Below are positions 1 through 45,475 of a stretch of 45,475 nt of DNA, one piece after another (positions within the stretch are counted from its first letter, which is position 1; the number at the start of each line of letters is the position of its first letter). The notes under the pieces were generated by a model, which had not been told where the DNA came from, made no database searches, and was given only the letters and a program-made list of their open reading frames with translations. A program made the translations under genes and the position numbers. The stretch is from an uncultured Candidatus Saccharibacteria bacterium (lineage in GTDB: Bacteria > Patescibacteriota > Minisyncoccia > Phycocordibacterales > UBA918), in assembly GCA_964570795.1 (NCBI GenBank), contig CAZMYZ010000007.1, forward strand, positions 1 to 45,475. The letters run 5' to 3'.

Positions 1-1352
1 GCAAAAACGGCAACGGTGGTCATGGTGCCGCCAATGAGCGGCCATGCGTATTCTTTGATAGCGGCTTTTGCAGCGTCGTCGGCATTGCCATACTTTTGCA
101 TGCGCGTGTGAATTGCTTCGGTAATCACAATCCCTGAGTCCACCAAGATACCCACCGCAAGGATGAGTGAGAAAAGGGAAATGAAGTTAATGGTGTTGCC
201 CGAAGCGTATAGTCCGATAAAGGCAATCACAAAAGAAAGGGGGATTGAAAGTGCCGCCACGAGTGACTCACGCCATCCAATAGTGAGAAGGAGACAAATA
301 ATCACGAGTGCCACGGTTTCAAAACCAGTGGTGACAAGTTCAGAAAGGTCTTTGCGTACCGTCTCACCCTGGTCGTACACGACGAGTACCTGAGATGATG
401 CAAGGAGGCCGCCATCCTTTTGCATAGCCTCCATTTTTTCAAGAACAGCGGCAGACATCTCAGTGACATCGACACCTGCACGTTTAAAAATGGAAAGGGT
501 AAATGCCGCCTCTGCGGGTGCCCCTGCTACGGATACTCGTGAGATACTCGTCTCACGTTCGACACCGTTGGTTACGGTGGCAACATCGCGCACATATACC
601 GGCACCCCGTTTCCCATACTTACAGGAATATTTTCGATTTCACTTACCTCAGTGAGTTTGCCTTCATAGCGTACTGCGTACTCAATATCGTCGGTGACCA
701 CGGTACCTACGGGCATGGTGAGATTGGCGAGTCCGAGTGCGCGCGACACATCACTTAAGGTAAGCCCATACGCATTGAGTGCGGATTCGCGCACGGACAC
801 CTGTACTTGGTGTGGGCGTGTACCCTCAATCGTTACTTCAGATACACCACGTACATTTTTAAATTCGTCTGCTACCGTCTCGGCAAGTGCGGTAAATTCA
901 AGTGCAGGCAGGTCGGAGGACACCGAAAGCATGAGTATTGGTTGATTGGCAAAATCCACTTTGCTTACGAGTGGGTCAGTGGCATCTTCAGGAAGGTCTT
1001 GTTTTGCGGTATCGACAGCGTCCTTCAAGTCCTGAATAGATTTGTCGATATCGGCACTTGCGTCAAAATTAGCCACAATGATAGACGCACCGTCACGAGA
1101 AGTGGAGGTGAGTGAATCGAGATTGTCGACGTTGCTTATTTCACGTTCGAGTTTGTTGGTGATGAGTTCCTCGATATCGAGTGCAGATGCACCAGGGTAG
1201 ATGGTGGAAACAATACCAATAGGCACAATAACCTCTGGTGCAGATTCCTTGGGAATTGCAAAGAGGGAATAGAGACCAATACCCACAAGCGCTGCAATAA
1301 GAAGCAGGCTGAATTCGCGTTTTCGTAAAAAGAAAAACCAAAGTGCGTGCAT
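1..1352 (-). CDS. RND-family efflux permease (AcrB/HAE1-like), N-terminal ~450 aa; the gene runs off the left edge
   Basis: Hand translation of the minus strand from the ATG at 1352-1350 gives MHALWFFFLRKREFSLLLIAALVGIGLYSLFAIPKESAPEVIVPIGIVSTIYPGASALDIEELITNKLEREISNVDNLDSLTSTSRDGASIIVANFD... and stays open to position 1. A TM1 helix followed by a large periplasmic loop is typical of AcrB-type pumps. The start lies 2 nt after the stop of the adaptor gene. It is absent from the ORF track only because the window edge truncates it. Confidence 0.8.
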   Translation of the reverse strand, partial: MHALWFFFLRKREFSLLLIAALVGIGLYSLFAIPKESAPEVIVPIGIVSTIYPGASALDIEELITNKLEREISNVDNLDSLTSTSRDGASIIVANFDASADIDKSIQDLKDAVDTAKQDLPEDATDPLVSKVDFANQPILMLSVSSDLPALEFTALAETVADEFKNVRGVSEVTIEGTRPHQVQVSVRESALNAYGLTLSDVSRALGLANLTMPVGTVVTDDIEYAVRYEGKLTEVSEIENIPVSMGNGVPVYVRDVATVTNGVERETSISRVSVAGAPAEAAFTLSIFKRAGVDVTEMSAAVLEKMEAMQKDGGLLASSQVLVVYDQGETVRKDLSELVTTGFETVALVIICLLLTIGWRESLVAALSIPLSFVIAFIGLYASGNTINFISLFSLILAVGILVDSGIVITEAIHTRMQKYGNADDAAKAAIKEYAWPLIGGTMTTVAVF

Positions 1353-1353
1353 A

Positions 1354-2928
1354 TTATTGTTGGGTTACTGATACTGTGTCTCCCTCTTTGCGTCCGCGCG
1401 CGTCGGTAATGATGCGGCTTTCGTGGGTAATACCGTCGGTCACTTCTACAGAATCACCAAGAATTGCGCCAAGGGTTACGGGGTAGGCTACGAGGGTATT
1501 CGTATCACTTACACCAAAGACCACCGAGCCCGATGCAAGCATTTTAATTGCTTTGAGTGGTACGACAATAACTGTAGATTCCTGCTGTGTACTTTCAGAA
1601 AATACGACTGATACGGTACTGCCGTTTTTAAGTGAGAGTGATTCATCAACACTGATTTTCACTTCACTCTTTCCCGTACTGGGGTCGATGGCAGGTGCAA
1701 TTTGTGAAATGGTACCGGTTGCAGTATTGTTTACGGAAACGATGTCGCCAATGTGTACGCGTGCAAGGTCTTTCTCGCCCAGGGCAGTACTGATTTCGAG
1801 TGAACCGTTGTTTGCGACAATTGCCGTCTGAGCGCCAATGCTGATGTATTCACCCTCCGTGATATTGAGTGCATTCACCACACCGCTAATAGGTGTACGG
1901 ACAAGAGTTTTTTCATAGTTTACCTGCGCGCTCCTGAGTGCGCCAAGTGCCTGCTTTACCTGTGCATTCGCAAGGGAAACTTCGGGATTTTCGGTGCCAC
2001 CTATTTGTGCACGACGTACATTTTCACGTGCTGAGGTGAGTGTTGTTTTTGCGTTTGCGATAGCACTTAAGGTGCCATTGAGAGAAGTACGCGCACTATT
2101 GAGTCCGGGCATGTATTCACTGACGAGTGTGTCTTTGAGTACATCGTCACTGTCTGCTTTACCCGCTGCATAGACAAGTGCATCGAGGATACCAATAAGT
2201 TCCTGTGTGCGTGCTTCAGCGGTCACGAGTGCCGCATCGAGATCTGCACTCGTGGTGAGTGCGGTGCTTTCCTTTTGCCAGAGTGCAAGTGTCTTTCCAA
2301 ATGCGTAACGTGCGGTGTTGAGGTATTCACCTTTGCCTTCCGAGCCGATACGAATACCCGGGGTTTGTGAGTCAGGATTACCAAAAAATACGTCTACGGT
2401 ATTGAGGGTGATGTCGTGTGCAGAAATATAAGTGTTGCGGTAGGTGGTGACGGCATTGTTTTCTGCTGAGCGAAGTGCATTTTCTGCATCTCCGACAGAG
2501 ATCTCACTCACTGCTGCACCCGCGCGTGCAGATTCATATGCGGCTTCCGCCTGAAGCAACTGTGCGCGCTCGCTGCCGTTTTCTATTGAGCCAAGCACTG
2601 TGCCTGCATACACGCGGTCACCTATTTTTGCATTGACAGCAGTAATGCGCCCGCCGGCTTCTGCCTGCAATTTTGCTTCTGAGACCGCACGTACGGTACC
2701 TACAACCGAGAAGGTGCTCTTGCTTCCGAAGTTACCCACGGTCTCGAGTGTTACTGCGGGAAGGGAGGGTGTCACCATTTCAGTGTTGGCGTCATTGCCA
2801 CCGAGGACGACTACAAGTATGCCGAGCACGATGATAAGTCCTCCAATACGAAGAACCTTAGCACGGGTGCTTTGAGGCATAAAGAAAGCGACAGTTTTCC
2901 GAAGAAAACCAGTAATTGATTGAATCAT
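1354..2928 (-). CDS. Efflux RND periplasmic adaptor (HlyD/AcrA membrane-fusion family)
   Basis: 524-aa ORF. It has an N-terminal anchor (VLRIGGLIIVLGILVVVLGG), a long Ala/Leu-rich coiled-coil middle and a beta-rich C-terminus (TPISGVVNALNITEGEYI...). It is tightly coupled to the downstream RND permease. Confidence 0.8.
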   Translation of the reverse strand: MIQSITGFLRKTVAFFMPQSTRAKVLRIGGLIIVLGILVVVLGGNDANTEMVTPSLPAVTLETVGNFGSKSTFSVVGTVRAVSEAKLQAEAGGRITAVNAKIGDRVYAGTVLGSIENGSERAQLLQAEAAYESARAGAAVSEISVGDAENALRSAENNAVTTYRNTYISAHDITLNTVDVFFGNPDSQTPGIRIGSEGKGEYLNTARYAFGKTLALWQKESTALTTSADLDAALVTAEARTQELIGILDALVYAAGKADSDDVLKDTLVSEYMPGLNSARTSLNGTLSAIANAKTTLTSARENVRRAQIGGTENPEVSLANAQVKQALGALRSAQVNYEKTLVRTPISGVVNALNITEGEYISIGAQTAIVANNGSLEISTALGEKDLARVHIGDIVSVNNTATGTISQIAPAIDPSTGKSEVKISVDESLSLKNGSTVSVVFSESTQQESTVIVVPLKAIKMLASGSVVFGVSDTNTLVAYPVTLGAILGDSVEVTDGITHESRIITDARGRKEGDTVSVTQQ

Positions 2929-3012
2929 ACGGTCAAAAATATAAAGAAACTAAGACAAAAACTGTACATGATTTTCATCTAAAAGTCAATGTTTCCGCGA
3001 TGGTTTTGAGAT

Positions 3013-3039
3013 ATAAAAAGCCCCGACATGTGTCGGGGC
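3013..3039 (-). terminator. Intrinsic terminator after the 3056..3394 gene
   Basis: GCCCCGACA/TGTCGGGGC stem at 3020-3039. An A-run at 3015-3019 gives a U-tract on the minus strand. Confidence 0.7.
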
Positions 3040-3055
3040 TTTGGTGCCCCATTTT

Positions 3056-3394
3056 TTACCGATGGCGCTGCCGGTATTCATGAAGCCATTCGAGGCAGAG
3101 TGTGCATATTCTCGCCATGAGCATAATCCCTGCGTAAAGTACAAACGGTACAGAAATCAAACTCACGATTAATTGAATGATGTCGAGTGGACCCCATTCA
3201 ATTCGAAAAAGTACTGATGAATCTTTTGAGAGTAGGACATATACCATGATACCGAAGCCAGCATATGAACCAAAAATGATGCAAAAAATCCAACGCATTA
3301 TGCCAATTGGCTTCTTGAGTATTGCATAGCGAAGTCCTGCCCATAAAACAAAAATGCACAGGATCTTGATGAGTACTACATTTTCTTGAGTCAT
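3056..3394 (-). CDS. Small integral membrane protein (about 3 TM helices), unknown function
   Basis: 112-aa ORF dominated by hydrophobic helices (ILCIFVLWAGL, IFCIIFGSYAGFGIMVYVLL, IIQLIVSLISVPFVLYAGIMLMA). It has its own terminator. Confidence 0.6.
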   Translation of the reverse strand: MTQENVVLIKILCIFVLWAGLRYAILKKPIGIMRWIFCIIFGSYAGFGIMVYVLLSKDSSVLFRIEWGPLDIIQLIVSLISVPFVLYAGIMLMARICTLCLEWLHEYRQRHR

Positions 3395-3580
3395 GATGAA
3401 CTCCTACAGATTGTCTGGTGCAACAATACAATACTTTTGCAAAAAGTCTAGAGAGTTATCGTGGTGCTATGGTCGTGATGGCGATTCTGGCCACGGCAAA
3501 AACAATGCCGCTCGTCTTGTTCTTTCGCCGCAATGCACCGCAGCACAATACCTTGTAACAGAGGTGATGTGTATGCTTTC

Positions 3581-3623
3581 AATCGCATGGAACCCTCAAG
3601 GGTTTCATGCGATTTATTTTTAT
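3581..3623 (+). terminator. Strong plus-strand intrinsic terminator with no annotated plus-strand gene upstream
   Basis: 15-bp stem AATCGCATGGAACCC / GGGTTTCATGCGATT (one G-U pair), loop TCAA, then TATTTTTAT. The U-tract exists only on the plus strand. Confidence 0.65.
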
Positions 3624-3625
3624 AC

Positions 3626-3663
3626 AAAGAAATCGCCCACCAACTCTTTTGGAGTGGCGGGCG
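3626..3663 (-). terminator. Intrinsic terminator after the 3679..4089 gene
   Basis: Imperfect stem CGCCCACCAACTC / GGAGTGGCGGGCG with loop TTTT. AAAGAAAT on the plus strand gives a U-rich tract on the minus strand. Confidence 0.6.
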
Positions 3664-3678
3664 GTATGTGTTCGAGGA

Positions 3679-4089
3679 CTATTTTGTATAGTATTCACTT
3701 GGCACACGGAGGGAACCACATATGAACGAAATTTCCGCTTCTTGCAATTTGCGATTGAATATCGGTGCGAGTAACGACTGAATATCTTCGATATGGTCGA
3801 ATTCCTCGTCAGGTTCATGCCCATTACTGTCGCAGAGTGTTGCAAAGAGATGTATTTGGCAGGGAATGACTTCAGTCACCAATCCGTCGATACCCAGTTT
3901 TGCAATAGACCACCCTGGTATCGTACTGTTGTACTCTGCCGCCGTTTCATTGCATATAGAAATAAATGGCTCAAAAAGTTTCTTTTTGGCTGTGGCAAGT
4001 TTCTTTTCTCGCAAAGCGGTGCGCCTTTTGAGATTTGCGATTGCTTCGGTGTGGCGTGCAATTTTTGCAAGTAGGGGTTCAAAGTCCAT
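3679..4089 (-). CDS. Hypothetical protein (136 aa; basic coiled-coil N-terminus)
   Basis: ORF track entry with no recognisable motif, flanked by its own terminator. Confidence 0.5.
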   Translation of the reverse strand: MDFEPLLAKIARHTEAIANLKRRTALREKKLATAKKKLFEPFISICNETAAEYNSTIPGWSIAKLGIDGLVTEVIPCQIHLFATLCDSNGHEPDEEFDHIEDIQSLLAPIFNRKLQEAEISFICGSLRVPSEYYTK

Positions 4090-4176
4090 GATGCTCTCCT
4101 TCTGAGTATGTGGAACATAGTATGCGCATGTACAACTGCGTGCACTATAGTGTGTATTGTATCGTTGTGCAAGAGT

Positions 4177-4215
4177 AATAGAAATCGCCCGCCACTCCAG
4201 AGAGTTGCGGGCGAT
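4177..4215 (-). terminator. Intrinsic terminator after the 4225..4725 gene; paralogous in sequence to the one at 3626..3663
   Basis: ATCGCCCGC / GCGGGCGAT stem (4184-4192 / 4207-4215). It shares AGAAATCGCCC(A/G)CCA..CTC with the terminator 550 nt upstream. Confidence 0.5.
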
Positions 4216-4224
4216 AGTAGTACA

Positions 4225-4725
4225 TTATGCAATCTCGAGCACCTTACTTTTTGCTGGAGTGGGTGCGGGTACAGGTGTCCCATGTACTTGGCATAAGAGT
4301 GCGTAGAGGTATGCAGAAATAACAGGGGAGAGCACAAGTCCGACATTTTGGATATTTTCGCCGTCGAGATCAAATCCCTCTTCGAGGAAAAACATTGGAC
4401 TCACGCTGATATGGAGCAATGAGCGTAGGTGATGGCGTTTGAAGACATGCACGGCAATACCTTCTTCCCAAAACTCCCGTGGCACCTTTATCTCGATGCG
4501 ATAATCGAACTGCGGACCGTTTTGAAGAATACCTTTCCACCGCTCGTGCTCATCGCCGTGAGACAGATAGGTGCAGAAACCCTTTCCGCGCATGCCTTTG
4601 CGTATCCAGTCGCGTGCGTCTTCGACATCGAGAAAGTCAAAAATCTGACTCCCTACATATGCAATGAATACGCAGTTGCCTGTGGTGCGTGTGGGAAGTG
4701 CGTCGAGTACCATAGCGTACGGCAT
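4225..4725 (-). CDS. Hypothetical protein (166 aa)
   Basis: ORF track entry with no recognisable motif. Confidence 0.5.
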   Translation of the reverse strand: MPYAMVLDALPTRTTGNCVFIAYVGSQIFDFLDVEDARDWIRKGMRGKGFCTYLSHGDEHERWKGILQNGPQFDYRIEIKVPREFWEEGIAVHVFKRHHLRSLLHISVSPMFFLEEGFDLDGENIQNVGLVLSPVISAYLYALLCQVHGTPVPAPTPAKSKVLEIA

Positions 4726-4803
4726 AAGACCTCCTCAGTTGTGATGATGCTTCAAAATACTTCTGCGACAAGTATTACCACAGAAAAATATGTGTGTCAA
4801 AAT

Positions 4804-5604
4804 CTACGACACGAAAAACTCTATATAGCGCTTCTTCCAGGATGATTTAAATTGTGACACGGGTATAGAACCATTGCCCGAAGGTTCTGCAGGGTCGTTG
4901 TAGTAGAGAGTGTCGCCTTTGATACCAGTTACAATTACCAAATGCGGAATGGGGTTAGTAGGAGTGAAGGTGTAATGCACCGACGCCATTACGGGTCCTA
5001 CGGAAAGTGCCTTTTCAAATGCAGTAAATGCTACATCCATACTTGAGCCACCAAAGTCGTGTGTGGTGCCATTGAGGCCGTACTTGTGCGAGACTGCTAT
5101 GAGTCCTGCGTACGTCCAGCCAACGCTCGAGTATGCGTCTGCGGCAATACCTTCTTGGAGAAGTGTATCGACTGAGGTGAGGGAATCAGGATTATGAAAC
5201 TCAATAAGCATTGCAAGGCTTGCGATACCGCAGCCTATTTTTTTCCATTCAGGCGCGGTGATGTCGGTGAGTTGCGAGTAGAAGGGGACAAAAAAGACAC
5301 CACTTTGTGACACCAAAGGCTTTGCTTTCGGTGTCGCTTCTTTTACTTCCTCAACCACCTCTGGAGTAGGCTCGGGCTCAGGCAAAGTGTCTTCGATAAT
5401 AATTTCTTTAGGTATTATCTCCTCAGATGTGCCTACGTCTGTAGTGGTCTTAGGTAGGGGAGTGGAGACTTCAGCAATGGGCGCACTGATAGTGGCTACT
5501 GGCATAGGAGCGCTATAGGTGATGGGTGTGCCGGGTATGAGACCGAGCGCGATAAACATCGCACTTGCGCACACCACACCAACAATGAACTTTGTATTCA
5601 TCAA
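4804..5604 (-). CDS. Secreted or anchored C39-like cysteine peptidase (Peptidase_C39_2 / YvpB-BtrH-like)
   Basis: N-terminal signal/anchor (FIVGVVCASAMFIALGLIPG), a Pro/Glu/Thr linker, then a candidate Cys motif WKKIGCGIASLAMLIEF and a candidate His motif IPHLVIVTG....YYNDP. Confidence 0.65.
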   Translation of the reverse strand: MMNTKFIVGVVCASAMFIALGLIPGTPITYSAPMPVATISAPIAEVSTPLPKTTTDVGTSEEIIPKEIIIEDTLPEPEPTPEVVEEVKEATPKAKPLVSQSGVFFVPFYSQLTDITAPEWKKIGCGIASLAMLIEFHNPDSLTSVDTLLQEGIAADAYSSVGWTYAGLIAVSHKYGLNGTTHDFGGSSMDVAFTAFEKALSVGPVMASVHYTFTPTNPIPHLVIVTGIKGDTLYYNDPAEPSGNGSIPVSQFKSSWKKRYIEFFVS

Positions 5605-5670
5605 AACGCTACCAGTCTACCGTGAGGGTACTCTTGCCAACAACACATTTTATGTGGTCTTATTTTGTCT

Positions 5671-6591
5671 TCAATCTTGCACAGTTACCTTCATACCCAA
5701 TACGGCCCACGCATAGAGTTTTGCTGCTTCCGCAGGTGGCAGATTCACACATCCGTGTGAATACCGTGAGCCAAAACTATTGTGCCAGTATGCACCATGT
5801 ATTACGGCACCTTCGTCGGTGAAGTAGAGGTTCCAGGGTACCCCTGGTAAATCATATACATCAGTGTGTCCGGGAAGTGGTCCTTGCATGTACCGAGTAG
5901 GGGTCATCTTAAACACCGTAAAAGTCCCGCGTGGGGTAGGGGAAAACTCAAGCCCCGTAGAGATGTTGGTCTCCATGAAAAGTGTCTCTCCCTCATACGC
6001 ATAGAGTTTTTGCTCACTGCGATCGACGATAATGTATTTTGTGGTAGTAGCAACAGCAGCAGCAGCAGTCTTATTTTCCCAGATTGTCTTATTACCTTCG
6101 TCAGTAAGTGTGTCGGCAAAGTCTGCTGCCACATACCATTCACCCACTACTCGCTCAGGGTATTTGAGTACTTCATCAAAGACAATCTGGTACCACAGGT
6201 GCCCGTCTGCCTCTATGGTGGTGGTACTTATCTTGAGGAGAATGTTATTTCGAAGTTGTGTTACCACAGGGAATGAAAGACCGGGGCCCGAGCGCACCCG
6301 GACACACTCACCAACGAAGTGTATGTCACAACTATCTTTGATAATGATAAAGGTAGAAAGTTCCACAGGTGCAGGAACTTCTTTTTGCTCCACCACTTCC
6401 TCCAATTTTGCCTTTGGTGATGAAGTAGAAATCACTACTTCAAGGCTGCCAGGTGTGCTATCAATGTACTTTTGAGATGTGCTTGCATAAAAAAGCCATA
6501 GCGCAAAAATACCGGCAAGGAGAAAAAAGAAAGTCACCACACTGGTAAGTATGCGTGTGACTCTCTTTTCAGATTCTTTACTCATACACAC
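5671..6591 (-). CDS. L,D-transpeptidase (YkuD domain) with an SH3-like domain and an N-terminal membrane anchor
   Basis: C-terminal YIIVDRSEQKLYAYEG....PTPRGTF....HGAYWHNSFGSRYSHGCVNL carries the canonical YkuD His and Cys (SHGCVN). VRVRSGPGLSFPVVTQL resembles a bacterial SH3 domain. TM anchor: VVTFFFLLAGIFALWLF. Confidence 0.85.
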   Translation of the reverse strand: MCMSKESEKRVTRILTSVVTFFFLLAGIFALWLFYASTSQKYIDSTPGSLEVVISTSSPKAKLEEVVEQKEVPAPVELSTFIIIKDSCDIHFVGECVRVRSGPGLSFPVVTQLRNNILLKISTTTIEADGHLWYQIVFDEVLKYPERVVGEWYVAADFADTLTDEGNKTIWENKTAAAAVATTTKYIIVDRSEQKLYAYEGETLFMETNISTGLEFSPTPRGTFTVFKMTPTRYMQGPLPGHTDVYDLPGVPWNLYFTDEGAVIHGAYWHNSFGSRYSHGCVNLPPAEAAKLYAWAVLGMKVTVQD

Positions 6592-6650
6592 AAGTATATG
6601 CTTCTTTAAGTCGCTGCGTAATATGAGGTTAGTGAGTAAAAGAATAAGAC

Positions 6651-6680
6651 AAAAGAAAAACCGTTCGCATGTGCGAACGG
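6651..6680 (-). terminator. Intrinsic terminator after the 6718..7023 gene
   Basis: CCGTTCGCA TG TGCGAACGG stem at 6661-6680, preceded on the plus strand by AAAAGAAAAA, which is a U-tract on the minus strand. Confidence 0.7.
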
Positions 6681-6717
6681 TTTGGTGTGGTCGGTTGTGT
6701 CAAATTGCCGATACGCA

Positions 6718-7023
6718 TCACTCTTTGCATGAGTTGATGAAGGTGGCTAGTTGCATAACCAAAAAGGGGCATATTACGTACGGTGACTCATCGTACTTCA
6801 TGTCTTTACCAGGCATGAACTGATACCCTACGTTACTGACTGTATCCCCAACGAACTCAGCTTGAGTTTTGTTCAAAGTCGCGTCGCTATTGATGACATC
6901 AAGCAACGCATCGCACAACCGGAGGTTAAAATCGTTGTGTTTACGCTGGATGTCGGTTTGCGCCGTTTCTGCAAGACTTTGAGCGGCGTTACGCTGCTTG
7001 ATAAGTTCATCAGACGCTTTCAT
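6718..7023 (-). CDS. Hypothetical protein (101 aa)
   Basis: ORF track entry followed by a terminator. No recognisable motif. Confidence 0.45.
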   Translation of the reverse strand: MKASDELIKQRNAAQSLAETAQTDIQRKHNDFNLRLCDALLDVINSDATLNKTQAEFVGDTVSNVGYQFMPGKDMKYDESPYVICPFLVMQLATFINSCKE

Positions 7024-7268
7024 GACGTTACTCCTCTGTGTAATATCTGATTTATACAGTACATTATAAATTAAGCAATGTCAAGTTTTGTGGGGTAAAT
7101 TTGCTTCTGAAACGGTATAGTCTAATTTCCAGTGGCAGGAATTTCGATTCCTACAGAATCTGTTCAGGCCGTATGATATTTTCTCCTTTCAGTCGAAACT
7201 ATCGACGACCTCTTCGAATCCTGCACGAAGAGTGCCTATACACTCTTCTCACACGGAGCATCAACAAC

Positions 7269-7291
7269 AGAAAAACACTCCCGAAGGAGTG
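7269..7291 (-). terminator. Short hairpin plus U-tract immediately 3' of tRNA-Asn
   Basis: CACTCC CGAA GGAGTG at 7276-7291 with AAAAA at 7271-7275 (U-tract on the minus strand). It starts 16 nt after the tRNA 3' end. Confidence 0.5.
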
Positions 7292-7306
7292 CTTTTCTGT
7301 TGGATG

Positions 7307-7378
7307 CTCCGGTGGCAGGATTCGAACCTGCGACCAATTGATTAACAGTCAACTGCTCTACCGCTGAGCTACACCGGA
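7307..7378 (-). tRNA. tRNA-Asn (anticodon GTT), 72 nt, CCA not encoded
   Basis: The minus strand reads TCCGGTG TA GCTC AGCGGTA GAGC A GTTGA CTGTTAA TCAAT TGGTC GCAGG TTCGAAT CCTGC CACCGGA G. This folds as a 7-bp acceptor stem, 4-bp D stem, 5-bp anticodon stem, loop CTGTTAA (GTT) and a canonical T arm. Confidence 0.93.
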
Positions 7379-7558
7379 ATGAGGACGATAGTGGGAGCTT
7401 GCTCACACTAGATGTCCGAATGAACGGTGAAAGATTTTCTTCCACCGGAATGTACTTTATCCCTCGGTTAGGGACAGACAGCATTGTACAGAAAAATAGC
7501 GAGTCTGCAAATGGATAGTGAGGGATATGGGGGTACGAGAGGTTGGGTGTGTGGTCAC

Positions 7559-7586
7559 GAAAATGCCTTTAGAGAAAGGCATTTTC
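7559..7586 (-). terminator. Hairpin terminator after the large surface-protein gene
   Basis: Perfect 12-bp stem GAAAATGCCTTT AGAG AAAGGCATTTTC, 24 nt past the stop at 7610. Confidence 0.6.
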
Positions 7587-7609
7587 GGGGCGGATAGAAG
7601 ACAATCTTT

Positions 7610-10468
7610 CTAAAACAAACTACTGAGGTACTCACGTTTTGACCATTCAAGCATGCGCTTTATAGGGAGGATAAGCGAGTCAATGAAACTACCACGCGGT
7701 GTTTCGGGGGTGGTGGTTTGTGTTCTGTATATCCCCGGTGTGTAGGTTACGGGCGATGTGTCTTCTTCAGAATCACTTGCGGGCTCTTGCGTGTCAGATG
7801 CGTAGGCTATAGAGGGTGCTGCAACAAACGTTGCTGTGGTCTGTGTGCGGAATGCAAAGTTTTTAAACCAATTAATTTCATGGAACTGTGCGACGCTCAG
7901 GGGGAACATTGCTTCGTTGTTGCATTGTATTTCATTTATTTTTTTCTGCGTGGTGAAGTACACATGTCCTGAATCACGGGTGAGTCCCCATGGGCTCAGG
8001 ACGTCGCTCGCGTAGCGTGATTGGAACGCGCGCACGGCTATCTCAGTTGCAATATCAAACTCGCCCGATACCGTGAGTGCGGTATCCATATGACCATTGA
8101 GAAATGTTTGAAGGCGACGTACATCTGCAGCATCGTTTACCGCACCATATTGCATGTATGTGGTGAGGTAGGGTGTACAGCGTGATGTTGAGAGTCCGAG
8201 TACTTGAGGTACGATGTCGCCAATGAACACTGTATCGGTTGCATCAGGCGAGTCATATGACTTGCCGGTACGTAGGGAATTATGCCTACTCAAGCCCACG
8301 ACATCGGCAGAGTTGGTGTAGGTACCAAAAGTTGCATCGTCAGCAAATTCCATAGTGTATGTTACGGAGATGGTTTCTCCGGCATGAATGGTACCTAAGT
8401 CCCAATACTGTTCACTTGTTGTTGCACCGGCTTCATTCTTGAGCACATCGCGCAGGAGTGATTTATAGAGTGGACCACCATTGTTGGTAAGGGTAATGGT
8501 GTAGTCGACTGAGCCACCTGGCGCAACTACTTCGACATTTGAGGACTTTGTGAGAGAAATGTTTGCAGGCTTGCTTCCACCACCACCACCATTTTTTCCT
8601 GAAGTAAATGAGAGGAGTTCCGTGTTGTCGCTTGTGTCGGCATCGGTTTCGTGTGCACGCACCGTGGCGCTACTCACAATCTCACGCTTTCCGTTATCGA
8701 GGTCTTCATGCACCTGTGTGGTAAATTCAACTATCTTTGTTTCGTGGGGCGCGATTGCGTCGAGCGTAAAGACACCATGTGCGCCATCATCGCGATACTG
8801 CATTTTTTCTGTATTTGATGTGTACACAAGTTCACTGCCATTGAATTGGTGGTCGAGGGTGACATCGGTTGCGGTGGCATCACCGTTATTGGTGACAGTG
8901 TAACGATAGGTTACTTCTGAGCCGGGCATTATGGTTGCTTTTGGTGAAGATACCGCACCACCAATCCAGAGGTCGGGGCGTCCGAATGCGAGGTCACCAC
9001 TCCAGTTTCCAAAGATGTCAAAAATGAGGAGTGCCCAGTTTTGACCAAGGATATTGGTATTGGTGACGTTTGTCACATTTGCTGCGGCGTACGCATCACC
9101 TGTTTCTACAACACCTGCTCCTTGTACTTTGTTGGCACCGGTGAGTGCAAAGACTGATACATTATTTTGGATATTGGCGATATTGGTACTTTCGACGGTG
9201 GTGTTTTGCGTACCACTTCCACTTGCGCCATTGGTGCTATAGAGGGTGATGCCGTTGGCAGTCTCTGCCCAGCCAATACCTTCAGGAAGTCCAAAGACTT
9301 CACCATCCCAATCCCCGTGAATACGAAGCACCAGGAGGAAATCACTGCCGCCAAAGAGATTGGTATTTACTGTATTTTGAATTGAACTATCACTGTACGC
9401 ATCACCGGTTGTTATTACTCCGCCGGTGCTGTTGTTACTGCCGGTGTCGGCAGTTGCCGTGATGTCGTTTTCGATAGTTGCAGTATTGGTGTTGGAAATA
9501 GTGCTGCCGAGCGAACTGCCGTTTGCACTAAAGAGAGTATTGAGTGCGTCAGCACCAGGGAGGACGATGTCGCCACCGTAGTCGCCAAAATTATTGAAGG
9601 AAATGAGAAGGTAGTTCGAGTCAGTGATGTTGGTGTTTGCGAGATTGAAGATATTTGCTGCGGCGTACGCATCACCGGTATAGATAGTGCTTCCGTCACC
9701 ACCGGTGTTGCCACCCGTGTCTGCGCGCACGACGATGTCATTTGAAATCGTTGCGGTGTTGTTTGTAGTAACGGTATATCCTTCAGTACCACAGGCGAGA
9801 GGTGTGCAGGGAGGAGTCGAGACTGCATTCGTATCATCAAAGACCACAAATGCGTCACGGAGATCGAGTGAACCCATACCGAGCACCTCATTAAAGAATT
9901 CGATAGCGCCATCGGAGTTGAAGATATTCGTATTGACGATATTCACGATATTTGCGTATGCAATTGCGTCACCAGTCACTATAAGAGATTCATCGCCTTC
10001 TGCCGTGTTGCCACCAGTTTCTGCGGTTACGGTAGCGGTATTCTGCAAGGTACCTATATTTTCGGTGGTGACAGTGTCACCGAGTATTTCATCCTCAGCA
10101 TCTTCTTCGGTGGTGGGTTCAGTTGAAAGTATGCTGTCGTCACCGAATGCAACGGCGTCACTTGTCTCAGTATCAGAAGTACCTGGTGATGGGATTTCTC
10201 CTTCAAAACCACTCGCCTCAAGGCCTTCATCTTCGGATGATGTGGGTGTATCAGGAGAAGTATCATTCATATTCACGATATTTTCCATGTCAGCACTCGA
10301 TTGTGCGTCACCGGTTACGATGAGTGCAGGTTCTTCAGGCGGCGTGTCTTCTGACGCGTACACAGGAAGAGCGCTTCCGAGCGGCGCAAGGATAAGCGCA
10401 GCGACGAGCATACTGGTGAATATCGAGAACGGTGTGCGTCTAGTGTTGTTGATTAAGTAGCGATACAT
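7610..10468 (-). CDS. Large secreted surface protein: 4-5 TGGN/TGDA/NTN repeat modules, two DUF11-like repeats and a PG_binding_1-like domain
   Basis: The ORF runs 7610..10522. I prefer the ATG at 10468 (MYRYLINNTRRTPFSIFTSMLVAALILAPLGSALPVYA looks like a signal peptide). Modules: AETGGNTAEGDESLIVTGDAIAYANIVNIVNTNI, ADTGGNTGGDGSTIYTGDAYAAANIFNLANTNI, ADTGSNNSTGGVITTGDAYSDSSIQNTVNTNL and ALTGANKVQGAGVVETGDAYAAANVTNVTNTNI. DUF11-like repeats: GSEVTYRYTVTNNGDATATDVTL and GGSVDYTITLTNNGG. Peptidoglycan-binding-like: DVRRLQTFLNGHMDTALTVSGEFDIATEIAVRAFQ. Confidence 0.8.
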   Translation of the reverse strand: MYRYLINNTRRTPFSIFTSMLVAALILAPLGSALPVYASEDTPPEEPALIVTGDAQSSADMENIVNMNDTSPDTPTSSEDEGLEASGFEGEIPSPGTSDTETSDAVAFGDDSILSTEPTTEEDAEDEILGDTVTTENIGTLQNTATVTAETGGNTAEGDESLIVTGDAIAYANIVNIVNTNIFNSDGAIEFFNEVLGMGSLDLRDAFVVFDDTNAVSTPPCTPLACGTEGYTVTTNNTATISNDIVVRADTGGNTGGDGSTIYTGDAYAAANIFNLANTNITDSNYLLISFNNFGDYGGDIVLPGADALNTLFSANGSSLGSTISNTNTATIENDITATADTGSNNSTGGVITTGDAYSDSSIQNTVNTNLFGGSDFLLVLRIHGDWDGEVFGLPEGIGWAETANGITLYSTNGASGSGTQNTTVESTNIANIQNNVSVFALTGANKVQGAGVVETGDAYAAANVTNVTNTNILGQNWALLIFDIFGNWSGDLAFGRPDLWIGGAVSSPKATIMPGSEVTYRYTVTNNGDATATDVTLDHQFNGSELVYTSNTEKMQYRDDGAHGVFTLDAIAPHETKIVEFTTQVHEDLDNGKREIVSSATVRAHETDADTSDNTELLSFTSGKNGGGGGSKPANISLTKSSNVEVVAPGGSVDYTITLTNNGGPLYKSLLRDVLKNEAGATTSEQYWDLGTIHAGETISVTYTMEFADDATFGTYTNSADVVGLSRHNSLRTGKSYDSPDATDTVFIGDIVPQVLGLSTSRCTPYLTTYMQYGAVNDAADVRRLQTFLNGHMDTALTVSGEFDIATEIAVRAFQSRYASDVLSPWGLTRDSGHVYFTTQKKINEIQCNNEAMFPLSVAQFHEINWFKNFAFRTQTTATFVAAPSIAYASDTQEPASDSEEDTSPVTYTPGIYRTQTTTPETPRGSFIDSLILPIKRMLEWSKREYLSSLF

Positions 10469-10820
10469 ATGAGTGTAAAAGTGCCCTAAGCTTCTCGAGG
10501 AGTGCAATAATTTCGGCGTCATGGTTATTCATCATTGTTGTATGTACGACGGTAGTTCCATCGGTAGTTTCAATGTGTGAATTGTATGAACCAGAATCAT
10601 CAAGCACGGTATCCTCCACCACAACTCCGTTTATGGTGGTTTTCACTGAAGCATGTGAAGTACCGTCGCCGCTACTCGATATCGACGTCGAGTTGGATAT
10701 GGTGATCGTCTCAGCAGTTGCAGTGTAGGGTGCTGCGCATACCAAAACGAGTGTGCATACCATGACGATGATACTCACCGTATAAATACCCAATTTATGT
10801 ATAAGTATGTTTGTTTTCAT
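10440..10820 (-). CDS. Small secreted Ser/Thr-rich protein with a C-terminal amphipathic helix
   Basis: The ORF runs 10440..10889. The likely start is MKTNILIHKLGIYTVSIIVMVCTLVLVCAAPYTATA (signal peptide). The stop overlaps the start region of the downstream surface-protein gene. Confidence 0.55.
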   Translation of the reverse strand: MKTNILIHKLGIYTVSIIVMVCTLVLVCAAPYTATAETITISNSTSISSSGDGTSHASVKTTINGVVVEDTVLDDSGSYNSHIETTDGTTVVHTTMMNNHDAEIIALLEKLRALLHSYVSLLNQQH

Positions 10821-10896
10821 TTCCCTCAATAAGATCTCGAGCGACCTCGGGGTCTTATTTGAAGGGGGGAGAGACTCCCCAACCTTCAAAGTTGTA

Positions 10897-11673
10897 CTAA
10901 CGAGTGATACGGGTGACGATTCGGTTTACCACGTTTACTACTTCAGAACCTGAAGTAGCATTCCCGCTGTAAATCTCACCGCCTACACCACCACTGCCGC
11001 CGGTACCACCAGCGCCACCCTGGTTATCATCAGATGACCAGAATGAGAAGAAACTATGCATGCGATGATGTCGACTACCCTCAGCATCACCACCATTACC
11101 ACCTTCTTCACCGTCACCGCCGTCGGCCTCATTGCCGCCGGTCTTGGCTTCTACTTCAACATCGTTTGCTACTGATGCACTGTTGTTGACGCGGACACGA
11201 ATGTCATTGTCATCGCCATCATCAGAACCATGTCGATTGAAGAATGAGAACATACTTGGCTCTTCGTCGTCACAGCCACATGAATCGGTAATTTTGGTCT
11301 TTACCACATTGACCTCATTAACAATTGACGAGTATGCTGCTGCATCGCCGGATACGATGTATCCGCCTAGTGCACCACTTCCACCATTACCCCCATTTCC
11401 TCCTGTGTTATCTCCTGAACCTTCTGCATCACCACCATTACCACCTTCTTCACCGTCACCGCCGTCGGCCTCATTGCCGCCGGTCTTTGCTTCGACATCG
11501 ACGGTATTGGTTACGGTTGCTTCATTTGAAACCGATACTTTTATGTCGTTGTCATCGCCACTATTGTTGTGCGACCAGAATGCCGATGCAGGCATAGTGA
11601 TAGCAAATGCACCGAGCGCGATGAGCGCAAGCGTGATAAATGCGAGTGTGTTCGTCTTTATTTGAGTGTTCAT
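10897..11673 (-). CDS. Secreted Gly/Asp-rich protein with two copies of the TGGN...GDA module
   Basis: Signal peptide MNTQIKTNTLAFITLALIALGAFAITMPASA. Internal duplication: DDNDI(K/R)V.V.N.A.V.N.V(D/E)VEAKTGGNEADGGDGEEGGNGGDAEGS appears twice, each followed by a Gly-rich tract and (Y/E)I(V/Y)SG(D/N)A....VVN.VN. Confidence 0.75.
   Translation of the reverse strand: MNTQIKTNTLAFITLALIALGAFAITMPASAFWSHNNSGDDNDIKVSVSNEATVTNTVDVEAKTGGNEADGGDGEEGGNGGDAEGSGDNTGGNGGNGGSGALGGYIVSGDAAAYSSIVNEVNVVKTKITDSCGCDDEEPSMFSFFNRHGSDDGDDNDIRVRVNNSASVANDVEVEAKTGGNEADGGDGEEGGNGGDAEGSRHHRMHSFFSFWSSDDNQGGAGGTGGSGGVGGEIYSGNATSGSEVVNVVNRIVTRITR
11084..11145. repeat. Intragenic direct repeat, copy 1 (62 nt, identical to 11426..11487)
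   Basis: GCATCACCACCATTACCACCTTCTTCACCGTCACCGCCGTCGGCCTCATTGCCGCCGGTCTT occurs at both positions. After one mismatch, 5 further nt (GCTTC) also match. Confidence 0.9.
11426..11487. repeat. Intragenic direct repeat, copy 2 (62 nt)
   Basis: Identical to 11084..11145. The offset is 342 nt (114 codons), so the duplication is in frame. Confidence 0.9.
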
Positions 11674-12098
11674 ATAATTAAAAATTAATTGATACTTCTA
11701 CTAATAAAGATGCTTTTTAGTGGAGCAATAAACACATGAGCTGAGGACTATTGTCCGTTAAGCCCACATGAGGACGCACGAAAGACCGCATGCATCGGCA
11801 TGTAGGTTTGTACGCGGATATGCCTATGTCACACGAGTGACATCAAAAAACCACTTCTAGACACAACGGAAGAAGCGGCGAGTAACTGTTGACGTCAACG
11901 TTTGTAAGGGAAGACACAACATAGGAAGACCTCCTGTGTTTGGTTTCCCCATCCAAACAAATAATAAGAGTGCATGTATTATGTTCCTTCTGCTACACAT
12001 GTCAATAAAAAATGCAATAGTTTTTATACACCGATACACAGAAAAAAACATGTCAAAATTTTTATCAATTGCATGGCTTAAAAATAGATTTTTAAAAA

Positions 12099-12178
12099 CA
12101 CCCTCTGTTAGGTCGGCTATATCTGGGGAAACATCATTCTTAAAGGATGATGGTGATAAACCGACCTAACAGAAGGTG
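12099..12178. repeat. 80-nt long imperfect hairpin in a gene-free AT-rich spacer
   Basis: Outer 18-bp stem CACCCTCTGTTAGGTCGG / CCGACCTAACAGAAGGTG with one mismatch. Inner 8-bp stem CATCATTC / GGATGATG (one G-U pair) with loop TTAAA, and an asymmetric internal loop. Confidence 0.7.
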
Positions 12179-12264
12179 CTTATATAACAAACGTAGGTCA
12201 ATGAAGACCTACATATATGAAAAACGGTATACCTACATTACTAAAAATGCAAGTGCGGTGTACT

Positions 12265-12351
12265 ATGGTATATATGCGATATGCCTTTTTACTTTCGGGA
12301 ATTGCGACACTGATACTTTTTATTGGTGCAGTATATGCATTCACGCATTAA
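12265..12351 (+). CDS. Candidate 28-aa single-TM micro-protein, below the ORF-track length cutoff
   Basis: Hand translation gives MVYMRYAFLLSGIATLILFIGAVYAFTH*. The TAA ends 3 nt before the DUF167 ATG. I saw no homology support. Confidence 0.3.
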   Translation: MVYMRYAFLLSGIATLILFIGAVYAFTH

Positions 12352-12354
12352 GAT

Positions 12355-12576
12355 ATGTTTATACGAGTTCATGCAATCCCCGATGCAAAGAAAGAGAAAG
12401 TGATACGTGAAGACGAGACTACCTTTACTATTTCTGTGAAAGAGCCAGCAACGCAAAACTTTGCCAACAAGCGTATTCGTGAGGTCTTAGCCCGAGAACT
12501 CGGTGTTTCTCCTACGCAGGTACGACTACTGGCGGGACACCAAAATAGGAGTAAAATGTATAGTGTAGAGATGTAG
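12355..12576 (+). CDS. DUF167 (YggU/UPF0235) family protein
   Basis: The 73-aa sequence IRVHAIPDAKKEKV....TISVKEPATQNFANKRIREVLARELGVSPTQVRLLAGHQNRSKMYSV matches the YggU pattern (PgAkk...v.v.apP..g.AN..l...La..lgv....v.lv.G...R.K). Confidence 0.7.
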   Translation: MFIRVHAIPDAKKEKVIREDETTFTISVKEPATQNFANKRIREVLARELGVSPTQVRLLAGHQNRSKMYSVEM

Positions 12577-12599
12577 GTATAAGTTTAATCCACACCCAT

Positions 12600-12965
12600 A
12601 TGTCGTTTCCTCACATCAATGTAAAAGCAACTAACTACACTGTCACGCCTAAGTTAGAAACATTGCTTGATCAGAAGTTTGCACCCTTAGGCAAATTACT
12701 CGATGATAGAAACGAAATACACTGTGAAGTGGAACTCGAGAAAGTTGCTGAACACCAATCAGGGAAAATCTACCGCGCTGAAGTCAATCTCACCGTAAAT
12801 GGAAAATTGTACCGTACCGAAGCTACCGAAGAAGAAATGGAGCAGGCTATTGATACTGCGCGCAACGAACTGAAAAATGAATTGCAGCGCGCTGCTGGCC
12901 GTCGCCATAGCCTTGTGCGCCGCGGCGGACAAATGCTCAAGGAGATGCTGCGCTTTGGGAAGTAG
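12600..12965 (+). CDS. hpf: Ribosome hibernation promoting factor / RaiA-YfiA family (short form)
   Basis: The 121-aa sequence INVKATNYTVTPKLETLLDQKFAPLGKLL....CEVELEKV......YRAEVNLTVNGKLYRTEATEEEMEQAIDTARNELKNELQR has the typical S30AE/HPF layout. Confidence 0.8.
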   Translation: MSFPHINVKATNYTVTPKLETLLDQKFAPLGKLLDDRNEIHCEVELEKVAEHQSGKIYRAEVNLTVNGKLYRTEATEEEMEQAIDTARNELKNELQRAAGRRHSLVRRGGQMLKEMLRFGK

Positions 12966-12984
12966 GGAATTGGAATAACAAAAA

Positions 12985-13012
12985 CCGCGAGGCTTTTAGC
13001 CTCGTGGTTTTT
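12985..13012. terminator. Bidirectional terminator between hpf (+) and fmt (-)
   Basis: CCGCGAGGC TTTT AGCCTCGTGG stem flanked by AAAAA on the left and TTTTT on the right. Confidence 0.75.
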
Positions 13013-13013
13013 C

Positions 13014-13868
13014 TTATCTCATAAAATCCTCGTATGACATTTCTTTTTTTCCTTCCGGGATTACGCGGAGAATTTTGAGAGAACCGTCCTCAGCGAGTTT
13101 TGCATCTACTATTTTTATACGCACACGTTCGTCATTTTTCTCCGTAAAAAAGAATGTGCCGGGCCAGCCGTCGAATGCACAGATTTTGAGAAAGTTCTGA
13201 TACGGGTCGTCGGTAAGCGAAATTTCCCCCATCTCTTTAGAAATCTTTGTACAAAAGGTGGCTTTGGCATGGGCTTGCGCTACAGGAGTTATTTCACCAT
13301 GAAGCCACTTTGGTATTGTCTCTGCGAGGAGCGAACCACCTTGGCGTGCCATTATTTCATCGAGTACGAGACCGCGAGTCGGCCACTCAGTAAGAGGTGT
13401 AGGTGCTTGCGCCACGATAGGGCCATGATCCATCTCGGCATCCATTTGCATGATGGTAACTCCGGTCTCACGGATGTTCCCAAGAATTGCGCTCCGTATA
13501 GGGCTCGCACCGCGGAGGGTAGGAAGTAGCGAAGGGTGCACATTGAGAGTCTTGTGTGTGGGGAGATTGATGAGCCAGTCGGGAAGAATTTTGCCGTAGG
13601 CGACCACCACAAACAAATCACATGATGTATTGGTGAGTGTGTGAAGGTCGTCAGGATTTTTGAGTGAGGTAGGCTGAAATACAGGAATAGCATGCGTCTG
13701 CGCCCATGTGGCCACGGGTGGAGGTGTCATAATCTGCTTGCGCCCCACAGGTGCATCGGGGTTGGTGACAATAAGGCTCGGCACTATTCCCGCACGTTCC
13801 ATTTCTTCCAGTACCCATACCGCAATCTGTGGTGTACCAAAAAACGCAATGCGTGGGGAAGTGCTCAT
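13014..13868 (-). CDS. fmt: Methionyl-tRNA formyltransferase
   Basis: The ORF extends to 14105, but homology starts at MSTSPRIAFFGTPQIAVWVLEEM (ATG at 13868, 1 nt after the def stop). The HPSLLPTLRGASPI motif is present. Confidence 0.85.
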   Translation of the reverse strand: MSTSPRIAFFGTPQIAVWVLEEMERAGIVPSLIVTNPDAPVGRKQIMTPPPVATWAQTHAIPVFQPTSLKNPDDLHTLTNTSCDLFVVVAYGKILPDWLINLPTHKTLNVHPSLLPTLRGASPIRSAILGNIRETGVTIMQMDAEMDHGPIVAQAPTPLTEWPTRGLVLDEIMARQGGSLLAETIPKWLHGEITPVAQAHAKATFCTKISKEMGEISLTDDPYQNFLKICAFDGWPGTFFFTEKNDERVRIKIVDAKLAEDGSLKILRVIPEGKKEMSYEDFMR

Positions 13869-13869
13869 A

Positions 13870-14406
13870 TTATTTTGCTTCATGGAGGGCAAGGGCTTCT
13901 TCGGAATCTTTGTGCCAGACACGCTCGGCTTTGTCGATGAAGAGTATGCCATCGAGGTGGTCGACTTCATGTTGGAAAATTTGTGCAAGGAGGCCGCTTG
14001 CACCACGTTCGTATTCCTTACCTTTTTCATCATACGCACGAATGGTGGCGTGAGTGGCACGGCGTACGGCACCATATTGCTCACCCACCGAGAGGCATCC
14101 TTCACCGACGAGGCGTGAACGCTTTGAAATTTTCACAATACGTGGATTGATAGCAATGAGTGTGGGGAGGAGGTCTTTTTCCTCTTTGGCAGTACTTGTG
14201 TTGTGTACGAGAAAGATACGGAGCGGCACTCCTATTTGCGGTGCGGCAATAGCAACACCATTAAAACCATTGATGTTGTATGCATCAAGAGCAGTACGCA
14301 TATCCTTGAGAATTTTTTGAATCTTTGGTGAAGTGATTTCCTCTACAGGAACTTCATCAGCAATATCATGAAGTGCGGGGTGGTTTTGGGCGACTAATTT
14401 TGACAT
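13870..14406 (-). CDS. def: Peptide deformylase
   Basis: Three PDF motifs are present: GVAIAAPQIG, EGCLSVG and QHEVDHLDG. Confidence 0.92.
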   Translation of the reverse strand: MSKLVAQNHPALHDIADEVPVEEITSPKIQKILKDMRTALDAYNINGFNGVAIAAPQIGVPLRIFLVHNTSTAKEEKDLLPTLIAINPRIVKISKRSRLVGEGCLSVGEQYGAVRRATHATIRAYDEKGKEYERGASGLLAQIFQHEVDHLDGILFIDKAERVWHKDSEEALALHEAK

Positions 14407-14486
14407 AGTATGGACACTATAGCGTAAAGTCTCACTAAAATAAATACTTCAGTCTCATACATGAGCGACTTACGATATTGCTCATT

Positions 14487-16379
14487 TTAGACAATTCGGT
14501 CGGGATTGATGACAATGCGCACTGAAGGAGGAAGTGAGCGGAGGAGAGTACTTAGTTTTTGATTTGGCCATTCGCTACTCGGAACACGCATGAGCCCATA
14601 CATAATAGGTGCTTCTTTTGTAGAAGTAGGGCTTTGATACACCGAGAGTTTGTAGTCTTTAAGAATTGCAATGATATCCTCCTCGAGTTTTTTTGCGACC
14701 AGCGGCGCACCTTGCCAAGTGAGATGCACAAATGTGGCATAGGGTGGATACGCAAATGACTTGCGGAGTGCGAGTTCCTCGGTATAAAAATTCTCCACAT
14801 ACCCATGACGTGCAAAGGTGAGTGTGGGTGCTTCGGGGGCGCGTGTTTGTACAAATACGGTACCCTTGGTGCTTTCACGGAGTCGAAGGAGGAGCGCAAG
14901 ATTTTCTTCCTCAAGGCGCCAGGTAGGGGTGGCGAGGAGTGCATCCATATTGACCACCACCGAGAGGTCGACCGGCTCGGTGAGGTAGGGGAGTGTCATA
15001 TGAGTCCCGAGAAGGATTACTCCTTTGCCGGAGTAGAAGGTGTCACGAAGAAAAAGAGCCTTTTTGTATGTTTTTGCAGTGATGTGGTCGAAGAGAATGA
15101 CGGGGATGGTGGGGAATTGTTTATGCAACTCATCATACACTTGCTGAATGCCGATGCCACGTTCGCGGAGACGCCATGAGCCACAGGCGGTACAGGTGTC
15201 GCTTGCGCGTACACGCTCGCCGGAGGCACTACACACAAACCAGCGTTCTTCGACACCACCTTTCATAGTGCGAATGAGTGAGTATGGTGCACCACTCTCT
15301 TTTGAGCGAAAGATGTATCCACAGTCCACACACGAGACTACTGGTGCAAGTCCGCGCCGAGCTGCAAAGAGAAACATGCGCCCTTTTTTCTTTCGGACGT
15401 CTTTAATCGCCTGTACTACCTCAGGAGCAAAAAGGGCAAAGGAGGAAGTGAGGGTATTTTCTTTAGGCGTGGTGTCTATTACCTCAAGGGTACCAGGGAG
15501 TTCGATACGCTTCGGTGTTTCACCGAGTGTGGCGTACTGCTCATCACGCCGGAGCGCTTCCTCTTCAGCACGCGGTAAGATGTCGGCAAAGAGGAGTGTA
15601 CGTCCCGTGTGGCGTGTATGGATACGGAGCACATCGCGGTAGTCGAGATAGGGGCGGGTAAGTTCTTTGTAGTATGGGGAGCGCGCATGTTCGATAATGA
15701 CGGTTGTAATATCATGACGCTCAATAAGCGCGTAGGTAGGCGTGGTGATAATGAGTTTTGCTTTACTAAAGTCCTCGAGACGCTCAAATCCTTTTTTAAT
15801 TTCTGATTTGGTGCATGCGGTAGTGAGGAGAATAATGCGGTCTGCAATACCGCTTTGGAGTTCTGCACGTACCTCATCTGCTTCTATTGAAGAGGGAACG
15901 ACAATCAAGACCGAGCCGCTGTGCGCAAAAGTCTCACGAACGAGTGATCGGTACGCCAAGTAGCGGTCGCTTTTTTTTGCTTCAAGTACTTGTGGTGTAT
16001 GTGCTTCTTCTGGTGTCACATCATGGGTATGGGGAATTTCAATTTCACCATTCCTAATCTCAGGTGGAAGGAGTGCATAGAGCACAGCACCTACAGATGA
16101 CGCATAGTGAAGGGCAAGTTCTTCTGCGGTTTTGATGTACGCCTTTCCGAGCGAGTGAAGGGTTTTTTGAGGAGGGAGTTTGCGAAGTGAAAAGGTAGCC
16201 GCGCGAATAGCGGTTTTTGTGGTGCTTACCTCATGCACTTCGGTTACAAGTCCAAGTGCAGTTGTATTACGTACGGGTATCGTGACAATGCTTCCCGGGG
16301 GATAGGAAACACTCGAAAAGTATGAAAGGGAATCAAGTGTGACACCGCGGCGCAGCGGAACTACCGTAATTACGAACAT
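14487..16379 (-). CDS. priA: Primosomal protein N' (PriA)-like, with degenerate helicase motifs
   Basis: Collinear with PriA. The N-terminal 3'-DNA-binding-like region starts at MFVITVVPLRRGV (ATG at 16379). A Cys cluster is present (CVDCGY...C...CTACGS), as is the C-terminal domain. It sits in the classic priA-def-fmt position. Walker A, Walker B and motif VI are not conserved (see findings). Confidence 0.7.
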   Translation of the reverse strand: MFVITVVPLRRGVTLDSLSYFSSVSYPPGSIVTIPVRNTTALGLVTEVHEVSTTKTAIRAATFSLRKLPPQKTLHSLGKAYIKTAEELALHYASSVGAVLYALLPPEIRNGEIEIPHTHDVTPEEAHTPQVLEAKKSDRYLAYRSLVRETFAHSGSVLIVVPSSIEADEVRAELQSGIADRIILLTTACTKSEIKKGFERLEDFSKAKLIITTPTYALIERHDITTVIIEHARSPYYKELTRPYLDYRDVLRIHTRHTGRTLLFADILPRAEEEALRRDEQYATLGETPKRIELPGTLEVIDTTPKENTLTSSFALFAPEVVQAIKDVRKKKGRMFLFAARRGLAPVVSCVDCGYIFRSKESGAPYSLIRTMKGGVEERWFVCSASGERVRASDTCTACGSWRLRERGIGIQQVYDELHKQFPTIPVILFDHITAKTYKKALFLRDTFYSGKGVILLGTHMTLPYLTEPVDLSVVVNMDALLATPTWRLEEENLALLLRLRESTKGTVFVQTRAPEAPTLTFARHGYVENFYTEELALRKSFAYPPYATFVHLTWQGAPLVAKKLEEDIIAILKDYKLSVYQSPTSTKEAPIMYGLMRVPSSEWPNQKLSTLLRSLPPSVRIVINPDRIV

Positions 16380-16477
16380 TCTGGGTATTCTAGCAAAAAT
16401 GACGATAAGACAGAAATAAGAGTGTTTGTATAAGAAAATGCCTGGGCCATATAAGGTGGCCCAGGCATACTCGCGCA

Positions 16478-16807
16478 TCATTTTTCGTCAGTGCTGTAGG
16501 GGAGTTTAAATGCTGTCAGGCACAGTGCACAAAAGTATTTTGTTTTTTTAACCATTTGCGGTGATTCAAAAGATCCCACGTTTTCCCAGTACGTTTCGAC
16601 GTATAAATCACCGTCGCATGCAAGGATTGGACATTCCCCAATCATATGACTTACGGTCTCGTAGCCGAGGGTGGGTCTTGTGCTAGGACTTTCCGCGGCC
16701 ATTGCGGCGTCAAACTTGTGTACTTCTTCCAGTGTGGGTCCTGTTTGGGGTGTGTGCACGCTTGCACCTTCTGTGGGTGCGATGATGCGCGATATGTCTT
16801 TGAACAT
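16478..16807 (-). CDS. Hypothetical protein (109 aa, five Cys)
   Basis: ORF track entry with no recognisable motif. Confidence 0.4.
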   Translation of the reverse strand: MFKDISRIIAPTEGASVHTPQTGPTLEEVHKFDAAMAAESPSTRPTLGYETVSHMIGECPILACDGDLYVETYWENVGSFESPQMVKKTKYFCALCLTAFKLPYSTDEK

Positions 16808-16970
16808 CTCTGACTCCTTTCGTCAATGAGCAATACTCTAAAAGGCTACCATGTACGGAGAGTGGTATCAATGGAGCGAATCCAATATGCCAGGGCGCGC
16901 TCTGGCATATTGCAATTCTATCCAGCACATGTACCATTGCCGTGTTACGTTCTTATAGAGAGGAAACAAC

Positions 16971-17279
16971 ATGTTGAAACCTATTGATGACGATTTCCGT
17001 GACATAATTGGATTTGTGCCGAAGGTGACTGCAGCACAGGAACAGAGCACTTTTCGATATGTTGTTGCGGATGCGGTGCAGTACAAAATTTTTGGGACCA
17101 ACGATGTGCGTGATTTACTCACACCGAAATATTTTAAAGGGCACTCCATCTTTGATAGGGTAAAAGGCATCGAAATGAAGCCCAAGGATCTCGCCCTTCG
17201 ATACATTGGCACATTGAGTCCAGAAAAAAAGAGTGCTTTATTTCTCGAGATGATGGTCCACTATCTCACCCAGAAATGA
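16971..17279 (+). CDS. Hypothetical protein (102 aa)
   Basis: ORF track entry followed by a hairpin terminator. Confidence 0.45.
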   Translation: MLKPIDDDFRDIIGFVPKVTAAQEQSTFRYVVADAVQYKIFGTNDVRDLLTPKYFKGHSIFDRVKGIEMKPKDLALRYIGTLSPEKKSALFLEMMVHYLTQK

Positions 17280-17283
17280 AAAA

Positions 17284-17309
17284 GCCTCGGTCGCGTACGC
17301 GACCGGGGC
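17284..17309. terminator. Bidirectional GC-rich hairpin between convergent genes
   Basis: GCCTCGGTCGCG TA CGCGACCGGGGC, with AAAAA to the left and TTATAATATT to the right. Confidence 0.65.
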
Positions 17310-17324
17310 TTATAATATTATTGC

Positions 17325-18827
17325 TTAAAACTCATCAAGGTATTGCACCTCAGCACCAAGGGAGGTGAGGCGTTCAACGAGGTTTTCGTAACCGCGATTG
17401 ATACTGTATATATTGCGTAAAACCGAGTGACCCTTGGCGCCAAGCATTGCAATGAGAAGGATGGTCGCAGGGCGCAGCGCGGGTGGGCAGATGAGTTCAT
17501 TGGGACGAAGGGTGCGCGGTCCCGTGATGTAGATACGATGGGGGTCGGCGAGCACGGTATCGGCACCGAGTTTGTCGAGTTCAGTAAAGTAGAGTGCGCG
17601 CTTTTCGTACACCCAGTCGTGAATAAGCGTCTGTCCCACTGCCTGTGTGGCAATCACCGCAAAGAAGGGGAGGTTGTCGATGTTGAGTCCGGGGTATACC
17701 GAGGGGTGAATCTTTTCATGAAGGGCAACGAGTTTCGACGGTTTTGTGGTGATGTCGACCAGTTTGGTGACACCATTTGTTGATAGGTACACTTTCGATT
17801 TTGTGTATTTGAATCCCATCTTCTCAAGTTTTAAAAGTTCAATTTCAAGAAACTCAATAGGGCATCGCTCAATTTTAATACTCGAGTTGGTCACAATCGC
17901 GGTCGCAAGGAAGAACATGGTGTCGGTAGGGTCTTCTGAAAGGGTGTACTCAATATCCTGTTTGAGTTCACTGATACCGTGGACGGTGAGTGTGGTGGTG
18001 CCGACACCCTCGATACGGACACCACATGACTGAAAGTAGGTACACATCTCCTGTACTTGGTAGTTTGCGGACGCGTATTTGATAACCGTCGTTGAAGGAG
18101 TGAGTGCTGCTGCCATGAGTGCATTTTCGGTCACGGTATCCCCTGATTCGTAGAGAATAATCTCAGTAGGTTTTTTCGGGGTTACGGATACTTTGAAATC
18201 AGTATCGGTGGTCTCGATATCGACACCAAAGTGTTCGAGCGCGTAGAAGTGTGGACGTACTGTGCGGCTGCCGAGTTTGCATCCTCCGGACTGGGGGAGT
18301 GAGAAGGAGTGGAGGGTGTGAATGAGAGGGCCAATAAACATCACGATACTGCGTGTCTTACGTGCCGCTTCGACGTCTATTTTCTTAAGCGCAAATACTT
18401 TTGGTGGTGTGAGAGTGACGTCGCTTCCGTTCCATTCCACACGCATACCGATACTCTGGAGTACTTCAATGATGCGATGTACTTCCTCAATGCGTGGTAC
18501 CCGACGCAGTGTGGTCTTTCCCTTGTTCATGAGGGACGCACAGAGAAGCCCCACGGCACCATTTTTGGAAGTAGAGGTCACCACCGTCCCATGGAGTTTT
18601 TTTCCACCCTCAATAGAGAGATTCATAGAGCCAGGGGAGAGGGTGACGAGGTTCTTCTTCAGCGCGCGTCCAAGTTTTTTGAGCATGTCGGCACTCACAT
18701 TTTGTTTGCCGCTTTCAATACGTGCAATGGCACTTTGGGTAGTTTTCAAAAGTTTTGCAAGTTCGCCCTGGGTCATCCCCTGTGTCTCGCGGAGGTCGGC
18801 TATCTGCTGTCCTATGTGTGTATGCAT
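17325..18827 (-). CDS. murA: Fusion protein: N-terminal XRE-family HTH plus UDP-N-acetylglucosamine 1-carboxyvinyltransferase (MurA)
   Basis: Residues 1-65, IGQQIADLRETQGMTQGELAKLLKTTQSAIARIESGKQNVSADMLKKLGRAL, form a classic Cro/C1-type HTH. The rest is collinear with MurA, including the catalytic-loop Cys (LPQSGGCKLGSRTVRPH) and the C-terminal INRGYENLVERLTSLGAEV. Confidence 0.8.
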   Translation of the reverse strand: MHTHIGQQIADLRETQGMTQGELAKLLKTTQSAIARIESGKQNVSADMLKKLGRALKKNLVTLSPGSMNLSIEGGKKLHGTVVTSTSKNGAVGLLCASLMNKGKTTLRRVPRIEEVHRIIEVLQSIGMRVEWNGSDVTLTPPKVFALKKIDVEAARKTRSIVMFIGPLIHTLHSFSLPQSGGCKLGSRTVRPHFYALEHFGVDIETTDTDFKVSVTPKKPTEIILYESGDTVTENALMAAALTPSTTVIKYASANYQVQEMCTYFQSCGVRIEGVGTTTLTVHGISELKQDIEYTLSEDPTDTMFFLATAIVTNSSIKIERCPIEFLEIELLKLEKMGFKYTKSKVYLSTNGVTKLVDITTKPSKLVALHEKIHPSVYPGLNIDNLPFFAVIATQAVGQTLIHDWVYEKRALYFTELDKLGADTVLADPHRIYITGPRTLRPNELICPPALRPATILLIAMLGAKGHSVLRNIYSINRGYENLVERLTSLGAEVQYLDEF

Positions 18828-18860
18828 GCGTGAGATGCTTAATTCAATAATACTTGTAGT

Positions 18861-18876
18861 ATAGCATCTATGCTAT
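18861..18876. promoter_or_regulatory. 7-2-7 palindrome ATAGCAT CT ATGCTAT, a candidate operator in the HTH-murA / mreB divergent region
   Basis: Perfect 7-nt inverted arms, 34 nt upstream of the HTH-MurA start codon. Two further palindromes are nearby: AAAAGCGCTTTT at 18904-18915 and CCTGTACAGG at 18933-18942. Confidence 0.3.
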
Positions 18877-18989
18877 GTGGGCAAGTGTGTGCTGTGGATT
18901 TTGAAAAGCGCTTTTGACCACATGCTCTGTTTCCTGTACAGGGTTTCCAGACATGCACTATACAGGTACTATTAGTCACTCTTTCGTAT

Positions 18990-20003
18990 ATGTCACATAG
19001 TTTTACTCCAAAGGTGGGCATCGACCTCGGTACAACCAATGTACTCGTGTTTGTTGATGGGAAAGGGATTCTCCTCAATGAACCCTCGGTGGTAGCGGTT
19101 TCAGGGCAGAGCGAGATTCTTGCGGTGGGGAGCGAGGCAAAGCGCATGATTGGTCGTACGCCCGATACCATACGCGCGTACCGTCCCATGAAGGATGGGG
19201 TGATTGCCGATTATCGCGTGACCGAGGCGATGCTTCGCTATTTCCTTAAAAAAGCATTGGGTAGTTTTAATATTTTTAAACCCGATGTACTCGTGTCGGT
19301 GCCGGCAGGAGTATCCTCTACGGAGAAGCGTGCAGTGATTGAGGCAACGCTGAAAGCAGGTGCACGCAATGTGTATGTGGTGAAAGAACCTATCCTTGCA
19401 GCGATTGGCGCAAAGGTTCCTATTTATGAGCCACAGGGACATATGATTGTTGATATTGGTGGTGGTACTATCGACGTAGCGGTTATTTCTCTCGGAGGCA
19501 TTGTGTCTGCAAACTCAGTGAAGTGTGCGGGGAATAAAATAGATGCAGCGATAATTGATCATGTGAAAAAGACCCATAACCTTGCAATTGGTGATAAAAC
19601 CGCCGAGGACATTAAGATTGGTGTTGGTTCTGCGCTACCGCTCGAAGAGGAAATTAGTATGAGTGTGAGTGGTCGTGATTTGCTCACGGGACTTCCGCGT
19701 ACGGTAGAAATAAAGACAAATGAAATCGTGCGTGCTATTTCACGTGAGTTGCGGGAGATGGTAAAGGCCATCAAGGATGTTTTTCAGGATACCCCACCCG
19801 AACTTGCTTCAGACATCATCGATCATGGCATTATCATGACTGGTGGTACGTCACAACTGAGAAATTTCCCCGAACTCGTAAAGCGTCGCACGGGAGTGAA
19901 AGCAACACTCGCTGACCAAGCACTCTTTTGTGTGGCAAAGGGAACTGGGGAGGCACTCCAACACCTCGATATCTACAAGCGCACTATTCTCGCTAAGCGG
20001 TAG
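18990..20003 (+). CDS. mreB: Rod-shape-determining actin homologue MreB (copy 1, monocistronic)
   Basis: VGIDLGTTNVLVFV, EPSVVA, GRTP, MIVDIGGGTIDVAVISLGG and IIMTGGTSQLRN are the actin-fold phosphate and adenosine motifs in MreB order. Confidence 0.9.
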   Translation: MSHSFTPKVGIDLGTTNVLVFVDGKGILLNEPSVVAVSGQSEILAVGSEAKRMIGRTPDTIRAYRPMKDGVIADYRVTEAMLRYFLKKALGSFNIFKPDVLVSVPAGVSSTEKRAVIEATLKAGARNVYVVKEPILAAIGAKVPIYEPQGHMIVDIGGGTIDVAVISLGGIVSANSVKCAGNKIDAAIIDHVKKTHNLAIGDKTAEDIKIGVGSALPLEEEISMSVSGRDLLTGLPRTVEIKTNEIVRAISRELREMVKAIKDVFQDTPPELASDIIDHGIIMTGGTSQLRNFPELVKRRTGVKATLADQALFCVAKGTGEALQHLDIYKRTILAKR

Positions 20004-20020
20004 GAAAAAAATAAGAAAGC

Positions 20021-20054
20021 AAACTCCGCAGCCAAAGGCTGCGGAGTTTCTTTC
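20021..20054 (+). terminator. Intrinsic terminator after mreB copy 1
   Basis: 13-bp stem AAACTCCGCAGCC AAA GGCTGCGGAGTTT followed by TCTTTCC. Confidence 0.75.
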
Positions 20055-20067
20055 CACCTCTCTATAC

Positions 20068-20095
20068 TTACGATACCCCCGCCACGCGGTATGAT
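20068..20095 (+). promoter_or_regulatory. Candidate sigma70-type promoter (TTACGA - 16 nt - TATGAT) ending 6 nt before the ATG of the ATPase gene
   Basis: Read directly from the sequence. The spacing would place the transcription start at or next to the ATG at 20102, giving a leaderless mRNA. Confidence 0.3.
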
Positions 20096-20101
20096 ATTGG
20101 T

Positions 20102-22828
20102 ATGGAAATACCACAGCAGAAATTTAAAACCCCTGAGGAGGAGATTGCTTTTTTACGTGAGGAGATTGCACGTCGTGAACAAGACGTTCTTGCGCGTAAT
20201 AGAGAAATGGATATTGCCGACCGCGATAGCGTGGGGAAAGAGGTGATGCGTGAGTATGGAGAGTATGACCCGGGAATGGTGCTTGAAAAAAAACATCAAC
20301 TCTCTCCGCTTGCAGTAGCAGAGTCGCACGGGGCGGTAGAACTCGCACCACACAAAGTGGAGGAGATAGTCCATATTGCATATGAAAAAGGTATTCGAAA
20401 CGCCATGTCGGTTCTTGAGCGTATGGATGACCCATTTCTTGCTGACGAAGTCCATCGTGAACTTGCGCGTCTTATTCGCAATGAAAAGCAAGTTGCCGAC
20501 CTCAAGGAAGGTATGCCACTCTGGAAGGTGCTCAACATGTCACTCTTTGAGGTGGCGTTGCCACATCAGCCCGATGAGGCAAAACAAGACAATATAAAAG
20601 CAATTTTTGCGGCGATGGAGCAGTTTTATTCGGGTATGCAGACTATCTCTGCCCGCAAGAGTAATCTCTACTATACCCTCGAAATTGCGGTCTCTGATAA
20701 GAGTGACGATATTATTTTCTATATTGCAGTACCGACTGAGTTTGAAAATCTTTTTGAAAAGCACGCCCTCTCACTCTTTCCGCATGCAGTCCTCCGTGCA
20801 CAGCAAAATGATTACAATATTTTTGTGGAAGGCGGTGCGAGCGCAGTGTCGGTTCTTGAATTGAAGAAGCACCCCATCTATCCACTAAAACTCCATGAGA
20901 CTTTCGAGAAAGACCCCCTCAATGTTATTTTGAATGCCTTTTCAAAAATTGAACGTGATGGTGGCGGTGCGGCAATTCAGATAGTGGTGGGCGACGGTGC
21001 TGATGCGTACCATGCCGAGTATAGCGGGATTGTGAAGCGTATGGAAAAGGGTGAGAAGGCAGAAGTCTCTATTCGTAAGAGTAGTTTTGGCGGCCAGTTT
21101 TTTGAACTGGTGAAAGATATGGCGGTAGACCAAAAAAAGAAGGATGACCCCAATAATCCCGAAAACAAAGTAGATACCGAAAAGATTGAGATTTTTGGTA
21201 AAAAAATATTGTCGCCGGTAGTAGACACCAATATCCGTCTCGCTGTTTCTGCAACCACACAGCCACGTGCACAACAGATACTTACCGAACTTGAATCTTG
21301 TTTCAATCAGTTCCAGGATATGAAAGGGAATCAATGTTCCTTTAAACGTTTTTTAGGCGGGAAGCAGCAGAAGGCATTACGTGATTTTTCTTTCCGTCAA
21401 TTTGATTCTTCGTATGCGGTGCCGCTCTCACTTACCGAACTTTCGACCATTGTTCACTTTCCTGCAGAGGGTATTGAGTCCACACCACAGTTCAAGCAGT
21501 CGCGCGCAAAAGGTGTTTCAGCACCACTCAATCTTCCTAACCACGGTACGCTTCTTGGTGTAAATGAGTATCGCAACATAGCCACAAAGGTATTTCTCAC
21601 ACCAGAGGATCGTCTCCGTCACTTTTATGTGATTGGACAGACGGGTACGGGTAAAACAACGCTCATTAAAAATATGGTGGTACAGGATATTCAAGAAGGA
21701 GCAGGCGTGTGTTTTATTGATCCGCACGGTACCGATATTATGCATATTATTGCAGCGATTCCGCCTGAGCGCATTGATGATGTTATTTACTTTGATCCTT
21801 CGAATCTTGAAACATCACTTGGGCTTAATATGCTTGAGTATGATGAACAAAAGCCAGAACAGAAGACTTTTATTGTGAACGAGTTGCTCTCTATGTTCCA
21901 GAAACTCTACGGAGCAAACCCAGAATCTATGGGGCCAATGTTTGAGCAGTACTTCCGCAACTCGACACTCCTCGTGATGGAGGACCCTGCCTCGGGAAGC
22001 ACTCTTCTTGATATATCGCGCGTCATGGCAGATCCGGTATTCCGTGCACGCAAACTCGCAAAGACCACCAATCCTGTGGTGAAGCAATTCTGGGAAAAAA
22101 TTGCCACAAAGGCAGGTGGTGATCAATCTCTAGAAAACTTTGTGCCATATATCACCTCAAAGATTGACCCCCTTACCGCGAACGACTACATGCGCCCTAT
22201 TATTGGCCAACAGCACTCGTCATTCAACTTCCGTGACATTATGGACTCGAAGAAAATCCTCCTTGTGAATCTTTCGAAAGGACGTCTTGGAGAACTCAAT
22301 GCCAATCTCATCGGTATGGTGATTGTCGGCAAGATACTTATGGCAGCACTTTCACGTGTGGACGACCCGACGCAAAGTTTCCCGCCGTTCTATCTCTATA
22401 TTGATGAATTCCAAAACGTCACCACTGATTCTATCTCGGCAATTCTTTCTGAAGCTCGCAAGTATAAACTCGGCCTCACCATAGCACATCAATTTATTGC
22501 ACAAATAGATGAGAAAATTCGCGACGCGGTCTTTGGTAACGTGGGTTCGATGGCGGTCTTCCGTGTGGGTACCGAGGATGCAGTCTTTCTTGAGAAGCAA
22601 TTTGCACCAACCTTCCTTACGAATGATCTTATGAATATAGAAAACAGAAATGCATATATCCGCATTCTTTCAAACGGTACGCCAACACAGCCATTTAATA
22701 TTCACACGATGAAACCAAGTGATCCTAATCCTGAGTACGCCCGACAACTTATTGAATACTCAACACTTAAGTATGGGACACCACGTCTCGAGGTGGATGC
22801 TGCAATACGTGCACGCTATCTTTCTTAG
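20102..22828 (+). CDS. TraD/VirD4 (type IV coupling protein)-like P-loop ATPase with a ~480-aa soluble N-terminal region and no TM segments
   Basis: Walker A is VIGQTGTGKTT (GQTGTGKT at 21635-21658) and Walker B is FYLYIDEFQN (about 22391-22408). The C-terminal LTIAHQFIAQI....VFGNVGSMAVFRVG resembles the TraD/TraG C-terminal module. The N-terminus is hydrophilic and partly coiled coil. Confidence 0.7.
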   Translation: MEIPQQKFKTPEEEIAFLREEIARREQDVLARNREMDIADRDSVGKEVMREYGEYDPGMVLEKKHQLSPLAVAESHGAVELAPHKVEEIVHIAYEKGIRNAMSVLERMDDPFLADEVHRELARLIRNEKQVADLKEGMPLWKVLNMSLFEVALPHQPDEAKQDNIKAIFAAMEQFYSGMQTISARKSNLYYTLEIAVSDKSDDIIFYIAVPTEFENLFEKHALSLFPHAVLRAQQNDYNIFVEGGASAVSVLELKKHPIYPLKLHETFEKDPLNVILNAFSKIERDGGGAAIQIVVGDGADAYHAEYSGIVKRMEKGEKAEVSIRKSSFGGQFFELVKDMAVDQKKKDDPNNPENKVDTEKIEIFGKKILSPVVDTNIRLAVSATTQPRAQQILTELESCFNQFQDMKGNQCSFKRFLGGKQQKALRDFSFRQFDSSYAVPLSLTELSTIVHFPAEGIESTPQFKQSRAKGVSAPLNLPNHGTLLGVNEYRNIATKVFLTPEDRLRHFYVIGQTGTGKTTLIKNMVVQDIQEGAGVCFIDPHGTDIMHIIAAIPPERIDDVIYFDPSNLETSLGLNMLEYDEQKPEQKTFIVNELLSMFQKLYGANPESMGPMFEQYFRNSTLLVMEDPASGSTLLDISRVMADPVFRARKLAKTTNPVVKQFWEKIATKAGGDQSLENFVPYITSKIDPLTANDYMRPIIGQQHSSFNFRDIMDSKKILLVNLSKGRLGELNANLIGMVIVGKILMAALSRVDDPTQSFPPFYLYIDEFQNVTTDSISAILSEARKYKLGLTIAHQFIAQIDEKIRDAVFGNVGSMAVFRVGTEDAVFLEKQFAPTFLTNDLMNIENRNAYIRILSNGTPTQPFNIHTMKPSDPNPEYARQLIEYSTLKYGTPRLEVDAAIRARYLS

Positions 22829-22872
22829 TTATCAACGGTCGTCAGCACTGTACGCTTCGGTGCGATGGTACA

Positions 22873-24876
22873 ATGACGAATAATATGGGAGGAAAAAGTA
22901 CCTTACAAAGTACTGTATCGACTGATGGCGTCGAAACACAGGAAAAATTTGACTTGAAAAGTTGGCAGGGTCTTACTGAACTTCTTAAAGCGGGAAAAAA
23001 TGCGCTCAAGCCTGAAGTGTATGCTGAGTTTCGTAATCTTGTACTCCAGTATGCGCAGCATGGTGGTGATGCTGAATACAAAAAACGCATTGACGATGTG
23101 GTGGCGACCTTCGGGCGTGCACCTATAGTACCTGCTGAAGTTGAAGTGCCTGAAAAGGGAGTTGTACAAAAACCAGCGCATGCTTCTCGTCGTGTGGCAC
23201 CGCGCTTTGATGACATTTCTTTTATGCCCGAGTCACTTCCTCCTGAGAAGGTTGAAGTAGTAACAGAACCAGAGCAGGCTGCGCCAGAAGTGGAAAATAT
23301 TTCTGAACCTACTCCTATACCTGTTTCAGTTCCTAAAACAGTAAAGGTACCTGAGTCAATTCCAGTACCTCCCGAGCCGGTAGTTGAAGTATCTTTGCCA
23401 CCAATACCGGAGCCTATTCCTGTGCCAGTCCCAGAGCCGATAGTGGTACCCGAACCAACTCCTACATCTATTCCGGCACCAGTTCCTGTAGAAGTTCAGG
23501 AACCACTGAAACCACTAATGCAGTCTGAACCTGTCTCGCAGATAGAGCAGGTGCCATTTATGTCGCTTGAGCAGTGCAAACTGCGCATTGCGGAAATTAA
23601 GCGTGCAGTAAATACCCACTTCGGGAATCCGGTAGCACTTATGGCGGTGCCTAATAATCTTGGAAAGGTCTATATGACCGCACTCCTTAATGCACTCAAG
23701 GCCTCTACGCCAGGTGCCCCAGGTGGTGTGGGTAGTGCGATGGCAGAACTCGAGCGTGCATACAAAACTCTTATGGAAGGGGACATGATCGCTCCAATTA
23801 CTGCATCCGAGCCGGTTGTTGTACCTGTTGTAGAACCAGAATCTATTCCTGAATCAACTCTCGCGCCTGAACCGAATATAGAGTCAGTACCAGAGCCTGA
23901 ACCTATTCCCGAGCAAGCCCCTGCACCCGAACCTGTTGCTGAAACACCTTTGCCACCAGTGCCTGAGTCCGTTCCTGAACCAGAACCGATCCCCGAAATT
24001 CCTAAAGCACCAGAATCTGTAGTTGTTCCTCCACCACCATCTATTCCTGAGTCAGTACCAGAGCCTGTTTCCGAAATACTAAAGACACTCGTACCAGAAC
24101 ATGCCCCAGTACTAGAGCCAGATGAATCCGTGGTGCGTGACCCTGAAGTTTCTTCCGAAAAAGAAGCAAAACGCATGAGTATTCTCGAACGTATCGAATC
24201 AGAGCAAGGTTTGCCACCACTTGTGGATCCAGAAAATAAAGAAGTATCGCGCGCCGAAGTGATGCACTCAGCATTTGAAAAAACAGATCATACTATTTCT
24301 GCTGTCGTGAGTGCGGTTCATAAAAAGTTACCTCCAATCTCTGGCTCAATCGCAGAACTCGTAGAAGATGAAGTGAGTGGATATGACACCTGGCAAGGAG
24401 CAACAGGCCCTACATCCACGGTGCGGCCTGACACGGTCTCGACTGAGGGCGTCATTCACCGTGAAAACAAACACACTAAAAAGGGAATCATCAATGCTGC
24501 ACACCCTGCTGAACTCGAAGAACAGGGTATTGATGCTACCGAAATTGCGGTCAAGCAATCAGAACTCGTATCACCACAAATTACTACTATGCTGAACAAA
24601 TTACTCCATGAATGGAGTATCTTTGGGGGTAGTGGTCTCTTTGGTATTGGTCCTGGTGGAGCTGAGCACCCACTCTATAAACAACTGTCTGTGCTCAGTA
24701 TGGGTGAAGTGGTGGCGGGGCGATGGGATGGCGCTGATCCAAAAGTCATCAAAATCATCAAGCAATACGTCGATGCATGGCGTCATGAGCAGGGAATTAC
24801 CTACACGCTCAATGAGACCTTTGAACACTATCTCCGACGCGTCGTCCAACGTATTGTCAAAAGACAAAGTATCTAA
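22873..24876 (+). CDS. 667-aa Pro/Glu/Val-rich protein with globular islands, unknown function
   Basis: Two long PEP/PVP tracts (such as IPESVPEPEPIPE repeats) separate three non-repetitive regions. The C-terminus is LLHEWSIFGGSGLFGIGPGGAEHPLYKQL.... There is no signal peptide or TM segment. It begins 44 nt after the ATPase gene, with no terminator between them. Confidence 0.65.
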   Translation: MTNNMGGKSTLQSTVSTDGVETQEKFDLKSWQGLTELLKAGKNALKPEVYAEFRNLVLQYAQHGGDAEYKKRIDDVVATFGRAPIVPAEVEVPEKGVVQKPAHASRRVAPRFDDISFMPESLPPEKVEVVTEPEQAAPEVENISEPTPIPVSVPKTVKVPESIPVPPEPVVEVSLPPIPEPIPVPVPEPIVVPEPTPTSIPAPVPVEVQEPLKPLMQSEPVSQIEQVPFMSLEQCKLRIAEIKRAVNTHFGNPVALMAVPNNLGKVYMTALLNALKASTPGAPGGVGSAMAELERAYKTLMEGDMIAPITASEPVVVPVVEPESIPESTLAPEPNIESVPEPEPIPEQAPAPEPVAETPLPPVPESVPEPEPIPEIPKAPESVVVPPPPSIPESVPEPVSEILKTLVPEHAPVLEPDESVVRDPEVSSEKEAKRMSILERIESEQGLPPLVDPENKEVSRAEVMHSAFEKTDHTISAVVSAVHKKLPPISGSIAELVEDEVSGYDTWQGATGPTSTVRPDTVSTEGVIHRENKHTKKGIINAAHPAELEEQGIDATEIAVKQSELVSPQITTMLNKLLHEWSIFGGSGLFGIGPGGAEHPLYKQLSVLSMGEVVAGRWDGADPKVIKIIKQYVDAWRHEQGITYTLNETFEHYLRRVVQRIVKRQSI

Positions 24877-24891
24877 AACAGTGCATACTAT

Positions 24892-25503
24892 TTGGGTATA
24901 CTCACGGTTATGCATCATGCCAACGCACTCATAGGAAGCAGACAATGGGCGTATGCGTATGCAGCGCTCGATACAACAGGAGAAAATCCTGATATTTCTG
25001 TGCGCGAATTTGATCGTATGGCAATCGCTGATGTGCGTGCGCTTATTCATGATGCGATGTTGCGCCCCGTACGTGAAGATAAACGTACATTTATTATTGC
25101 AGCAGATTCAATTCTTGGTGATGCACAAAATGCACTCCTCAAACTTTTTGAGGAACCAAATGCACATACATGCTTTTATCTTATTATTCCTCGTGAGGAT
25201 ATGCTTTTGCCGACACTGCGCTCACGTCTTTCCATTCTGGCTATAGAAAATACGGTTACCGAGTATGCAACATTCAATGCGTTTCAAAAACTAGGGTACA
25301 GCGATAGACTTGCGCTTATTACGAAAAAAAATACGGGGGAGGACGACGCGTGGTTCGCTGAAGTTGCCGCAGGCTTTGCACAGTATGCACACACAACAAG
25401 AAATGCGGTTCTTATCCATGACGCGCTTATGCTTGCTACCTATCTCCCTATGCCGGGGAGTTCTAAGAAGATGCTCTTTGAGCATATCGCACTTACCCTT
25501 TGA
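24892..25503 (+). CDS. holB: DNA polymerase III delta'-like subunit (short, no P-loop)
   Basis: The sequence FIIAADSILGDAQNALLKLFEEPNAHTCFYLIIPREDMLLPTLRSRLS is the clamp-loader box VII / sensor region (hxxDEa..m...aaNALLKtLEEPp......L........ll.TIrSRc). Confidence 0.7.
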   Translation: MGILTVMHHANALIGSRQWAYAYAALDTTGENPDISVREFDRMAIADVRALIHDAMLRPVREDKRTFIIAADSILGDAQNALLKLFEEPNAHTCFYLIIPREDMLLPTLRSRLSILAIENTVTEYATFNAFQKLGYSDRLALITKKNTGEDDAWFAEVAAGFAQYAHTTRNAVLIHDALMLATYLPMPGSSKKMLFEHIALTL

Positions 25504-25536
25504 AGAAGCACACAAGTACGTTAAAATAGCACCACT

Positions 25537-26088
25537 ATGACATACAACACAAAAGAATTTACCGCACGCGCAGAGGGTGTCGTCGAGTGGCTTGAACGTG
25601 AGTTTTCGAGTATTCGCACCGGCCGTGCTACTCCCACACTTCTCGACCTCGTTACCGTGGAATCATACGGCACGCGTGTACCGCTTCAGCAAGTGGGCTC
25701 TATTAACACCGAAGACGCTCGCACACTCCGTATTTCTATTTGGGACCAAAGTGCCATTAAGAGTGTTGAGCGAGCAATTGTCGAGGCAGACCTCGGTGTG
25801 TCAGTAGTGACCGACGGCTCGGGTATTCGCGTTATTTTTCCGGAACTTACGAGTGAGCGACGTGTTCAACTTTTGAAAATTGCCAAGGCAAAACTTGAGG
25901 AAGCACGTGTATCGCTCCGTGGTGCGCGTGATGAGGCGATAAAGGAAATCGACAAACTCGAAAAGGCCGGCGAGATGAGCCAGGATGAAAAATTTGGTGC
26001 GAAAGAAGAAATTCAAAAGCACATTGATACCTTTAATAATAAACTTGCCAATTTGCTCGATTCAAAGGAGGCTGAAATCAACATATAA
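25537..26088 (+). CDS. frr: Ribosome recycling factor
   Basis: 183 aa, containing FSSIRTGRATPTLLDLVTVESYGTRVPLQQVGSINTEDARTLRISIWD and a C-terminal helical region. Confidence 0.92.
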   Translation: MTYNTKEFTARAEGVVEWLEREFSSIRTGRATPTLLDLVTVESYGTRVPLQQVGSINTEDARTLRISIWDQSAIKSVERAIVEADLGVSVVTDGSGIRVIFPELTSERRVQLLKIAKAKLEEARVSLRGARDEAIKEIDKLEKAGEMSQDEKFGAKEEIQKHIDTFNNKLANLLDSKEAEINI

Positions 26089-27185
26089 TGTCAATTCTTA
26101 TATTTCTCATTGTTCTTTTTGTACTAGTACTAGTACATGAACTCGGTCATTTTGCGGTCGCAAAATGGACGGGAATGCGCGTAGATGAATTTGGTATTGG
26201 ATTCCCACCAAAACTTTTTGGTGTCCGTCGCGGAGAGACCGAATACACATTCAATCTTTTTCCGATAGGAGGGTTTGTAAAAATATACGGTGAAGATGCA
26301 CTCCTTGAGGGTGAAGCAACACATCCCGATGCAACCTCACGTTCGTTTATGTCGAAGGGGAAGTGGGCACAAGCTGCGGTACTCGTGGCGGGTATCACGA
26401 TGAATATCCTTTTTGCATGGCTCCTTATCACTATTGCATTTGGTATGGGGGTAAAGAGTTCTGTTTCTGAGGAGGATGCCACAGATACTGCGGCACTCGC
26501 TATTACACAAGTACTTCCCGAAGGTCCTGCTGCACAAGCATCACTTACTCCTGGAGCGGTGATTCGTGAAGTGCAGGCAGGGGAAGATACACTCACGACA
26601 CTTACGCCGACAGCATTTAGTGCATTTATTGCAGAACACAAGGATGTACCGGTGACTATTGCCTATATGCTTGAAGGAGAGTTGCGTGCTGTGCAGGTTA
26701 CTCCCGCAGTGGGTATTATTGAAGGCTCCGAGCGTCCGGCGATTGGTGTTGCACTCACCCTTGTCGATACGGTATCGCGCTCATTTGGGGAATCAATTGT
26801 CGATTCTTCAGTGTTTGTGGTAACCGCAATTCGCGATATTACGGTAGGTATTTGGACACTTCTTGCTGATACGGTGCGTATGCAAGCAGACTTTTCACAA
26901 GTGGCGGGCCCTGTAGGTATTGTAGGGCTTGTCGATGAGGCGTCTTCATACGGTATCACCTCACTTCTTATGTTTACTGCATTCATCTCACTCAACCTTG
27001 CAGTCATCAATATATTGCCGTTCCCGGCCCTCGATGGAGGACGTCTTCTCTTTGTGATTATCGAAGCGGTGAAGGGGACACCAATTAAAGCGCAGTATGT
27101 CGCAGTCTTGAATACAGTAGGATTTTTCCTCCTCATTCTTCTGATGGTGTTGGTCACTTGGAATGATATAGCAAAGTTGATTTAA
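26088..27185 (+). CDS. rseP: Site-2 protease RseP (M50 family zinc metalloprotease with a PDZ region)
   Basis: HELGHF zinc motif at the N-terminus and LNLAVINILPFPALDGG near the C-terminus. The start overlaps the frr stop (TAATG). Confidence 0.88.
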   Translation: MSILIFLIVLFVLVLVHELGHFAVAKWTGMRVDEFGIGFPPKLFGVRRGETEYTFNLFPIGGFVKIYGEDALLEGEATHPDATSRSFMSKGKWAQAAVLVAGITMNILFAWLLITIAFGMGVKSSVSEEDATDTAALAITQVLPEGPAAQASLTPGAVIREVQAGEDTLTTLTPTAFSAFIAEHKDVPVTIAYMLEGELRAVQVTPAVGIIEGSERPAIGVALTLVDTVSRSFGESIVDSSVFVVTAIRDITVGIWTLLADTVRMQADFSQVAGPVGIVGLVDEASSYGITSLLMFTAFISLNLAVINILPFPALDGGRLLFVIIEAVKGTPIKAQYVAVLNTVGFFLLILLMVLVTWNDIAKLI

Positions 27186-27202
27186 GAGACTATCCACTAA
27201 CC
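27183..27202. repeat. Solo copy of the terminal motif of the 41228..41543 element
   Basis: AGAGACTATCCACTAACC matches AGAGCCTATCCACTAACC (41229-41246) at 17 of 18 positions. Here too it starts at the stop codon (the rseP TAA). Confidence 0.75.
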
Positions 27203-27214
27203 TAATAAAAAAGG

Positions 27215-27238
27215 AAAACCCCGCGGTGCGGGGTTTTT
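27215..27238. terminator. Bidirectional terminator between rseP (+) and the 27247..27582 gene (-)
   Basis: CCCCGC GGT GCGGGG stem flanked by AAAA and TTTTT. Confidence 0.75.
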
Positions 27239-27246
27239 CGTAGGGA

Positions 27247-27582
27247 TTACGCAAGGAGCATTTTCAGTCCCTTGCAGTCAATGCGCATCATGTGTGGACC
27301 AAGAGAATCCTGAAGGATTACTCCAGCAGTTGGGTACTTGAATACGGGCTGAAATACCCATTTGCCAGGTTCGTGCTGCAAAAAGAGGTGTGCACGATGA
27401 CCATGTGGCTCAAGAAGCACAACGAGTACTCTTTCGTGCAAGATGGTTATATAATCGATAATCATCACTGATTTGCATTTCAAGTGGTCCGTAACATGAG
27501 CTCGTAGCCTGCGACTTTGAAGAAATGCATTGAGTGTACGAATCTGTTTAGAATTCGGCTGAGTGGTTGCGTGATTCCACAT
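27247..27582 (-). CDS. Hypothetical protein (up to 111 aa; the start is uncertain)
   Basis: ORF track entry with no recognisable motif. Confidence 0.35.
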   Translation of the reverse strand: MWNHATTQPNSKQIRTLNAFLQSRRLRAHVTDHLKCKSVMIIDYITILHERVLVVLLEPHGHRAHLFLQHEPGKWVFQPVFKYPTAGVILQDSLGPHMMRIDCKGLKMLLA

Positions 27583-27769
27583 TGAAAAATCTCCATGTAC
27601 TAGTTAATTCCGGGCGAAATCGTACCATAGAAATATGATGTGTGTACAGGGTGTTGTGGATACTTTTGACCATCATACCGATACACGATACAATAGAAAA
27701 AACACGTACTGACGGGCTTTTTTCTTGGTATACGCGTTTATTAGTATTGTATTTGTACACATTCACATT

Positions 27770-29032
27770 ATGAAACAATCCAGACTGTTCACGCGCACAC
27801 GAAAGGAAGTGCCTGGGGATGAGACCGCAAAAAATGCGCAACTCCTTATTCGTGCAGGGTACGTATATAAAGAGATGGCCGGAGTGTACTCATATCTGCC
27901 GCTCGGACTTCGGGTGCTTGAGAACATAAAGAGTATCATTCGTGAAGAAATGAATCGTGAGGGTGGGCAAGAAATAGTAATGACTGCCCTCCAGGAAAAA
28001 GAAGTTTGGGAAAAGACTGATAGATGGGATGATGCAAAAGTAGATATTTGGTTTAAGACTGCACTCAAGAATGGTACTGAGGTCGGGCTTGGTATTACTC
28101 ATGAAGAGCCTATTACTCGCATCATGACCTCGTATATTTCTTCGTATCGCGATCTTCCTCGTGCCGCATATCAATTTCAAAATAAGTTTCGTAATGAGAC
28201 GCGTGCAAAAAGCGGTATTATGCGCGGGCGCGAATTTATGATGAAAGATCTCTATGATTTTTCTCGGGACGCACGCGAACACGAAGAGTTCTATGGACGT
28301 ATGCGCGCCGCATATATTCGCGTATTTGAACGTCTGGGACTTGGTGCAATTACGTATCCAGCATTCGCATCAGGTGGTATTTTTAGTGAATTTTCTGAGG
28401 AGTTTCAGACGGTTTCTGATGCAGGGGAAGATATTATCTATGTTGATGAAGCACGTCATATTGCACTCAATAAGGAGGTATACACTGATGAGGTAATTGC
28501 GAAACTCGGTCTTGATAAAAGTACGCTCGTTGAGAAGAAGTCTATTGAGGTGGGAAATATTTTTCATCTTGGTACCAAGTTTTCAGAACCACTCGATCTC
28601 TACTACACCGATGAAGAAGGGAACAAAAAACCAGTATATATGGGATGTTACGGTATGGGTCCAACACGTATCATGGGTACTATTGTGGAAACACTTTCTG
28701 ATGCAAAGGGGATTGTGTGGCCCGAGAGTGTAGCACCGTATCAGATTCATCTTGTGGAACTCTCCGGTGGCGACACTGAACTTAAAGATGAGGCCGACGG
28801 GCTCTATAACACCTTTAAGGAGGGTGGTGTAGAAGTACTCTATGATGACCGCGATGTGCGCGCAGGAGAAAAGTTTAATGATAGCGACTTGCTCGGTATG
28901 CCGTACCGCGTCGTGGTAAGTAAAAAAACAAAAGAAGAAGGGAAGTATGAAGTTGTCGAACGAGCGACGGGTGAAGTGCTTTTCATGACCGAGGAAGAGT
29001 TGTTCCAAAAGTTCCTTAATACGACTGCATAA
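27770..29032 (+). CDS. proS: Prolyl-tRNA synthetase, short form without the bacterial INS editing domain
   Basis: Homology starts at MKQSRLFTRTRKEVPGDETAKNAQLLIRAGY (ATG at 27770). The class II motif 2 region is FRNETRAKSGIMRGREFMMKD. About 420 aa leaves no room for an INS insertion. Confidence 0.88.
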   Translation: MKQSRLFTRTRKEVPGDETAKNAQLLIRAGYVYKEMAGVYSYLPLGLRVLENIKSIIREEMNREGGQEIVMTALQEKEVWEKTDRWDDAKVDIWFKTALKNGTEVGLGITHEEPITRIMTSYISSYRDLPRAAYQFQNKFRNETRAKSGIMRGREFMMKDLYDFSRDAREHEEFYGRMRAAYIRVFERLGLGAITYPAFASGGIFSEFSEEFQTVSDAGEDIIYVDEARHIALNKEVYTDEVIAKLGLDKSTLVEKKSIEVGNIFHLGTKFSEPLDLYYTDEEGNKKPVYMGCYGMGPTRIMGTIVETLSDAKGIVWPESVAPYQIHLVELSGGDTELKDEADGLYNTFKEGGVEVLYDDRDVRAGEKFNDSDLLGMPYRVVVSKKTKEEGKYEVVERATGEVLFMTEEELFQKFLNTTA

Positions 29033-30102
29033 TGAAGGGGATTACGTCATACATCGATTCATTTCTCAACTCCTTGTCGACAGACATTGGGATTGATTTG
29101 GGTACGGCAAATACGCTTGTCTATATAAAAGGCAAGGGCATCGTACTTAATGAGCCCACTATTGTGGCGCTTAATAAAAAAACAGGGCAACTCGTTGCAA
29201 TTGGTAACGAAGCAAAAACGATGCTCGGTCGCACACCATCACATATTGAAGTAGTGCGTCCACTTGTGCATGGAGTGATTTCTGACTTTGAAGTAACTGA
29301 GGAAATGCTCGCGTACCTTATTGCAAAGGTGCGTGCCGGTACAAAGTCTCTCGTAGCACCACGTGTACTCATTGGAGTGCCGTCGGGTATTACCTCGGTT
29401 GAGATGCGCGCCGCGCGCGACGCTGCGCGCAATGCGGGTGCACGTGATGTGTTTCTTATTGAAGAGCCTATTGTTGCAGCTATTGGATCAAAACTTCCTA
29501 TTCATAAAGCACAAGGAAGTATGATTATTGATATTGGTGGAGGTACGACCGACATTGCGGTGATTTCTCTGAATGGTATCGTCACCGCTAAAAATCTTCG
29601 TGTTGCCGGCGACCAACTCAACAACGATATTGTGGCATATATCCGTGACCAATTTAAAGTACTTGTTGGAGACAAGACCGCCGAAGATACAAAAATTGCA
29701 CTTGCTTCAGTAGAAGAAGAGGGGGAATCAAAAGAAATGGTGGTGCGTGGGCGCGACGTGGTGACCGGGCTTCCGCGCGAGGTAATTATTACCGACAGTG
29801 ATATTCGTGAAGCGATTGGCAACTCCGTGAATGCAATCGTGGAAGCATCACGTGATGTTATTGAACTCACACCGCCTGAGGTACTTGCGGATGTGATGCA
29901 ACGCGGAATCAGTCTTGCGGGGGGTGGTGCACTTATTCCGGGGGTGGCACGACTTCTTGAGAGTGTACTCAAGGTACCGGTAGTGATTGTGCCTGATCCA
30001 CTCCGTGCAGTGGTACGTGGTATCGGCACGGTCCTTGAAGATTTTGAACACTATGAAGAACTTCTCAACGAAAACGAAGGAGAACTTTCGCCGCAACTCT
30101 AG
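29032..30102 (+). CDS. mreB: MreB (copy 2, first gene of the mreBCD-mrdA block)
   Basis: IGIDLGTANTLVYI, EPTIVA, GRTP, MIIDIGGGTTDIAVISLNG and ISLAGGGALIPG. The start overlaps the proS stop (TAATG). Confidence 0.9.
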   Translation: MKGITSYIDSFLNSLSTDIGIDLGTANTLVYIKGKGIVLNEPTIVALNKKTGQLVAIGNEAKTMLGRTPSHIEVVRPLVHGVISDFEVTEEMLAYLIAKVRAGTKSLVAPRVLIGVPSGITSVEMRAARDAARNAGARDVFLIEEPIVAAIGSKLPIHKAQGSMIIDIGGGTTDIAVISLNGIVTAKNLRVAGDQLNNDIVAYIRDQFKVLVGDKTAEDTKIALASVEEEGESKEMVVRGRDVVTGLPREVIITDSDIREAIGNSVNAIVEASRDVIELTPPEVLADVMQRGISLAGGGALIPGVARLLESVLKVPVVIVPDPLRAVVRGIGTVLEDFEHYEELLNENEGELSPQL

Positions 30103-30115
30103 TGAGTCGTCGCGA

Positions 30116-31006
30116 ATGAAGTATGTGCTGTGGATTGGTATGGCACTCTGTGTCTTGCTGCTTGGTAAGGGAATAGTGAGTACGGTATCCTCGGGAATTT
30201 CGACCACACTGTATACCATACGTCATTATATGGAAACGTCCTCTGCCACTGTGCCGATGTTTGTACGTAGTCGCACAGAGTTGCTTCGCCATACACAAGA
30301 ACTTGAGCAAGAAGTTGCTTCTAATCAAGGTCTTGCTGCGACACTTGCATACATCACTGCAGAAAATACTGAATTGCGTAATCTACTTAGTGCATCAAGT
30401 ACACCACAGATAGCGGCGGGCGTGCTTGCACGCCCGCCGTATACACCCTATGACACTATCGTACTCGATAAGGGTAGTGAGGATGGTATTGTTGCATATG
30501 CACCGGTGTATCACGGAAAAGGAATAGCACTTGGGTATGTGCACGCGGTGTTTCCGCATATGTCGTATGTAACACTTTTCTCGTCTCCCGGTGTGGAATC
30601 CACGGTATATATTTTTGGAGCCAATCTCTTTACTACCGCATATGGTGAAGGGGGTGGCGTGGTGCACTTGAGTGTCCCGCAGGGCATCCCGCTTACCAAA
30701 GGTGACGCGGTAGTACTCCCTTCGCTTCATACGGGAACATTAGGTGTGGTGGATGAAATTCAATCAATTGCTACCGAACCCGAACAACATGCGTATGTGA
30801 CACTTGGTGTACCACTGCAGTCTATTCGTGTGGTAAGTGTGGGTACTGTGCCAGTCAACGCAGTTTCCTTTGAAGAGGCGCTTACCCGTGTGCGCACAGA
30901 GGAAGATAAACGTTTTATGATTGCTGTACCTGAAGATGAGCGTGTACAGATACGTGCTTCCTCAACACCTACACAAGCAACTTCAACAGGCACCACGACA
31001 CCATGA
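30116..31006 (+). CDS. mreC: Rod-shape-determining protein MreC
   Basis: N-terminal TM segment (YVLWIGMALCVLLLG), a coiled coil with ENTELRNLL, then PYDTIVLDKGSEDGI......G..LGYV beta-domains. An alternative start at 30053 would overlap mreB2. Confidence 0.75.
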   Translation: MKYVLWIGMALCVLLLGKGIVSTVSSGISTTLYTIRHYMETSSATVPMFVRSRTELLRHTQELEQEVASNQGLAATLAYITAENTELRNLLSASSTPQIAAGVLARPPYTPYDTIVLDKGSEDGIVAYAPVYHGKGIALGYVHAVFPHMSYVTLFSSPGVESTVYIFGANLFTTAYGEGGGVVHLSVPQGIPLTKGDAVVLPSLHTGTLGVVDEIQSIATEPEQHAYVTLGVPLQSIRVVSVGTVPVNAVSFEEALTRVRTEEDKRFMIAVPEDERVQIRASSTPTQATSTGTTTP

Positions 31007-31257
31007 CCTATCTGCGCATCATCAGTTTTATTGGGATAACACTCGTAGCACTCTTTTTGCCGTTGTGGGTATTTGTGTGTTTTGCACTACTCTACGCATT
31101 TGTCTTTGCACCGTATGAACTTCTCATACTTGCGGTGTGTATTGATGCGCAGTTTGGTGACACAGCGCGTGGTGTGTGGTTTGTGTACACCGGTATTGCA
31201 GCGCTTGTGACGCTTGCGGTGATGGCTGCACGCCCACTTCTTCGTTTTTATGCATAA
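31003..31257 (+). CDS. Small three-helix membrane protein in the mreD position (MreD-like, half the usual length)
   Basis: 84 aa, very hydrophobic. ATGA overlap with the mreC stop. The assignment rests on position only. Confidence 0.45.
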   Translation: MTYLRIISFIGITLVALFLPLWVFVCFALLYAFVFAPYELLILAVCIDAQFGDTARGVWFVYTGIAALVTLAVMAARPLLRFYA

Positions 31258-31259
31258 CT

Positions 31260-32966
31260 ATGCGCTTCTTTAGAAAAAACAAAAAACCAGAAATTTCCTT
31301 TGATGAAATTTTGCTCGATGCATCAAATCTTCCATCCTTCAACACAGGCCGCATGGAGGGTCGTATTGAGTTACCTCTGAGTCGTAACAGTATGTACGGC
31401 GTAGGAGTTATTTTTGGGTGTATCATGCTCGCATTTCTTGGGCAACTTTTTAAACTACAAATTATCCAAGGTGCAGAACTGGCCGAAAAAAGTGAGCATA
31501 ATCGTCTTGAAACAGGGGTGGTGGTAGCAGAGCGCGGTATTGTATATGACCGCTATGGTGAACTCGTTGCATGGAATGAAATCGATACCACCGAGCAATA
31601 TGATTTCCCGGTGCGTGCATATACTGATAGGCGCGGCTTTGGACAACTCATTGGCTATGTGAGTTATCCGCAAAAAGACAAATCAGGATTCTATTTCCGT
31701 ACCGATTACATTGGTCGCAACGGTATTGAAGAAACGTATGAAGAAACACTCCATGGAGAAAATGGCGAACAGTTGGTGGAGGTTAATGTGTATGGAGAGG
31801 TAATCGCGGAAAACGTGGTAGATAAAGCAACTCCTGGAGGAGAGATACATCTATCACTCGATGCAGCACTTTCGGAAGTGATGTACGACCTCATCGCTAC
31901 TACTACTGAAAAGAATGGTTTCCGTAGTGGTGCGGGAGCAATGATTGATGTGCATACAGGGGAGATTATTGCACTTACGAGTTTCCCCTCATATGATCCT
32001 GAGGTGCTCGCTGATGGGGATGATGTCGATCTTATTCAGTCATACAATGATGACCCGCGATTTCCATTTCTCAATAAGGTGACAGGCGGCGTATATACAC
32101 CAGGGTCTATTGTGAAGCCTATTGTGGCGTATGGCGCACTTGCAGAAAATATCATTAGTCCAAACAAGGTGATCGTCAGTACGGGTGCAATCACTATTCC
32201 AAATCCCTATGATCCGAGCAATCCTGCAGTCTTTCGTGACTGGCGTTCAACCCTCGGAGCGATGACTATTCGTGATGCGATTGCCTATTCTTCAAACGTA
32301 TTTTTGATGACGATTGGTGGTGGGCATGGTGATCAAAAAGGTCTTGGTATTACACGTCTCAACAAATACTTTCGTCTCTTCGGGCTTGGTGCCTCTACGG
32401 GTATCGCGCTTTCGGGCGAGCAGATTGGTCTTGTGCCAACTCCTGAATGGAAGCAAGAAGTATTCAAAGATGATTGGCGCTTAGGGGATACCTACCTCAC
32501 TTCAATCGGACAATTTGGTTTTCAGACCACACCGCTACAGATGCTTCGTGCATATGCTGCACTTGCAAACGGTGGGACACTCGTGACGCCACATCTTATT
32601 TTGGGAGATACGGGGGAACAAAAAGATATTGGACTTATCTCTGAAGATTTGAAGGTGGTACAGGAAGGTATGCGTGCTACGGTAATTCAAGAAGGCGGTA
32701 CTGCACGCGCACTGGAGCGCAAGGACGTTGCCATAGCTGCAAAATCAGGTACCGCAGAACTTGGTACCTCAAAAGCGTATGTGAACTCATGGATTGCGGG
32801 TTATTTCCCTTATGAAAAACCAAAGTACGCGTTCATTCTTTTTATGGAGTATGGCCCACGAAGCAATGCGGTGGGAGCCGGCTCCGTAATGGGGAAAGTA
32901 TTTGATTGGATGGCAATGCATCGTCCGGAATACTTTGGTAATACACAAGAATCCAATGCTGAATGA
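31260..32966 (+). CDS. mrdA: Penicillin-binding protein 2 (elongation transpeptidase)
   Basis: The start MRFFRKNKKP lies 2 nt after the previous stop. The three transpeptidase motifs are SIVK (TPGSIVKP), SSN (YSSNVF) and KSGT (AKSGTAE). It has an N-terminal TM segment and a dimerisation domain. Confidence 0.85.
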   Translation: MRFFRKNKKPEISFDEILLDASNLPSFNTGRMEGRIELPLSRNSMYGVGVIFGCIMLAFLGQLFKLQIIQGAELAEKSEHNRLETGVVVAERGIVYDRYGELVAWNEIDTTEQYDFPVRAYTDRRGFGQLIGYVSYPQKDKSGFYFRTDYIGRNGIEETYEETLHGENGEQLVEVNVYGEVIAENVVDKATPGGEIHLSLDAALSEVMYDLIATTTEKNGFRSGAGAMIDVHTGEIIALTSFPSYDPEVLADGDDVDLIQSYNDDPRFPFLNKVTGGVYTPGSIVKPIVAYGALAENIISPNKVIVSTGAITIPNPYDPSNPAVFRDWRSTLGAMTIRDAIAYSSNVFLMTIGGGHGDQKGLGITRLNKYFRLFGLGASTGIALSGEQIGLVPTPEWKQEVFKDDWRLGDTYLTSIGQFGFQTTPLQMLRAYAALANGGTLVTPHLILGDTGEQKDIGLISEDLKVVQEGMRATVIQEGGTARALERKDVAIAAKSGTAELGTSKAYVNSWIAGYFPYEKPKYAFILFMEYGPRSNAVGAGSVMGKVFDWMAMHRPEYFGNTQESNAE

Positions 32967-32996
32967 TATGTCAAGGAACAGCGTTTTTTCCCCACG

Positions 32997-33024
32997 TTGA
33001 CTTCGAAGGTATGCTACGTATAAT
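32997..33024 (+). promoter_or_regulatory. Near-consensus sigma70 promoter for greA (TTGACT - 16 nt - TATAAT)
   Basis: Read directly from the sequence. The -10 box ends 28 nt upstream of the greA ATG at 33053. Confidence 0.55.
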
Positions 33025-33052
33025 TGACTCACTAACTTATTTACACATACAT

Positions 33053-33526
33053 ATGAATGAACCACACGACTCATTTTTAACACAAGAAAAATTTGAGGAA
33101 CTCAAGAAAGAACTCGATCACCTCAAAACGGTTCGTCGTAAGGAAGTAGCGGAGTCACTCGAGTACGCACGTAGTCTTGGCGACATTTCAGAAAATGCTG
33201 AGTACCAGGAAGCACGCGATATGCAGGCTGCTATCGAAGAGCGCATTCAGTATCTTGAGAAGGTTATTAAGGAAGCCAAGATTGTCGCAAGCAACAATAA
33301 GGGGGACGTCGTGGGACTTGGCTCTGAGGTAACCATCCAAAAGGGTAATGAAGGTGAAAACCGCACCTACACCATTGTGGGTTCAGAAGAGGCAAACATT
33401 CATGAACATAAACTCTCATATCTTTCACCACTTGGTGAAGCGCTTATGGGTAAGGCAAAGGGCGATGCATTCACCTTTGAAACTCCTGGTGGGAAGCAGA
33501 CGTATACTGTACTTAAGGTGGCATAA
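33053..33526 (+). CDS. greA: Transcription elongation factor GreA
   Basis: LTQEKFEELKKELDHLKTVRRKEVAESLEYARSLGDISENAEYQEARDMQ is the GreA coiled-coil finger. The C-terminal globular domain contains ISYLSPLGEALMGK. Confidence 0.9.
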   Translation: MNEPHDSFLTQEKFEELKKELDHLKTVRRKEVAESLEYARSLGDISENAEYQEARDMQAAIEERIQYLEKVIKEAKIVASNNKGDVVGLGSEVTIQKGNEGENRTYTIVGSEEANIHEHKLSYLSPLGEALMGKAKGDAFTFETPGGKQTYTVLKVA

Positions 33527-33535
33527 AGCGAAACA

Positions 33536-33562
33536 AAAAGTGTCCCTGCGGACACTTTTGCG
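33536..33562 (+). terminator. Terminator after greA
   Basis: AAAAGTGTCC CTGC GGACACTTTT stem. Confidence 0.6.
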
Positions 33563-33671
33563 CTTTATGAACCGGAGCGATGTTTTGGCTATTCCTAATG
33601 CCAAAACCGCGAGGTCGGGCAGGAGGTACTTATGAGCGTTAGCGAATTAGTAACCAGACGCTAGAATTTTG

Positions 33672-33714
33672 AAACCCCGTGACTTGCCTTCGCAAGTCAC
33701 GGGGTTTTCATTTT
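33672..33714 (+). terminator. Second, stronger terminator 29 nt upstream of the lysS start
   Basis: 16-bp perfect stem AAACCCCGTGACTTGC CTTC GCAAGTCACGGGGTTT followed by TCATTTT. Confidence 0.7.
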
Positions 33715-33742
33715 CCTCATTCGACGCTACTATAGACCCATT

Positions 33743-35197
33743 ATGTCAGCCATAGAAGAAATACGCGCAGAGCGTCTGAAGAAATTAGCAATACTCGAAG
33801 AACGGGGAATTAACCCGTATCCAGCCACGACAAAGCGTACGCATCATGTGGCAGATATCCTGTCTGCATTTGATTCATTTGTAGCAGAAGGAACTCCTGT
33901 TACCCTTGCAGGGCGACTCATGATTGTGCGTGGGCAAGGCGCTATTCTTTTTGCCGATATTCAGGATAACGGCGTAAAGTTTCAGGCAGTCTTCAAAAGT
34001 GATGTGCTGACTGAAGAGTCGTTCACTCTTTTTAAAGATGTGATAGACAATGGTGACTTCATCGAGGTGACAGGTATTATCTTTGCTACTGACAAAGGAC
34101 AGCAATCAATACTCGTGAGTGAGTGGGGAATGCTTGCAAAAAGTCTCCTCCCGCTCCCTGATAAATATCACGGGCTTCAAGACGAAGAAGAACGCCTTCG
34201 TAAGCGCTACCTCGACATTCTCTCTAATCCTGAATTGCGCGCACTCTTTCAGCGCAAAGAGCGTTTTTGGGATGTGACGCGCACATTCATGAAGACGCGT
34301 GGCTTTGCTGAGGTAGAAACGCCTACACTCGAGGTGACCACCGGCGGCGCAGAGGCGCGCCCCTTCCGTACCCATCACAATGACTTTGACCTTGATGTAT
34401 TTCTCCGTATCTCGGTAGGTGAACTCTGGCAGAAGCGCCTCCTCGCCTCCGGCTACGATAAGACCTTTGAAATCGGTCGTGTATATCGCAACGAGGGTAC
34501 GAGCCCCAACCATCTTCAGGAATTCACCAATATGGAAAGTTACCAAGCCTTTGCAAATTACGAAGAGGGTATGGTGATGGTGCAAAACCTCTATCGCACT
34601 ATTGCACACGAGGTGTACGGCAAGACTGAGTTCACCTACGGTGCACACACCTTTGATTTTGCATCAGAGTGGCCACGTATCAAGTACGCAGAAGAAATAG
34701 AACGACAGACAGGCTTGCATCCCGTGTATGCAGATGAGGAGGCAATAAAAGCAAAACTCCAGGAACTCGGTGTGCAGTATGAAGGTGACACCAAAGAGCG
34801 TCTCATGGATACTTTGTGGAAATACTGTCGCAAGAATATTGCAGGCCCTGCATTCCTTATTGATCATCCAAAACTCGTTTCACCACTTGCAAAAGAAAAT
34901 GAAGGTGGCGAAAGCGTACAACGCTTCCAACCTATCATTGCAGGTACTGAGGTGGGGAATGGGTACTCAGAACTCAACAACCCTATTGAACAAAAAGCGC
35001 GCTTCGATGTGCAGCAAGTGCTGCTCCAGGGTGGTGATGAAGAAGCGATGATGCCCGATGATGAATTTGTCGAGATGCTTGAACACGGTATGCCTCCTGC
35101 ATGTGGCTTCGGCTTCGGCGAGCGCCTCTTCGCAATACTCGAAAACAAACCCCTCCGCGACGTGCAATTATTCCCGCTCATGCGCCCGAAGGATTAG
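33743..35197 (+). CDS. lysS: Lysyl-tRNA synthetase, class II
   Basis: N-terminal OB-fold domain. Motif 2 is FEIGRVYRNEGTSPNHLQEFTNMESY and motif 3 is PPACGFGFGERL. Confidence 0.92.
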   Translation: MSAIEEIRAERLKKLAILEERGINPYPATTKRTHHVADILSAFDSFVAEGTPVTLAGRLMIVRGQGAILFADIQDNGVKFQAVFKSDVLTEESFTLFKDVIDNGDFIEVTGIIFATDKGQQSILVSEWGMLAKSLLPLPDKYHGLQDEEERLRKRYLDILSNPELRALFQRKERFWDVTRTFMKTRGFAEVETPTLEVTTGGAEARPFRTHHNDFDLDVFLRISVGELWQKRLLASGYDKTFEIGRVYRNEGTSPNHLQEFTNMESYQAFANYEEGMVMVQNLYRTIAHEVYGKTEFTYGAHTFDFASEWPRIKYAEEIERQTGLHPVYADEEAIKAKLQELGVQYEGDTKERLMDTLWKYCRKNIAGPAFLIDHPKLVSPLAKENEGGESVQRFQPIIAGTEVGNGYSELNNPIEQKARFDVQQVLLQGGDEEAMMPDDEFVEMLEHGMPPACGFGFGERLFAILENKPLRDVQLFPLMRPKD

Positions 35198-35199
35198 GT

Positions 35200-36057
35200 A
35201 TGTCTCCCTTCTTTTTTCTTCTCCTTGCATTTCTGTTTTCCATCGCAAATAGACTGTATTTAAAGTACGCACTCTATACAATTGATGGGTATGCTCTTGC
35301 GCTCGCTTCGAACATACCAGGTATTCTCATTCTGCTACCTTTTGTTTGGTATCAAATACCACTTATATATGGCATCACTATATCTGAGATAATTTTCATT
35401 CTAGTTACGGGAGCACTGGGGTCGTATGTAATGTGGGTGGGGAATATTACTACAGCATTCAACCACTTTTCTTTTCAGGAAATAATTCGCCTGACGAGAG
35501 TGCTTTTTGTTGTGCTTGGTGGTGTGCTGTTCTTTCATGAATCTCTCTCATACGGCGATACGTTTGGTATTGGACTCATCATACTTGCTGTGTGTATTAT
35601 TTCATGGAAACAGTTTTCATTTAAAGAACACATTACTTCTCGAGCATTACTCCTTACATGGTCAGTGACGCTTGTTGGTGCCCTCATCGCACTGTTTGAA
35701 AAGAAAATTGTACTCAGTTTACCTGTGGCACTCTACACATTTCTTGTATACCTGCTTACTTCTTTTTTCCTTTTACTTTTCTTGAATACTAAGCGAAGAG
35801 TGTCACTGAGCAATACAATACGACATCATACTCGTAAGGTGTTTATAGCATCACTTTTTATGCTTGGTGCGTACTACTTTGGTCTAAAGGCATATCAACT
35901 TCTTCCAATATCAATTGCATATCCAATTATTCAAAGTTCTACCGTAGTAGGGGTACTTGTTGCCACGGTTCTTTTTGAAAAGAATGATAATCTTTTCAAA
36001 AAGGCATTCGCTGCGATAGTTGCTGTGGTGGGTATTGTTATCATCAAATTCTTTTAA
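35200..36057 (+). CDS. EamA/DMT-family transporter (about 10 TM helices)
   Basis: The start MSPFFFLLLAFLFSIAN lies 2 nt after the lysS stop. The protein has two similar five-helix halves and is very hydrophobic. Confidence 0.65.
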   Translation: MSPFFFLLLAFLFSIANRLYLKYALYTIDGYALALASNIPGILILLPFVWYQIPLIYGITISEIIFILVTGALGSYVMWVGNITTAFNHFSFQEIIRLTRVLFVVLGGVLFFHESLSYGDTFGIGLIILAVCIISWKQFSFKEHITSRALLLTWSVTLVGALIALFEKKIVLSLPVALYTFLVYLLTSFFLLLFLNTKRRVSLSNTIRHHTRKVFIASLFMLGAYYFGLKAYQLLPISIAYPIIQSSTVVGVLVATVLFEKNDNLFKKAFAAIVAVVGIVIIKFF

Positions 36058-36075
36058 CAGGAAACGCGAAAAAAT

Positions 36076-36105
36076 AAAAACCCGACGCGAAGCGTCGGGT
36101 TTTTT
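36076..36105 (+). terminator. Terminator after the transporter gene
   Basis: CCCGACGC GAA GCGTCGGG stem flanked by AAAAA and TTTTTT. Confidence 0.8.
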
Positions 36106-36112
36106 GCGGTGA

Positions 36113-36178
36113 GGAACTTCCATAATCTCGCTCCGCTCCCTGCCAAGCGACTACGCGTTGCGAGATTAAGGAAGTTCC
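36113..36178. repeat. 19-bp inverted repeat (one mismatch) enclosing a 28-nt loop
   Basis: GGAACTTCCATAATCTCGC at 36113-36131 pairs with GCGAGATTAAGGAAGTTCC at 36160-36178. Confidence 0.7.
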
Positions 36179-36208
36179 GAAAGTATTGTGTGAGTTATGC
36201 ACAGATTT

Positions 36209-36275
36209 GTGTGGGGGTGTGGTAGACGGTGGGGGAGAGTGGTATATAATGTACATGTGGTGGGAGATAGTGGTA
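36209..36275 (+). promoter_or_regulatory. mraZ promoter with a phased array of GTGG boxes (candidate MraZ operator)
   Basis: GTGG cores begin at 36211, 36219, 36229, 36239, 36257/36260 and 36270, mostly about 10 nt apart. They surround a perfect TATAAT at 36245-36250, with TAGACG as a possible -35 box 16 nt upstream. Confidence 0.5.
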
Positions 36276-36320
36276 AACTATGAAAATAGTTTAACAGTAT
36301 TGAGTTCATCAATCATTCAC

Positions 36321-36755
36321 ATGCTGATTGGAGAGTACACACACAATATCGATGCCAAGAAACGGCTGTCCTTACCTTCTAAGTGGAGGAAGGAACTTGG
36401 TAAGAAACTTGTAGTGACTCGTGGACTTGATAACTGTCTCTTTGTTTATCCCTTGAAAGAGTGGGAGAAAATTACCGAGAAAATCGGTAGACTCCCGCTC
36501 GGACAGGCGGATACAAGAGGGTTCAATCGATTTTTCCTTTCGGGGGCAGTCGAAGTGGAGGTAGATACTGTAGGACGAATTCTCGTTCCTGATTTCTTAA
36601 AGGTGTTCGCTGGCTTGACCACAAAGGTCGTCCTTGCGGGTATCCATGATCGTGTAGAAATGTGGGATGAGAATCGGTGGAGTGAGTATAAGAAACGCAT
36701 TGAAGGGCAAGCAGATGCTCTCGCTGAGAAGCTTGGCGAGATTGGAGTCCTTTAA
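36321..36755 (+). CDS. mraZ: Transcriptional regulator MraZ
   Basis: MLIGEYTHNIDAKKRLSLPSKWRKEL..LVVTRGLDNCLFVYP, followed by a second SpoVT-AbrB-like half containing DTVGRILVP. Confidence 0.9.
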   Translation: MLIGEYTHNIDAKKRLSLPSKWRKELGKKLVVTRGLDNCLFVYPLKEWEKITEKIGRLPLGQADTRGFNRFFLSGAVEVEVDTVGRILVPDFLKVFAGLTTKVVLAGIHDRVEMWDENRWSEYKKRIEGQADALAEKLGEIGVL

Positions 36756-36758
36756 GAG

Positions 36759-36884
36759 TAAGAGTCCATCAAATAACTTTCAGATACGAGGCGTCGAGGA
36801 GTGAGAACATGAGTTGTACACATGTACGGTGAATGTTCGAACGACGAAAACAACGAAGTAGATGAAGTTAGTGGATGGGCTATA
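36759..36884. repeat. Short (about 126 nt) inverted copy of the element found after murF
   Basis: Three blocks match the reverse complement of 41228..41543. Block 1: 36780-36817 vs 41487-41524, 35 of 38. Block 2: 36824-36845 vs 41342-41363, 22 of 22. Block 3: 36856-36881 vs 41231-41256, 23 of 26. The ends are AGAGTCCATCA and TGGATGGGCTAT. Confidence 0.8.
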
Positions 36885-36897
36885 AGTTACATGGCGT

Positions 36898-37800
36898 ATG
36901 AAATCTCATAGAACTGTACTTACAGACGAGGCGGTAGCGGCACTCGCGATCAATGATTCTTCTGTGGTTGTTGATGCAACGCTTGGCTCATCGGGCCATG
37001 CAAAACGCATTATCGAGACACTCGGCTCACGCGGAGTGTTTGTCGGAATAGATGCCGATGTGACTGCAATTGAGAACGGTGCTGAGGTGCTCAAGGGGAG
37101 CGCATGCACCATACATCTCTCTAATGACAACTTCAGAACAATTGACTCAATTTTAGAACAACTTCACATAGAGCATGCTGATGCGATTCTGGCTGACCTT
37201 GGTTGGCGGATGGAACAGTTTAGCGGCAATGGGAAGGGCTTTTCTTTCCAGGTGGATGAACCACTTCTTATGACGTTTGGTGACCCAAAGGATTATGTCT
37301 TCACGGCACGTGACATCATAAATGAGTGGGACGAAGAAAATCTCATCAATATCCTTCGCGGATACGGTGAAGAACGCTTCGCCGGACGCATTGCGCGACA
37401 CATCGTCGAGGCACGTGCCGAAAAGCCAATCGACACCACCTTCCAACTCGTTGCCATTATTGAGGCTGCAGTACCCGCTTTCTACAAGCGCGCACGCATC
37501 CACTGTGCCACACGCACCTTTCAGGCACTTCGCATCACGGTGAACGACGAGTTTGCAGCACTTGAAGACTTTATTAAGAAGTCAGTCGCACTCCTTGTGC
37601 CGCACGGTCGACTCGCCATCATTACGTTTCATAGTATTGAAGACCGCATTGTAAAGCATCTCTTTAAAACCCTTGCACACGATCATATCGGTATCGTGCA
37701 TACCAAAAAACCAATTATTGCATCACAAGAAGAATTACAAGAAAATCCCCGCGCACGCAGCGCCAAATTACGTATCTTTGAGAAACATGAGGAAGTATAA
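36898..37800 (+). CDS. rsmH: 16S rRNA (cytosine1402-N4)-methyltransferase RsmH (MraW)
   Basis: HRTVLTDEAV....VVDATLGSSGHAKRII, DLGWRMEQF, IITFHSIEDRIVK and ENPRARSAKLR. Confidence 0.9.
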   Translation: MKSHRTVLTDEAVAALAINDSSVVVDATLGSSGHAKRIIETLGSRGVFVGIDADVTAIENGAEVLKGSACTIHLSNDNFRTIDSILEQLHIEHADAILADLGWRMEQFSGNGKGFSFQVDEPLLMTFGDPKDYVFTARDIINEWDEENLINILRGYGEERFAGRIARHIVEARAEKPIDTTFQLVAIIEAAVPAFYKRARIHCATRTFQALRITVNDEFAALEDFIKKSVALLVPHGRLAIITFHSIEDRIVKHLFKTLAHDHIGIVHTKKPIIASQEELQENPRARSAKLRIFEKHEEV

Positions 37801-38101
37801 AACTACAACAGCATATAAGGACGAATCGCGCCTTTTTTACCTTGCGCTCTCGTGTTTTGTTGTGGTACTTTCTCTCTATATGTATTTCGTGAGTTCATCA
37901 GTCCTTAATGTGGTGATGCGTAAAGAAGTAGATACCCGTATTGCTGAAGTTGGGACAGTCATTAGTGACCTTGAGGCAACGTACATCGAAATGCAACATG
38001 ATGTCAGTAGCGACATTGCGACACATCGTGGCTTTGTCATGGCAGATAAGAAGATTTTTATAGACCGTACCACCGACACTCTTTCCTTATTACAAAACTA
38101 G
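37787..38101 (+). CDS. Small bitopic membrane protein in the ftsL position
   Basis: The start MRKYKTTTAYKDESRLFYLALSCFVVVLSLYMYFV overlaps the rsmH end by 14 nt. It has one TM segment and a short coiled coil. The assignment rests on position only. Confidence 0.5.
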   Translation: MRKYKTTTAYKDESRLFYLALSCFVVVLSLYMYFVSSSVLNVVMRKEVDTRIAEVGTVISDLEATYIEMQHDVSSDIATHRGFVMADKKIFIDRTTDTLSLLQN

Positions 38102-38110
38102 CATTCCAAC

Positions 38111-39817
38111 ATGAGGCGTGACGCAGTAACTAGAATACGCATCATTACCGGGACAGTACTCGCATTCATGTGTGTACTGATTATTCGTTTGTATTTTATA
38201 CAAGTGATGCATGGTGATGAGTATCGTGCTTCTGGTGAAAGTCAGTATGTGCACACCGTGCGAGAACTCTACAATCGCGGAAGCGTGTACTTTACCACCA
38301 AAGATGGTGAAAAAGTTTCAGCAGCCACCATTAAGACCGGATACCTTCTCGCCATAGATCCAAGCAAAATTGCTGATGCAGAGCAGGTATATAGTGCTTT
38401 GAGTGCAATCATTCCTCTCGACCACGATATGTTTGTCGAGCGAGCAAACCGCAAGGATAAAACATACCAAGAAATTGAAAAGCAAGTAGAAAATGATGAT
38501 GCAGATACTATTGAGGCACTGAAGCTCCCTGGAGTGAAACTCTATCGCAACCAATGGCGCTACTATCCAGGTAAGTCACTCGCTGCACGTACGATTGGTT
38601 TTATTGGATACGATGGTGATGCGCTCGTGGGGAAGTATGGGCTCGAGCGCTACTACAACGACACACTCGTGCGTGACACTGATCACATGAGTGTTAATTT
38701 CTTTGCAGAACTTTTTAGTAATCTTGGCACCTTAGTTTTTGATGCCTCTGATGCCACTGAGGGTGATGTGGTTACTACCATAGAGCCTACCGTAGCACGT
38801 ACGCTCGATAGAGTGCTTGAGGATGAGCAAAAGCGATGGAATAGCAGTGTAACAGGCGGCATTATCATCAATCCAAAAAATGGCGAGATTATTGCACTCA
38901 ACGTCGTGCCTTCGTATGATTTGAATAATAGAAGTGGCATCGATATCGAATCCTTCCGTAATCCACTTATTGAAAACGTGTATGAGATGGGTTCTATCAT
39001 TAAGCCACTCACCGTTGCAGCGGGTCTTGATGCGGGGGTGATTACCCCACAGAGTACATACTATGACCCGGGGTGTATTGTGCTCAGTGAAAAGAAAATT
39101 TGTAACTACGATGGACGTGGACGAGGTACGGTGGCGATGCAAGAAGTTTTGAGTCAGTCGCTCAACACTGGTGTGGCGCACATCACCTCACTTCTCGGTA
39201 AAGAGCGTTTTCGTAAATATTTTTATGGACTCAAACTTGGCTCGGAGACAGGGATAGACTTGCCGAGCGAAGGACATGGCCTGGTAAAAAACCTCGAGGA
39301 GAATCGTGAACTCGAACTTGCCAATGCATCTTTCGGGCAGGGAATAGCACTGACCCCAATTGCTACCGTGCGTGCACTTTCGACGCTCGCGAACGGCGGT
39401 ATGCTCATCACTCCACACCTTGTAAAGCGTGTGGAATATAAAGACGGCACTACACATGATGTGGGATACGCCGAGGGCGAGCGTGTATTCACCGAAGAGA
39501 CGAGTGAAGACATTACGCGTATGCTCGTAACAGTAGTGGATAAGGCGCTGAAGGGTGGAAAGGCAAAAAATGAGTACTACACTATTGCTGCGAAAACAGG
39601 TACTGCACAGATTGCCGACCCTACTGGCGGATACTACGATGACCGTTATTTACACTCGTTTTTTGGCTATTTCCCGGCATATGACCCGCAATTCCTTATT
39701 TTCCTGTATACTGTGGAGCCGAAGGGGGTACAATACGCGTCTGAGACTTTGACAGACCCTTTCATTGATTTAGTACAATTCCTCATTAATTACTACGCAC
39801 TGCCCCCCGACCGATAA
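38111..39817 (+). CDS. ftsI: Division transpeptidase FtsI (class B PBP)
   Basis: N-terminal TM segment, then the three transpeptidase motifs SIIK (GSIIKP), SLN (SQSLNTG) and KTGT (AKTGTAQ). Confidence 0.85.
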   Translation: MRRDAVTRIRIITGTVLAFMCVLIIRLYFIQVMHGDEYRASGESQYVHTVRELYNRGSVYFTTKDGEKVSAATIKTGYLLAIDPSKIADAEQVYSALSAIIPLDHDMFVERANRKDKTYQEIEKQVENDDADTIEALKLPGVKLYRNQWRYYPGKSLAARTIGFIGYDGDALVGKYGLERYYNDTLVRDTDHMSVNFFAELFSNLGTLVFDASDATEGDVVTTIEPTVARTLDRVLEDEQKRWNSSVTGGIIINPKNGEIIALNVVPSYDLNNRSGIDIESFRNPLIENVYEMGSIIKPLTVAAGLDAGVITPQSTYYDPGCIVLSEKKICNYDGRGRGTVAMQEVLSQSLNTGVAHITSLLGKERFRKYFYGLKLGSETGIDLPSEGHGLVKNLEENRELELANASFGQGIALTPIATVRALSTLANGGMLITPHLVKRVEYKDGTTHDVGYAEGERVFTEETSEDITRMLVTVVDKALKGGKAKNEYYTIAAKTGTAQIADPTGGYYDDRYLHSFFGYFPAYDPQFLIFLYTVEPKGVQYASETLTDPFIDLVQFLINYYALPPDR

Positions 39818-39937
39818 CCGTATGAATTTTATTAACAAGCTTTTGACTTTAGAGTGGTGCGTCGCAATGAGGCATTTTGAGAGCACATTGCGACGGCCTA
39901 GATTTTCTAAGTCGCTACGCTCATAAGAAAATCTGGC

Positions 39938-41230
39938 ATGAAAGAAATTTTTAAAAAAATCGTTGTCGCGATCCTTACCTTTGAAGCAAAGATGCTTTTG
40001 CGTCGCACCCATCCACAGATTATTGCGGTGACGGGAAGTGTGGGGAAGACTTCCATCAAGGATGTAATCTATGAAGTCTTTAAGGGAAAGATTCATGTAC
40101 GCAAAAGTGAAAAGAGTTTCAATTCTGAAATTGGCGTGCCACTCTCAGTACTCGGTCTCCCGAATGCATGGAATAATCCATTTATGTGGCTCAAGAATAT
40201 TATTGATGGTGCACTCATTGCAATACATCCCGGAGAGTATCCAAAGTTACTTATCCTCGAGATGGGTGTCGACAGACCAGGCGATATGGATAAACTCACT
40301 TCATGGATCCGCCCCGATGTTGTGGTACTTACGCGCTTGCCTGATGTACCGGTGCATGTGGAGTTTTTTGTGTCACCCGAGGCAGTTATTCAGGAAAAAA
40401 AGAAACTCGTCGATGCGCTAAAGCCGGATGGAGTGCTTGTCTTTAATCAGGATGATGAAAAGGTGGTGGAGATTGTGCAGGGCGTGTTTCAGCGCTCCAT
40501 AGGATATAGTCGCTACTCACTTTCACCATTTACTGCTTCTGGTGACCGTGTGATATATGAAAACGGTCAGGCAGTTGGTTTTGAATTTTTGCTCACTCAC
40601 TTGGATACTGCGGTACTCATGCGGGTGAACGGCTCACTTGGGGTGCAACATGCGTACAATTATGCAGCAGCTGCTGCCGTAGCATCAGTATTTAGTATTA
40701 GTGTTGAGGACGCTGCTGCTGCACTGAGTACCCATACTCCACCCCCAGGACGTATGCGTCTTATTCCGGGAATCAAGGATACGCTTATTATTGATGATAC
40801 ATACAATTCTTCACCAACCGCGAGTGAACGTTCCCTCGCAACTCTCGGTGAACTGAAAGGGGTGAAGCGTCGTATTGCGGTTTTAGGCGACATGATGGAG
40901 TTAGGGCAGTTTTCTATTAAAGAACATGAACGTATTGGACGTCTTGTACCACACAATGCACACATTCTTGTCACTATCGGTGTGCGCTCTCGTGGTTTTT
41001 CAAAGGGAGCTGTGGAAGCAGGTATGGACCCTAAAAATATTTTTGAATTTGATGATGCACTCCGTGCAGGAAAGGAATTGCAAAACTTTATCAAAGCAGG
41101 GGATGCAATTCTCGTGAAAGGCTCACAGTCTATTCGCGCTGAGCGCTTTGTGGAGGAACTCATGGCAGAGCCAGAAAAAGCAGAAGAGATGCTTGTACGG
41201 CAGGACACAATGTGGAAGAAAATTGTTTAG
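39938..41230 (+). CDS. murF: MurF-like Mur ligase (UDP-MurNAc-tripeptide--D-Ala-D-Ala ligase family) with a very short N-terminus
   Basis: IAVTGSVGKTSIKD P-loop about 30 aa from the start, the IIDDTYNSSP motif, and a C-terminal domain with VLGDMMELG. An in-frame TAA at 39908-39910 rules out a longer N-terminus. Confidence 0.75.
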   Translation: MKEIFKKIVVAILTFEAKMLLRRTHPQIIAVTGSVGKTSIKDVIYEVFKGKIHVRKSEKSFNSEIGVPLSVLGLPNAWNNPFMWLKNIIDGALIAIHPGEYPKLLILEMGVDRPGDMDKLTSWIRPDVVVLTRLPDVPVHVEFFVSPEAVIQEKKKLVDALKPDGVLVFNQDDEKVVEIVQGVFQRSIGYSRYSLSPFTASGDRVIYENGQAVGFEFLLTHLDTAVLMRVNGSLGVQHAYNYAAAAAVASVFSISVEDAAAALSTHTPPPGRMRLIPGIKDTLIIDDTYNSSPTASERSLATLGELKGVKRRIAVLGDMMELGQFSIKEHERIGRLVPHNAHILVTIGVRSRGFSKGAVEAGMDPKNIFEFDDALRAGKELQNFIKAGDAILVKGSQSIRAERFVEELMAEPEKAEEMLVRQDTMWKKIV

Positions 41231-41543
41231 AGCCTATCCACTAACCCCATCTACTTTGTGGCCGGAACGTACAGAGCGTAGCGACAATACGTTCCGAGTC
41301 TGTCGTATTTTCTTCCCCACGGAAGAAAATACGACGAATGAGTCGTTCGAACATTCACCGTACGTTGAGTTCCTGACAGGAACTGTCCACTCATTGGGTC
41401 TTCTTGCGACAGTCTCCCAGACTGTCTCACCTTTCATTCACAAAAGTCCTCAATGAGTCTTGCGAATGTGCTTTATGCACATTCTCACGACTTATGTCCT
41501 CACTCCTCGACGCCTCGTATCTGAGGTCATTGGATAGGCTCTA
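41228..41543. repeat. 316-nt hairpin-packed element with 13-nt perfect terminal inverted repeats (a MITE-like element or a structured RNA)
   Basis: TAGAGCCTATCCA at 41228-41240 is the exact reverse complement of TGGATAGGCTCTA at 41531-41543. The interior contains at least five perfect stem-loops, including a 15-bp one at 41302-41335. There is no credible ORF. Confidence 0.8.
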
Positions 41544-41585
41544 ATGGTCGTTTTGCAATTGCTGACATCGTAAGTCGGCAATTCT

Positions 41586-41619
41586 AAAAATGGTTGACGT
41601 CCGACGTCGACCATTTTTT
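41586..41619. terminator. Bidirectional terminator between the dcw block (+) and the CAP-domain gene (-)
   Basis: AAAAATGGTTGACGT CCG ACGTCGACCATTTTT stem with one mismatch. Confidence 0.7.
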
Positions 41620-42430
41620 AATACGGTTTTTCGCCCTCTATGTTTCCGGGGGGATTGTATCTACATACCCAGAGGTCTGTTTGTGTATTGTCGTTCCCTC
41701 TGTCAAAACACGTATGCACACTGCAGCCCACCTCAGTAGTGTCAGCCCAGACTATCTGTGTGTAGTGGCCACAGTCTTCGCCGCGCCGGCACGTATTTTT
41801 GGTGTAGTTATAATAGCGAATCTCATCTGCCCACCACGTGACTGCTTCTTCAGGGGTGCTAATAAGATCGCTATTATTGCTATCTGAAATCCATTGCCAA
41901 TACAGATTTTCACCATAGGAAGTATCGGGGTCATGATAGAAGTCGCACTCGTCTTCGGTGAGTATTTCACCCCACTCTCGAGAACTTTTTGCAAGGGTAT
42001 TTGACCAGGTGAGTGGAGTGAGTTCATGCTCTTCACGTACTTCATTGTGCGCTCTAAGCATATCGAGCGCATCAAAGCCCATAGCGCGCGGCTGTGCTAC
42101 TACCGGTGCAGGTACCGCACGCGCTACCGTAGCTACGGCAGGCGGTGGTGTTGGTTTTACTGTTTTTTCGGGGGGTGCTTTGGAGATGGTTTCTATTTTT
42201 TCTTCAGTACTCGTAGCAATGTGTGCTACTTCCACTGGTGTATGTATGGGTACTGGTGGTGTAGTGTATGCCACTTTTGTTTCAGGAGTGCTTGTAGCCA
42301 CAGGAGCATACACAATAGGTTTAATAGTCATATTTTTGTGTGCAATAAGGAGTAGTGCACATACAAGTAAAAATACCGCGAGAAGTACAATTCCCGTCAA
42401 CGTCTCTACCGTGTGGCGTGAGTAGTACAT
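41618..42430 (-). CDS. Membrane-anchored CAP/SCP/PR-1 superfamily protein
   Basis: N-terminal anchor and a Pro/Thr linker, then LRAHNEVREEHELTPLTWSNTLA....GENLYW....GHYTQIVWADTTEVGCSV......WVCRYNPPGN, which are the CAP signature blocks. Confidence 0.8.
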   Translation of the reverse strand: MYYSRHTVETLTGIVLLAVFLLVCALLLIAHKNMTIKPIVYAPVATSTPETKVAYTTPPVPIHTPVEVAHIATSTEEKIETISKAPPEKTVKPTPPPAVATVARAVPAPVVAQPRAMGFDALDMLRAHNEVREEHELTPLTWSNTLAKSSREWGEILTEDECDFYHDPDTSYGENLYWQWISDSNNSDLISTPEEAVTWWADEIRYYNYTKNTCRRGEDCGHYTQIVWADTTEVGCSVHTCFDRGNDNTQTDLWVCRYNPPGNIEGEKPY

Positions 42431-42475
42431 ATCGCTCTCATTATACTACGATTTGAAAAGTATGGTGGGGTATAC

Positions 42476-42507
42476 AAAAATCCCCCGCGGCCGTAGGCCG
42501 CGGGGGA
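42476..42507 (-). terminator. Terminator after the 2H phosphoesterase gene
   Basis: 12-bp stem TCCCCCGCGGCC GTA GGCCGCGGGGGA, preceded on the plus strand by AAAAA (U-tract on the minus strand). Confidence 0.8.
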
Positions 42508-42519
42508 TTATGTGCAGTG

Positions 42520-43083
42520 CTACACCACGATATCTCCCACACCACTCCCCAGTACGTGATAGTCCTTCACCACCTCCCAGCGTCTATCGCCGCGCTTGAG
42601 GAGTGTGATTGTATCGAATCTGCATGTAAACGAAGGTGCATGACCATTTGAAAGTCGTTGCACTATTTCGGTGGTTTGCTCAGCGTCCTTAGGATAGGCA
42701 AGTGACGCATGGAACTTGGTATCTTCTTCGTGGGGTCTAAACTCAAGCCAAGGGAGTTCTTTTAGTTTTCCTTTGAAGTCCTCTACTGCAGTTACAATCT
42801 CCGCAGGTGCGGTTACATTCATGTATACGACGCGGTCACTAAAATGACCAAAGCCTGAGAGTGTGTACTCTACAGGGCTGTATGTGTCCACAAAACGCCC
42901 AATAAGACGCTCTATATCAAAAAGGTCGGTACTGAGTGCTTCAAAGGGGGCTTTTATCGTGAGGTGTGGGTCGATACTTGCGGTCACGGGACGGAGGTGA
43001 TAATGGTGCGCGAGAGCACGACTTAAGTCCTCGTGATACTTTCGAGCATCTCCCTTAATCATGTGTGCAATCATGTATCGCAT
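42520..43083 (-). CDS. 2H phosphoesterase superfamily protein (LigT / 2',5'-RNA ligase-like cyclic phosphodiesterase)
   Basis: Two H-x-(T/S)-x motifs at the expected spacing: DPHLTIKAPF and KFHASLAYP. Confidence 0.7.
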   Translation of the reverse strand: MRYMIAHMIKGDARKYHEDLSRALAHHYHLRPVTASIDPHLTIKAPFEALSTDLFDIERLIGRFVDTYSPVEYTLSGFGHFSDRVVYMNVTAPAEIVTAVEDFKGKLKELPWLEFRPHEEDTKFHASLAYPKDAEQTTEIVQRLSNGHAPSFTCRFDTITLLKRGDRRWEVVKDYHVLGSGVGDIVV

Positions 43084-43135
43084 AGAGTTGTACTATAGCA
43101 CTTCAGTGTAATTTTATAAAATCGTAGAACAACAT

Positions 43136-43161
43136 AAAAGACCCTCAGTATACGAGGGTCT
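43136..43161 (-). terminator. Terminator after the 43164..43598 gene
   Basis: AGACCCTC AGTATAC GAGGGTCT stem with a flanking A-run on the plus strand. Confidence 0.65.
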
Positions 43162-43163
43162 TT

Positions 43164-43598
43164 TCAAAGGAAGACGAAATTGACGTGATTGCGGCATGCG
43201 CGACGGACTTCCTGAACATAGCGCTTAATGAACTGTGTGTATGAGTACTCCATAAGGAGGACACTTTTTGGGCTCATGTCAGGGCGAGTATATGGCAGGT
43301 CGAGTGCAGCGGTGAATGCTTGCAAGTCGTTTTCAATCTGGTCAACAATAGAATCAATGTTACTACTGTCATTTTCCGAAAAGAACTGCGGGTATGTAAT
43401 GAGACTAACTTGAATCGTGGTGAGTACGCGCCAAAGATAACTCATGATTTGCTCCTGAATGGAAAAATAACTCGACTCATTTTGTACCCAAAAAAGAGGA
43501 TTGGCAATATGTAGTGTTATTTCAAAAAAAGTTGTATTATCCGAATGTGTCACTTCGACATCATAGCCAAAGAGGAGAATGAGATGGTCATTGAACAT
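43164..43598 (-). CDS. Hypothetical protein (144 aa; the start is uncertain)
   Basis: ORF track entry with a terminator downstream. No recognisable motif and no SD sequence before the first ATG. Confidence 0.45.
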   Translation of the reverse strand: MFNDHLILLFGYDVEVTHSDNTTFFEITLHIANPLFWVQNESSYFSIQEQIMSYLWRVLTTIQVSLITYPQFFSENDSSNIDSIVDQIENDLQAFTAALDLPYTRPDMSPKSVLLMEYSYTQFIKRYVQEVRRACRNHVNFVFL

Positions 43599-43769
43599 CG
43601 AACAAAAGAGGACTTACTGAAGTCATTTGAAGACGCAAAAAAGGGGATCGACCCTGCTACCGTCAATAAGGTTATGAAAGGACTTGCCTTCGACGGCGAC
43701 AACGCACCGGAAATCCGTGCATTGCGTGCGGCATGGGCTCCGCACCACGCCGCAATGCACTATCAGTGA
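43584..43769 (+). CDS. Small hypothetical protein (61 aa)
   Basis: GAGGAG lies 7 nt before the ATG at 43584 (MVIEHRTKEDLLKSFEDAKKG...). A terminator follows at 43787. Confidence 0.5.
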   Translation: MVIEHRTKEDLLKSFEDAKKGIDPATVNKVMKGLAFDGDNAPEIRALRAAWAPHHAAMHYQ

Positions 43770-43786
43770 CCCCTCTAGCCCCGCAG

Positions 43787-43817
43787 CAACCCCAAAACAT
43801 CGGGGTTGTTTTCTTTT
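43787..43817 (+). terminator. Terminator after the 61-aa gene
   Basis: CAACCCC AAAACAT C GGGGTTG stem followed by TTTTCTTTT. Confidence 0.7.
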
Positions 43818-43907
43818 AATAATACAAACATAGGGAAATAATAAAAATACAAAGATAAACCCCCTCGGCACGTGTGTGTCTGAGGGGGTTGGTGGTGCAG
43901 AGTACGC

Positions 43908-44075
43908 CTACTCCTTTGGCGGAATCGGCAGGTAGTGAATGAGGAAAATACGCGTACATTCGCCACCCACCTTGTGTGGGCAGGCTTTTTTGCACCAATC
44001 AAGATTGAGTGAGCAGTAGTCACTATTGCGTGGTACATGCACGGCCGTATGCGTTGGCTCTCTCGGTGTGTTCAT
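43908..44075 (-). CDS. Candidate 55-aa Cys-rich protein, below the ORF-track length cutoff
   Basis: Hand translation gives MNTPREPTHTAVHVPRNSDYCSLNLDWCKKACPHKVGGECTRIFLIHYLPIPPKE*. GGAG lies 6 nt before the ATG. A TTGATA-17-TATTAT promoter is upstream, and a CCCCCTC/GAGGGGG hairpin plus U-rich tract is downstream. Confidence 0.45.
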   Translation of the reverse strand: MNTPREPTHTAVHVPRNSDYCSLNLDWCKKACPHKVGGECTRIFLIHYLPIPPKE

Positions 44076-44106
44076 TTATGACTCCATTTTGTACAAATCA
44101 AACGCC

Positions 44107-44135
44107 ATAATATACCTATTGGATATAGTTATCAA
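44107..44135 (-). promoter_or_regulatory. Candidate promoter (TTGATA - 17 nt - TATTAT on the minus strand) for the 55-aa ORF
   Basis: Read directly from the reverse complement. Confidence 0.45.
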
Positions 44136-44155
44136 TTCTATGTACCTTCGTAGTC

Positions 44156-44183
44156 TTGACAGTTTTTGCTATCGTAGCATAAT
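44156..44183 (+). promoter_or_regulatory. Candidate promoter (TTGACA - 16 nt - CATAAT) for the zinc-ribbon gene
   Basis: Consensus -35 box. GGAGGG lies 6 nt before the ATG at 44213. Confidence 0.5.
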
Positions 44184-44212
44184 TGTATCCAGTTCATTCT
44201 GGAGGGAAAGCC

Positions 44213-44512
44213 ATGATTCTGCATGAATATGCATGTCCGCATTGTGGCGAGCCTGCGATAGATTCGCTCGACCACTGTCATCTGTGCAAGCAGCCCTATA
44301 CGGGAACGCTTTCTAAGATTACACGGGCTTACCACGAGACGAAGTTGATGCTTACGACTCGGTGTCGCACACCAGAAGAAGTAGAGTGGTGTCATAGTCG
44401 CCTGAGGGCGGTTTTGGAAGGCCTTGCGGTTACGGAAAAAATGGGAGTTGCTCATATTGCAGATTTCCTAGTCGTCGGAGCATTCGATGGGATTCTCTAT
44501 GAACAAGTTTAA
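44213..44512 (+). CDS. Small zinc-ribbon protein (99 aa)
   Basis: MILHEYACPHCGEPAIDSLDHCHLCKQPY has a CxxC...CxxC pattern. It has a strong SD sequence, and the ORF-track entry begins 30 nt further upstream. Confidence 0.55.
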   Translation: MILHEYACPHCGEPAIDSLDHCHLCKQPYTGTLSKITRAYHETKLMLTTRCRTPEEVEWCHSRLRAVLEGLAVTEKMGVAHIADFLVVGAFDGILYEQV

Positions 44513-44518
44513 AAACAC

Positions 44519-44539
44519 GGCGCAACATTACGTTGCGCC
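44519..44539. terminator. Bidirectional hairpin between convergent genes
   Basis: GGCGCAAC ATTAC GTTGCGCC stem with AAAAACA to the left and TTTCC to the right. Confidence 0.6.
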
Positions 44540-44575
44540 TTTCCTGTATGTATAAAGAAATTATTGAGAGACACA

Positions 44576-45352
44576 CTACACCGCACTCCGCCGTATGGTG
44601 TCGAGGAGGATGCCTGTAGCAACACTCACATTGAGTGATTCTGCGTTGCCAAAGCGGGGGATAGTTACTTGGTGGGTAGTATGCGCCAGGAGTTCTTCAT
44701 GCATGCCATGCGACTCACTTCCCATAAGGAGAAAGCCAGTCTGAGGGAGTTTTGCGCTGTGCATACTTTCACTATGCATCGTGGTGGCAACAACGGGAAT
44801 ATGAAGGCGTGACGCATCCCTGAGTACATCTGTGAGTGGGGAATAGTGCACCTCAATCCGTGTGAATGAGCCCATAGTCGCCGCAATCACTTTCGGATTA
44901 TAGAAATCAGTAGTAGTGGGTGAAGCGATAATGTGGTGTACTCCATACCAATCAGCAATTCTGATTATAGTACCGAGATTCCCGGGGTCGCGGATGTCAT
45001 CGAGTATGAGTACGATATTCTTTTGTGCGTCCTCTAAAGCAGTGTCGAGAGAGGATTCAGTTCTTTGCTTTGCTACTGCAATACCTGTGGTATTGGTAAC
45101 AAAGGTACCTGCACGGGCAAGGTCGTCTTCCTGTACCTCCTTAATCTCAATACGTGTATGCATACGCTCGTCATAGGCATTGATTGCATCGATGAGAGAA
45201 TCGAGAAAATGGGTCGTACCTACAATTCCTTCAATTTCAAAATCAGCATTGAGGAGTTCCTGAATATTTTTCTCACCCTCCACTATAAAAAGCCCCATTT
45301 CATTTCGGTACTTCTTTTCCGCCAATCGCTTGATATTTTTCACTGAGAGCAT
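44576..45352 (-). CDS. SpoU/TrmH-family RNA 2'-O-methyltransferase (RlmB-like)
   Basis: N-terminal substrate-binding domain (FIVEGEKNIQELL), then the SPOUT motifs DDIRDPGNLGTIIRIADWYG, LLMGSESHGM and IPRFGNAESLNVSVATGILL. Confidence 0.85.
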   Translation of the reverse strand: MLSVKNIKRLAEKKYRNEMGLFIVEGEKNIQELLNADFEIEGIVGTTHFLDSLIDAINAYDERMHTRIEIKEVQEDDLARAGTFVTNTTGIAVAKQRTESSLDTALEDAQKNIVLILDDIRDPGNLGTIIRIADWYGVHHIIASPTTTDFYNPKVIAATMGSFTRIEVHYSPLTDVLRDASRLHIPVVATTMHSESMHSAKLPQTGFLLMGSESHGMHEELLAHTTHQVTIPRFGNAESLNVSVATGILLDTIRRSAV

Positions 45353-45427
45353 GTGGGGGAGTATAGCATGGAATTTATGGAGAGTTAGTATATAAAAGTA
45401 ATTCGCTACATTGCCGTTTGCTTTTGG

Positions 45428-45475
45428 TCATGCCACTAAAAATAGCGCCCAATGGCGCTATTTTTAGTGGCATGA
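45428..45475. repeat. Perfect 22-bp inverted repeat ending exactly at the window edge
   Basis: TCATGCCACTAAAAATAGCGCC CAAT GGCGCTATTTTTAGTGGCATGA. Confidence 0.85.

What the first reader, a model, noticed from the sequence alone, without database searches (positions are those of the whole stretch)
17325..18827. XRE-type helix-turn-helix domain fused to the N-terminus of MurA
A complete Cro/C1-type HTH (about residues 5-60) is joined by a short linker to a full-length enolpyruvyl transferase. The transferase retains the catalytic-loop Cys (GGCKLGSRTVRPH). MurA catalyses the first committed step of peptidoglycan synthesis and normally has no DNA-binding domain. The fusion suggests an enzyme that also acts as a repressor, coupling wall-precursor flux to transcription. 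It may regulate itself and the divergent mreB gene, which is inference.
Basis: partly seen in the sequence, partly recalled or inferred. Interest (0 to 1): 0.6.

Follow-up and report, generated by a model that had tools for sequence, protein, structure and literature searches.

The report
Self-regulating MurA with fused DNA-binding domain
The only MurA gene (first committed step of cell-wall synthesis) of this tiny Patescibacteria genome really carries a fused DNA-binding domain, and a matching palindrome conserved on the gene's own promoter across two phyla indicates that the enzyme most likely shuts off its own transcription.

Summary
Window 17325-18827 (-) is one open 500-aa frame: XRE-type HTH (residues 5-61), a 7-9-residue flexible linker, then a complete MurA. 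It is the only EPSP-synthase-family gene in the 868-kb genome, which also has murB and four Mur ligases.

The fusion is conserved. All 20 genus relatives have it, as do about 43 of 400 sampled Patescibacteria genomes and 34 Actinomycetota loci (Streptomyces, Nocardioides, Nonomuraea).

An 18-bp palindrome (window 18860-18877, CATAGCAT-AG-ATGCTATA) overlaps a -10-like box. It is the only invariant block upstream and occurs once in the genome. A palindrome of this kind lies upstream of 63 of 75 fused genes but only 2 of 34 unfused genes of the same MurA clade. One recognition-helix residue changes together with one operator base.

My best reading is a dimeric, catalytically active MurA that represses its own promoter (confidence 0.72). 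Control of the divergent mreB is not supported. Sensing of precursor flux is untested.

I found no paper on this fusion in seven searches. This scan had already noted and followed up the same fusion on several other genomes. I tested those notes here and mostly agree, except that I found no support for a toxin-antitoxin origin of the HTH.

It is a new variant of a known kind, the enzyme-repressors such as BirA, PutA and NadR.

The parts
17325..18827 (-). HTH-MurA fusion gene, 500 aa plus stop
   Evidence: Single open frame; both domains found by Pfam and NCBIfam; only PF00275 gene in the genome.
18645..18815 (-). XRE/Cro-C1-type helix-turn-helix domain, residues 5-61; recognition helix T29-T30-Q31-S32-A33
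   Evidence: HTH_3 E 3.5e-13. AF2 model has helices 5-15, 20-27, 31-38 and 46-55. R13, Q20, Q31, R36, E38, G40, Q42 and N43 are invariant in 52 fused proteins.
18627..18653 (-). Flexible linker, residues 59-67 (NLVTLSPGS); M68 matches the start Met of unfused relatives
   Evidence: pLDDT is below 50 at residues 61-65. Unfused relatives begin at the equivalent of M68.
17328..18626 (-). Complete MurA (UDP-GlcNAc 1-carboxyvinyltransferase) domain, residues 68-500
   Evidence: PRK09369 scores 309 bits, above its cut-off. Best PDB sequence match is MurA 5ujs, E 9.5e-54. Fold matches solved MurA structures with TM 0.88-0.94 by target.
18249..18287 (-). Catalytic loop GGCKLGSRTVRPH, residues 181-193, with Cys183 and Arg188
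   Evidence: Aligns with the Cys loop of solved MurA. C183 and R188 are invariant in 75 fused and 33 unfused clade members.
18860..18877 (.). Predicted operator: 18-mer CATAGCAT-AG-ATGCTATA (as read on the minus strand); perfect 7+7 inverted repeat at 18861-18876, starting 50 nt before the ATG
   Evidence: Only perfect copy in the 868-kb genome, with about 0.003 expected by chance. Only invariant block in the upstream alignment of 19 family members. Present in 26 of 26 family or order loci that have upstream DNA.
18858..18863 (-). -10-like hexamer TATACT, overlapping the right arm of the operator
   Evidence: Read directly from the sequence. TATAnT is kept at this position, with T in 80% of 63 loci. 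The consensus scanner did not report it, so it is an inference.
18879..18884 (-). Weak -35-like TTGCCC with a 15-nt spacer (inference)
   Evidence: Read directly from the sequence. In distant relatives a clear TTGACA lies 1-2 nt left of the 18-mer.
17288..17305 (-). Intrinsic terminator just after the stop codon, so the gene is monocistronic
   Evidence: 7-bp stem with 6 G-C pairs, followed by a T run.
18990..20003 (+). Divergent mreB neighbour; context only, not shown to be regulated
   Evidence: MreB_Mbl E 5.6e-129. The synteny is lineage-specific and independent of the HTH.

Best explanation
The gene encodes a bifunctional protein. The C-terminal 433 residues are the cell's only, and active, MurA. 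The N-terminal XRE-type HTH binds the 18-bp palindrome TATAGCAT-NN-ATGCTATA, which overlaps the -10 element of the gene's own promoter. When enough protein is present, RNA polymerase is excluded and murA transcription falls (negative autoregulation).

The protein probably binds as a dimer held together by its MurA domains, which places two HTHs on the two half-sites one helical turn apart. The regulon is probably this one promoter.

Shown here: the fusion, its conservation, the operator and its link to the HTH. Inferred: enzyme activity, DNA binding, the sign of regulation and the dimer.
For: (1) The frame is real and conserved.

(2) The enzyme half looks active. It is the only PF00275 gene in a genome that has murB and four Mur ligases. 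K88, N89, R159, C183, R188, D299, D384, R410, R452 and R478 are invariant in 75 fused, 33 unfused and (C183 apart: Cys in 7, Asp in 2) 9 ordinary MurA sequences. The fold matches MurA.

(3) The operator is specific. The genome holds one perfect copy against about 0.003 expected; hits with up to 2 mismatches number 4 against about 2.8 expected. It is the only invariant block in the upstream alignment of 19 relatives, where mean column identity is 33%.

(4) The operator goes with the HTH. TATANC-N6-GNTATA within 250 nt upstream, with at most 1 mismatch, is found at 63 of 75 fused genes and 2 of 34 unfused genes of the same clade. In 9 phylogenetically independent fused/unfused pairs, the operator goes the same way in about 6.5 and the opposite way in 0, median p 0.016. 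All four fused genes with a degenerate recognition helix lack it.

(5) Specificity changes together. Helix TTQSA goes with operator base G in 29 of 30 cases. Helix TSQSA goes with T on both arms in 21 of 31 loci that have an operator, and with C on one arm and T on the other in 8 more. All 34 Actinomycetota loci carry a third variant, ATCTCAT-NN-NTGAGAT, at the same position.

(6) The geometry fits repression. The palindrome overlaps TATAnT or TAnnnT, with TTGACA just to its left in many loci, and it usually ends 8-12 nt before the ATG.

(7) Dimer model: complex prediction with two copies scored 0.70, best of 3 controls 0.00. In the tool's calibration this mark was reached by 20 of 30 proteins solved as pairs of one chain and 1 of 23 solved as single chains. 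The runs share at least 82% of contacts and the partner's pLDDT is at least 87. The interface includes W405, which is invariant in this MurA clade but T, W or P in ordinary MurA.
Against: There is no direct evidence of DNA binding, of repression or of enzyme activity.

The consensus promoter scanner did not call the proposed promoter in this window. The -35 is weak, with a 15-nt spacer. The window's operator lies 30 nt from the ATG rather than the usual 8-12.

The helix/operator co-variation rests on only 1-2 independent switches.

The HTH has been lost at least 9 times, so the control is dispensable.

Twelve of 75 fused genes lack a match with at most 1 mismatch, although several keep a half-site.

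The dimer is a model that used my own alignment, so the tool's calibration holds only roughly.
Confidence: 0.72

Rival explanations
1. The HTH controls a wider set of genes, including the divergent mreB, and so coordinates precursor synthesis with the elongation machinery.
For: mreB is divergent from the fused gene in 28 loci of the window's order. In compact intergenic regions (79-100 nt) the operator's left edge comes within about 50 nt of the mreB start. Two other genomes show a second operator-like site.
Against: The window genome has a single perfect site, and the sites with up to 2 mismatches are as many as chance gives. The mreB synteny is kept in 5 unfused relatives that lack the operator and is absent from about 48 other fused loci. 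In the window the operator is about 112 nt from the mreB ATG. Across relatives its distance to mreB varies, while its distance to the murA start is conserved. With the degenerate pattern, 10 relatives' genomes give counts no higher than the reversed-pattern control, apart from the murA site.
Confidence: 0.1
2. The protein is purely a transcription factor. Its MurA-like domain has lost catalysis and serves only as a ligand sensor, as in BzdR or MocR/GabR-type regulators.
For: The clade is divergent: the TIGR01072 equivalog score is below its cut-off, and identity to ordinary Patescibacteria MurA is 27-37%.
Against: It is the only MurA candidate in a genome that has murB and murC-F. Every catalytic-type residue that is invariant in ordinary MurA is also invariant here. 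Members of the clade and ordinary MurA mostly replace each other, one copy per genome. In Nocardioides halotolerans the fusion is one of only two PF00275 genes.
Confidence: 0.05
3. The palindrome is a promoter element or the site of another factor. The fused HTH does something else, such as nucleoid tethering or protein contacts, or it activates rather than represses.
For: The right arm contains the -10-like TATA, so part of its conservation could come from promoter function. No binding data exist.
Against: Unfused relatives must still express murA, yet they lack the palindrome. The GCAT/ATGC core and the left arm are conserved although they are not promoter consensus. The operator changes together with the recognition helix and disappears when the helix degenerates. 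The fusion's HTH is the only confident HTH_3 domain in the genome. A site that overlaps the -10 argues for repression rather than activation.
Confidence: 0.1
4. The fusion is an artefact: two genes joined by an assembly or sequencing error.
For: None found.
Against: The junction is identical in contigs of three independent studies. The architecture recurs in more than 75 genomes without internal stops, including complete genomes and cultured Streptomyces, Nocardioides and Nonomuraea.
Confidence: 0.01

Closest known systems
Bifunctional enzyme-repressors ('trigger enzymes'): BirA (biotin ligase and bio repressor), PutA (proline dehydrogenase and put repressor), NadR. Comparison from my own knowledge.
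   Same: One polypeptide carries an N-terminal DNA-binding domain and an active metabolic enzyme. It binds an operator at the promoter of its own pathway or gene. DNA binding needs dimerisation.
   Different: The DNA-binding fold differs: Cro/C1-type HTH here, against winged helix in BirA and ribbon-helix-helix in PutA. The enzyme is MurA, for which I found no description of transcriptional self-control. Ligand control of DNA binding, which defines BirA and PutA, is untested here.
BzdR of Azoarcus sp. CIB (XRE-type HTH, linker, shikimate-kinase-like domain)
   Same: The domain order is the same: HTH_3, short linker, then a domain from an enzyme family. The NCBIfam model for this regulator family (PRK08154) hits residues 3-63 at E 1.5e-7.
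   Different: As far as I know, BzdR's kinase-like domain acts as a benzoyl-CoA sensor and not as a pathway enzyme. Here the enzyme domain keeps all catalytic residues and is the cell's only MurA.
Known controls of MurA: ClpCP-dependent proteolysis with ReoM/ReoY/PrkA in Firmicutes, and feedback inhibition by UDP-MurNAc (from my own knowledge)
   Same: They act on the same target, the amount or activity of MurA, the first committed step of peptidoglycan synthesis.
   Different: Those controls act after translation. This one would act on transcription through the enzyme itself.
Ordinary MurA of bacteria (for example PDB 5ujs, 1uae)
   Same: Same fold, Cys loop and catalytic residues.
   Different: This is a separate, well-supported clade (support 100) with 27-37% identity to ordinary Patescibacteria MurA. 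It has clade-specific surface residues (W405, Y226, P192) at a predicted dimer interface, and most of its members carry the fused HTH.

Membership tests
MurA (UDP-N-acetylglucosamine 1-carboxyvinyltransferase) | Scores above the curated family cut-off | tested here: inconclusive
   The subfamily model PRK09369 scores 309.3 against a cut-off of 297, which passes. The equivalog TIGR01072 scores 300.6 against 392.7, which fails.
MurA (UDP-N-acetylglucosamine 1-carboxyvinyltransferase) | Two-domain EPSP-synthase/MurA fold | tested here: met
   AF2 model with pLDDT 90.2. Foldseek matches solved MurA structures at E about 1e-40, TM by target 0.88-0.94.
MurA (UDP-N-acetylglucosamine 1-carboxyvinyltransferase) | Catalytic loop Cys and the Lys/Arg/Asp residues of the active site | tested here: met
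   C183 aligns with the loop Cys of 5ujs. K88, N89, R159, C183, R188, D299, D384, R410, R452 and R478 are invariant in the clade and, C183 apart (Cys in 7, Asp in 2), in 9 ordinary MurA sequences. The match to E. coli numbering (K22, C115, R120, D305, R397) is from memory and was not re-derived.
MurA (UDP-N-acetylglucosamine 1-carboxyvinyltransferase) | Pathway context: the rest of the cytoplasmic peptidoglycan pathway is present and there is no other MurA | tested here: met
   Sole PF00275 hit; MurB_C hit; four Mur ligase genes.
MurA (UDP-N-acetylglucosamine 1-carboxyvinyltransferase) | Enolpyruvyl transfer from PEP to UDP-GlcNAc | not testable with these tools
   Needs an enzyme assay or a complementation test.
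XRE / Cro-C1 helix-turn-helix (Pfam HTH_3) | Scores above the Pfam gathering cut-off | tested here: met
   49.8 bits against a cut-off of 23, residues 9-61.
XRE / Cro-C1 helix-turn-helix (Pfam HTH_3) | Compact helical bundle with a recognition helix | tested here: met
   Helices 5-15, 20-27, 31-38 and 46-55 in the model. Q31, R36, E38, G40, Q42 and N43 are invariant.
XRE / Cro-C1 helix-turn-helix (Pfam HTH_3) | Sequence-specific binding to a palindromic operator | not testable with these tools
   Comparative support only.
Bifunctional enzyme-repressor ('trigger enzyme') | The operator lies at the promoter of the enzyme's own gene or pathway | tested here: met
   The unique, conserved palindrome overlaps the -10-like box 50 nt before the ATG.
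Bifunctional enzyme-repressor ('trigger enzyme') | DNA binding is modulated by the enzyme's substrate, product or catalytic state | not tested
   No computation here addresses it. The predicted dimer interface touches residues 191-195, next to the catalytic loop, which is only a hint.

The most novel reading that the evidence does not exclude
The MurA domain's ligand or conformational state (open or closed loop; bound UDP-GlcNAc, PEP or UDP-MurNAc) sets how well the dimer's two HTHs bind the operator. The enzyme would then be a direct flux sensor that tunes its own synthesis to peptidoglycan-precursor demand. The whole cassette (gene, promoter and operator) would have moved from Saccharibacteria to their Actinomycetota host phylum.
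Probability: 0.25. Interest if true: 0.8.

Novelty: new variant of a known kind. Interest (0 to 1): 0.6.

Why it matters
MurA is the gate to peptidoglycan synthesis and the target of fosfomycin. As far as I know, its known controls act after translation (proteolysis, feedback inhibition). A MurA that carries its own repressor domain and operator would be a compact homeostat for the first committed step of wall synthesis. It is used by many ultra-small bacteria that have almost no other regulators; in this genome its HTH is the only confident HTH_3 domain.

The same cassette occurs in cultured Streptomyces, Nocardioides and Nonomuraea, so the idea can be tested at the bench now. The repeated loss of the HTH, at least 9 times, offers natural controls.

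Tried and rejected
(1) Origin of the HTH. A word-indexed search with residues 1-66 and a full HMMER profile search of 1.84 billion representatives were run. All 20 short or truncated top hits that I inspected were truncated or frameshifted HTH-MurA genes. The other top hits were proteins with 3-12 tandem HTH repeats.

(2) The consensus promoter scan did not report the proposed murA promoter. It reported GTGACA-17-AATAGT on the minus strand, partly inside the start of mreB. That -35 is not conserved in relatives, so I did not adopt it.

I reject them as operators.

(4) My first motif pattern had the wrong spacing and found nothing. I corrected it.

(5) RNA evidence. One contig from an RNA library matches 18309-18462 exactly. 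It cannot show transcription, a start site or the strand. Three metatranscriptomes of a sample that holds the DNA held next to none of the sequence's sampled words.

(6) Seven literature searches found no paper on an HTH-MurA fusion. Subscription journals are not covered.

(7) The test of helix/operator co-variation by independent pairs has only 1-2 pairs, so it has no statistical weight.

Full report
**Observation.** The minus-strand ORF 17325..18827 is one uninterrupted 500-aa frame. Pfam finds HTH_3 at residues 9-61 (E 3.5e-13) and EPSP_synthase at 73-487 (E 4.8e-45). The NCBIfam MurA subfamily model PRK09369 passes its cut-off (309 against 297). The stricter murA equivalog TIGR01072 does not (300.6 against 392.7). 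The loop GGCKLGSRTVRPH is residues 181-193 and aligns with the Cys loop of solved MurA 5ujs. An intrinsic terminator follows the stop codon. The start ATG is conserved in relatives, and stops lie a few codons upstream. Contigs of three independent metagenome studies cover the HTH-MurA junction without a single difference.

**The enzyme half.** The host genome is 868 kb in 31 contigs and 93.7% complete. The fusion is its only EPSP-synthase-family gene, and the genome also has murB and four Mur ligases. An AF2 model (pLDDT 90.2) shows a four-helix HTH, a disordered linker (residues 61-65, pLDDT below 50) and a MurA fold. The fold matches solved MurA structures at TM 0.88-0.94 by target. Residues K88, N89, R159, C183, R188, D299, D384, R410, R452 and R478 are invariant in 75 fused proteins and 33 unfused clade members. 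They are also invariant in 9 ordinary MurA sequences, except that C183 is Asp in 2 of the 9. I therefore take the enzyme to be active. This is an inference, not a measurement.

**Distribution and evolution.** The top 120 protein clusters (78-96% identity) all have about 500 residues and both domains. I searched 400 evenly sampled Patescibacteria genomes. About 43 have the fused form. About 24 have the same MurA clade without an HTH. Most of the rest have an ordinary MurA that is only 30-37% identical.

All 20 genus relatives have the fusion. Within the family, three states coexist: fused, unfused of the same clade, and ordinary MurA. A maximum-likelihood tree of the MurA domain alone separates the special clade from ordinary MurA with support 100. 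It places unfused lineages at the base of the clade. It needs 14 changes of the fused state, of which 9 are forced by well-supported branches. One gain followed by many losses is the simplest reading. Unfused relatives start at the equivalent of M68.

The fusion also occurs in 34 Actinomycetota loci at 53-56% identity, among them Streptomyces rimosus, S. avidinii, Nocardioides halotolerans and Nonomuraea. In N. halotolerans it is one of only two PF00275 genes.

**The operator.** On the minus strand, 50 nt before the ATG, lies CATAGCAT-AG-ATGCTATA (window 18877..18860). It is a perfect 7+7 inverted repeat whose right arm overlaps TATACT. I tested it in six ways.

- Uniqueness. It is the only perfect copy in the genome, against about 0.003 expected. 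There are no copies with one mismatch. Hits with up to 2 mismatches number 4 (the perfect copy and three with two mismatches), against about 2.8 expected.
- Footprint. In an alignment of 19 family upstream regions (mean column identity 33%), the only invariant columns are ATAGC and TGCTATA. Its distance to the ATG varies from 25 to 146 nt and the flanks are unrelated.
- Link to the HTH. The generalised motif TATANC-N6-GNTATA, with at most 1 mismatch and within 250 nt upstream, occurs at 63 of 75 fused genes and 2 of 34 unfused genes of the same clade.
- Independent pairs. There are 9 phylogenetically independent fused/unfused pairs. The operator goes the same way in about 6.5 of them and never the opposite way (median p 0.016).
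- Specificity. The window's order uses TATAGC...GCTATA and has helix TTQSA in 29 of 30 cases. Other Patescibacteria use TATATC...GATATA or TATACC, with helix TSQSA. All 34 Actinomycetota loci use ATCTCAT-NN-NTGAGAT at the same position. This co-variation rests on only 1-2 independent switches. All four fused genes with a degenerate recognition helix have no operator.
- Geometry. T two bases past the 18-mer is kept in 80% of loci, giving TATAnT. A clear TTGACA sits 1-2 nt left of the 18-mer in many distant loci. The 18-mer usually ends 8-12 nt before the ATG, which implies leaderless mRNA. The window is an exception, with 30 nt between operator and ATG.

A site between the -35 and -10 that overlaps the -10 is the classic position for a repressor.

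**Dimer.** A palindrome needs two HTHs. Complex prediction with two copies scored 0.70, with the best of 3 controls at 0.00. In the tool's calibration this mark was reached by 20 of 30 proteins solved as pairs of one chain and by 1 of 23 solved as single chains. The runs share at least 82% of contacts and the partner's pLDDT is at least 87. My own alignment was used, so these counts hold only roughly. The symmetric interface lies wholly in the MurA domain. It includes W405, which is invariant in the whole special clade, basal unfused members included, but is T, W or P in ordinary MurA. If the dimer is real, dimerisation came before the fusion and made the enzyme a ready scaffold for a dimeric repressor. 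The interface also touches residues 191-195, next to the catalytic loop. That is the only hint, and a weak one, that catalytic state could affect DNA binding.

**mreB.** The divergent mreB-murA arrangement is found only in the window's order. It occurs in 28 fused and 5 unfused loci alike. It was not found beside any of the other sampled fused loci (about 48). The operator keeps its distance to the murA start, while its distance to mreB varies. In the window it lies about 112 nt from the mreB ATG. I therefore find no support for control of mreB. In relatives with 79-100-nt intergenic regions an effect cannot be excluded.

**Comparison with what is known.** The design matches enzyme-repressors such as BirA, PutA and NadR. 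In domain order it matches BzdR (HTH_3, linker, enzyme-derived domain); the NCBIfam model for that regulator family hits residues 3-63. It differs in the enzyme involved, in the DNA-binding fold relative to BirA and PutA, and in keeping a fully catalytic domain, unlike BzdR. Seven full-text searches found no paper on an HTH-MurA fusion. Journals outside the library were not searched.

**Earlier notes of this scan.** The same fusion was flagged and followed up on several other genomes. I re-derived the operator, the fused/unfused contrast and the occurrence in Actinomycetota independently, and I agree with those notes. I could not support the claim that the HTH and its site were borrowed from a toxin-antitoxin regulator. 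All 20 short or truncated hits that I inspected from the HTH profile search were truncated HTH-MurA genes.

**Verdict.** The fusion is real and conserved. It is most likely a self-repressing, active, dimeric MurA (confidence 0.72). It is a new variant of a known kind. Interest is moderate to high, because the control is undescribed for a central drug-target enzyme and can be tested in cultured actinomycetes.

Noticed in passing
L159-L199 (Actinomycetota loci) against L043-L070, L154-L166 (Saccharibacteria): The 34 Actinomycetota HTH-MurA genes form one clade (support 99). That clade nests inside a Saccharibacteria/Saccharimonadales clade (support 100) in a FastTree of the MurA domain. This suggests transfer from the epibionts to their host phylum. 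Composition bias was flagged, so it needs a careful tree.
   Followed up: partly
L004-L111 and L159-L199, upstream of the fused genes; window 18828-18860: In most lineages the operator ends 8-12 nt before the ATG, so the mRNA is probably leaderless, with its -10 inside the operator. The window instead has 30 nt between operator and ATG and no obvious Shine-Dalgarno sequence.
   Followed up: partly
window 18904-18915 and 18933-18942: The palindromes AAAAGCGCTTTT and CCTGTACAGG lie in a stretch of about 50 nt that relatives lack. They are not conserved even in the relative with 95% protein identity.
   Followed up: yes
window 18940-18985; L004, L010, L011, L019 upstream regions: A conserved TAATAGTAC block (TACTAT on the mreB strand) lies about 20 nt before the mreB start. 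In relatives a TTGTAA/TTGAAA-like box lies 16-17 nt further upstream. This is probably the mreB promoter, separate from the murA operator.
   Followed up: partly
P0133-P0162: The best hits of the HTH profile are proteins of 300-5600 aa that carry 4-12 tandem XRE-type HTH repeats. I did not examine this unusual architecture.
   Followed up: no
G383:C1:990248-990265 and G396:C1:84943-84960: Two Saccharibacteria-type genomes each hold a second full operator-like palindrome away from murA (TATATCAGCCATGATATA and TATAGCGCTTATGCTATA). These could be extra targets in those lineages.
   Followed up: no
Family f1 genomes G428, G433 against G422, G429 and genus g1: Within one family, three MurA states replace one another: fused, unfused of the same clade, and an ordinary MurA only 28-30% identical. 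This indicates frequent displacement of this essential gene.
   Followed up: partly
window 17328-18626, residues 191-195, 224-228, 328-336, 370-380, 403-405, 428-431: The predicted symmetric homodimer interface is specific to this MurA clade (W405, Y226 and P192 conserved, different in ordinary MurA). It is also present in basal unfused members.
   Followed up: partly

Follow-up and report, generated by a model that had tools for sequence, protein, structure and literature searches.

The dcw locus and its two repeat copies

The window analysed here, meaning the whole 45,475-nt stretch of DNA, carries mraZ, rsmH, an ftsL-like ORF and ftsI- and murF-like genes in tandem on the plus strand, followed by a convergent gene for a CAP-domain protein (Table 1). 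Pfam searches agree with a preliminary description of this DNA on the identities of MraZ, RsmH, the penicillin-binding protein transpeptidase and the Mur ligase; the ftsL-like ORF had no match in the Pfam scan. We list mraZ from its first possible start, and the start that matches the 144-aa product of relatives lies near 36321. Relatives likewise encode a 104-aa ftsL-like product whose gene overlaps the end of rsmH, with the equivalent start here near 37787. The TAA stop of mraZ (36753-36755) and the start of rsmH bound a spacer of 142 nt, as had been described.

Table 1. Features of the window discussed in the text
Feature	Position	Strand	Basis
Solo arm of repeat (TTAAGAGACTATCCACTAACC), decayed third copy	27182..27202	+	Direct-repeat search; overlaps M50 peptidase TAA stop
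mraZ	36186..36755	+	Pfam PF02381 (2.5e-35); synteny with L036, L037, L039
Short (canonical) repeat copy	36757..36887	+ (structured 'sense' strand)	Covariance model R1, 115.6 bits, E 5e-27
rsmH (mraW)	36898..37800	+	Pfam PF01795 (1e-91); homologues
ftsL-like small ORF	37673..38101	+	ORF list; gene calls in L036-L039
Class B penicillin-binding protein (ftsI-like)	38111..39817	+	Pfam PF00905, PF03717
Mur ligase (murF-like, 430 aa)	39938..41230	+	Pfam PF08245, PF02875
Long repeat copy, 318 nt	41227..41544	- (structured 'sense' strand)	Inverted repeat; RNA fold; same-site copy in L039
Insert B (~82 nt), two extra hairpins in the rod's 3' strand	41260..41341	-	Inverted repeat, fold
Block 2, inner-stem and apical segment, 22/22 with short copy	41342..41363	-	Inverted repeat
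Insert A (~123 nt), several hairpins in place of the apical loop	41364..41486	-	Fold, alignment
Block 1, most conserved core strand (…CTCACTCCTCGACGCCTCGTATCTGA on + strand)	41487..41524	-	Inverted repeat
Terminator-like region: hairpin TTGCTGACATCGTAAGTCGGCAA, then palindrome 41586-41618 (AAAAATGGTTGACGTC/GACGTCGACCATTTTT)	41552..41618	.	Inverted-repeat and terminator searches
CAP-domain protein gene, convergent	41618..42430	-	Pfam PF00188

The preliminary description held that this spacer contains a short copy of an element found after murF in the opposite orientation, the two being joined by three matching blocks. All three blocks hold: 36780-36817 matches 41487-41524 (inverted, 38 nt, 92%, or 35 of 38), 36824-36845 matches 41342-41363 (inverted, 22 of 22), and 36856-36881 matches 41231-41256 (23 of 26), the last extending to a wider match of 33 nt at 85% identity (36853-36885 against 41227-41259). 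The blocks are collinear on the reverse complement, and BLAST E-values against a database of ~0.5 Mb are 5e-9 for block 1 and 5e-6 for block 2. Three inverted blocks of this kind are far beyond chance, and the segments are related to each other rather than being independent leader and trailer sequences. The short copy sits immediately 3' of the mraZ stop, with a TAAGAG TAAGAG duplication at its 5' edge and a hairpin spanning ~36763-36881. The long copy adjoins the TAG stop of murF, which falls within the opening bases of the copy (41228-41230).

No plus-strand terminator-like site is predicted between 36600 and 41630, so it is reasonable to place both copies on one transcript, and the earlier view that they share the plus-strand dcw transcript is probably correct. 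The terminator-like region beyond the long copy is common to the dcw operon and the convergent CAP gene.

A dispersed family of hairpin repeats

Both segments proved to be members of a previously uncatalogued, dispersed family of ~130-nt, rod-like intergenic hairpin repeats. A 20-mer taken from block 1 retrieved family members in five MAGs, and a 20-mer and a gapped pattern between them retrieved ~25 true members in unrelated contexts. The family tally stands at 33 copies on ~25 metagenomic or MAG contigs, whose hosts are ultra-small Saccharibacteria-type CPR bacteria and at least two MAGs labelled "Deltaproteobacteria"; exact core matches of 20 nt join the two groups. Members are 125-135 nt long and intergenic, and lie in either orientation relative to the flanking genes. 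Three contigs (L015, L026 and L005) carry 2-3 copies each in consecutive intergenic regions. No family matches were found in E. coli genomes, plasmids, phages or viral contigs.

A scan with the covariance model R1 recovered 32 full copies, scoring 31-128 bits, plus the long copy. The model is defined by a long outer stem that closes over conserved core strands (…UACGAGGCGUCGAGG…, …GACAACAAAGUAGAU…), which in turn enclose an apical GUA/UAC stem and an inner stem with covariation. On the structured strand, the conserved and asymmetric core reads …AGAUACGAGGCGUCGAGG…GAGNCGUA-loop-UACGNUGAG…CGAAGACAACAAAGUAGAU…, and the closing stem, of ~20-25 bp, is lineage-specific in sequence and yet keeps its complementarity. 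At the termini, in contrast to classical MITEs, sequence conservation does not extend from one lineage to another.

Both window copies belong to the family by this model. The short copy was scored by a version built from other family members, and its RNA fold has an energy of -39.7 kcal/mol (z -3.5). Because of its two inserts, the long copy aligns to R1 by its 3' part alone (22 bits, E 0.015), and its membership follows from the core strands, both of which are retained with 0 and 2 mismatches, and from a closing stem that pairs 41227-41254 with 41517-41544. It folds at -143.4 kcal/mol on the minus strand (z -9.7) and at -125.5 on the plus strand (z -9.0). The covariance model and the matching blocks thus agree in placing both segments in one repeat family as inverted copies, and the long copy is the same element as the short one, expanded by hairpin insertions in the apical loop and in one strand. 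The inserts are, as previously noticed, missing from the short copy. Each folds into perfect small hairpins, insert B including a perfect 15-bp stem (41302-41316 with 41321-41335), and neither has a further copy among the sequences compared.

The structure is supported by covariation. Compensatory changes occur in 16 of the 24 core pairs, and 95.2% of the aligned cells at paired positions can pair, versus 79% in shuffles and 23-42% in slid controls. Wobble is strongly one-sided: the 24 core pairs contain 62 G·U cells against 6 A·C cells, outer-stem G·U pairs number 50 on the sense strand and 23 on the antisense strand, and the sense strand folds better in all 22 unique members of the first set examined. 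This strong covariation, the one-sided wobble with G·U ten times as common as A·C, and the conservation of the core across phyla speak for a structured nucleic acid that functions in the host, whether a non-coding RNA present in many copies or a cis-acting element that selection preserves site by site. It might act as a sense-strand RNA made from its own or convergent promoters, or, placed just behind the stop codon, as a hairpin in the 3' UTR that determines where mRNAs end or how stable they are. Taking these variants jointly, we consider a host function unlikely, on grounds of occurrence and placement given below.

No Rfam family accounts for the repeat. Rfam 15 gave nothing at E <= 10 for either window copy and nothing at E <= 0.1 for copies in eight other loci, and the whole window yielded only a tRNA at gathering level. 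By these scans the copies belong to no Rfam 15 family, including the mraW motif, 6S, SRP and the ribozymes, as none of them scored near a gathering threshold.

Occurrence of the copies among syntenic relatives

We compared the window with five syntenic relatives (L036, L037, L038, L039 and L040), in all of which mraZ-rsmH-ftsL-ftsI-murF is collinear. At the mraZ-rsmH site, the element occupies the 142-nt spacer of the window and a 136-nt spacer in L037, and a truncated remnant of the repeat is left in the 61-nt spacer of L039. Relatives with short spacers (22 nt in L036 and L040, 10 nt in L038) lack the element. At the murF site, the long copy of the window has its counterpart in a short-form copy at exactly the same place in L039 (5017-5147); L037, L036 and L038 have no copy there, and the L040 contig stops before the site. 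L037 therefore has the mraZ-rsmH copy alone and L039 has an intact copy at the murF site alone, and the two-copy arrangement is unique to the window genome among the six. At the M50 peptidase site, where the window has a solo arm, L037 has the opposite arm and L036 has neither. Old insertions with later losses could account for this pattern, and none of the relatives showed an insertion of recent date.

Since relatives carry either copy alone, or neither, the inverted pairing in the window appears incidental. We think it likely that the window holds separate copies of a dispersed, non-autonomous hairpin repeat that happen to be inverted with respect to each other, and not a purpose-built pair. 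The preliminary description had suggested that the pair might work as a unit, a view that gains no support from copies that form their own stable hairpins, belong to a dispersed family and occur singly in relatives.

Two consequences had been suggested for such a pair. The first is that the copies, carried on one dcw transcript, pair across 4.4 kb to give a looped mRNA or an RNase III substrate; such pairing might regulate rsmH-ftsL-ftsI-murF. The plus-strand RNAs are complementary over the three blocks, no plus-strand terminator-like site is predicted between them, and RNAcofold of the plus-strand segments gives -252 kcal/mol with 109 intermolecular pairs, versus -165 kcal/mol for the separate folds, so that pairing is thermodynamically possible. 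It is, however, not conserved in relatives: the arrangement occurs in one of six syntenic genomes, L037 and L039 have one intact copy each, both sites are empty in L036 and L038, and the family exists as single copies at dozens of unrelated sites. Moreover, each copy self-folds stably, the short copy is transcribed 4.4 kb earlier and would have folded well ahead of synthesis of the long one, and the stretch that separates them undergoes translation. We regard regulation by pairing as highly improbable.

The second is homologous inversion of the four-gene block. Block 1 contains an identical inverted tract of 26 nt and block 2 is one of 22 nt, with 4.4 kb between the partners, and the two window copies share derived bases, block 2 being the same in both and unlike both orthologues. 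These shared bases suggest that the paralogues exchange sequence by gene conversion. Against inversion, the collinearity of all five relatives means that no inverted isomer was seen; identical tracts of 26 and 22 nt just reach, or fall short of, the length that RecA usually needs to recombine efficiently; and an inversion would presumably part rsmH-ftsL-ftsI-murF from the mraZ-side promoter and set essential genes against their transcription context. Of the readings considered here, this is the one to which we give the least credence.

The orthologous copies are well conserved. The short copy is 91% identical to its L037 orthologue (9860-9990), and orthologues overall are ~90% identical (102/114 and 105/114 columns), whereas four-fold-site identity is 48% in murF and 51% in ftsI. 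The arms of the murF-site copies in the window and L039 differ by two compensatory pair changes only. Identity of ~90% beside ~48% at neighbouring synonymous sites indicates that some constraint or gene conversion is acting, and these observations again favour a host function. They would be unexpected for a purely selfish, decaying element, so that the mobile-repeat reading needs selection in situ or gene conversion to account for them. Conversion between the window paralogues would mimic constraint, however, and close relatives have lost copies, or retain truncated ones or solo arms, with no visible consequence, both of which count against a host role.

Placement of the copies and a possible route of spread

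Placement relative to genes is precise and oriented. At 20 of the 33 copies, an ORF of at least 80 aa ends between -3 and +12 nt from one particular end of the element, and at these sites the upstream mRNA nearly always carries the antisense strand of the element (20/20 in the ORF count; ~4e-4 in a binomial test of orientation taken for an 18-versus-2 split). The adjoining stops are 12 TAG, 7 TAA and 1 TGA, a modest TAG excess over the 37% background. Such placement would suit a host function, and selection in compact genomes could also produce it. Yet 15 of 32 copies lie between two tandem genes to which their sense strand is antisense, and some of these leave only 15-19 nt ahead of the next gene and thus no room for a promoter; promoter-like sites are no more frequent than in shuffles; and no U-tract follows the hairpin, separate terminators being found downstream. 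That the structured strand is antisense to host mRNA at most sites fits poorly either with a host function at the RNA level or with simple models of transposition as single-stranded DNA.

We propose a non-autonomous element that is still spreading, or did so in the past. Movement might proceed through a single-stranded hairpin intermediate of 'sense' polarity, without target-site duplication, with copies landing or surviving right after TAG or TAA stop codons. Inserted copies would be transcribed inside host mRNAs and fold locally as stable hairpins, would decay by internal deletion into truncated copies and solo arms, and may be partly homogenised by gene conversion or kept by selection. No candidate for an autonomous partner was found: the window ORFs scanned encode no transposase, recombinase or reverse transcriptase domain, and the loci compared contain no split element enclosing an ORF. 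We therefore infer mobility only from the distribution of the copies and their presence or absence.

Alternatively, the family could descend from a DDE-type insertion sequence by internal deletion and move through its terminal inverted repeats, as a classical MITE does. Terminal inverted repeats are present, the elements are small, intergenic, multi-copy and polymorphic for presence, and some copies have TA-flanked subfamily ends like TTAGAG…CTCTAA. But the ends vary by lineage and the interior is conserved, the reverse of a MITE; no target-site duplication of constant length recurs in the flanks of ~25 copies, where TA…TA or short repeats occur in a few cases only; no related or parent insertion sequence was found among the loci compared; and the wobble bias towards one strand points to a single-stranded form. 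The family thus falls outside the classical MITE definition, and we consider this origin quite improbable.

Comparison with known repeat systems

Among the closest analogues of the proposed mobile hairpin repeat are ERIC/IRU (RU-1), RU-2/YPAL and RU-3. Like the present family, these are non-autonomous, ~127-nt imperfect palindromes that form long stable hairpins and lie in transcribed intergenic regions in either orientation. Wilson and Sharp are said to have reported in 2006 that longer ERIC-type forms arise via insertions at internal sites. ERIC sequences have been proposed to affect upstream mRNAs, and have TA termini and TA target duplications (PMC2759123), which are not general in our family. 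The closing stem of the family is also lineage-variable and its conserved part is a non-palindromic core; and its hosts are CPR bacteria and a deltaproteobacterial lineage, whereas those of ERIC are enterobacterial. Identity with ERIC/IRU by sequence is ruled out by the lack of similarity to enterobacterial repeats: the short copy had no blastn match at E <= 0.01 in 5,426 complete E. coli genomes.

REP/BIME elements and REPINs, which are mobilised by RAYTs (Y1 HUH transposases), are similarly dispersed extragenic hairpins, often just downstream of genes, with no target duplication and with lineage-specific stem sequences. REPs are recognised as single-stranded hairpins, and recognition of this kind would explain wobble pairs on one strand. 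REPs have a conserved GTAG beside the stem, and 22 of 32 family copies have GUAG at the junction of core and outer stem; the REP motif is, however, at the 5' foot and that of the family on the 3' side of the core. REPs are also only 20-40 nt long, a REPIN being two inverted REPs, whereas a family member is a single 130-nt rod with an asymmetric conserved core. No RAYT/Y1 domain was found in the ORFs of the 45-kb window and the genome fragments examined.

The Correia/NEMIS elements of Neisseria are hairpin repeats of 100-155 nt within transcripts, exist in long and short forms and often lie near gene ends, all as in the family, and their folded RNA is an RNase III substrate. They differ in having conserved 26-nt terminal repeats and a TA duplication and in being confined to one genus. 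PATEs, derived from IS200/IS605, share with the family the lack of target duplication; they insert in a fixed orientation beside a short fixed sequence and rely on single-strand hairpins, to which the oriented stop-codon placement and the proposed intermediate of the family may correspond. They have, however, separate subterminal left and right hairpins and a 4-5-nt target on the active strand, whereas a family member is one hairpin throughout, and the one flank that recurs, a TAG or TAA stop codon, is found on the strand opposite to the one that folds better.

Two inverted copies of one repeat in the dcw region

The mraZ-rsmH spacer and the 3' side of the Mur ligase gene (the murF site) carry copies of one repeat in opposite orientation, which we call the short copy and the long copy (see table). 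The gene layout and the three inverted blocks reported in the preliminary description were borne out in their coordinates. A repeat search recovered the blocks at 35/38, 22/22 and 28/33 identical positions (the third is 23/26 in that description's narrower frame), they are collinear, and BLAST gave E-values of 5e-9 and 5e-6 for blocks 1 and 2 against a database of ~0.5 Mb. Each window copy forms a hairpin by itself. A 28-nt stem (41227-41254 with 41517-41544) closes the long copy, whose folding energy is -125.5 kcal/mol (z -9.0) on the + strand and -143.4 kcal/mol (z -9.7) on the - strand; the short copy folds at -39.7 kcal/mol (z -3.5). The inserts of the long copy had no second occurrence among the collected loci.

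Coordinates of the features in the window and in related loci (L036-L040, syntenic relatives with RsmH identity to the window; L005, a contig with three copies)
Sequence	Feature or site	Position or length	Strand	Remarks
Window	mraZ stop (TAA)	36753-36755	+	
Window	mraZ-rsmH spacer	142 nt		full (short) copy, 36757-36887; rsmH starts at 36898
Window	Mur ligase stop (TAG)	41228-41230		430 aa; follows rsmH, a small ftsL-like ORF and a class B PBP
Window	murF site, long copy	41227-41544 (318 nt)		highly structured; 3' of Mur ligase; then a small local hairpin
Window	terminator-like palindrome	41586-41618		followed by the stop of a convergent CAP-domain gene
Window	inverted block pairs 1, 2, 3	36780-36817/41487-41524; 36824-36845/41342-41363; 36856-36881/41231-41256		
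Window	solo arm of repeat stem	27182-27202		overlaps TAA stop of M50 peptidase gene; third, decayed insertion
L039 (96%)	mraZ-rsmH spacer	61 nt		truncated remnant; local score 50, shuffle maximum 34
L039	murF site	131 nt		short-form copy, 102.6 bits; orientation as in window
L037 (95%)	mraZ-rsmH spacer	136 nt		full copy, 91% identical to window's; no copy at murF site
L036 (94%)	mraZ-rsmH spacer	22 nt		no copy at murF site
L040 (90%)	mraZ-rsmH spacer	22 nt		contig stops short of murF site
L038 (82%)	mraZ-rsmH spacer	10 nt		no copy at murF site; 33-nt spacer there is terminator only
Window	(stem)GACATCGTAAGTC(stem)	41552-41582		
L036	(stem)GACATCGTAAGTC(stem)	14243-14268; 14916-14940		
L037	(stem)GACATCGTAAGTC(stem)	14300-14328; 14350-14378		
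L039	(stem)GACATCGTAAGTC(stem)	5216-5240		
L005 (JACRCL010000012.1)	repeat copies	1722-1846; 4218-4343; 6708-6840		all same strand, ~2.5 kb spacing, flanking cheW and cheA; MAG labelled Deltaproteobacteria

We reached five syntenic contigs through their RsmH homologues. Among these, L036 belongs to CP064968.1, a complete genome of 1.05 Mb that carries the NCBI label Candidatus Kaiserbacteria. The presence and absence of copies in these relatives indicate that the long copy is an expanded normal copy, and that either window copy can occur without the other. Supposed remnants at the murF site of L037 and L036 were not significant (local scores of 14 and 22, respectively, against a shuffle mean of 17 and maximum of 31). 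At the M50 peptidase site the window retains one arm of the repeat stem, L037 (349-373) retains the opposite arm and L036 has neither, so this insertion has decayed by deletion.

Two small features were also seen near the copies. At the junction of the mraZ stop and the short copy (36753-36764) the window has a tandem duplication, TAAGAG TAAGAG, where L037 carries one unit only. Another small hairpin motif, (stem)GACATCGTAAGTC(stem), occurs once or twice per murF-CAP spacer in this clade, in both orientations; among the collected loci none was found outside those spacers.

It had been proposed that the two copies pair as RNA across 4.4 kb, giving an RNase III substrate or a looped mRNA, or that they invert the rsmH-ftsL-ftsI-murF block. 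That the transcripts could pair is a fair statement: cofolding both + strand segments yielded 109 intermolecular pairs at -252 kcal/mol, whereas the two separate folds come to -165 kcal/mol, and the duplex is therefore thermodynamically favoured. The evidence speaks against a biological role for the pairing. The short hairpin has already formed 4.4 kb before its partner exists, the intervening stretch is translated, the two-copy arrangement is conserved in no relative, and single copies are the normal state of the family. Inversion of the four genes is also poorly supported: gene order is collinear in all five syntenic relatives, with no inverted isomer among them; moreover, the longest identical tracts are only 26 and 22 nt, and inversion would separate essential genes from their promoter context. 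The window pair is thus two incidental copies of a dispersed repeat and no regulatory or recombination device around the dcw genes. For the window itself this result is deflationary: the finding is real but ordinary as first stated.

A dispersed repeat family that crosses phyla

A block-1 20-mer matched GTDB representative genomes in three MAGs labelled "Candidatus Saccharibacteria" and two labelled "Deltaproteobacteria". These true matches are compact elements of ~125 nt in unrelated contexts, including 3' of rpoD, 3' of a cyclophilin gene and upstream of efp. A sixth match, on a contig of 70% G+C (L002), has a single core strand only and looks like chance. A gapped pattern run on metagenome contigs returned 29 loci, 20 of which hold true members (four duplicating another locus); at the other nine, all in high-GC coding DNA, the pattern matched by chance. 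With a covariance model built from 21 members (R1), we found 32 full copies in ~226 kb of sequence, plus part of the long copy. Several contigs, including L015, L026 and L005, carry two or three copies in successive intergenic regions, as in the L015 order dprA-[copy]-ORF-[copy]-topA-[copy]-relA/spoT. L005 encodes CheA and CheW and is therefore not from a CPR genome, which means that the repeat family crosses phyla.

The family appears to be undescribed. Its pattern had zero matches in IMG/VR viral contigs, and the short copy had none in phage, plasmid and E. coli collections. Rfam models, run on the window at gathering level and with permissive settings on the two copies and on eight other loci, returned nothing relevant. 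The same was true of the literature on Saccharibacteria, CPR and Patescibacteria searched with MITE, structured RNA, palindromic repeats or core sequence strings.

A covarying rod with a preferred strand

The repeat folds as a rod of three parts: a closing stem, a conserved asymmetric core, and an inner stem with a GUA/UAC apical stem, both of which covary. The closing stem is 20-25 bp long and its sequence is lineage-specific. The version TTAGAGCCTATCCACTAAC… is found in the window and in contig L010, with near variants in L008 and L039, while GAGCTTGGTGAATATTG… is found in ~10 other contigs, and further lineages have further versions. In the model-based alignment, standard pairs make up 95.2% of pair cells, compared with 79% in column shuffles and 23-42% with slid partners, and two-sided changes occur at 16 of the 24 pairs; because the alignment is fitted to the model, these pairing and covariation figures are somewhat inflated. 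Variation in the closing stem, which lay outside the model's input, agrees with the covariation by eye.

In all 22 unique members first examined, the better fold belongs to the strand that reads …AGAUACGAGGCGUCGAGG…; in the window, the short copy has it on the + strand and the long copy on the - strand. Across the 24 core pairs of this strand we counted 62 G·U cells (at 15 positions) as opposed to 6 A·C cells (at 4 positions), and the lineage-specific outer stems contain 50 G·U pairs, against 23 when the opposite strand is read. This wobble bias argues for present or past selection on a single-stranded form, either RNA or DNA, of the better-folding polarity.

Several candidate identities for the rod were rejected. 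A small peptide encoded in the core is contradicted by an in-frame TGA, and by inspection the short ORFs are unconserved among members. Likenesses to the hairpin ribozyme (GAAGACAAC in the repeat, GAAGUCAAC in the ribozyme), the sarcin-ricin loop, the kink-turn, group II intron domain V, attC sites, retron msr/msd and 6S RNA were judged by eye; in each case the registers or defining motifs misfit, or the covariation is that of plain helices at places for which the motif requires non-canonical pairs. The Rfam models of these rejected structural families (hairpin ribozyme, 6S RNA and so on) gave no match.

Oriented placement at stop codons

Of the 33 copies, 20 have an ORF of 80 aa or more whose end falls between -3 and +12 nt from the end of the element. 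In 20/20 of these stop-abutting copies the mRNA is the strand opposite the better-folding one. Stop contact of the other polarity was seen only at the mraZ-site copy of the window and L037 and on one side of a copy between convergent genes; the binomial p for the polarity bias, ~4e-4, was computed for an 18-versus-2 split. By recount the abutting stops are 12 TAG, 7 TAA and 1 TGA, against a TAG background of 37%. The enrichment p of 0.01 was computed for 13/20 and so slightly overstates the effect. Stem ends could not be located reliably by an automated method; inspected by hand, the flanks showed no consistent target-site duplication, and a search for split elements around an ORF found none among the collected loci.

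Slow change in place

The four-fold sites group L039 with L037 as sisters and leave the window outside. Window and L039 are only 48% identical at the four-fold sites of murF and 51% at those of ftsI, yet over 114 shared columns their murF-site copies agree at 89.5%, an unexpected apparent constraint; the sole differences between the closing stems of these copies are two compensatory pair changes. The most similar pairs of copies are orthologues (92% and 89.5%), which favours common descent at each site over repeated insertion. Gene conversion between copies could plausibly mimic purifying selection here. The two paralogues of the window are 88% identical, compared with 80-85% for other cross-site pairs, and in block 2 they share derived bases (22/22 mutually, differing from both orthologues), which makes such conversion plausible.

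Four-fold identity to L039 and L037 is also very uneven along the operon region (36898-41230) for the same genome pairs, at 91% in mraZ, ~70% in rsmH and ~48-51% in ftsI and murF. This unevenness suggests that the three strains may be recombination mosaics.

Relation to known repeats

In kind, the family belongs among the small intergenic palindromic repeats of bacteria, with ERIC/IRU closest; REP/REPIN, Correia and IS200/IS605-derived elements are further examples. It resembles ERIC/IRU most in size, context and the existence of long and short forms (PMC2759123), but has no sequence match in E. coli genomes. Unlike MITEs and ERIC, it lacks conserved termini and a consistent target duplication, and it is not built as a doublet, as REP is. 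The repeat matched no Rfam family, and on the features compared it fits none of the named systems in full.

We think it probable that the family is a mobile hairpin repeat. A single-strand step in its mobilisation, which we infer within this reading, is considerably more doubtful. No transposase, recombinase or reverse transcriptase domain occurs among the window ORFs scanned. That the rod is instead a structured element with a function in its host seems unlikely, the one-strand wobble bias standing on one side and the loss of copies among close relatives on the other. Equally, we would give little credence to the view that the repeat is an unrecognised class of structured single-stranded element (RNA or DNA) and not junk, a view drawn from the covarying rod with its cross-phyla core, its retention by selection at single sites next to synonymous positions that saturate, and nucleotide-precise, fixed-polarity placement at stop codons. 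If true, it would mean either a new mechanism of mobilisation that targets stop codons or, in ultra-small bacteria, a new family of multi-copy regulatory RNAs.

Several properties of the family merit genome-wide interest: the conserved core and variable stem, the one-strand wobble bias, the oriented stop-codon placement, the slow evolution in situ and the spread across phyla. CPR genomes are ~1 Mb and very compact, yet some of these contigs hold two or three 130-nt elements in successive intergenic gaps. The repeat could serve as a strain-typing marker for uncultured Saccharibacteria or help in understanding how reduced genomes retain mobile DNA, and might point to a new enzyme that recognises hairpins or to a new RNA function.

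Other features of the window

Gene orientation changes from - to + at ~18.9 kb. GC skew is positive throughout 1-45475, which rules out a replication origin at this switch. Near it lies the gene of a 500-aa protein (17325-18827, -) in which, unusually, a MurA-like enzyme of the EPSP-synthase family is fused to an HTH_3 domain at its N terminus. Two MreB paralogues (18990-20003 and 29032-30102) are <10 kb apart, the second leading an mreB-mreC-PBP2 cluster. Positions 20102-24876 encode a VirD4/TraG-like coupling ATPase of 908 aa and then a 667-aa ORF without a Pfam match. Within 7610-11673 (-), the gene of a 970-aa DUF11/CARDB repeat protein has internal 54-nt DNA repeats at 9050, 9626 and 9923, and a neighbouring ORF has a 102-nt direct repeat at 11077 and 11419 (86% identical). 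At its extreme end (45428-45475) the window has a perfect inverted repeat of 22 nt around a 4-nt loop.

Follow-up and report, generated by a model that had tools for sequence, protein, structure and literature searches.

Beginning at the stop codon of murF, at the 3' end of the dcw operon, lies a 316-nt segment made up almost entirely of hairpins, and the question raised by this locus is what kind of element it represents. The initial annotation proposed three candidates: a TA-targeting MITE, a REP/BIME-like composite and a new multi-helix RNA. We identified the segment as an expanded copy of a previously undescribed repeat family with a unit of ~115-125 nt. The window (the whole stretch of 45,475 nt that was analysed) contains two full copies and one stub within 45 kb. 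We lean towards reading the segment as an enlarged member of a MITE-like (ERIC/Correia-style) family of non-coding mobile repeats, situated in a 3' UTR. The following features of the window are relevant:

39938-41230: murF ORF, with Mur_ligase_M and Mur_ligase_C domains and a terminal TAG at 41228-41230
41228..41543, plus strand: long (316-nt) copy of the hairpin repeat, in forward orientation (the murF direction), with partial matches to covariance model R1
41228..41230, plus strand: murF stop codon TAG, consisting of TA and the first base of the element, within the closing stem at the tip of its left arm
41228..41249, plus strand: left arm of closing stem P1 (a perfect 13 bp, a 1-nt gap, then 8 bp)
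41262..41341, plus strand: Module A, 80 nt, two perfect hairpins (9 bp and 15 bp), in no other copy found
41342..41363, plus strand: backbone block, 22 nt, 100% identity to the short copy, forming a P3 strand and the base of P4
41364..41486, plus strand: Module B, 123 nt, seated on the tip of P4 as a domain of three to four hairpins
41487..41524, plus strand: backbone block, 38 nt, 92% identity to the short copy, holding CTCACTCCTCGACGCCTCGTATCTGA
41522..41543, plus strand: right arm of closing stem P1, with TA at 41542-41543, then A (TAA)
41586..41618, both strands: terminator-like palindrome between an A run and a T run, separating the element from a convergent CAP-domain gene
36764..36884, minus strand (forward orientation): short copy, 121 nt, in the mraZ-rsmH spacer, with TA at both tips and 104 bits with covariance model R1
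27183..27202, plus strand: stub, consisting of the stop codon of an M50 peptidase (rseP-like) gene and 18 nt of left arm, then TA

The ends of the long copy are as initially described: TAGAGCCTATCCA at 41228-41240 and its exact reverse complement at 41531-41543 form a perfect 13-bp inverted repeat with TA tips, and the end of the murF ORF coincides with the tip of the left arm, which therefore supplies the TAG stop. A pattern search with TAGAGCCTATCCA, allowing up to 2 mismatches, returned 4 matches against 0.48 expected, both perfect ends among them. Lengthened to 28 nt, the inverted repeat matches at 82%. Between the arms we found stems of 9 bp (41263-71/41288-96), 15 bp (41302-16/41321-35) and 8 bp (41368-75/41377-84), together with stems at 41405-15/41419-29, 41389-96/41451-58 and 41464-71/41477-84, the last lengthening to 19 nt at 84%. 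All of the interior stems previously listed are thus present, and the one at 41368-41384 has 8 bp and not 6. The predicted RNA folds are -123.8 kcal/mol for the plus strand (z -8.9) and -141.7 kcal/mol for the minus strand (z -9.3), and in neither case did any of 100 shuffles equal the value. The complementary (minus) strand is the better folder and is termed here the "sense" strand. No ORF is conserved across the copies, in agreement with the earlier statement that the element has none.

The segments common to the long and short copies are exactly the stretches between the extra hairpins, namely the 22-nt and 38-nt blocks, and CTCACTCCTCGACGCCTCGTATCTGA in the latter is the most conserved motif of the family. 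The idea that hairpin modules had been added to a simpler backbone was borne out by the remaining copies, since short copies are without both modules and the copy on metagenome contig L007 has Module B without Module A. This L007 copy, a full 238 nt, lies at a different locus, orthologous to the window stub at 27183..27202. Two of its segments, of 50 nt and 33 nt, match Module B at 92-97%, and a different hairpin replaces the innermost one. Because a near-homologous long copy is present in this independent contig, an assembly artefact, which the initial annotation had named as a refuting outcome, is ruled out. Module B would have been added at the tip of the innermost helix and Module A in the 3'-side internal loop, both of them positions that the rod probably tolerates. 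We rejected the notion that the modules are themselves nested MITEs: they are without terminal repeats, and the sole further copy is that of Module B in L007.

Dispersed copies, which the initial annotation had suggested counting, exist at further loci. Beyond the window, 14 copies in 11 further loci were found by covariance model R1 or by eye (L001, L003, L004, L005 with three, L006, L007, L008, L009, L012, L015, L023 with two, and L025; L010 is a near-duplicate of L009 and was given no separate count). In total, 17 copies plus stubs were analysed. They come from Saccharibacteria-like MAGs, two "Deltaproteobacteria" MAGs and one IMG/VR contig, and homologous copies are present in independent assemblies of several sources. 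A scan with the 22-mer core found one contig only (L007) in metagenomes and six loci in the genome collection, where the covariance model showed L003 and L005 to be real copies; L002 has only a 20-mer match to the core.

Every copy has a closing stem of 15-24 bp, the sequence of which varies between lineages while pairing is kept. Inside it is the core, a conserved rod of three short helices parted by conserved internal loops. In a covariation analysis, also among the proposed checks, 92.5% of core cells are paired and 14 of 20 pairs have changed on both sides, whereas none of 500 shuffles matched this and slid controls reached at most 38%. At one core position, 12 of 16 copies keep a G-U pair and four have G-C. 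Conservation is highest in the interior, where some unpaired nucleotides are identical between phyla, and lowest at the termini. In relatives with 70-78% coding DNA identity, same-locus copies retain pairing and core despite saturated divergence, which looks like purifying selection in place.

The window long copy, short copy and stub have a closing-stem sequence in common with one another and with the related L007 copy, and the L005 copies are likewise alike, indicating bursts of spread inside a lineage. Identity between the Saccharibacteria copy L004 and the Deltaproteobacteria copies is 74-75%, suggesting horizontal transfer, and the IMG/VR copy adjoins a phage gene. The genes preceding the copies are unrelated (rpoD, rseP, PPIase, PBP2, mraZ, cheA, AdoHcy hydrolase and the phage gene), and the flanking genes are housekeeping genes in conserved synteny. 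With the element found after so many different genes, the suggestion of an RNA gene confined to the end of the dcw operon is unsupported.

Orthologous sites were found in filled, empty and remnant states, which together with dispersed copies is the pattern of a MITE. At the 3' end of murF, the window has the long copy, and L009/L010 and L023/L024 have short ones. In L027, the same closing arms surround an unrelated interior, leaving arms without a core. In L019-22 there is a 9-nt stub, then TA, and L011 and L012-14 are empty, with the terminator directly after the stop codon. The mraZ-rsmH spacer is filled in the window, filled in the opposite orientation in L008 and L023, and empty in L009, L011 and L019.

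TA is present at both tips in 8 of 13 CPR copies, where the TA...TA flank is itself palindromic, so a reading as target duplication is ambiguous. Outside the right arm, TA occurs in the same proportion (8/13) against a background of 5.6% (P ~1e-7). None of the five Deltaproteobacteria-type copies has the right-hand TA, and there is no target duplication there. The CPR copies and their rebuilt stop codons thus accord with the strict TA target of IS630/Tc1-mariner MITEs, and the Deltaproteobacteria subfamily does not. Placement relative to genes is tighter still. For 12 of the 17 copies, the distance between the start and the stop codon of a co-directional gene is 0-3 nt, with a joint P of ~1e-11 under uniform placement and ~1e-7 when only TA sites are allowed (both over 8 loci, some of them orthologous). 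In all 14 listed stop-abutting starts, stub included, the first base of the element is a purine. Most CPR copies have a stop codon on one side and an intrinsic terminator on the other; three or four of all the copies are away from a stop codon or reversed (the window short copy, L001, L015 and L003).

Database searches gave no known identity. An Rfam 15 scan of the whole window at gathering scores matched only a tRNA, and scans by E-value, with a limit of 10, of the long, short and Deltaproteobacteria copies returned nothing relevant, consistent with the original remark that no RNase P, tmRNA, SRP or 6S signature was visible. BLAST of the long copy against a phage collection gave no match. The search for an IS630-type transposase advised at the outset likewise found no transposase in the window (Pfam) or in the gene tables of the fetched loci, and no parent IS was found; no RAYT was seen, nor any integrase near the element. 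A literature search found no description of MITE-like repeats in Patescibacteria (CPR). Several identities were considered and discarded. A sense-strand peptide or transposase 5' end (GAGGAG then ATG) was rejected as the ATG is missing in several copies and its T is part of a covarying base pair. Coding by stop-codon read-through does not hold, as post-stop frames are not conserved. Resemblances to hammerhead, hairpin and twister-sister ribozymes and to group II domain V are without Rfam support, and the rod is not its own intrinsic terminator, there being no consistent T run after either arm.

Among known systems, the closest parallels are short palindromic repeats of other bacteria. Size variants of ERIC come from internal insertions at fixed points. 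ERIC/IRU, a MITE of Enterobacteriaceae (~127 bp), is an imperfect palindrome that folds as one long hairpin with TA flanks, lies in gene 3' UTRs and operon spacers in either orientation, is co-transcribed, and has an interior unusually conserved between genera and no known transposase (PMC3184786). The new repeat is similar in its ~120-nt palindromic hairpin, TA tips, insertion-made size variants, 3' UTR and spacer sites and conserved interior, but differs in having lineage-variable termini with fixed interior loops, stop-flush placement, strand asymmetry and cross-phylum spread. The likeness is one of analogy, with no sequence similarity claimed, as the hosts belong to other phyla and the motifs differ. 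In Correia elements the terminal repeats are 26 bp long and well conserved, promoter and IHF sites are present, and the range is a single genus. These Neisseria elements (CREE/NEMIS) are 100-160 bp, with terminal inverted repeats, TA duplication and long and short forms; they are transcribed in mRNAs, where the hairpin is processed, and are found in prophage regions (PMC3184786). The new repeat resembles them in size, terminal inverted repeats, TA at the tips and long and short forms, whereas no 26-bp conserved repeats, promoter or IHF sites, or one-genus limit was seen in it.

REP units are GC-rich, 20-40 nt long and tagged at the end by a conserved GTAG or CGTC, and the conserved part of REPINs is their ends. 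Like REP/BIME/REPIN sequences, the new repeats are extragenic palindromes after stop codons with long vertical persistence, and such palindromes are thought to be handled as single-stranded hairpins. However, we saw no 20-40-nt GC-rich unit, no GTAG or CGTC tag at the tips and no RAYT, and the candidate REP/BIME-like composite was set aside. An internal GTAG in AAAGTAGATG is not conserved, being GCAAAT or GCAGAT in other copies. Integron attC sites are also comparable, as strand-specific folded hairpins at or over the preceding stop codon, with structure conserved above sequence and a variable central length; but the new repeat lacks the R'' (RYYYAAC) and R' (GTTRRRY) ends, follows housekeeping genes and not cassettes, and has no integrase nearby.

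Of the three original candidates, the TA-targeting MITE is the best supported. According to this reading, the element would enter DNA at a TA, nearly always that of a TAA or TAG stop codon, and the stop would therefore be rebuilt from TA and the purine first base of the element. The inserted copy would then lie between stop codon and terminator and be transcribed within the 3' UTR. Movement would be catalysed in trans by an enzyme encoded elsewhere, the prime suspect being a TA-duplicating IS630/Tc1-type transposase, and a copy could be lost by a deletion ending exactly at the right tip, leaving a left-arm stub. The multiple copies, variable orthologous sites, TA flanks and second locus of Module B favour this reading, as do the closing stems alike within a genome, the identity of L004 to the Deltaproteobacteria copies, the phage-adjacent copy, the absence of a conserved ORF and the lack of an Rfam match. 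Terminal inverted repeats surround a short transposase-free core, as is general for MITEs. Against it count the absence of a transposase or parent IS, the Deltaproteobacteria copies without right-hand TA and the same-locus copies that look to be under purifying selection. Moreover, termini conserved least and an interior conserved most are the reverse of a textbook MITE and of terminal-repeat recognition by a transposase. Stop-flush placement is also far tighter than TA targeting alone would give, and a double-stranded DNA transposon offers no reason for a bias between strands in folding and G-U pairs. The conserved interior, strand-asymmetric wobble pairs and stop-codon placement thus go beyond what a plain MITE explains.

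RNA-like covariation and strand asymmetry are nonetheless present in the family. One strand folds better in 17 of 17 copies, by 0.7-24.5 kcal/mol, and closing stems have 39 G-U pairs on the better-folding strand and 12 on the other. The forward (mRNA) strand always has more C than G and is 54-64% pyrimidine. The asymmetry is independent of flanking-gene orientation, as the long and short copies of the window are on opposite strands. The strand co-transcribed with the upstream gene is the worse folder in all 17 copies. Deamination was rejected as the cause, since C-to-T change on an exposed coding strand predicts the opposite sign.

Could the host instead keep the repeat above all as a cis-acting RNA structure, mobility being only its route of arrival? 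We consider this possible but doubtful. A terminating ribosome would melt the rod at the stop codon and the rod would refold behind it, perhaps coupling upstream translation to 3'-exonuclease protection or to RNase III/RNase E processing; other outcomes in the 3' UTR might be Rho loading on the C-rich forward strand or altered efficiency of the downstream terminator. The stop-flush starts, the position before intrinsic terminators, the pyrimidine-rich forward strand and the covarying core that persists with its pairing at orthologous sites all agree with such a role, and ERIC and Correia copies at gene 3' ends are co-transcribed and change mRNA stability (PMC3184786). It is hard to reconcile, however, with the co-transcribed strand being the worse folder throughout, with the copies off stop codons or reversed, and with the close relatives L011 and L012, in which these genes have no copy. 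That the segment is a separate small RNA gene, transcribed from its own promoter on the minus strand and antisense to the murF stop codon, is very improbable. That strand has the best fold, and a weak sigma-70-like match (9/12) lies ~30 nt upstream (41610 to 41581), but this site falls within the terminator palindrome and is not upstream of other copies, tandem gene arrays (L005, L008, L012, L023) would leave that strand untranscribed, and the family is multi-copy and variably present without an Rfam match. Chance clustering of hairpins or an assembly artefact, for which nothing speaks except the oddity of the segment, is practically negligible given z of ~-9 against shuffles and the homologues in independent assemblies.

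Another rival reading concerns the route of movement. The purine-rich sense strand may be delivered to stop codons as a folded ssDNA or RNA hairpin, whose conserved internal loops would be read by a structure-specific enzyme (HUH/RAYT-like, integrase-like or other), the closing stem needing only to pair and having no set sequence. Loops conserved across phyla, closing stems that vary freely if paired, sense-strand wobbles in independently diverged stems, the core G-U pair that alternates only with G-C, an asymmetry that holds in either orientation and the missing target duplication in Deltaproteobacteria copies are all in keeping with it. We still judge it distinctly unlikely. No enzyme that could act in this way was seen, and selection for a forward strand rich in C and poor in G would account for the asymmetry equally well. 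The TA found at the two tips of CPR copies suits a cut-and-paste DDE transposase, the attC consensus ends are absent (as read by eye), and L027 has kept the arms with the core gone. The broader proposal of a new, structure-defined class of mobile element, which mobilising or host machinery would recognise on one strand by its internal loops and not its ends, and which would home to stop codons, is tentative and rather unlikely. If it is true, rebuilding the stop from its own first base would let such an element spread through compact genomes and across phyla with genes intact.

The MITE-like reading also bears on the biology of the hosts. Patescibacteria (CPR) genomes measure ~1 Mb, have very short spacers and are believed to contain few mobile elements. 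A repeat tucked between stop codon and terminator illustrates how such an element can survive there. In a census of bacterial MITEs, 97.4% were genus-specific (PMC11602168), so it is unusual for CPR bacteria and Deltaproteobacteria to have a core in common. The sharing suggests either that the repeat has passed between very dissimilar cells or that its core is read by a conserved partner, and the covarying rod with its fixed loops is a concrete target for finding such a partner. Finally, contigs L017 and L018 break exactly at the murF stop, and a repeat at the stop codon accounts for contig breaks of this kind.

We identified a family of rod-folding repeats of approximately 115-125 nt, represented by 17 copies plus stubs, and we lean towards regarding it as a mobile palindromic repeat, non-autonomous and similar in kind to ERIC and Correia elements; the 316-nt element in the murF 3' UTR would be an expanded variant of it. 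As the initial annotation had proposed, this long copy is bounded by 13-nt terminal inverted repeats (TAGAGCCTATCCA at 41228-41240 and its exact reverse complement at 41531-41543), and the tip of its left arm supplies the TAG stop codon of murF (ORF 39938-41230, encoding Mur ligase domains). The inverted repeats extend imperfectly up to 28 nt. Every interior stem listed there is present, although the one described as 6 bp is actually 8 bp. Folded as RNA, the + strand gives -123.8 kcal/mol (z -8.9) and the - strand -141.7 kcal/mol (z -9.3), and none of 100 shuffles folded as well. Rfam yielded no match to the long or short copies, whether the gathering score or an E-value of <=10 served as cut-off. 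The suggestion that hairpin modules had been added to a simpler backbone was also supported: the long copy consists of the short-copy backbone and two extra blocks.

Family members in the window and extra blocks of the long copy
41228-41543, murF direction: long copy, 316 nt, 3' of murF
41262-41341: block A of the long copy, two hairpins
41364-41486: block B of the long copy, three to four hairpins
36764-36884, strand opposite to the long copy: short copy, 121 nt, mraZ-rsmH spacer
27183-27202: stub, 20 nt, M50 peptidase gene, at its stop codon

Copies elsewhere were found on some of the other fetched loci (L001-L027). With a 20-mer taken from the backbone, three 'Candidatus Saccharibacteria' MAGs (L001, L004 and L006) and two 'Deltaproteobacteria bacterium' MAG contigs (L003 and L005) proved to carry copies; a metagenome scan yielded L007, and the IMG/VR contig L025 carries one copy. 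Six short copies were used to build a covariance model, R1, which detected more diverged copies on contigs with MurF relatives (82-87% identity). The survey took in roughly 45 kb of the source genome plus stretches of 1-21 kb from other genomes, with organism labels taken as given in public records; because loci were ascertained via a conserved 20-mer or murF synteny, both the apparent core conservation and the loci sampled are biased. L005, with three copies within 8 kb, is not a CPR (Patescibacteria) genome; it has approximately 58% G+C and encodes BamD, CheA, CheW, AdoHcy hydrolase and AlaRS. Identity between the Saccharibacteria copy in L004 and the Deltaproteobacteria copies is 74-75%, a closeness equal to that among members of one subfamily. 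Across 183,232 genomes, 97.4% of MITEs were genus-specific (PMC11602168).

Three further loci hold core-like sequence. L002 5401-5420, on a high-G+C 'bacterium' MAG contig, agrees with the family core at all 20 nt; the family model did not match it, and it is either chance or a fragment. The mraZ-rsmH spacer of L012 (6835-6932) contains AAAACAACGACGTACACAGGTACG, like the 3' part of the core in sense orientation, which may be a decayed copy. After murF in L008, a 290-nt hairpin-rich spacer (11288-11585, -135 kcal/mol) with a long near-perfect palindrome of >30 bp and a core-like fragment, GACGGCGCCTCGTATGTG, may be a decayed or different element.

The family unit is a rod, described here on the sense strand, the complement of the forward orientation (for the long copy, the murF direction).

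Anatomy of the rod on the sense strand, from the outside inward
closing stem P1, 15-24 pairs, frequently in two parts
CAG, then a 3-bp helix UAC/GUA, covarying to UGC/GCA
internal loop, GAGGC opposite AACAAA
second 3-bp helix GUC/GAC, covarying to GCG/CGC
larger purine-rich internal loop, GAGGAG... opposite ...ACGACGAA
P3, 5-bp helix, freely covarying
GAG/UGA motif with a conserved G-U pair
innermost hairpin P4, CGUA...UACG

In an alignment of 16 copies (A5), standard pairs occupy 92.5% of cells and 14 of the 20 pairs show both-sided changes; none of 500 shuffles attained the observed pairing and covariation values, and pairing fell to 24-38% once partners were slid. P1 differs widely in sequence among lineages with its pairing always kept, the murF-site left arms GAGCCTATCCA (window), GAACCCATCTC (L009) and GAGTGTGTCC (L023) each pairing with their own right arm. 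The minimum-energy fold of the long copy still contains the family helices: block A lies in the 3'-side internal loop, and block B replaces the P4 loop with the base of P4 retained (UCGU/ACGG). Block B also occurs at a different locus in L007 (92-97% identity over two aligned segments of 50 nt and 33 nt), which indicates that B-bearing elements propagated as such. The L007 copy has the innermost hairpin of block B swapped for another and is without block A, and thus block A is private to the long copy among the copies seen.

Orthologous sites were variously filled, empty or reduced to stubs.

Occupancy of the two orthologous sites
murF 3' end, window: long copy
murF 3' end, L009/L010 and L023/L024: short copies
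murF 3' end, L027 4407-4612: TA-flanked 206-nt rod at the stop codon, L009-type arms, unrelated interior
murF 3' end, L019-L022: TAGAGCCTATC alone, then TA
murF 3' end, L011 and L012-14: empty, terminator directly after the stop codon
mraZ-rsmH spacer, window: filled
mraZ-rsmH spacer, L008 and L023: filled, orientation opposite to the window's
mraZ-rsmH spacer, L009, L011 and L019: empty

The closest relative by DNA identity, L011 (78%), is among those empty at the murF 3' end. The L027 rod did not match the family model, and its L009-type arms around a wholly unrelated interior mean that arms can outlive or exchange cargo. Where the window has its stub, at the end of an rseP-like gene, L007 has a full copy. 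This stub and the murF-site stub of L019-L022 retain 9-18 nt of left-arm sequence, and both stop precisely at the point where the TA of the right tip is expected. The right arm is followed by TA in eight of 13 CPR copies, compared with a background TA frequency of 5.6% (P ~1e-7), and in none of the Deltaproteobacteria subfamily. P1 sequence is common to the long copy, short copy and stub of the window and L007, and likewise to L005 (three copies), L003 and L025, indicating bursts of spread within a lineage. Arms are also shared at one locus across genomes (L008/L023 at mraZ, L009/L027 at murF), indicating long vertical persistence. Among independent assemblies, the murF stop codon is the exact end point of contigs L017 and L018, and L019-L022 begin inside the final 100 nt of mraZ, which fits repeats interrupting assembly.

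When copy coordinates were compared with ORFs, the forward strand of 12 of the 17 copies was found to start 0-3 nt downstream of the stop codon that ends a co-directional gene, and P1 usually includes this codon; one copy in L005 (L005-1) starts 11 nt away. The upstream genes are murF, mraZ, PBP2, rseP, PPIase, rpoD, cheA, AdoHcy hydrolase and a phage gene. At eight loci, some of which are orthologous, the spacer limits are known; jointly, such placement has a probability of ~1e-11 if insertion is uniform and ~1e-7 if confined to TA sites. At all 14 listed stop-abutting starts (12 flush copies plus L005-1 and the stub of the window), the element begins with a purine directly after TA, so that the stop codon is always rebuilt. 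Exceptions to the stop-codon placement are the truncated copy in L003 and three copies in 5' leaders (the window short copy, L001 and L015), where the sense strand is co-directional. An intrinsic terminator usually lies within the next 10-40 nt of CPR copies, that of the long copy being the palindrome 41586-41618.

The two strands are not equivalent. The sense strand folds better in all 17 copies, by 0.7-24.5 kcal/mol, and independently diverged P1 stems hold 39 G-U pairs on the sense strand versus 12 on the forward one. In every copy C exceeds G on the forward strand (skew +0.06 to +0.31), whose pyrimidine content is 54-64%. Deamination of the coding strand while it is exposed is a known mutational bias; we rejected it as the source because it is predicted to act in the opposite direction, and the asymmetry therefore looks selected. 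Selection would act either on how the sense strand folds, whether as RNA or as single-stranded DNA, or on a forward RNA that is rich in C and folds weakly. In most cases, the strand transcribed together with the upstream gene is the one that folds less well.

ERIC and Correia elements, which measure approximately 100-160 bp, have terminal repeats, TA at both ends and long and short forms, and lie in 3' UTRs with effects on mRNA (PMC3184786), are the closest analogues in size, terminal repeats, the end TAs of most CPR copies, long/short forms and 3'-UTR location. REP/REPIN and integron attC sites have single features in common with the family, but the defining features of neither were found. 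No literature on such repeats in Saccharibacteria or Patescibacteria was found. Our confidence in a mobile repeat is only modest because several facts misfit a plain MITE: no transposase or parent IS seen in the window or in the gene tables of the fetched loci, the missing right-hand TA in the Deltaproteobacteria subfamily, variable termini with interior loops fixed across phyla, the strand asymmetry, a core and pairing kept at orthologous sites where coding DNA is only 70-78% identical, and stop-codon placement tighter than TA preference accounts for. These facts feed two readings that partly overlap with it. The element may be a cis-acting RNA structure kept by the host and coupled to translation termination, which is possible if rather unlikely, or may be acted on via its core while folded as a single strand, which we consider improbable. 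A stand-alone antisense small RNA is very doubtful, and an artefact is scarcely credible.

Other structures neighbor these sites. The murF-CAP spacer has a small hairpin, kept in several relatives independently of the repeat (window 41551-41589, L009 ~10625-10650, L019 ~4478-4500, L026 ~2018-2040, L027 ~4686-4708), with loop ATCGTAA (window, L019), ACCGTAA (L009), AACGTAA (L026) or ATCGTAT (L027) and a covarying stem (GCTGAC/GTCGGC, GTCGAC/GTCGAC, GAGCGAC/GTCGCTC). An AT-rich near-perfect palindrome of 40-44 nt, TTATTTATATTATATCTGCCATATGGCAGATATAATATAAATAA, conserved among relatives, lies just upstream of the convergent gene's terminator (L009 10670-10713, L010 2270-2313, L023 ~4783-4820, L026 ~2068-2108).

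Further features of the window
7610-11673: 970-aa DUF11/CARDB-repeat surface protein and adjoining ORF, with internal DNA repeats (families D1-D3) at ~300-576-nt spacing
12090-12187: 27-nt inverted repeat (85%), 44 nt between arms, in the intergenic spacer upstream of a ribosome hibernation factor gene (12600-12965)
17325-18827: EPSP-synthase-fold (MurA/AroA-type) enzyme with a fused N-terminal HTH_3 DNA-binding domain
20102-22828: 908-aa protein with VirD4/TraG-type coupling-protein domains, amid housekeeping genes (mreB, holB-like, frr)
45428-45475: perfect inverted repeat of 22 nt around a 4-nt loop, past a SpoU methylase gene and closing the window
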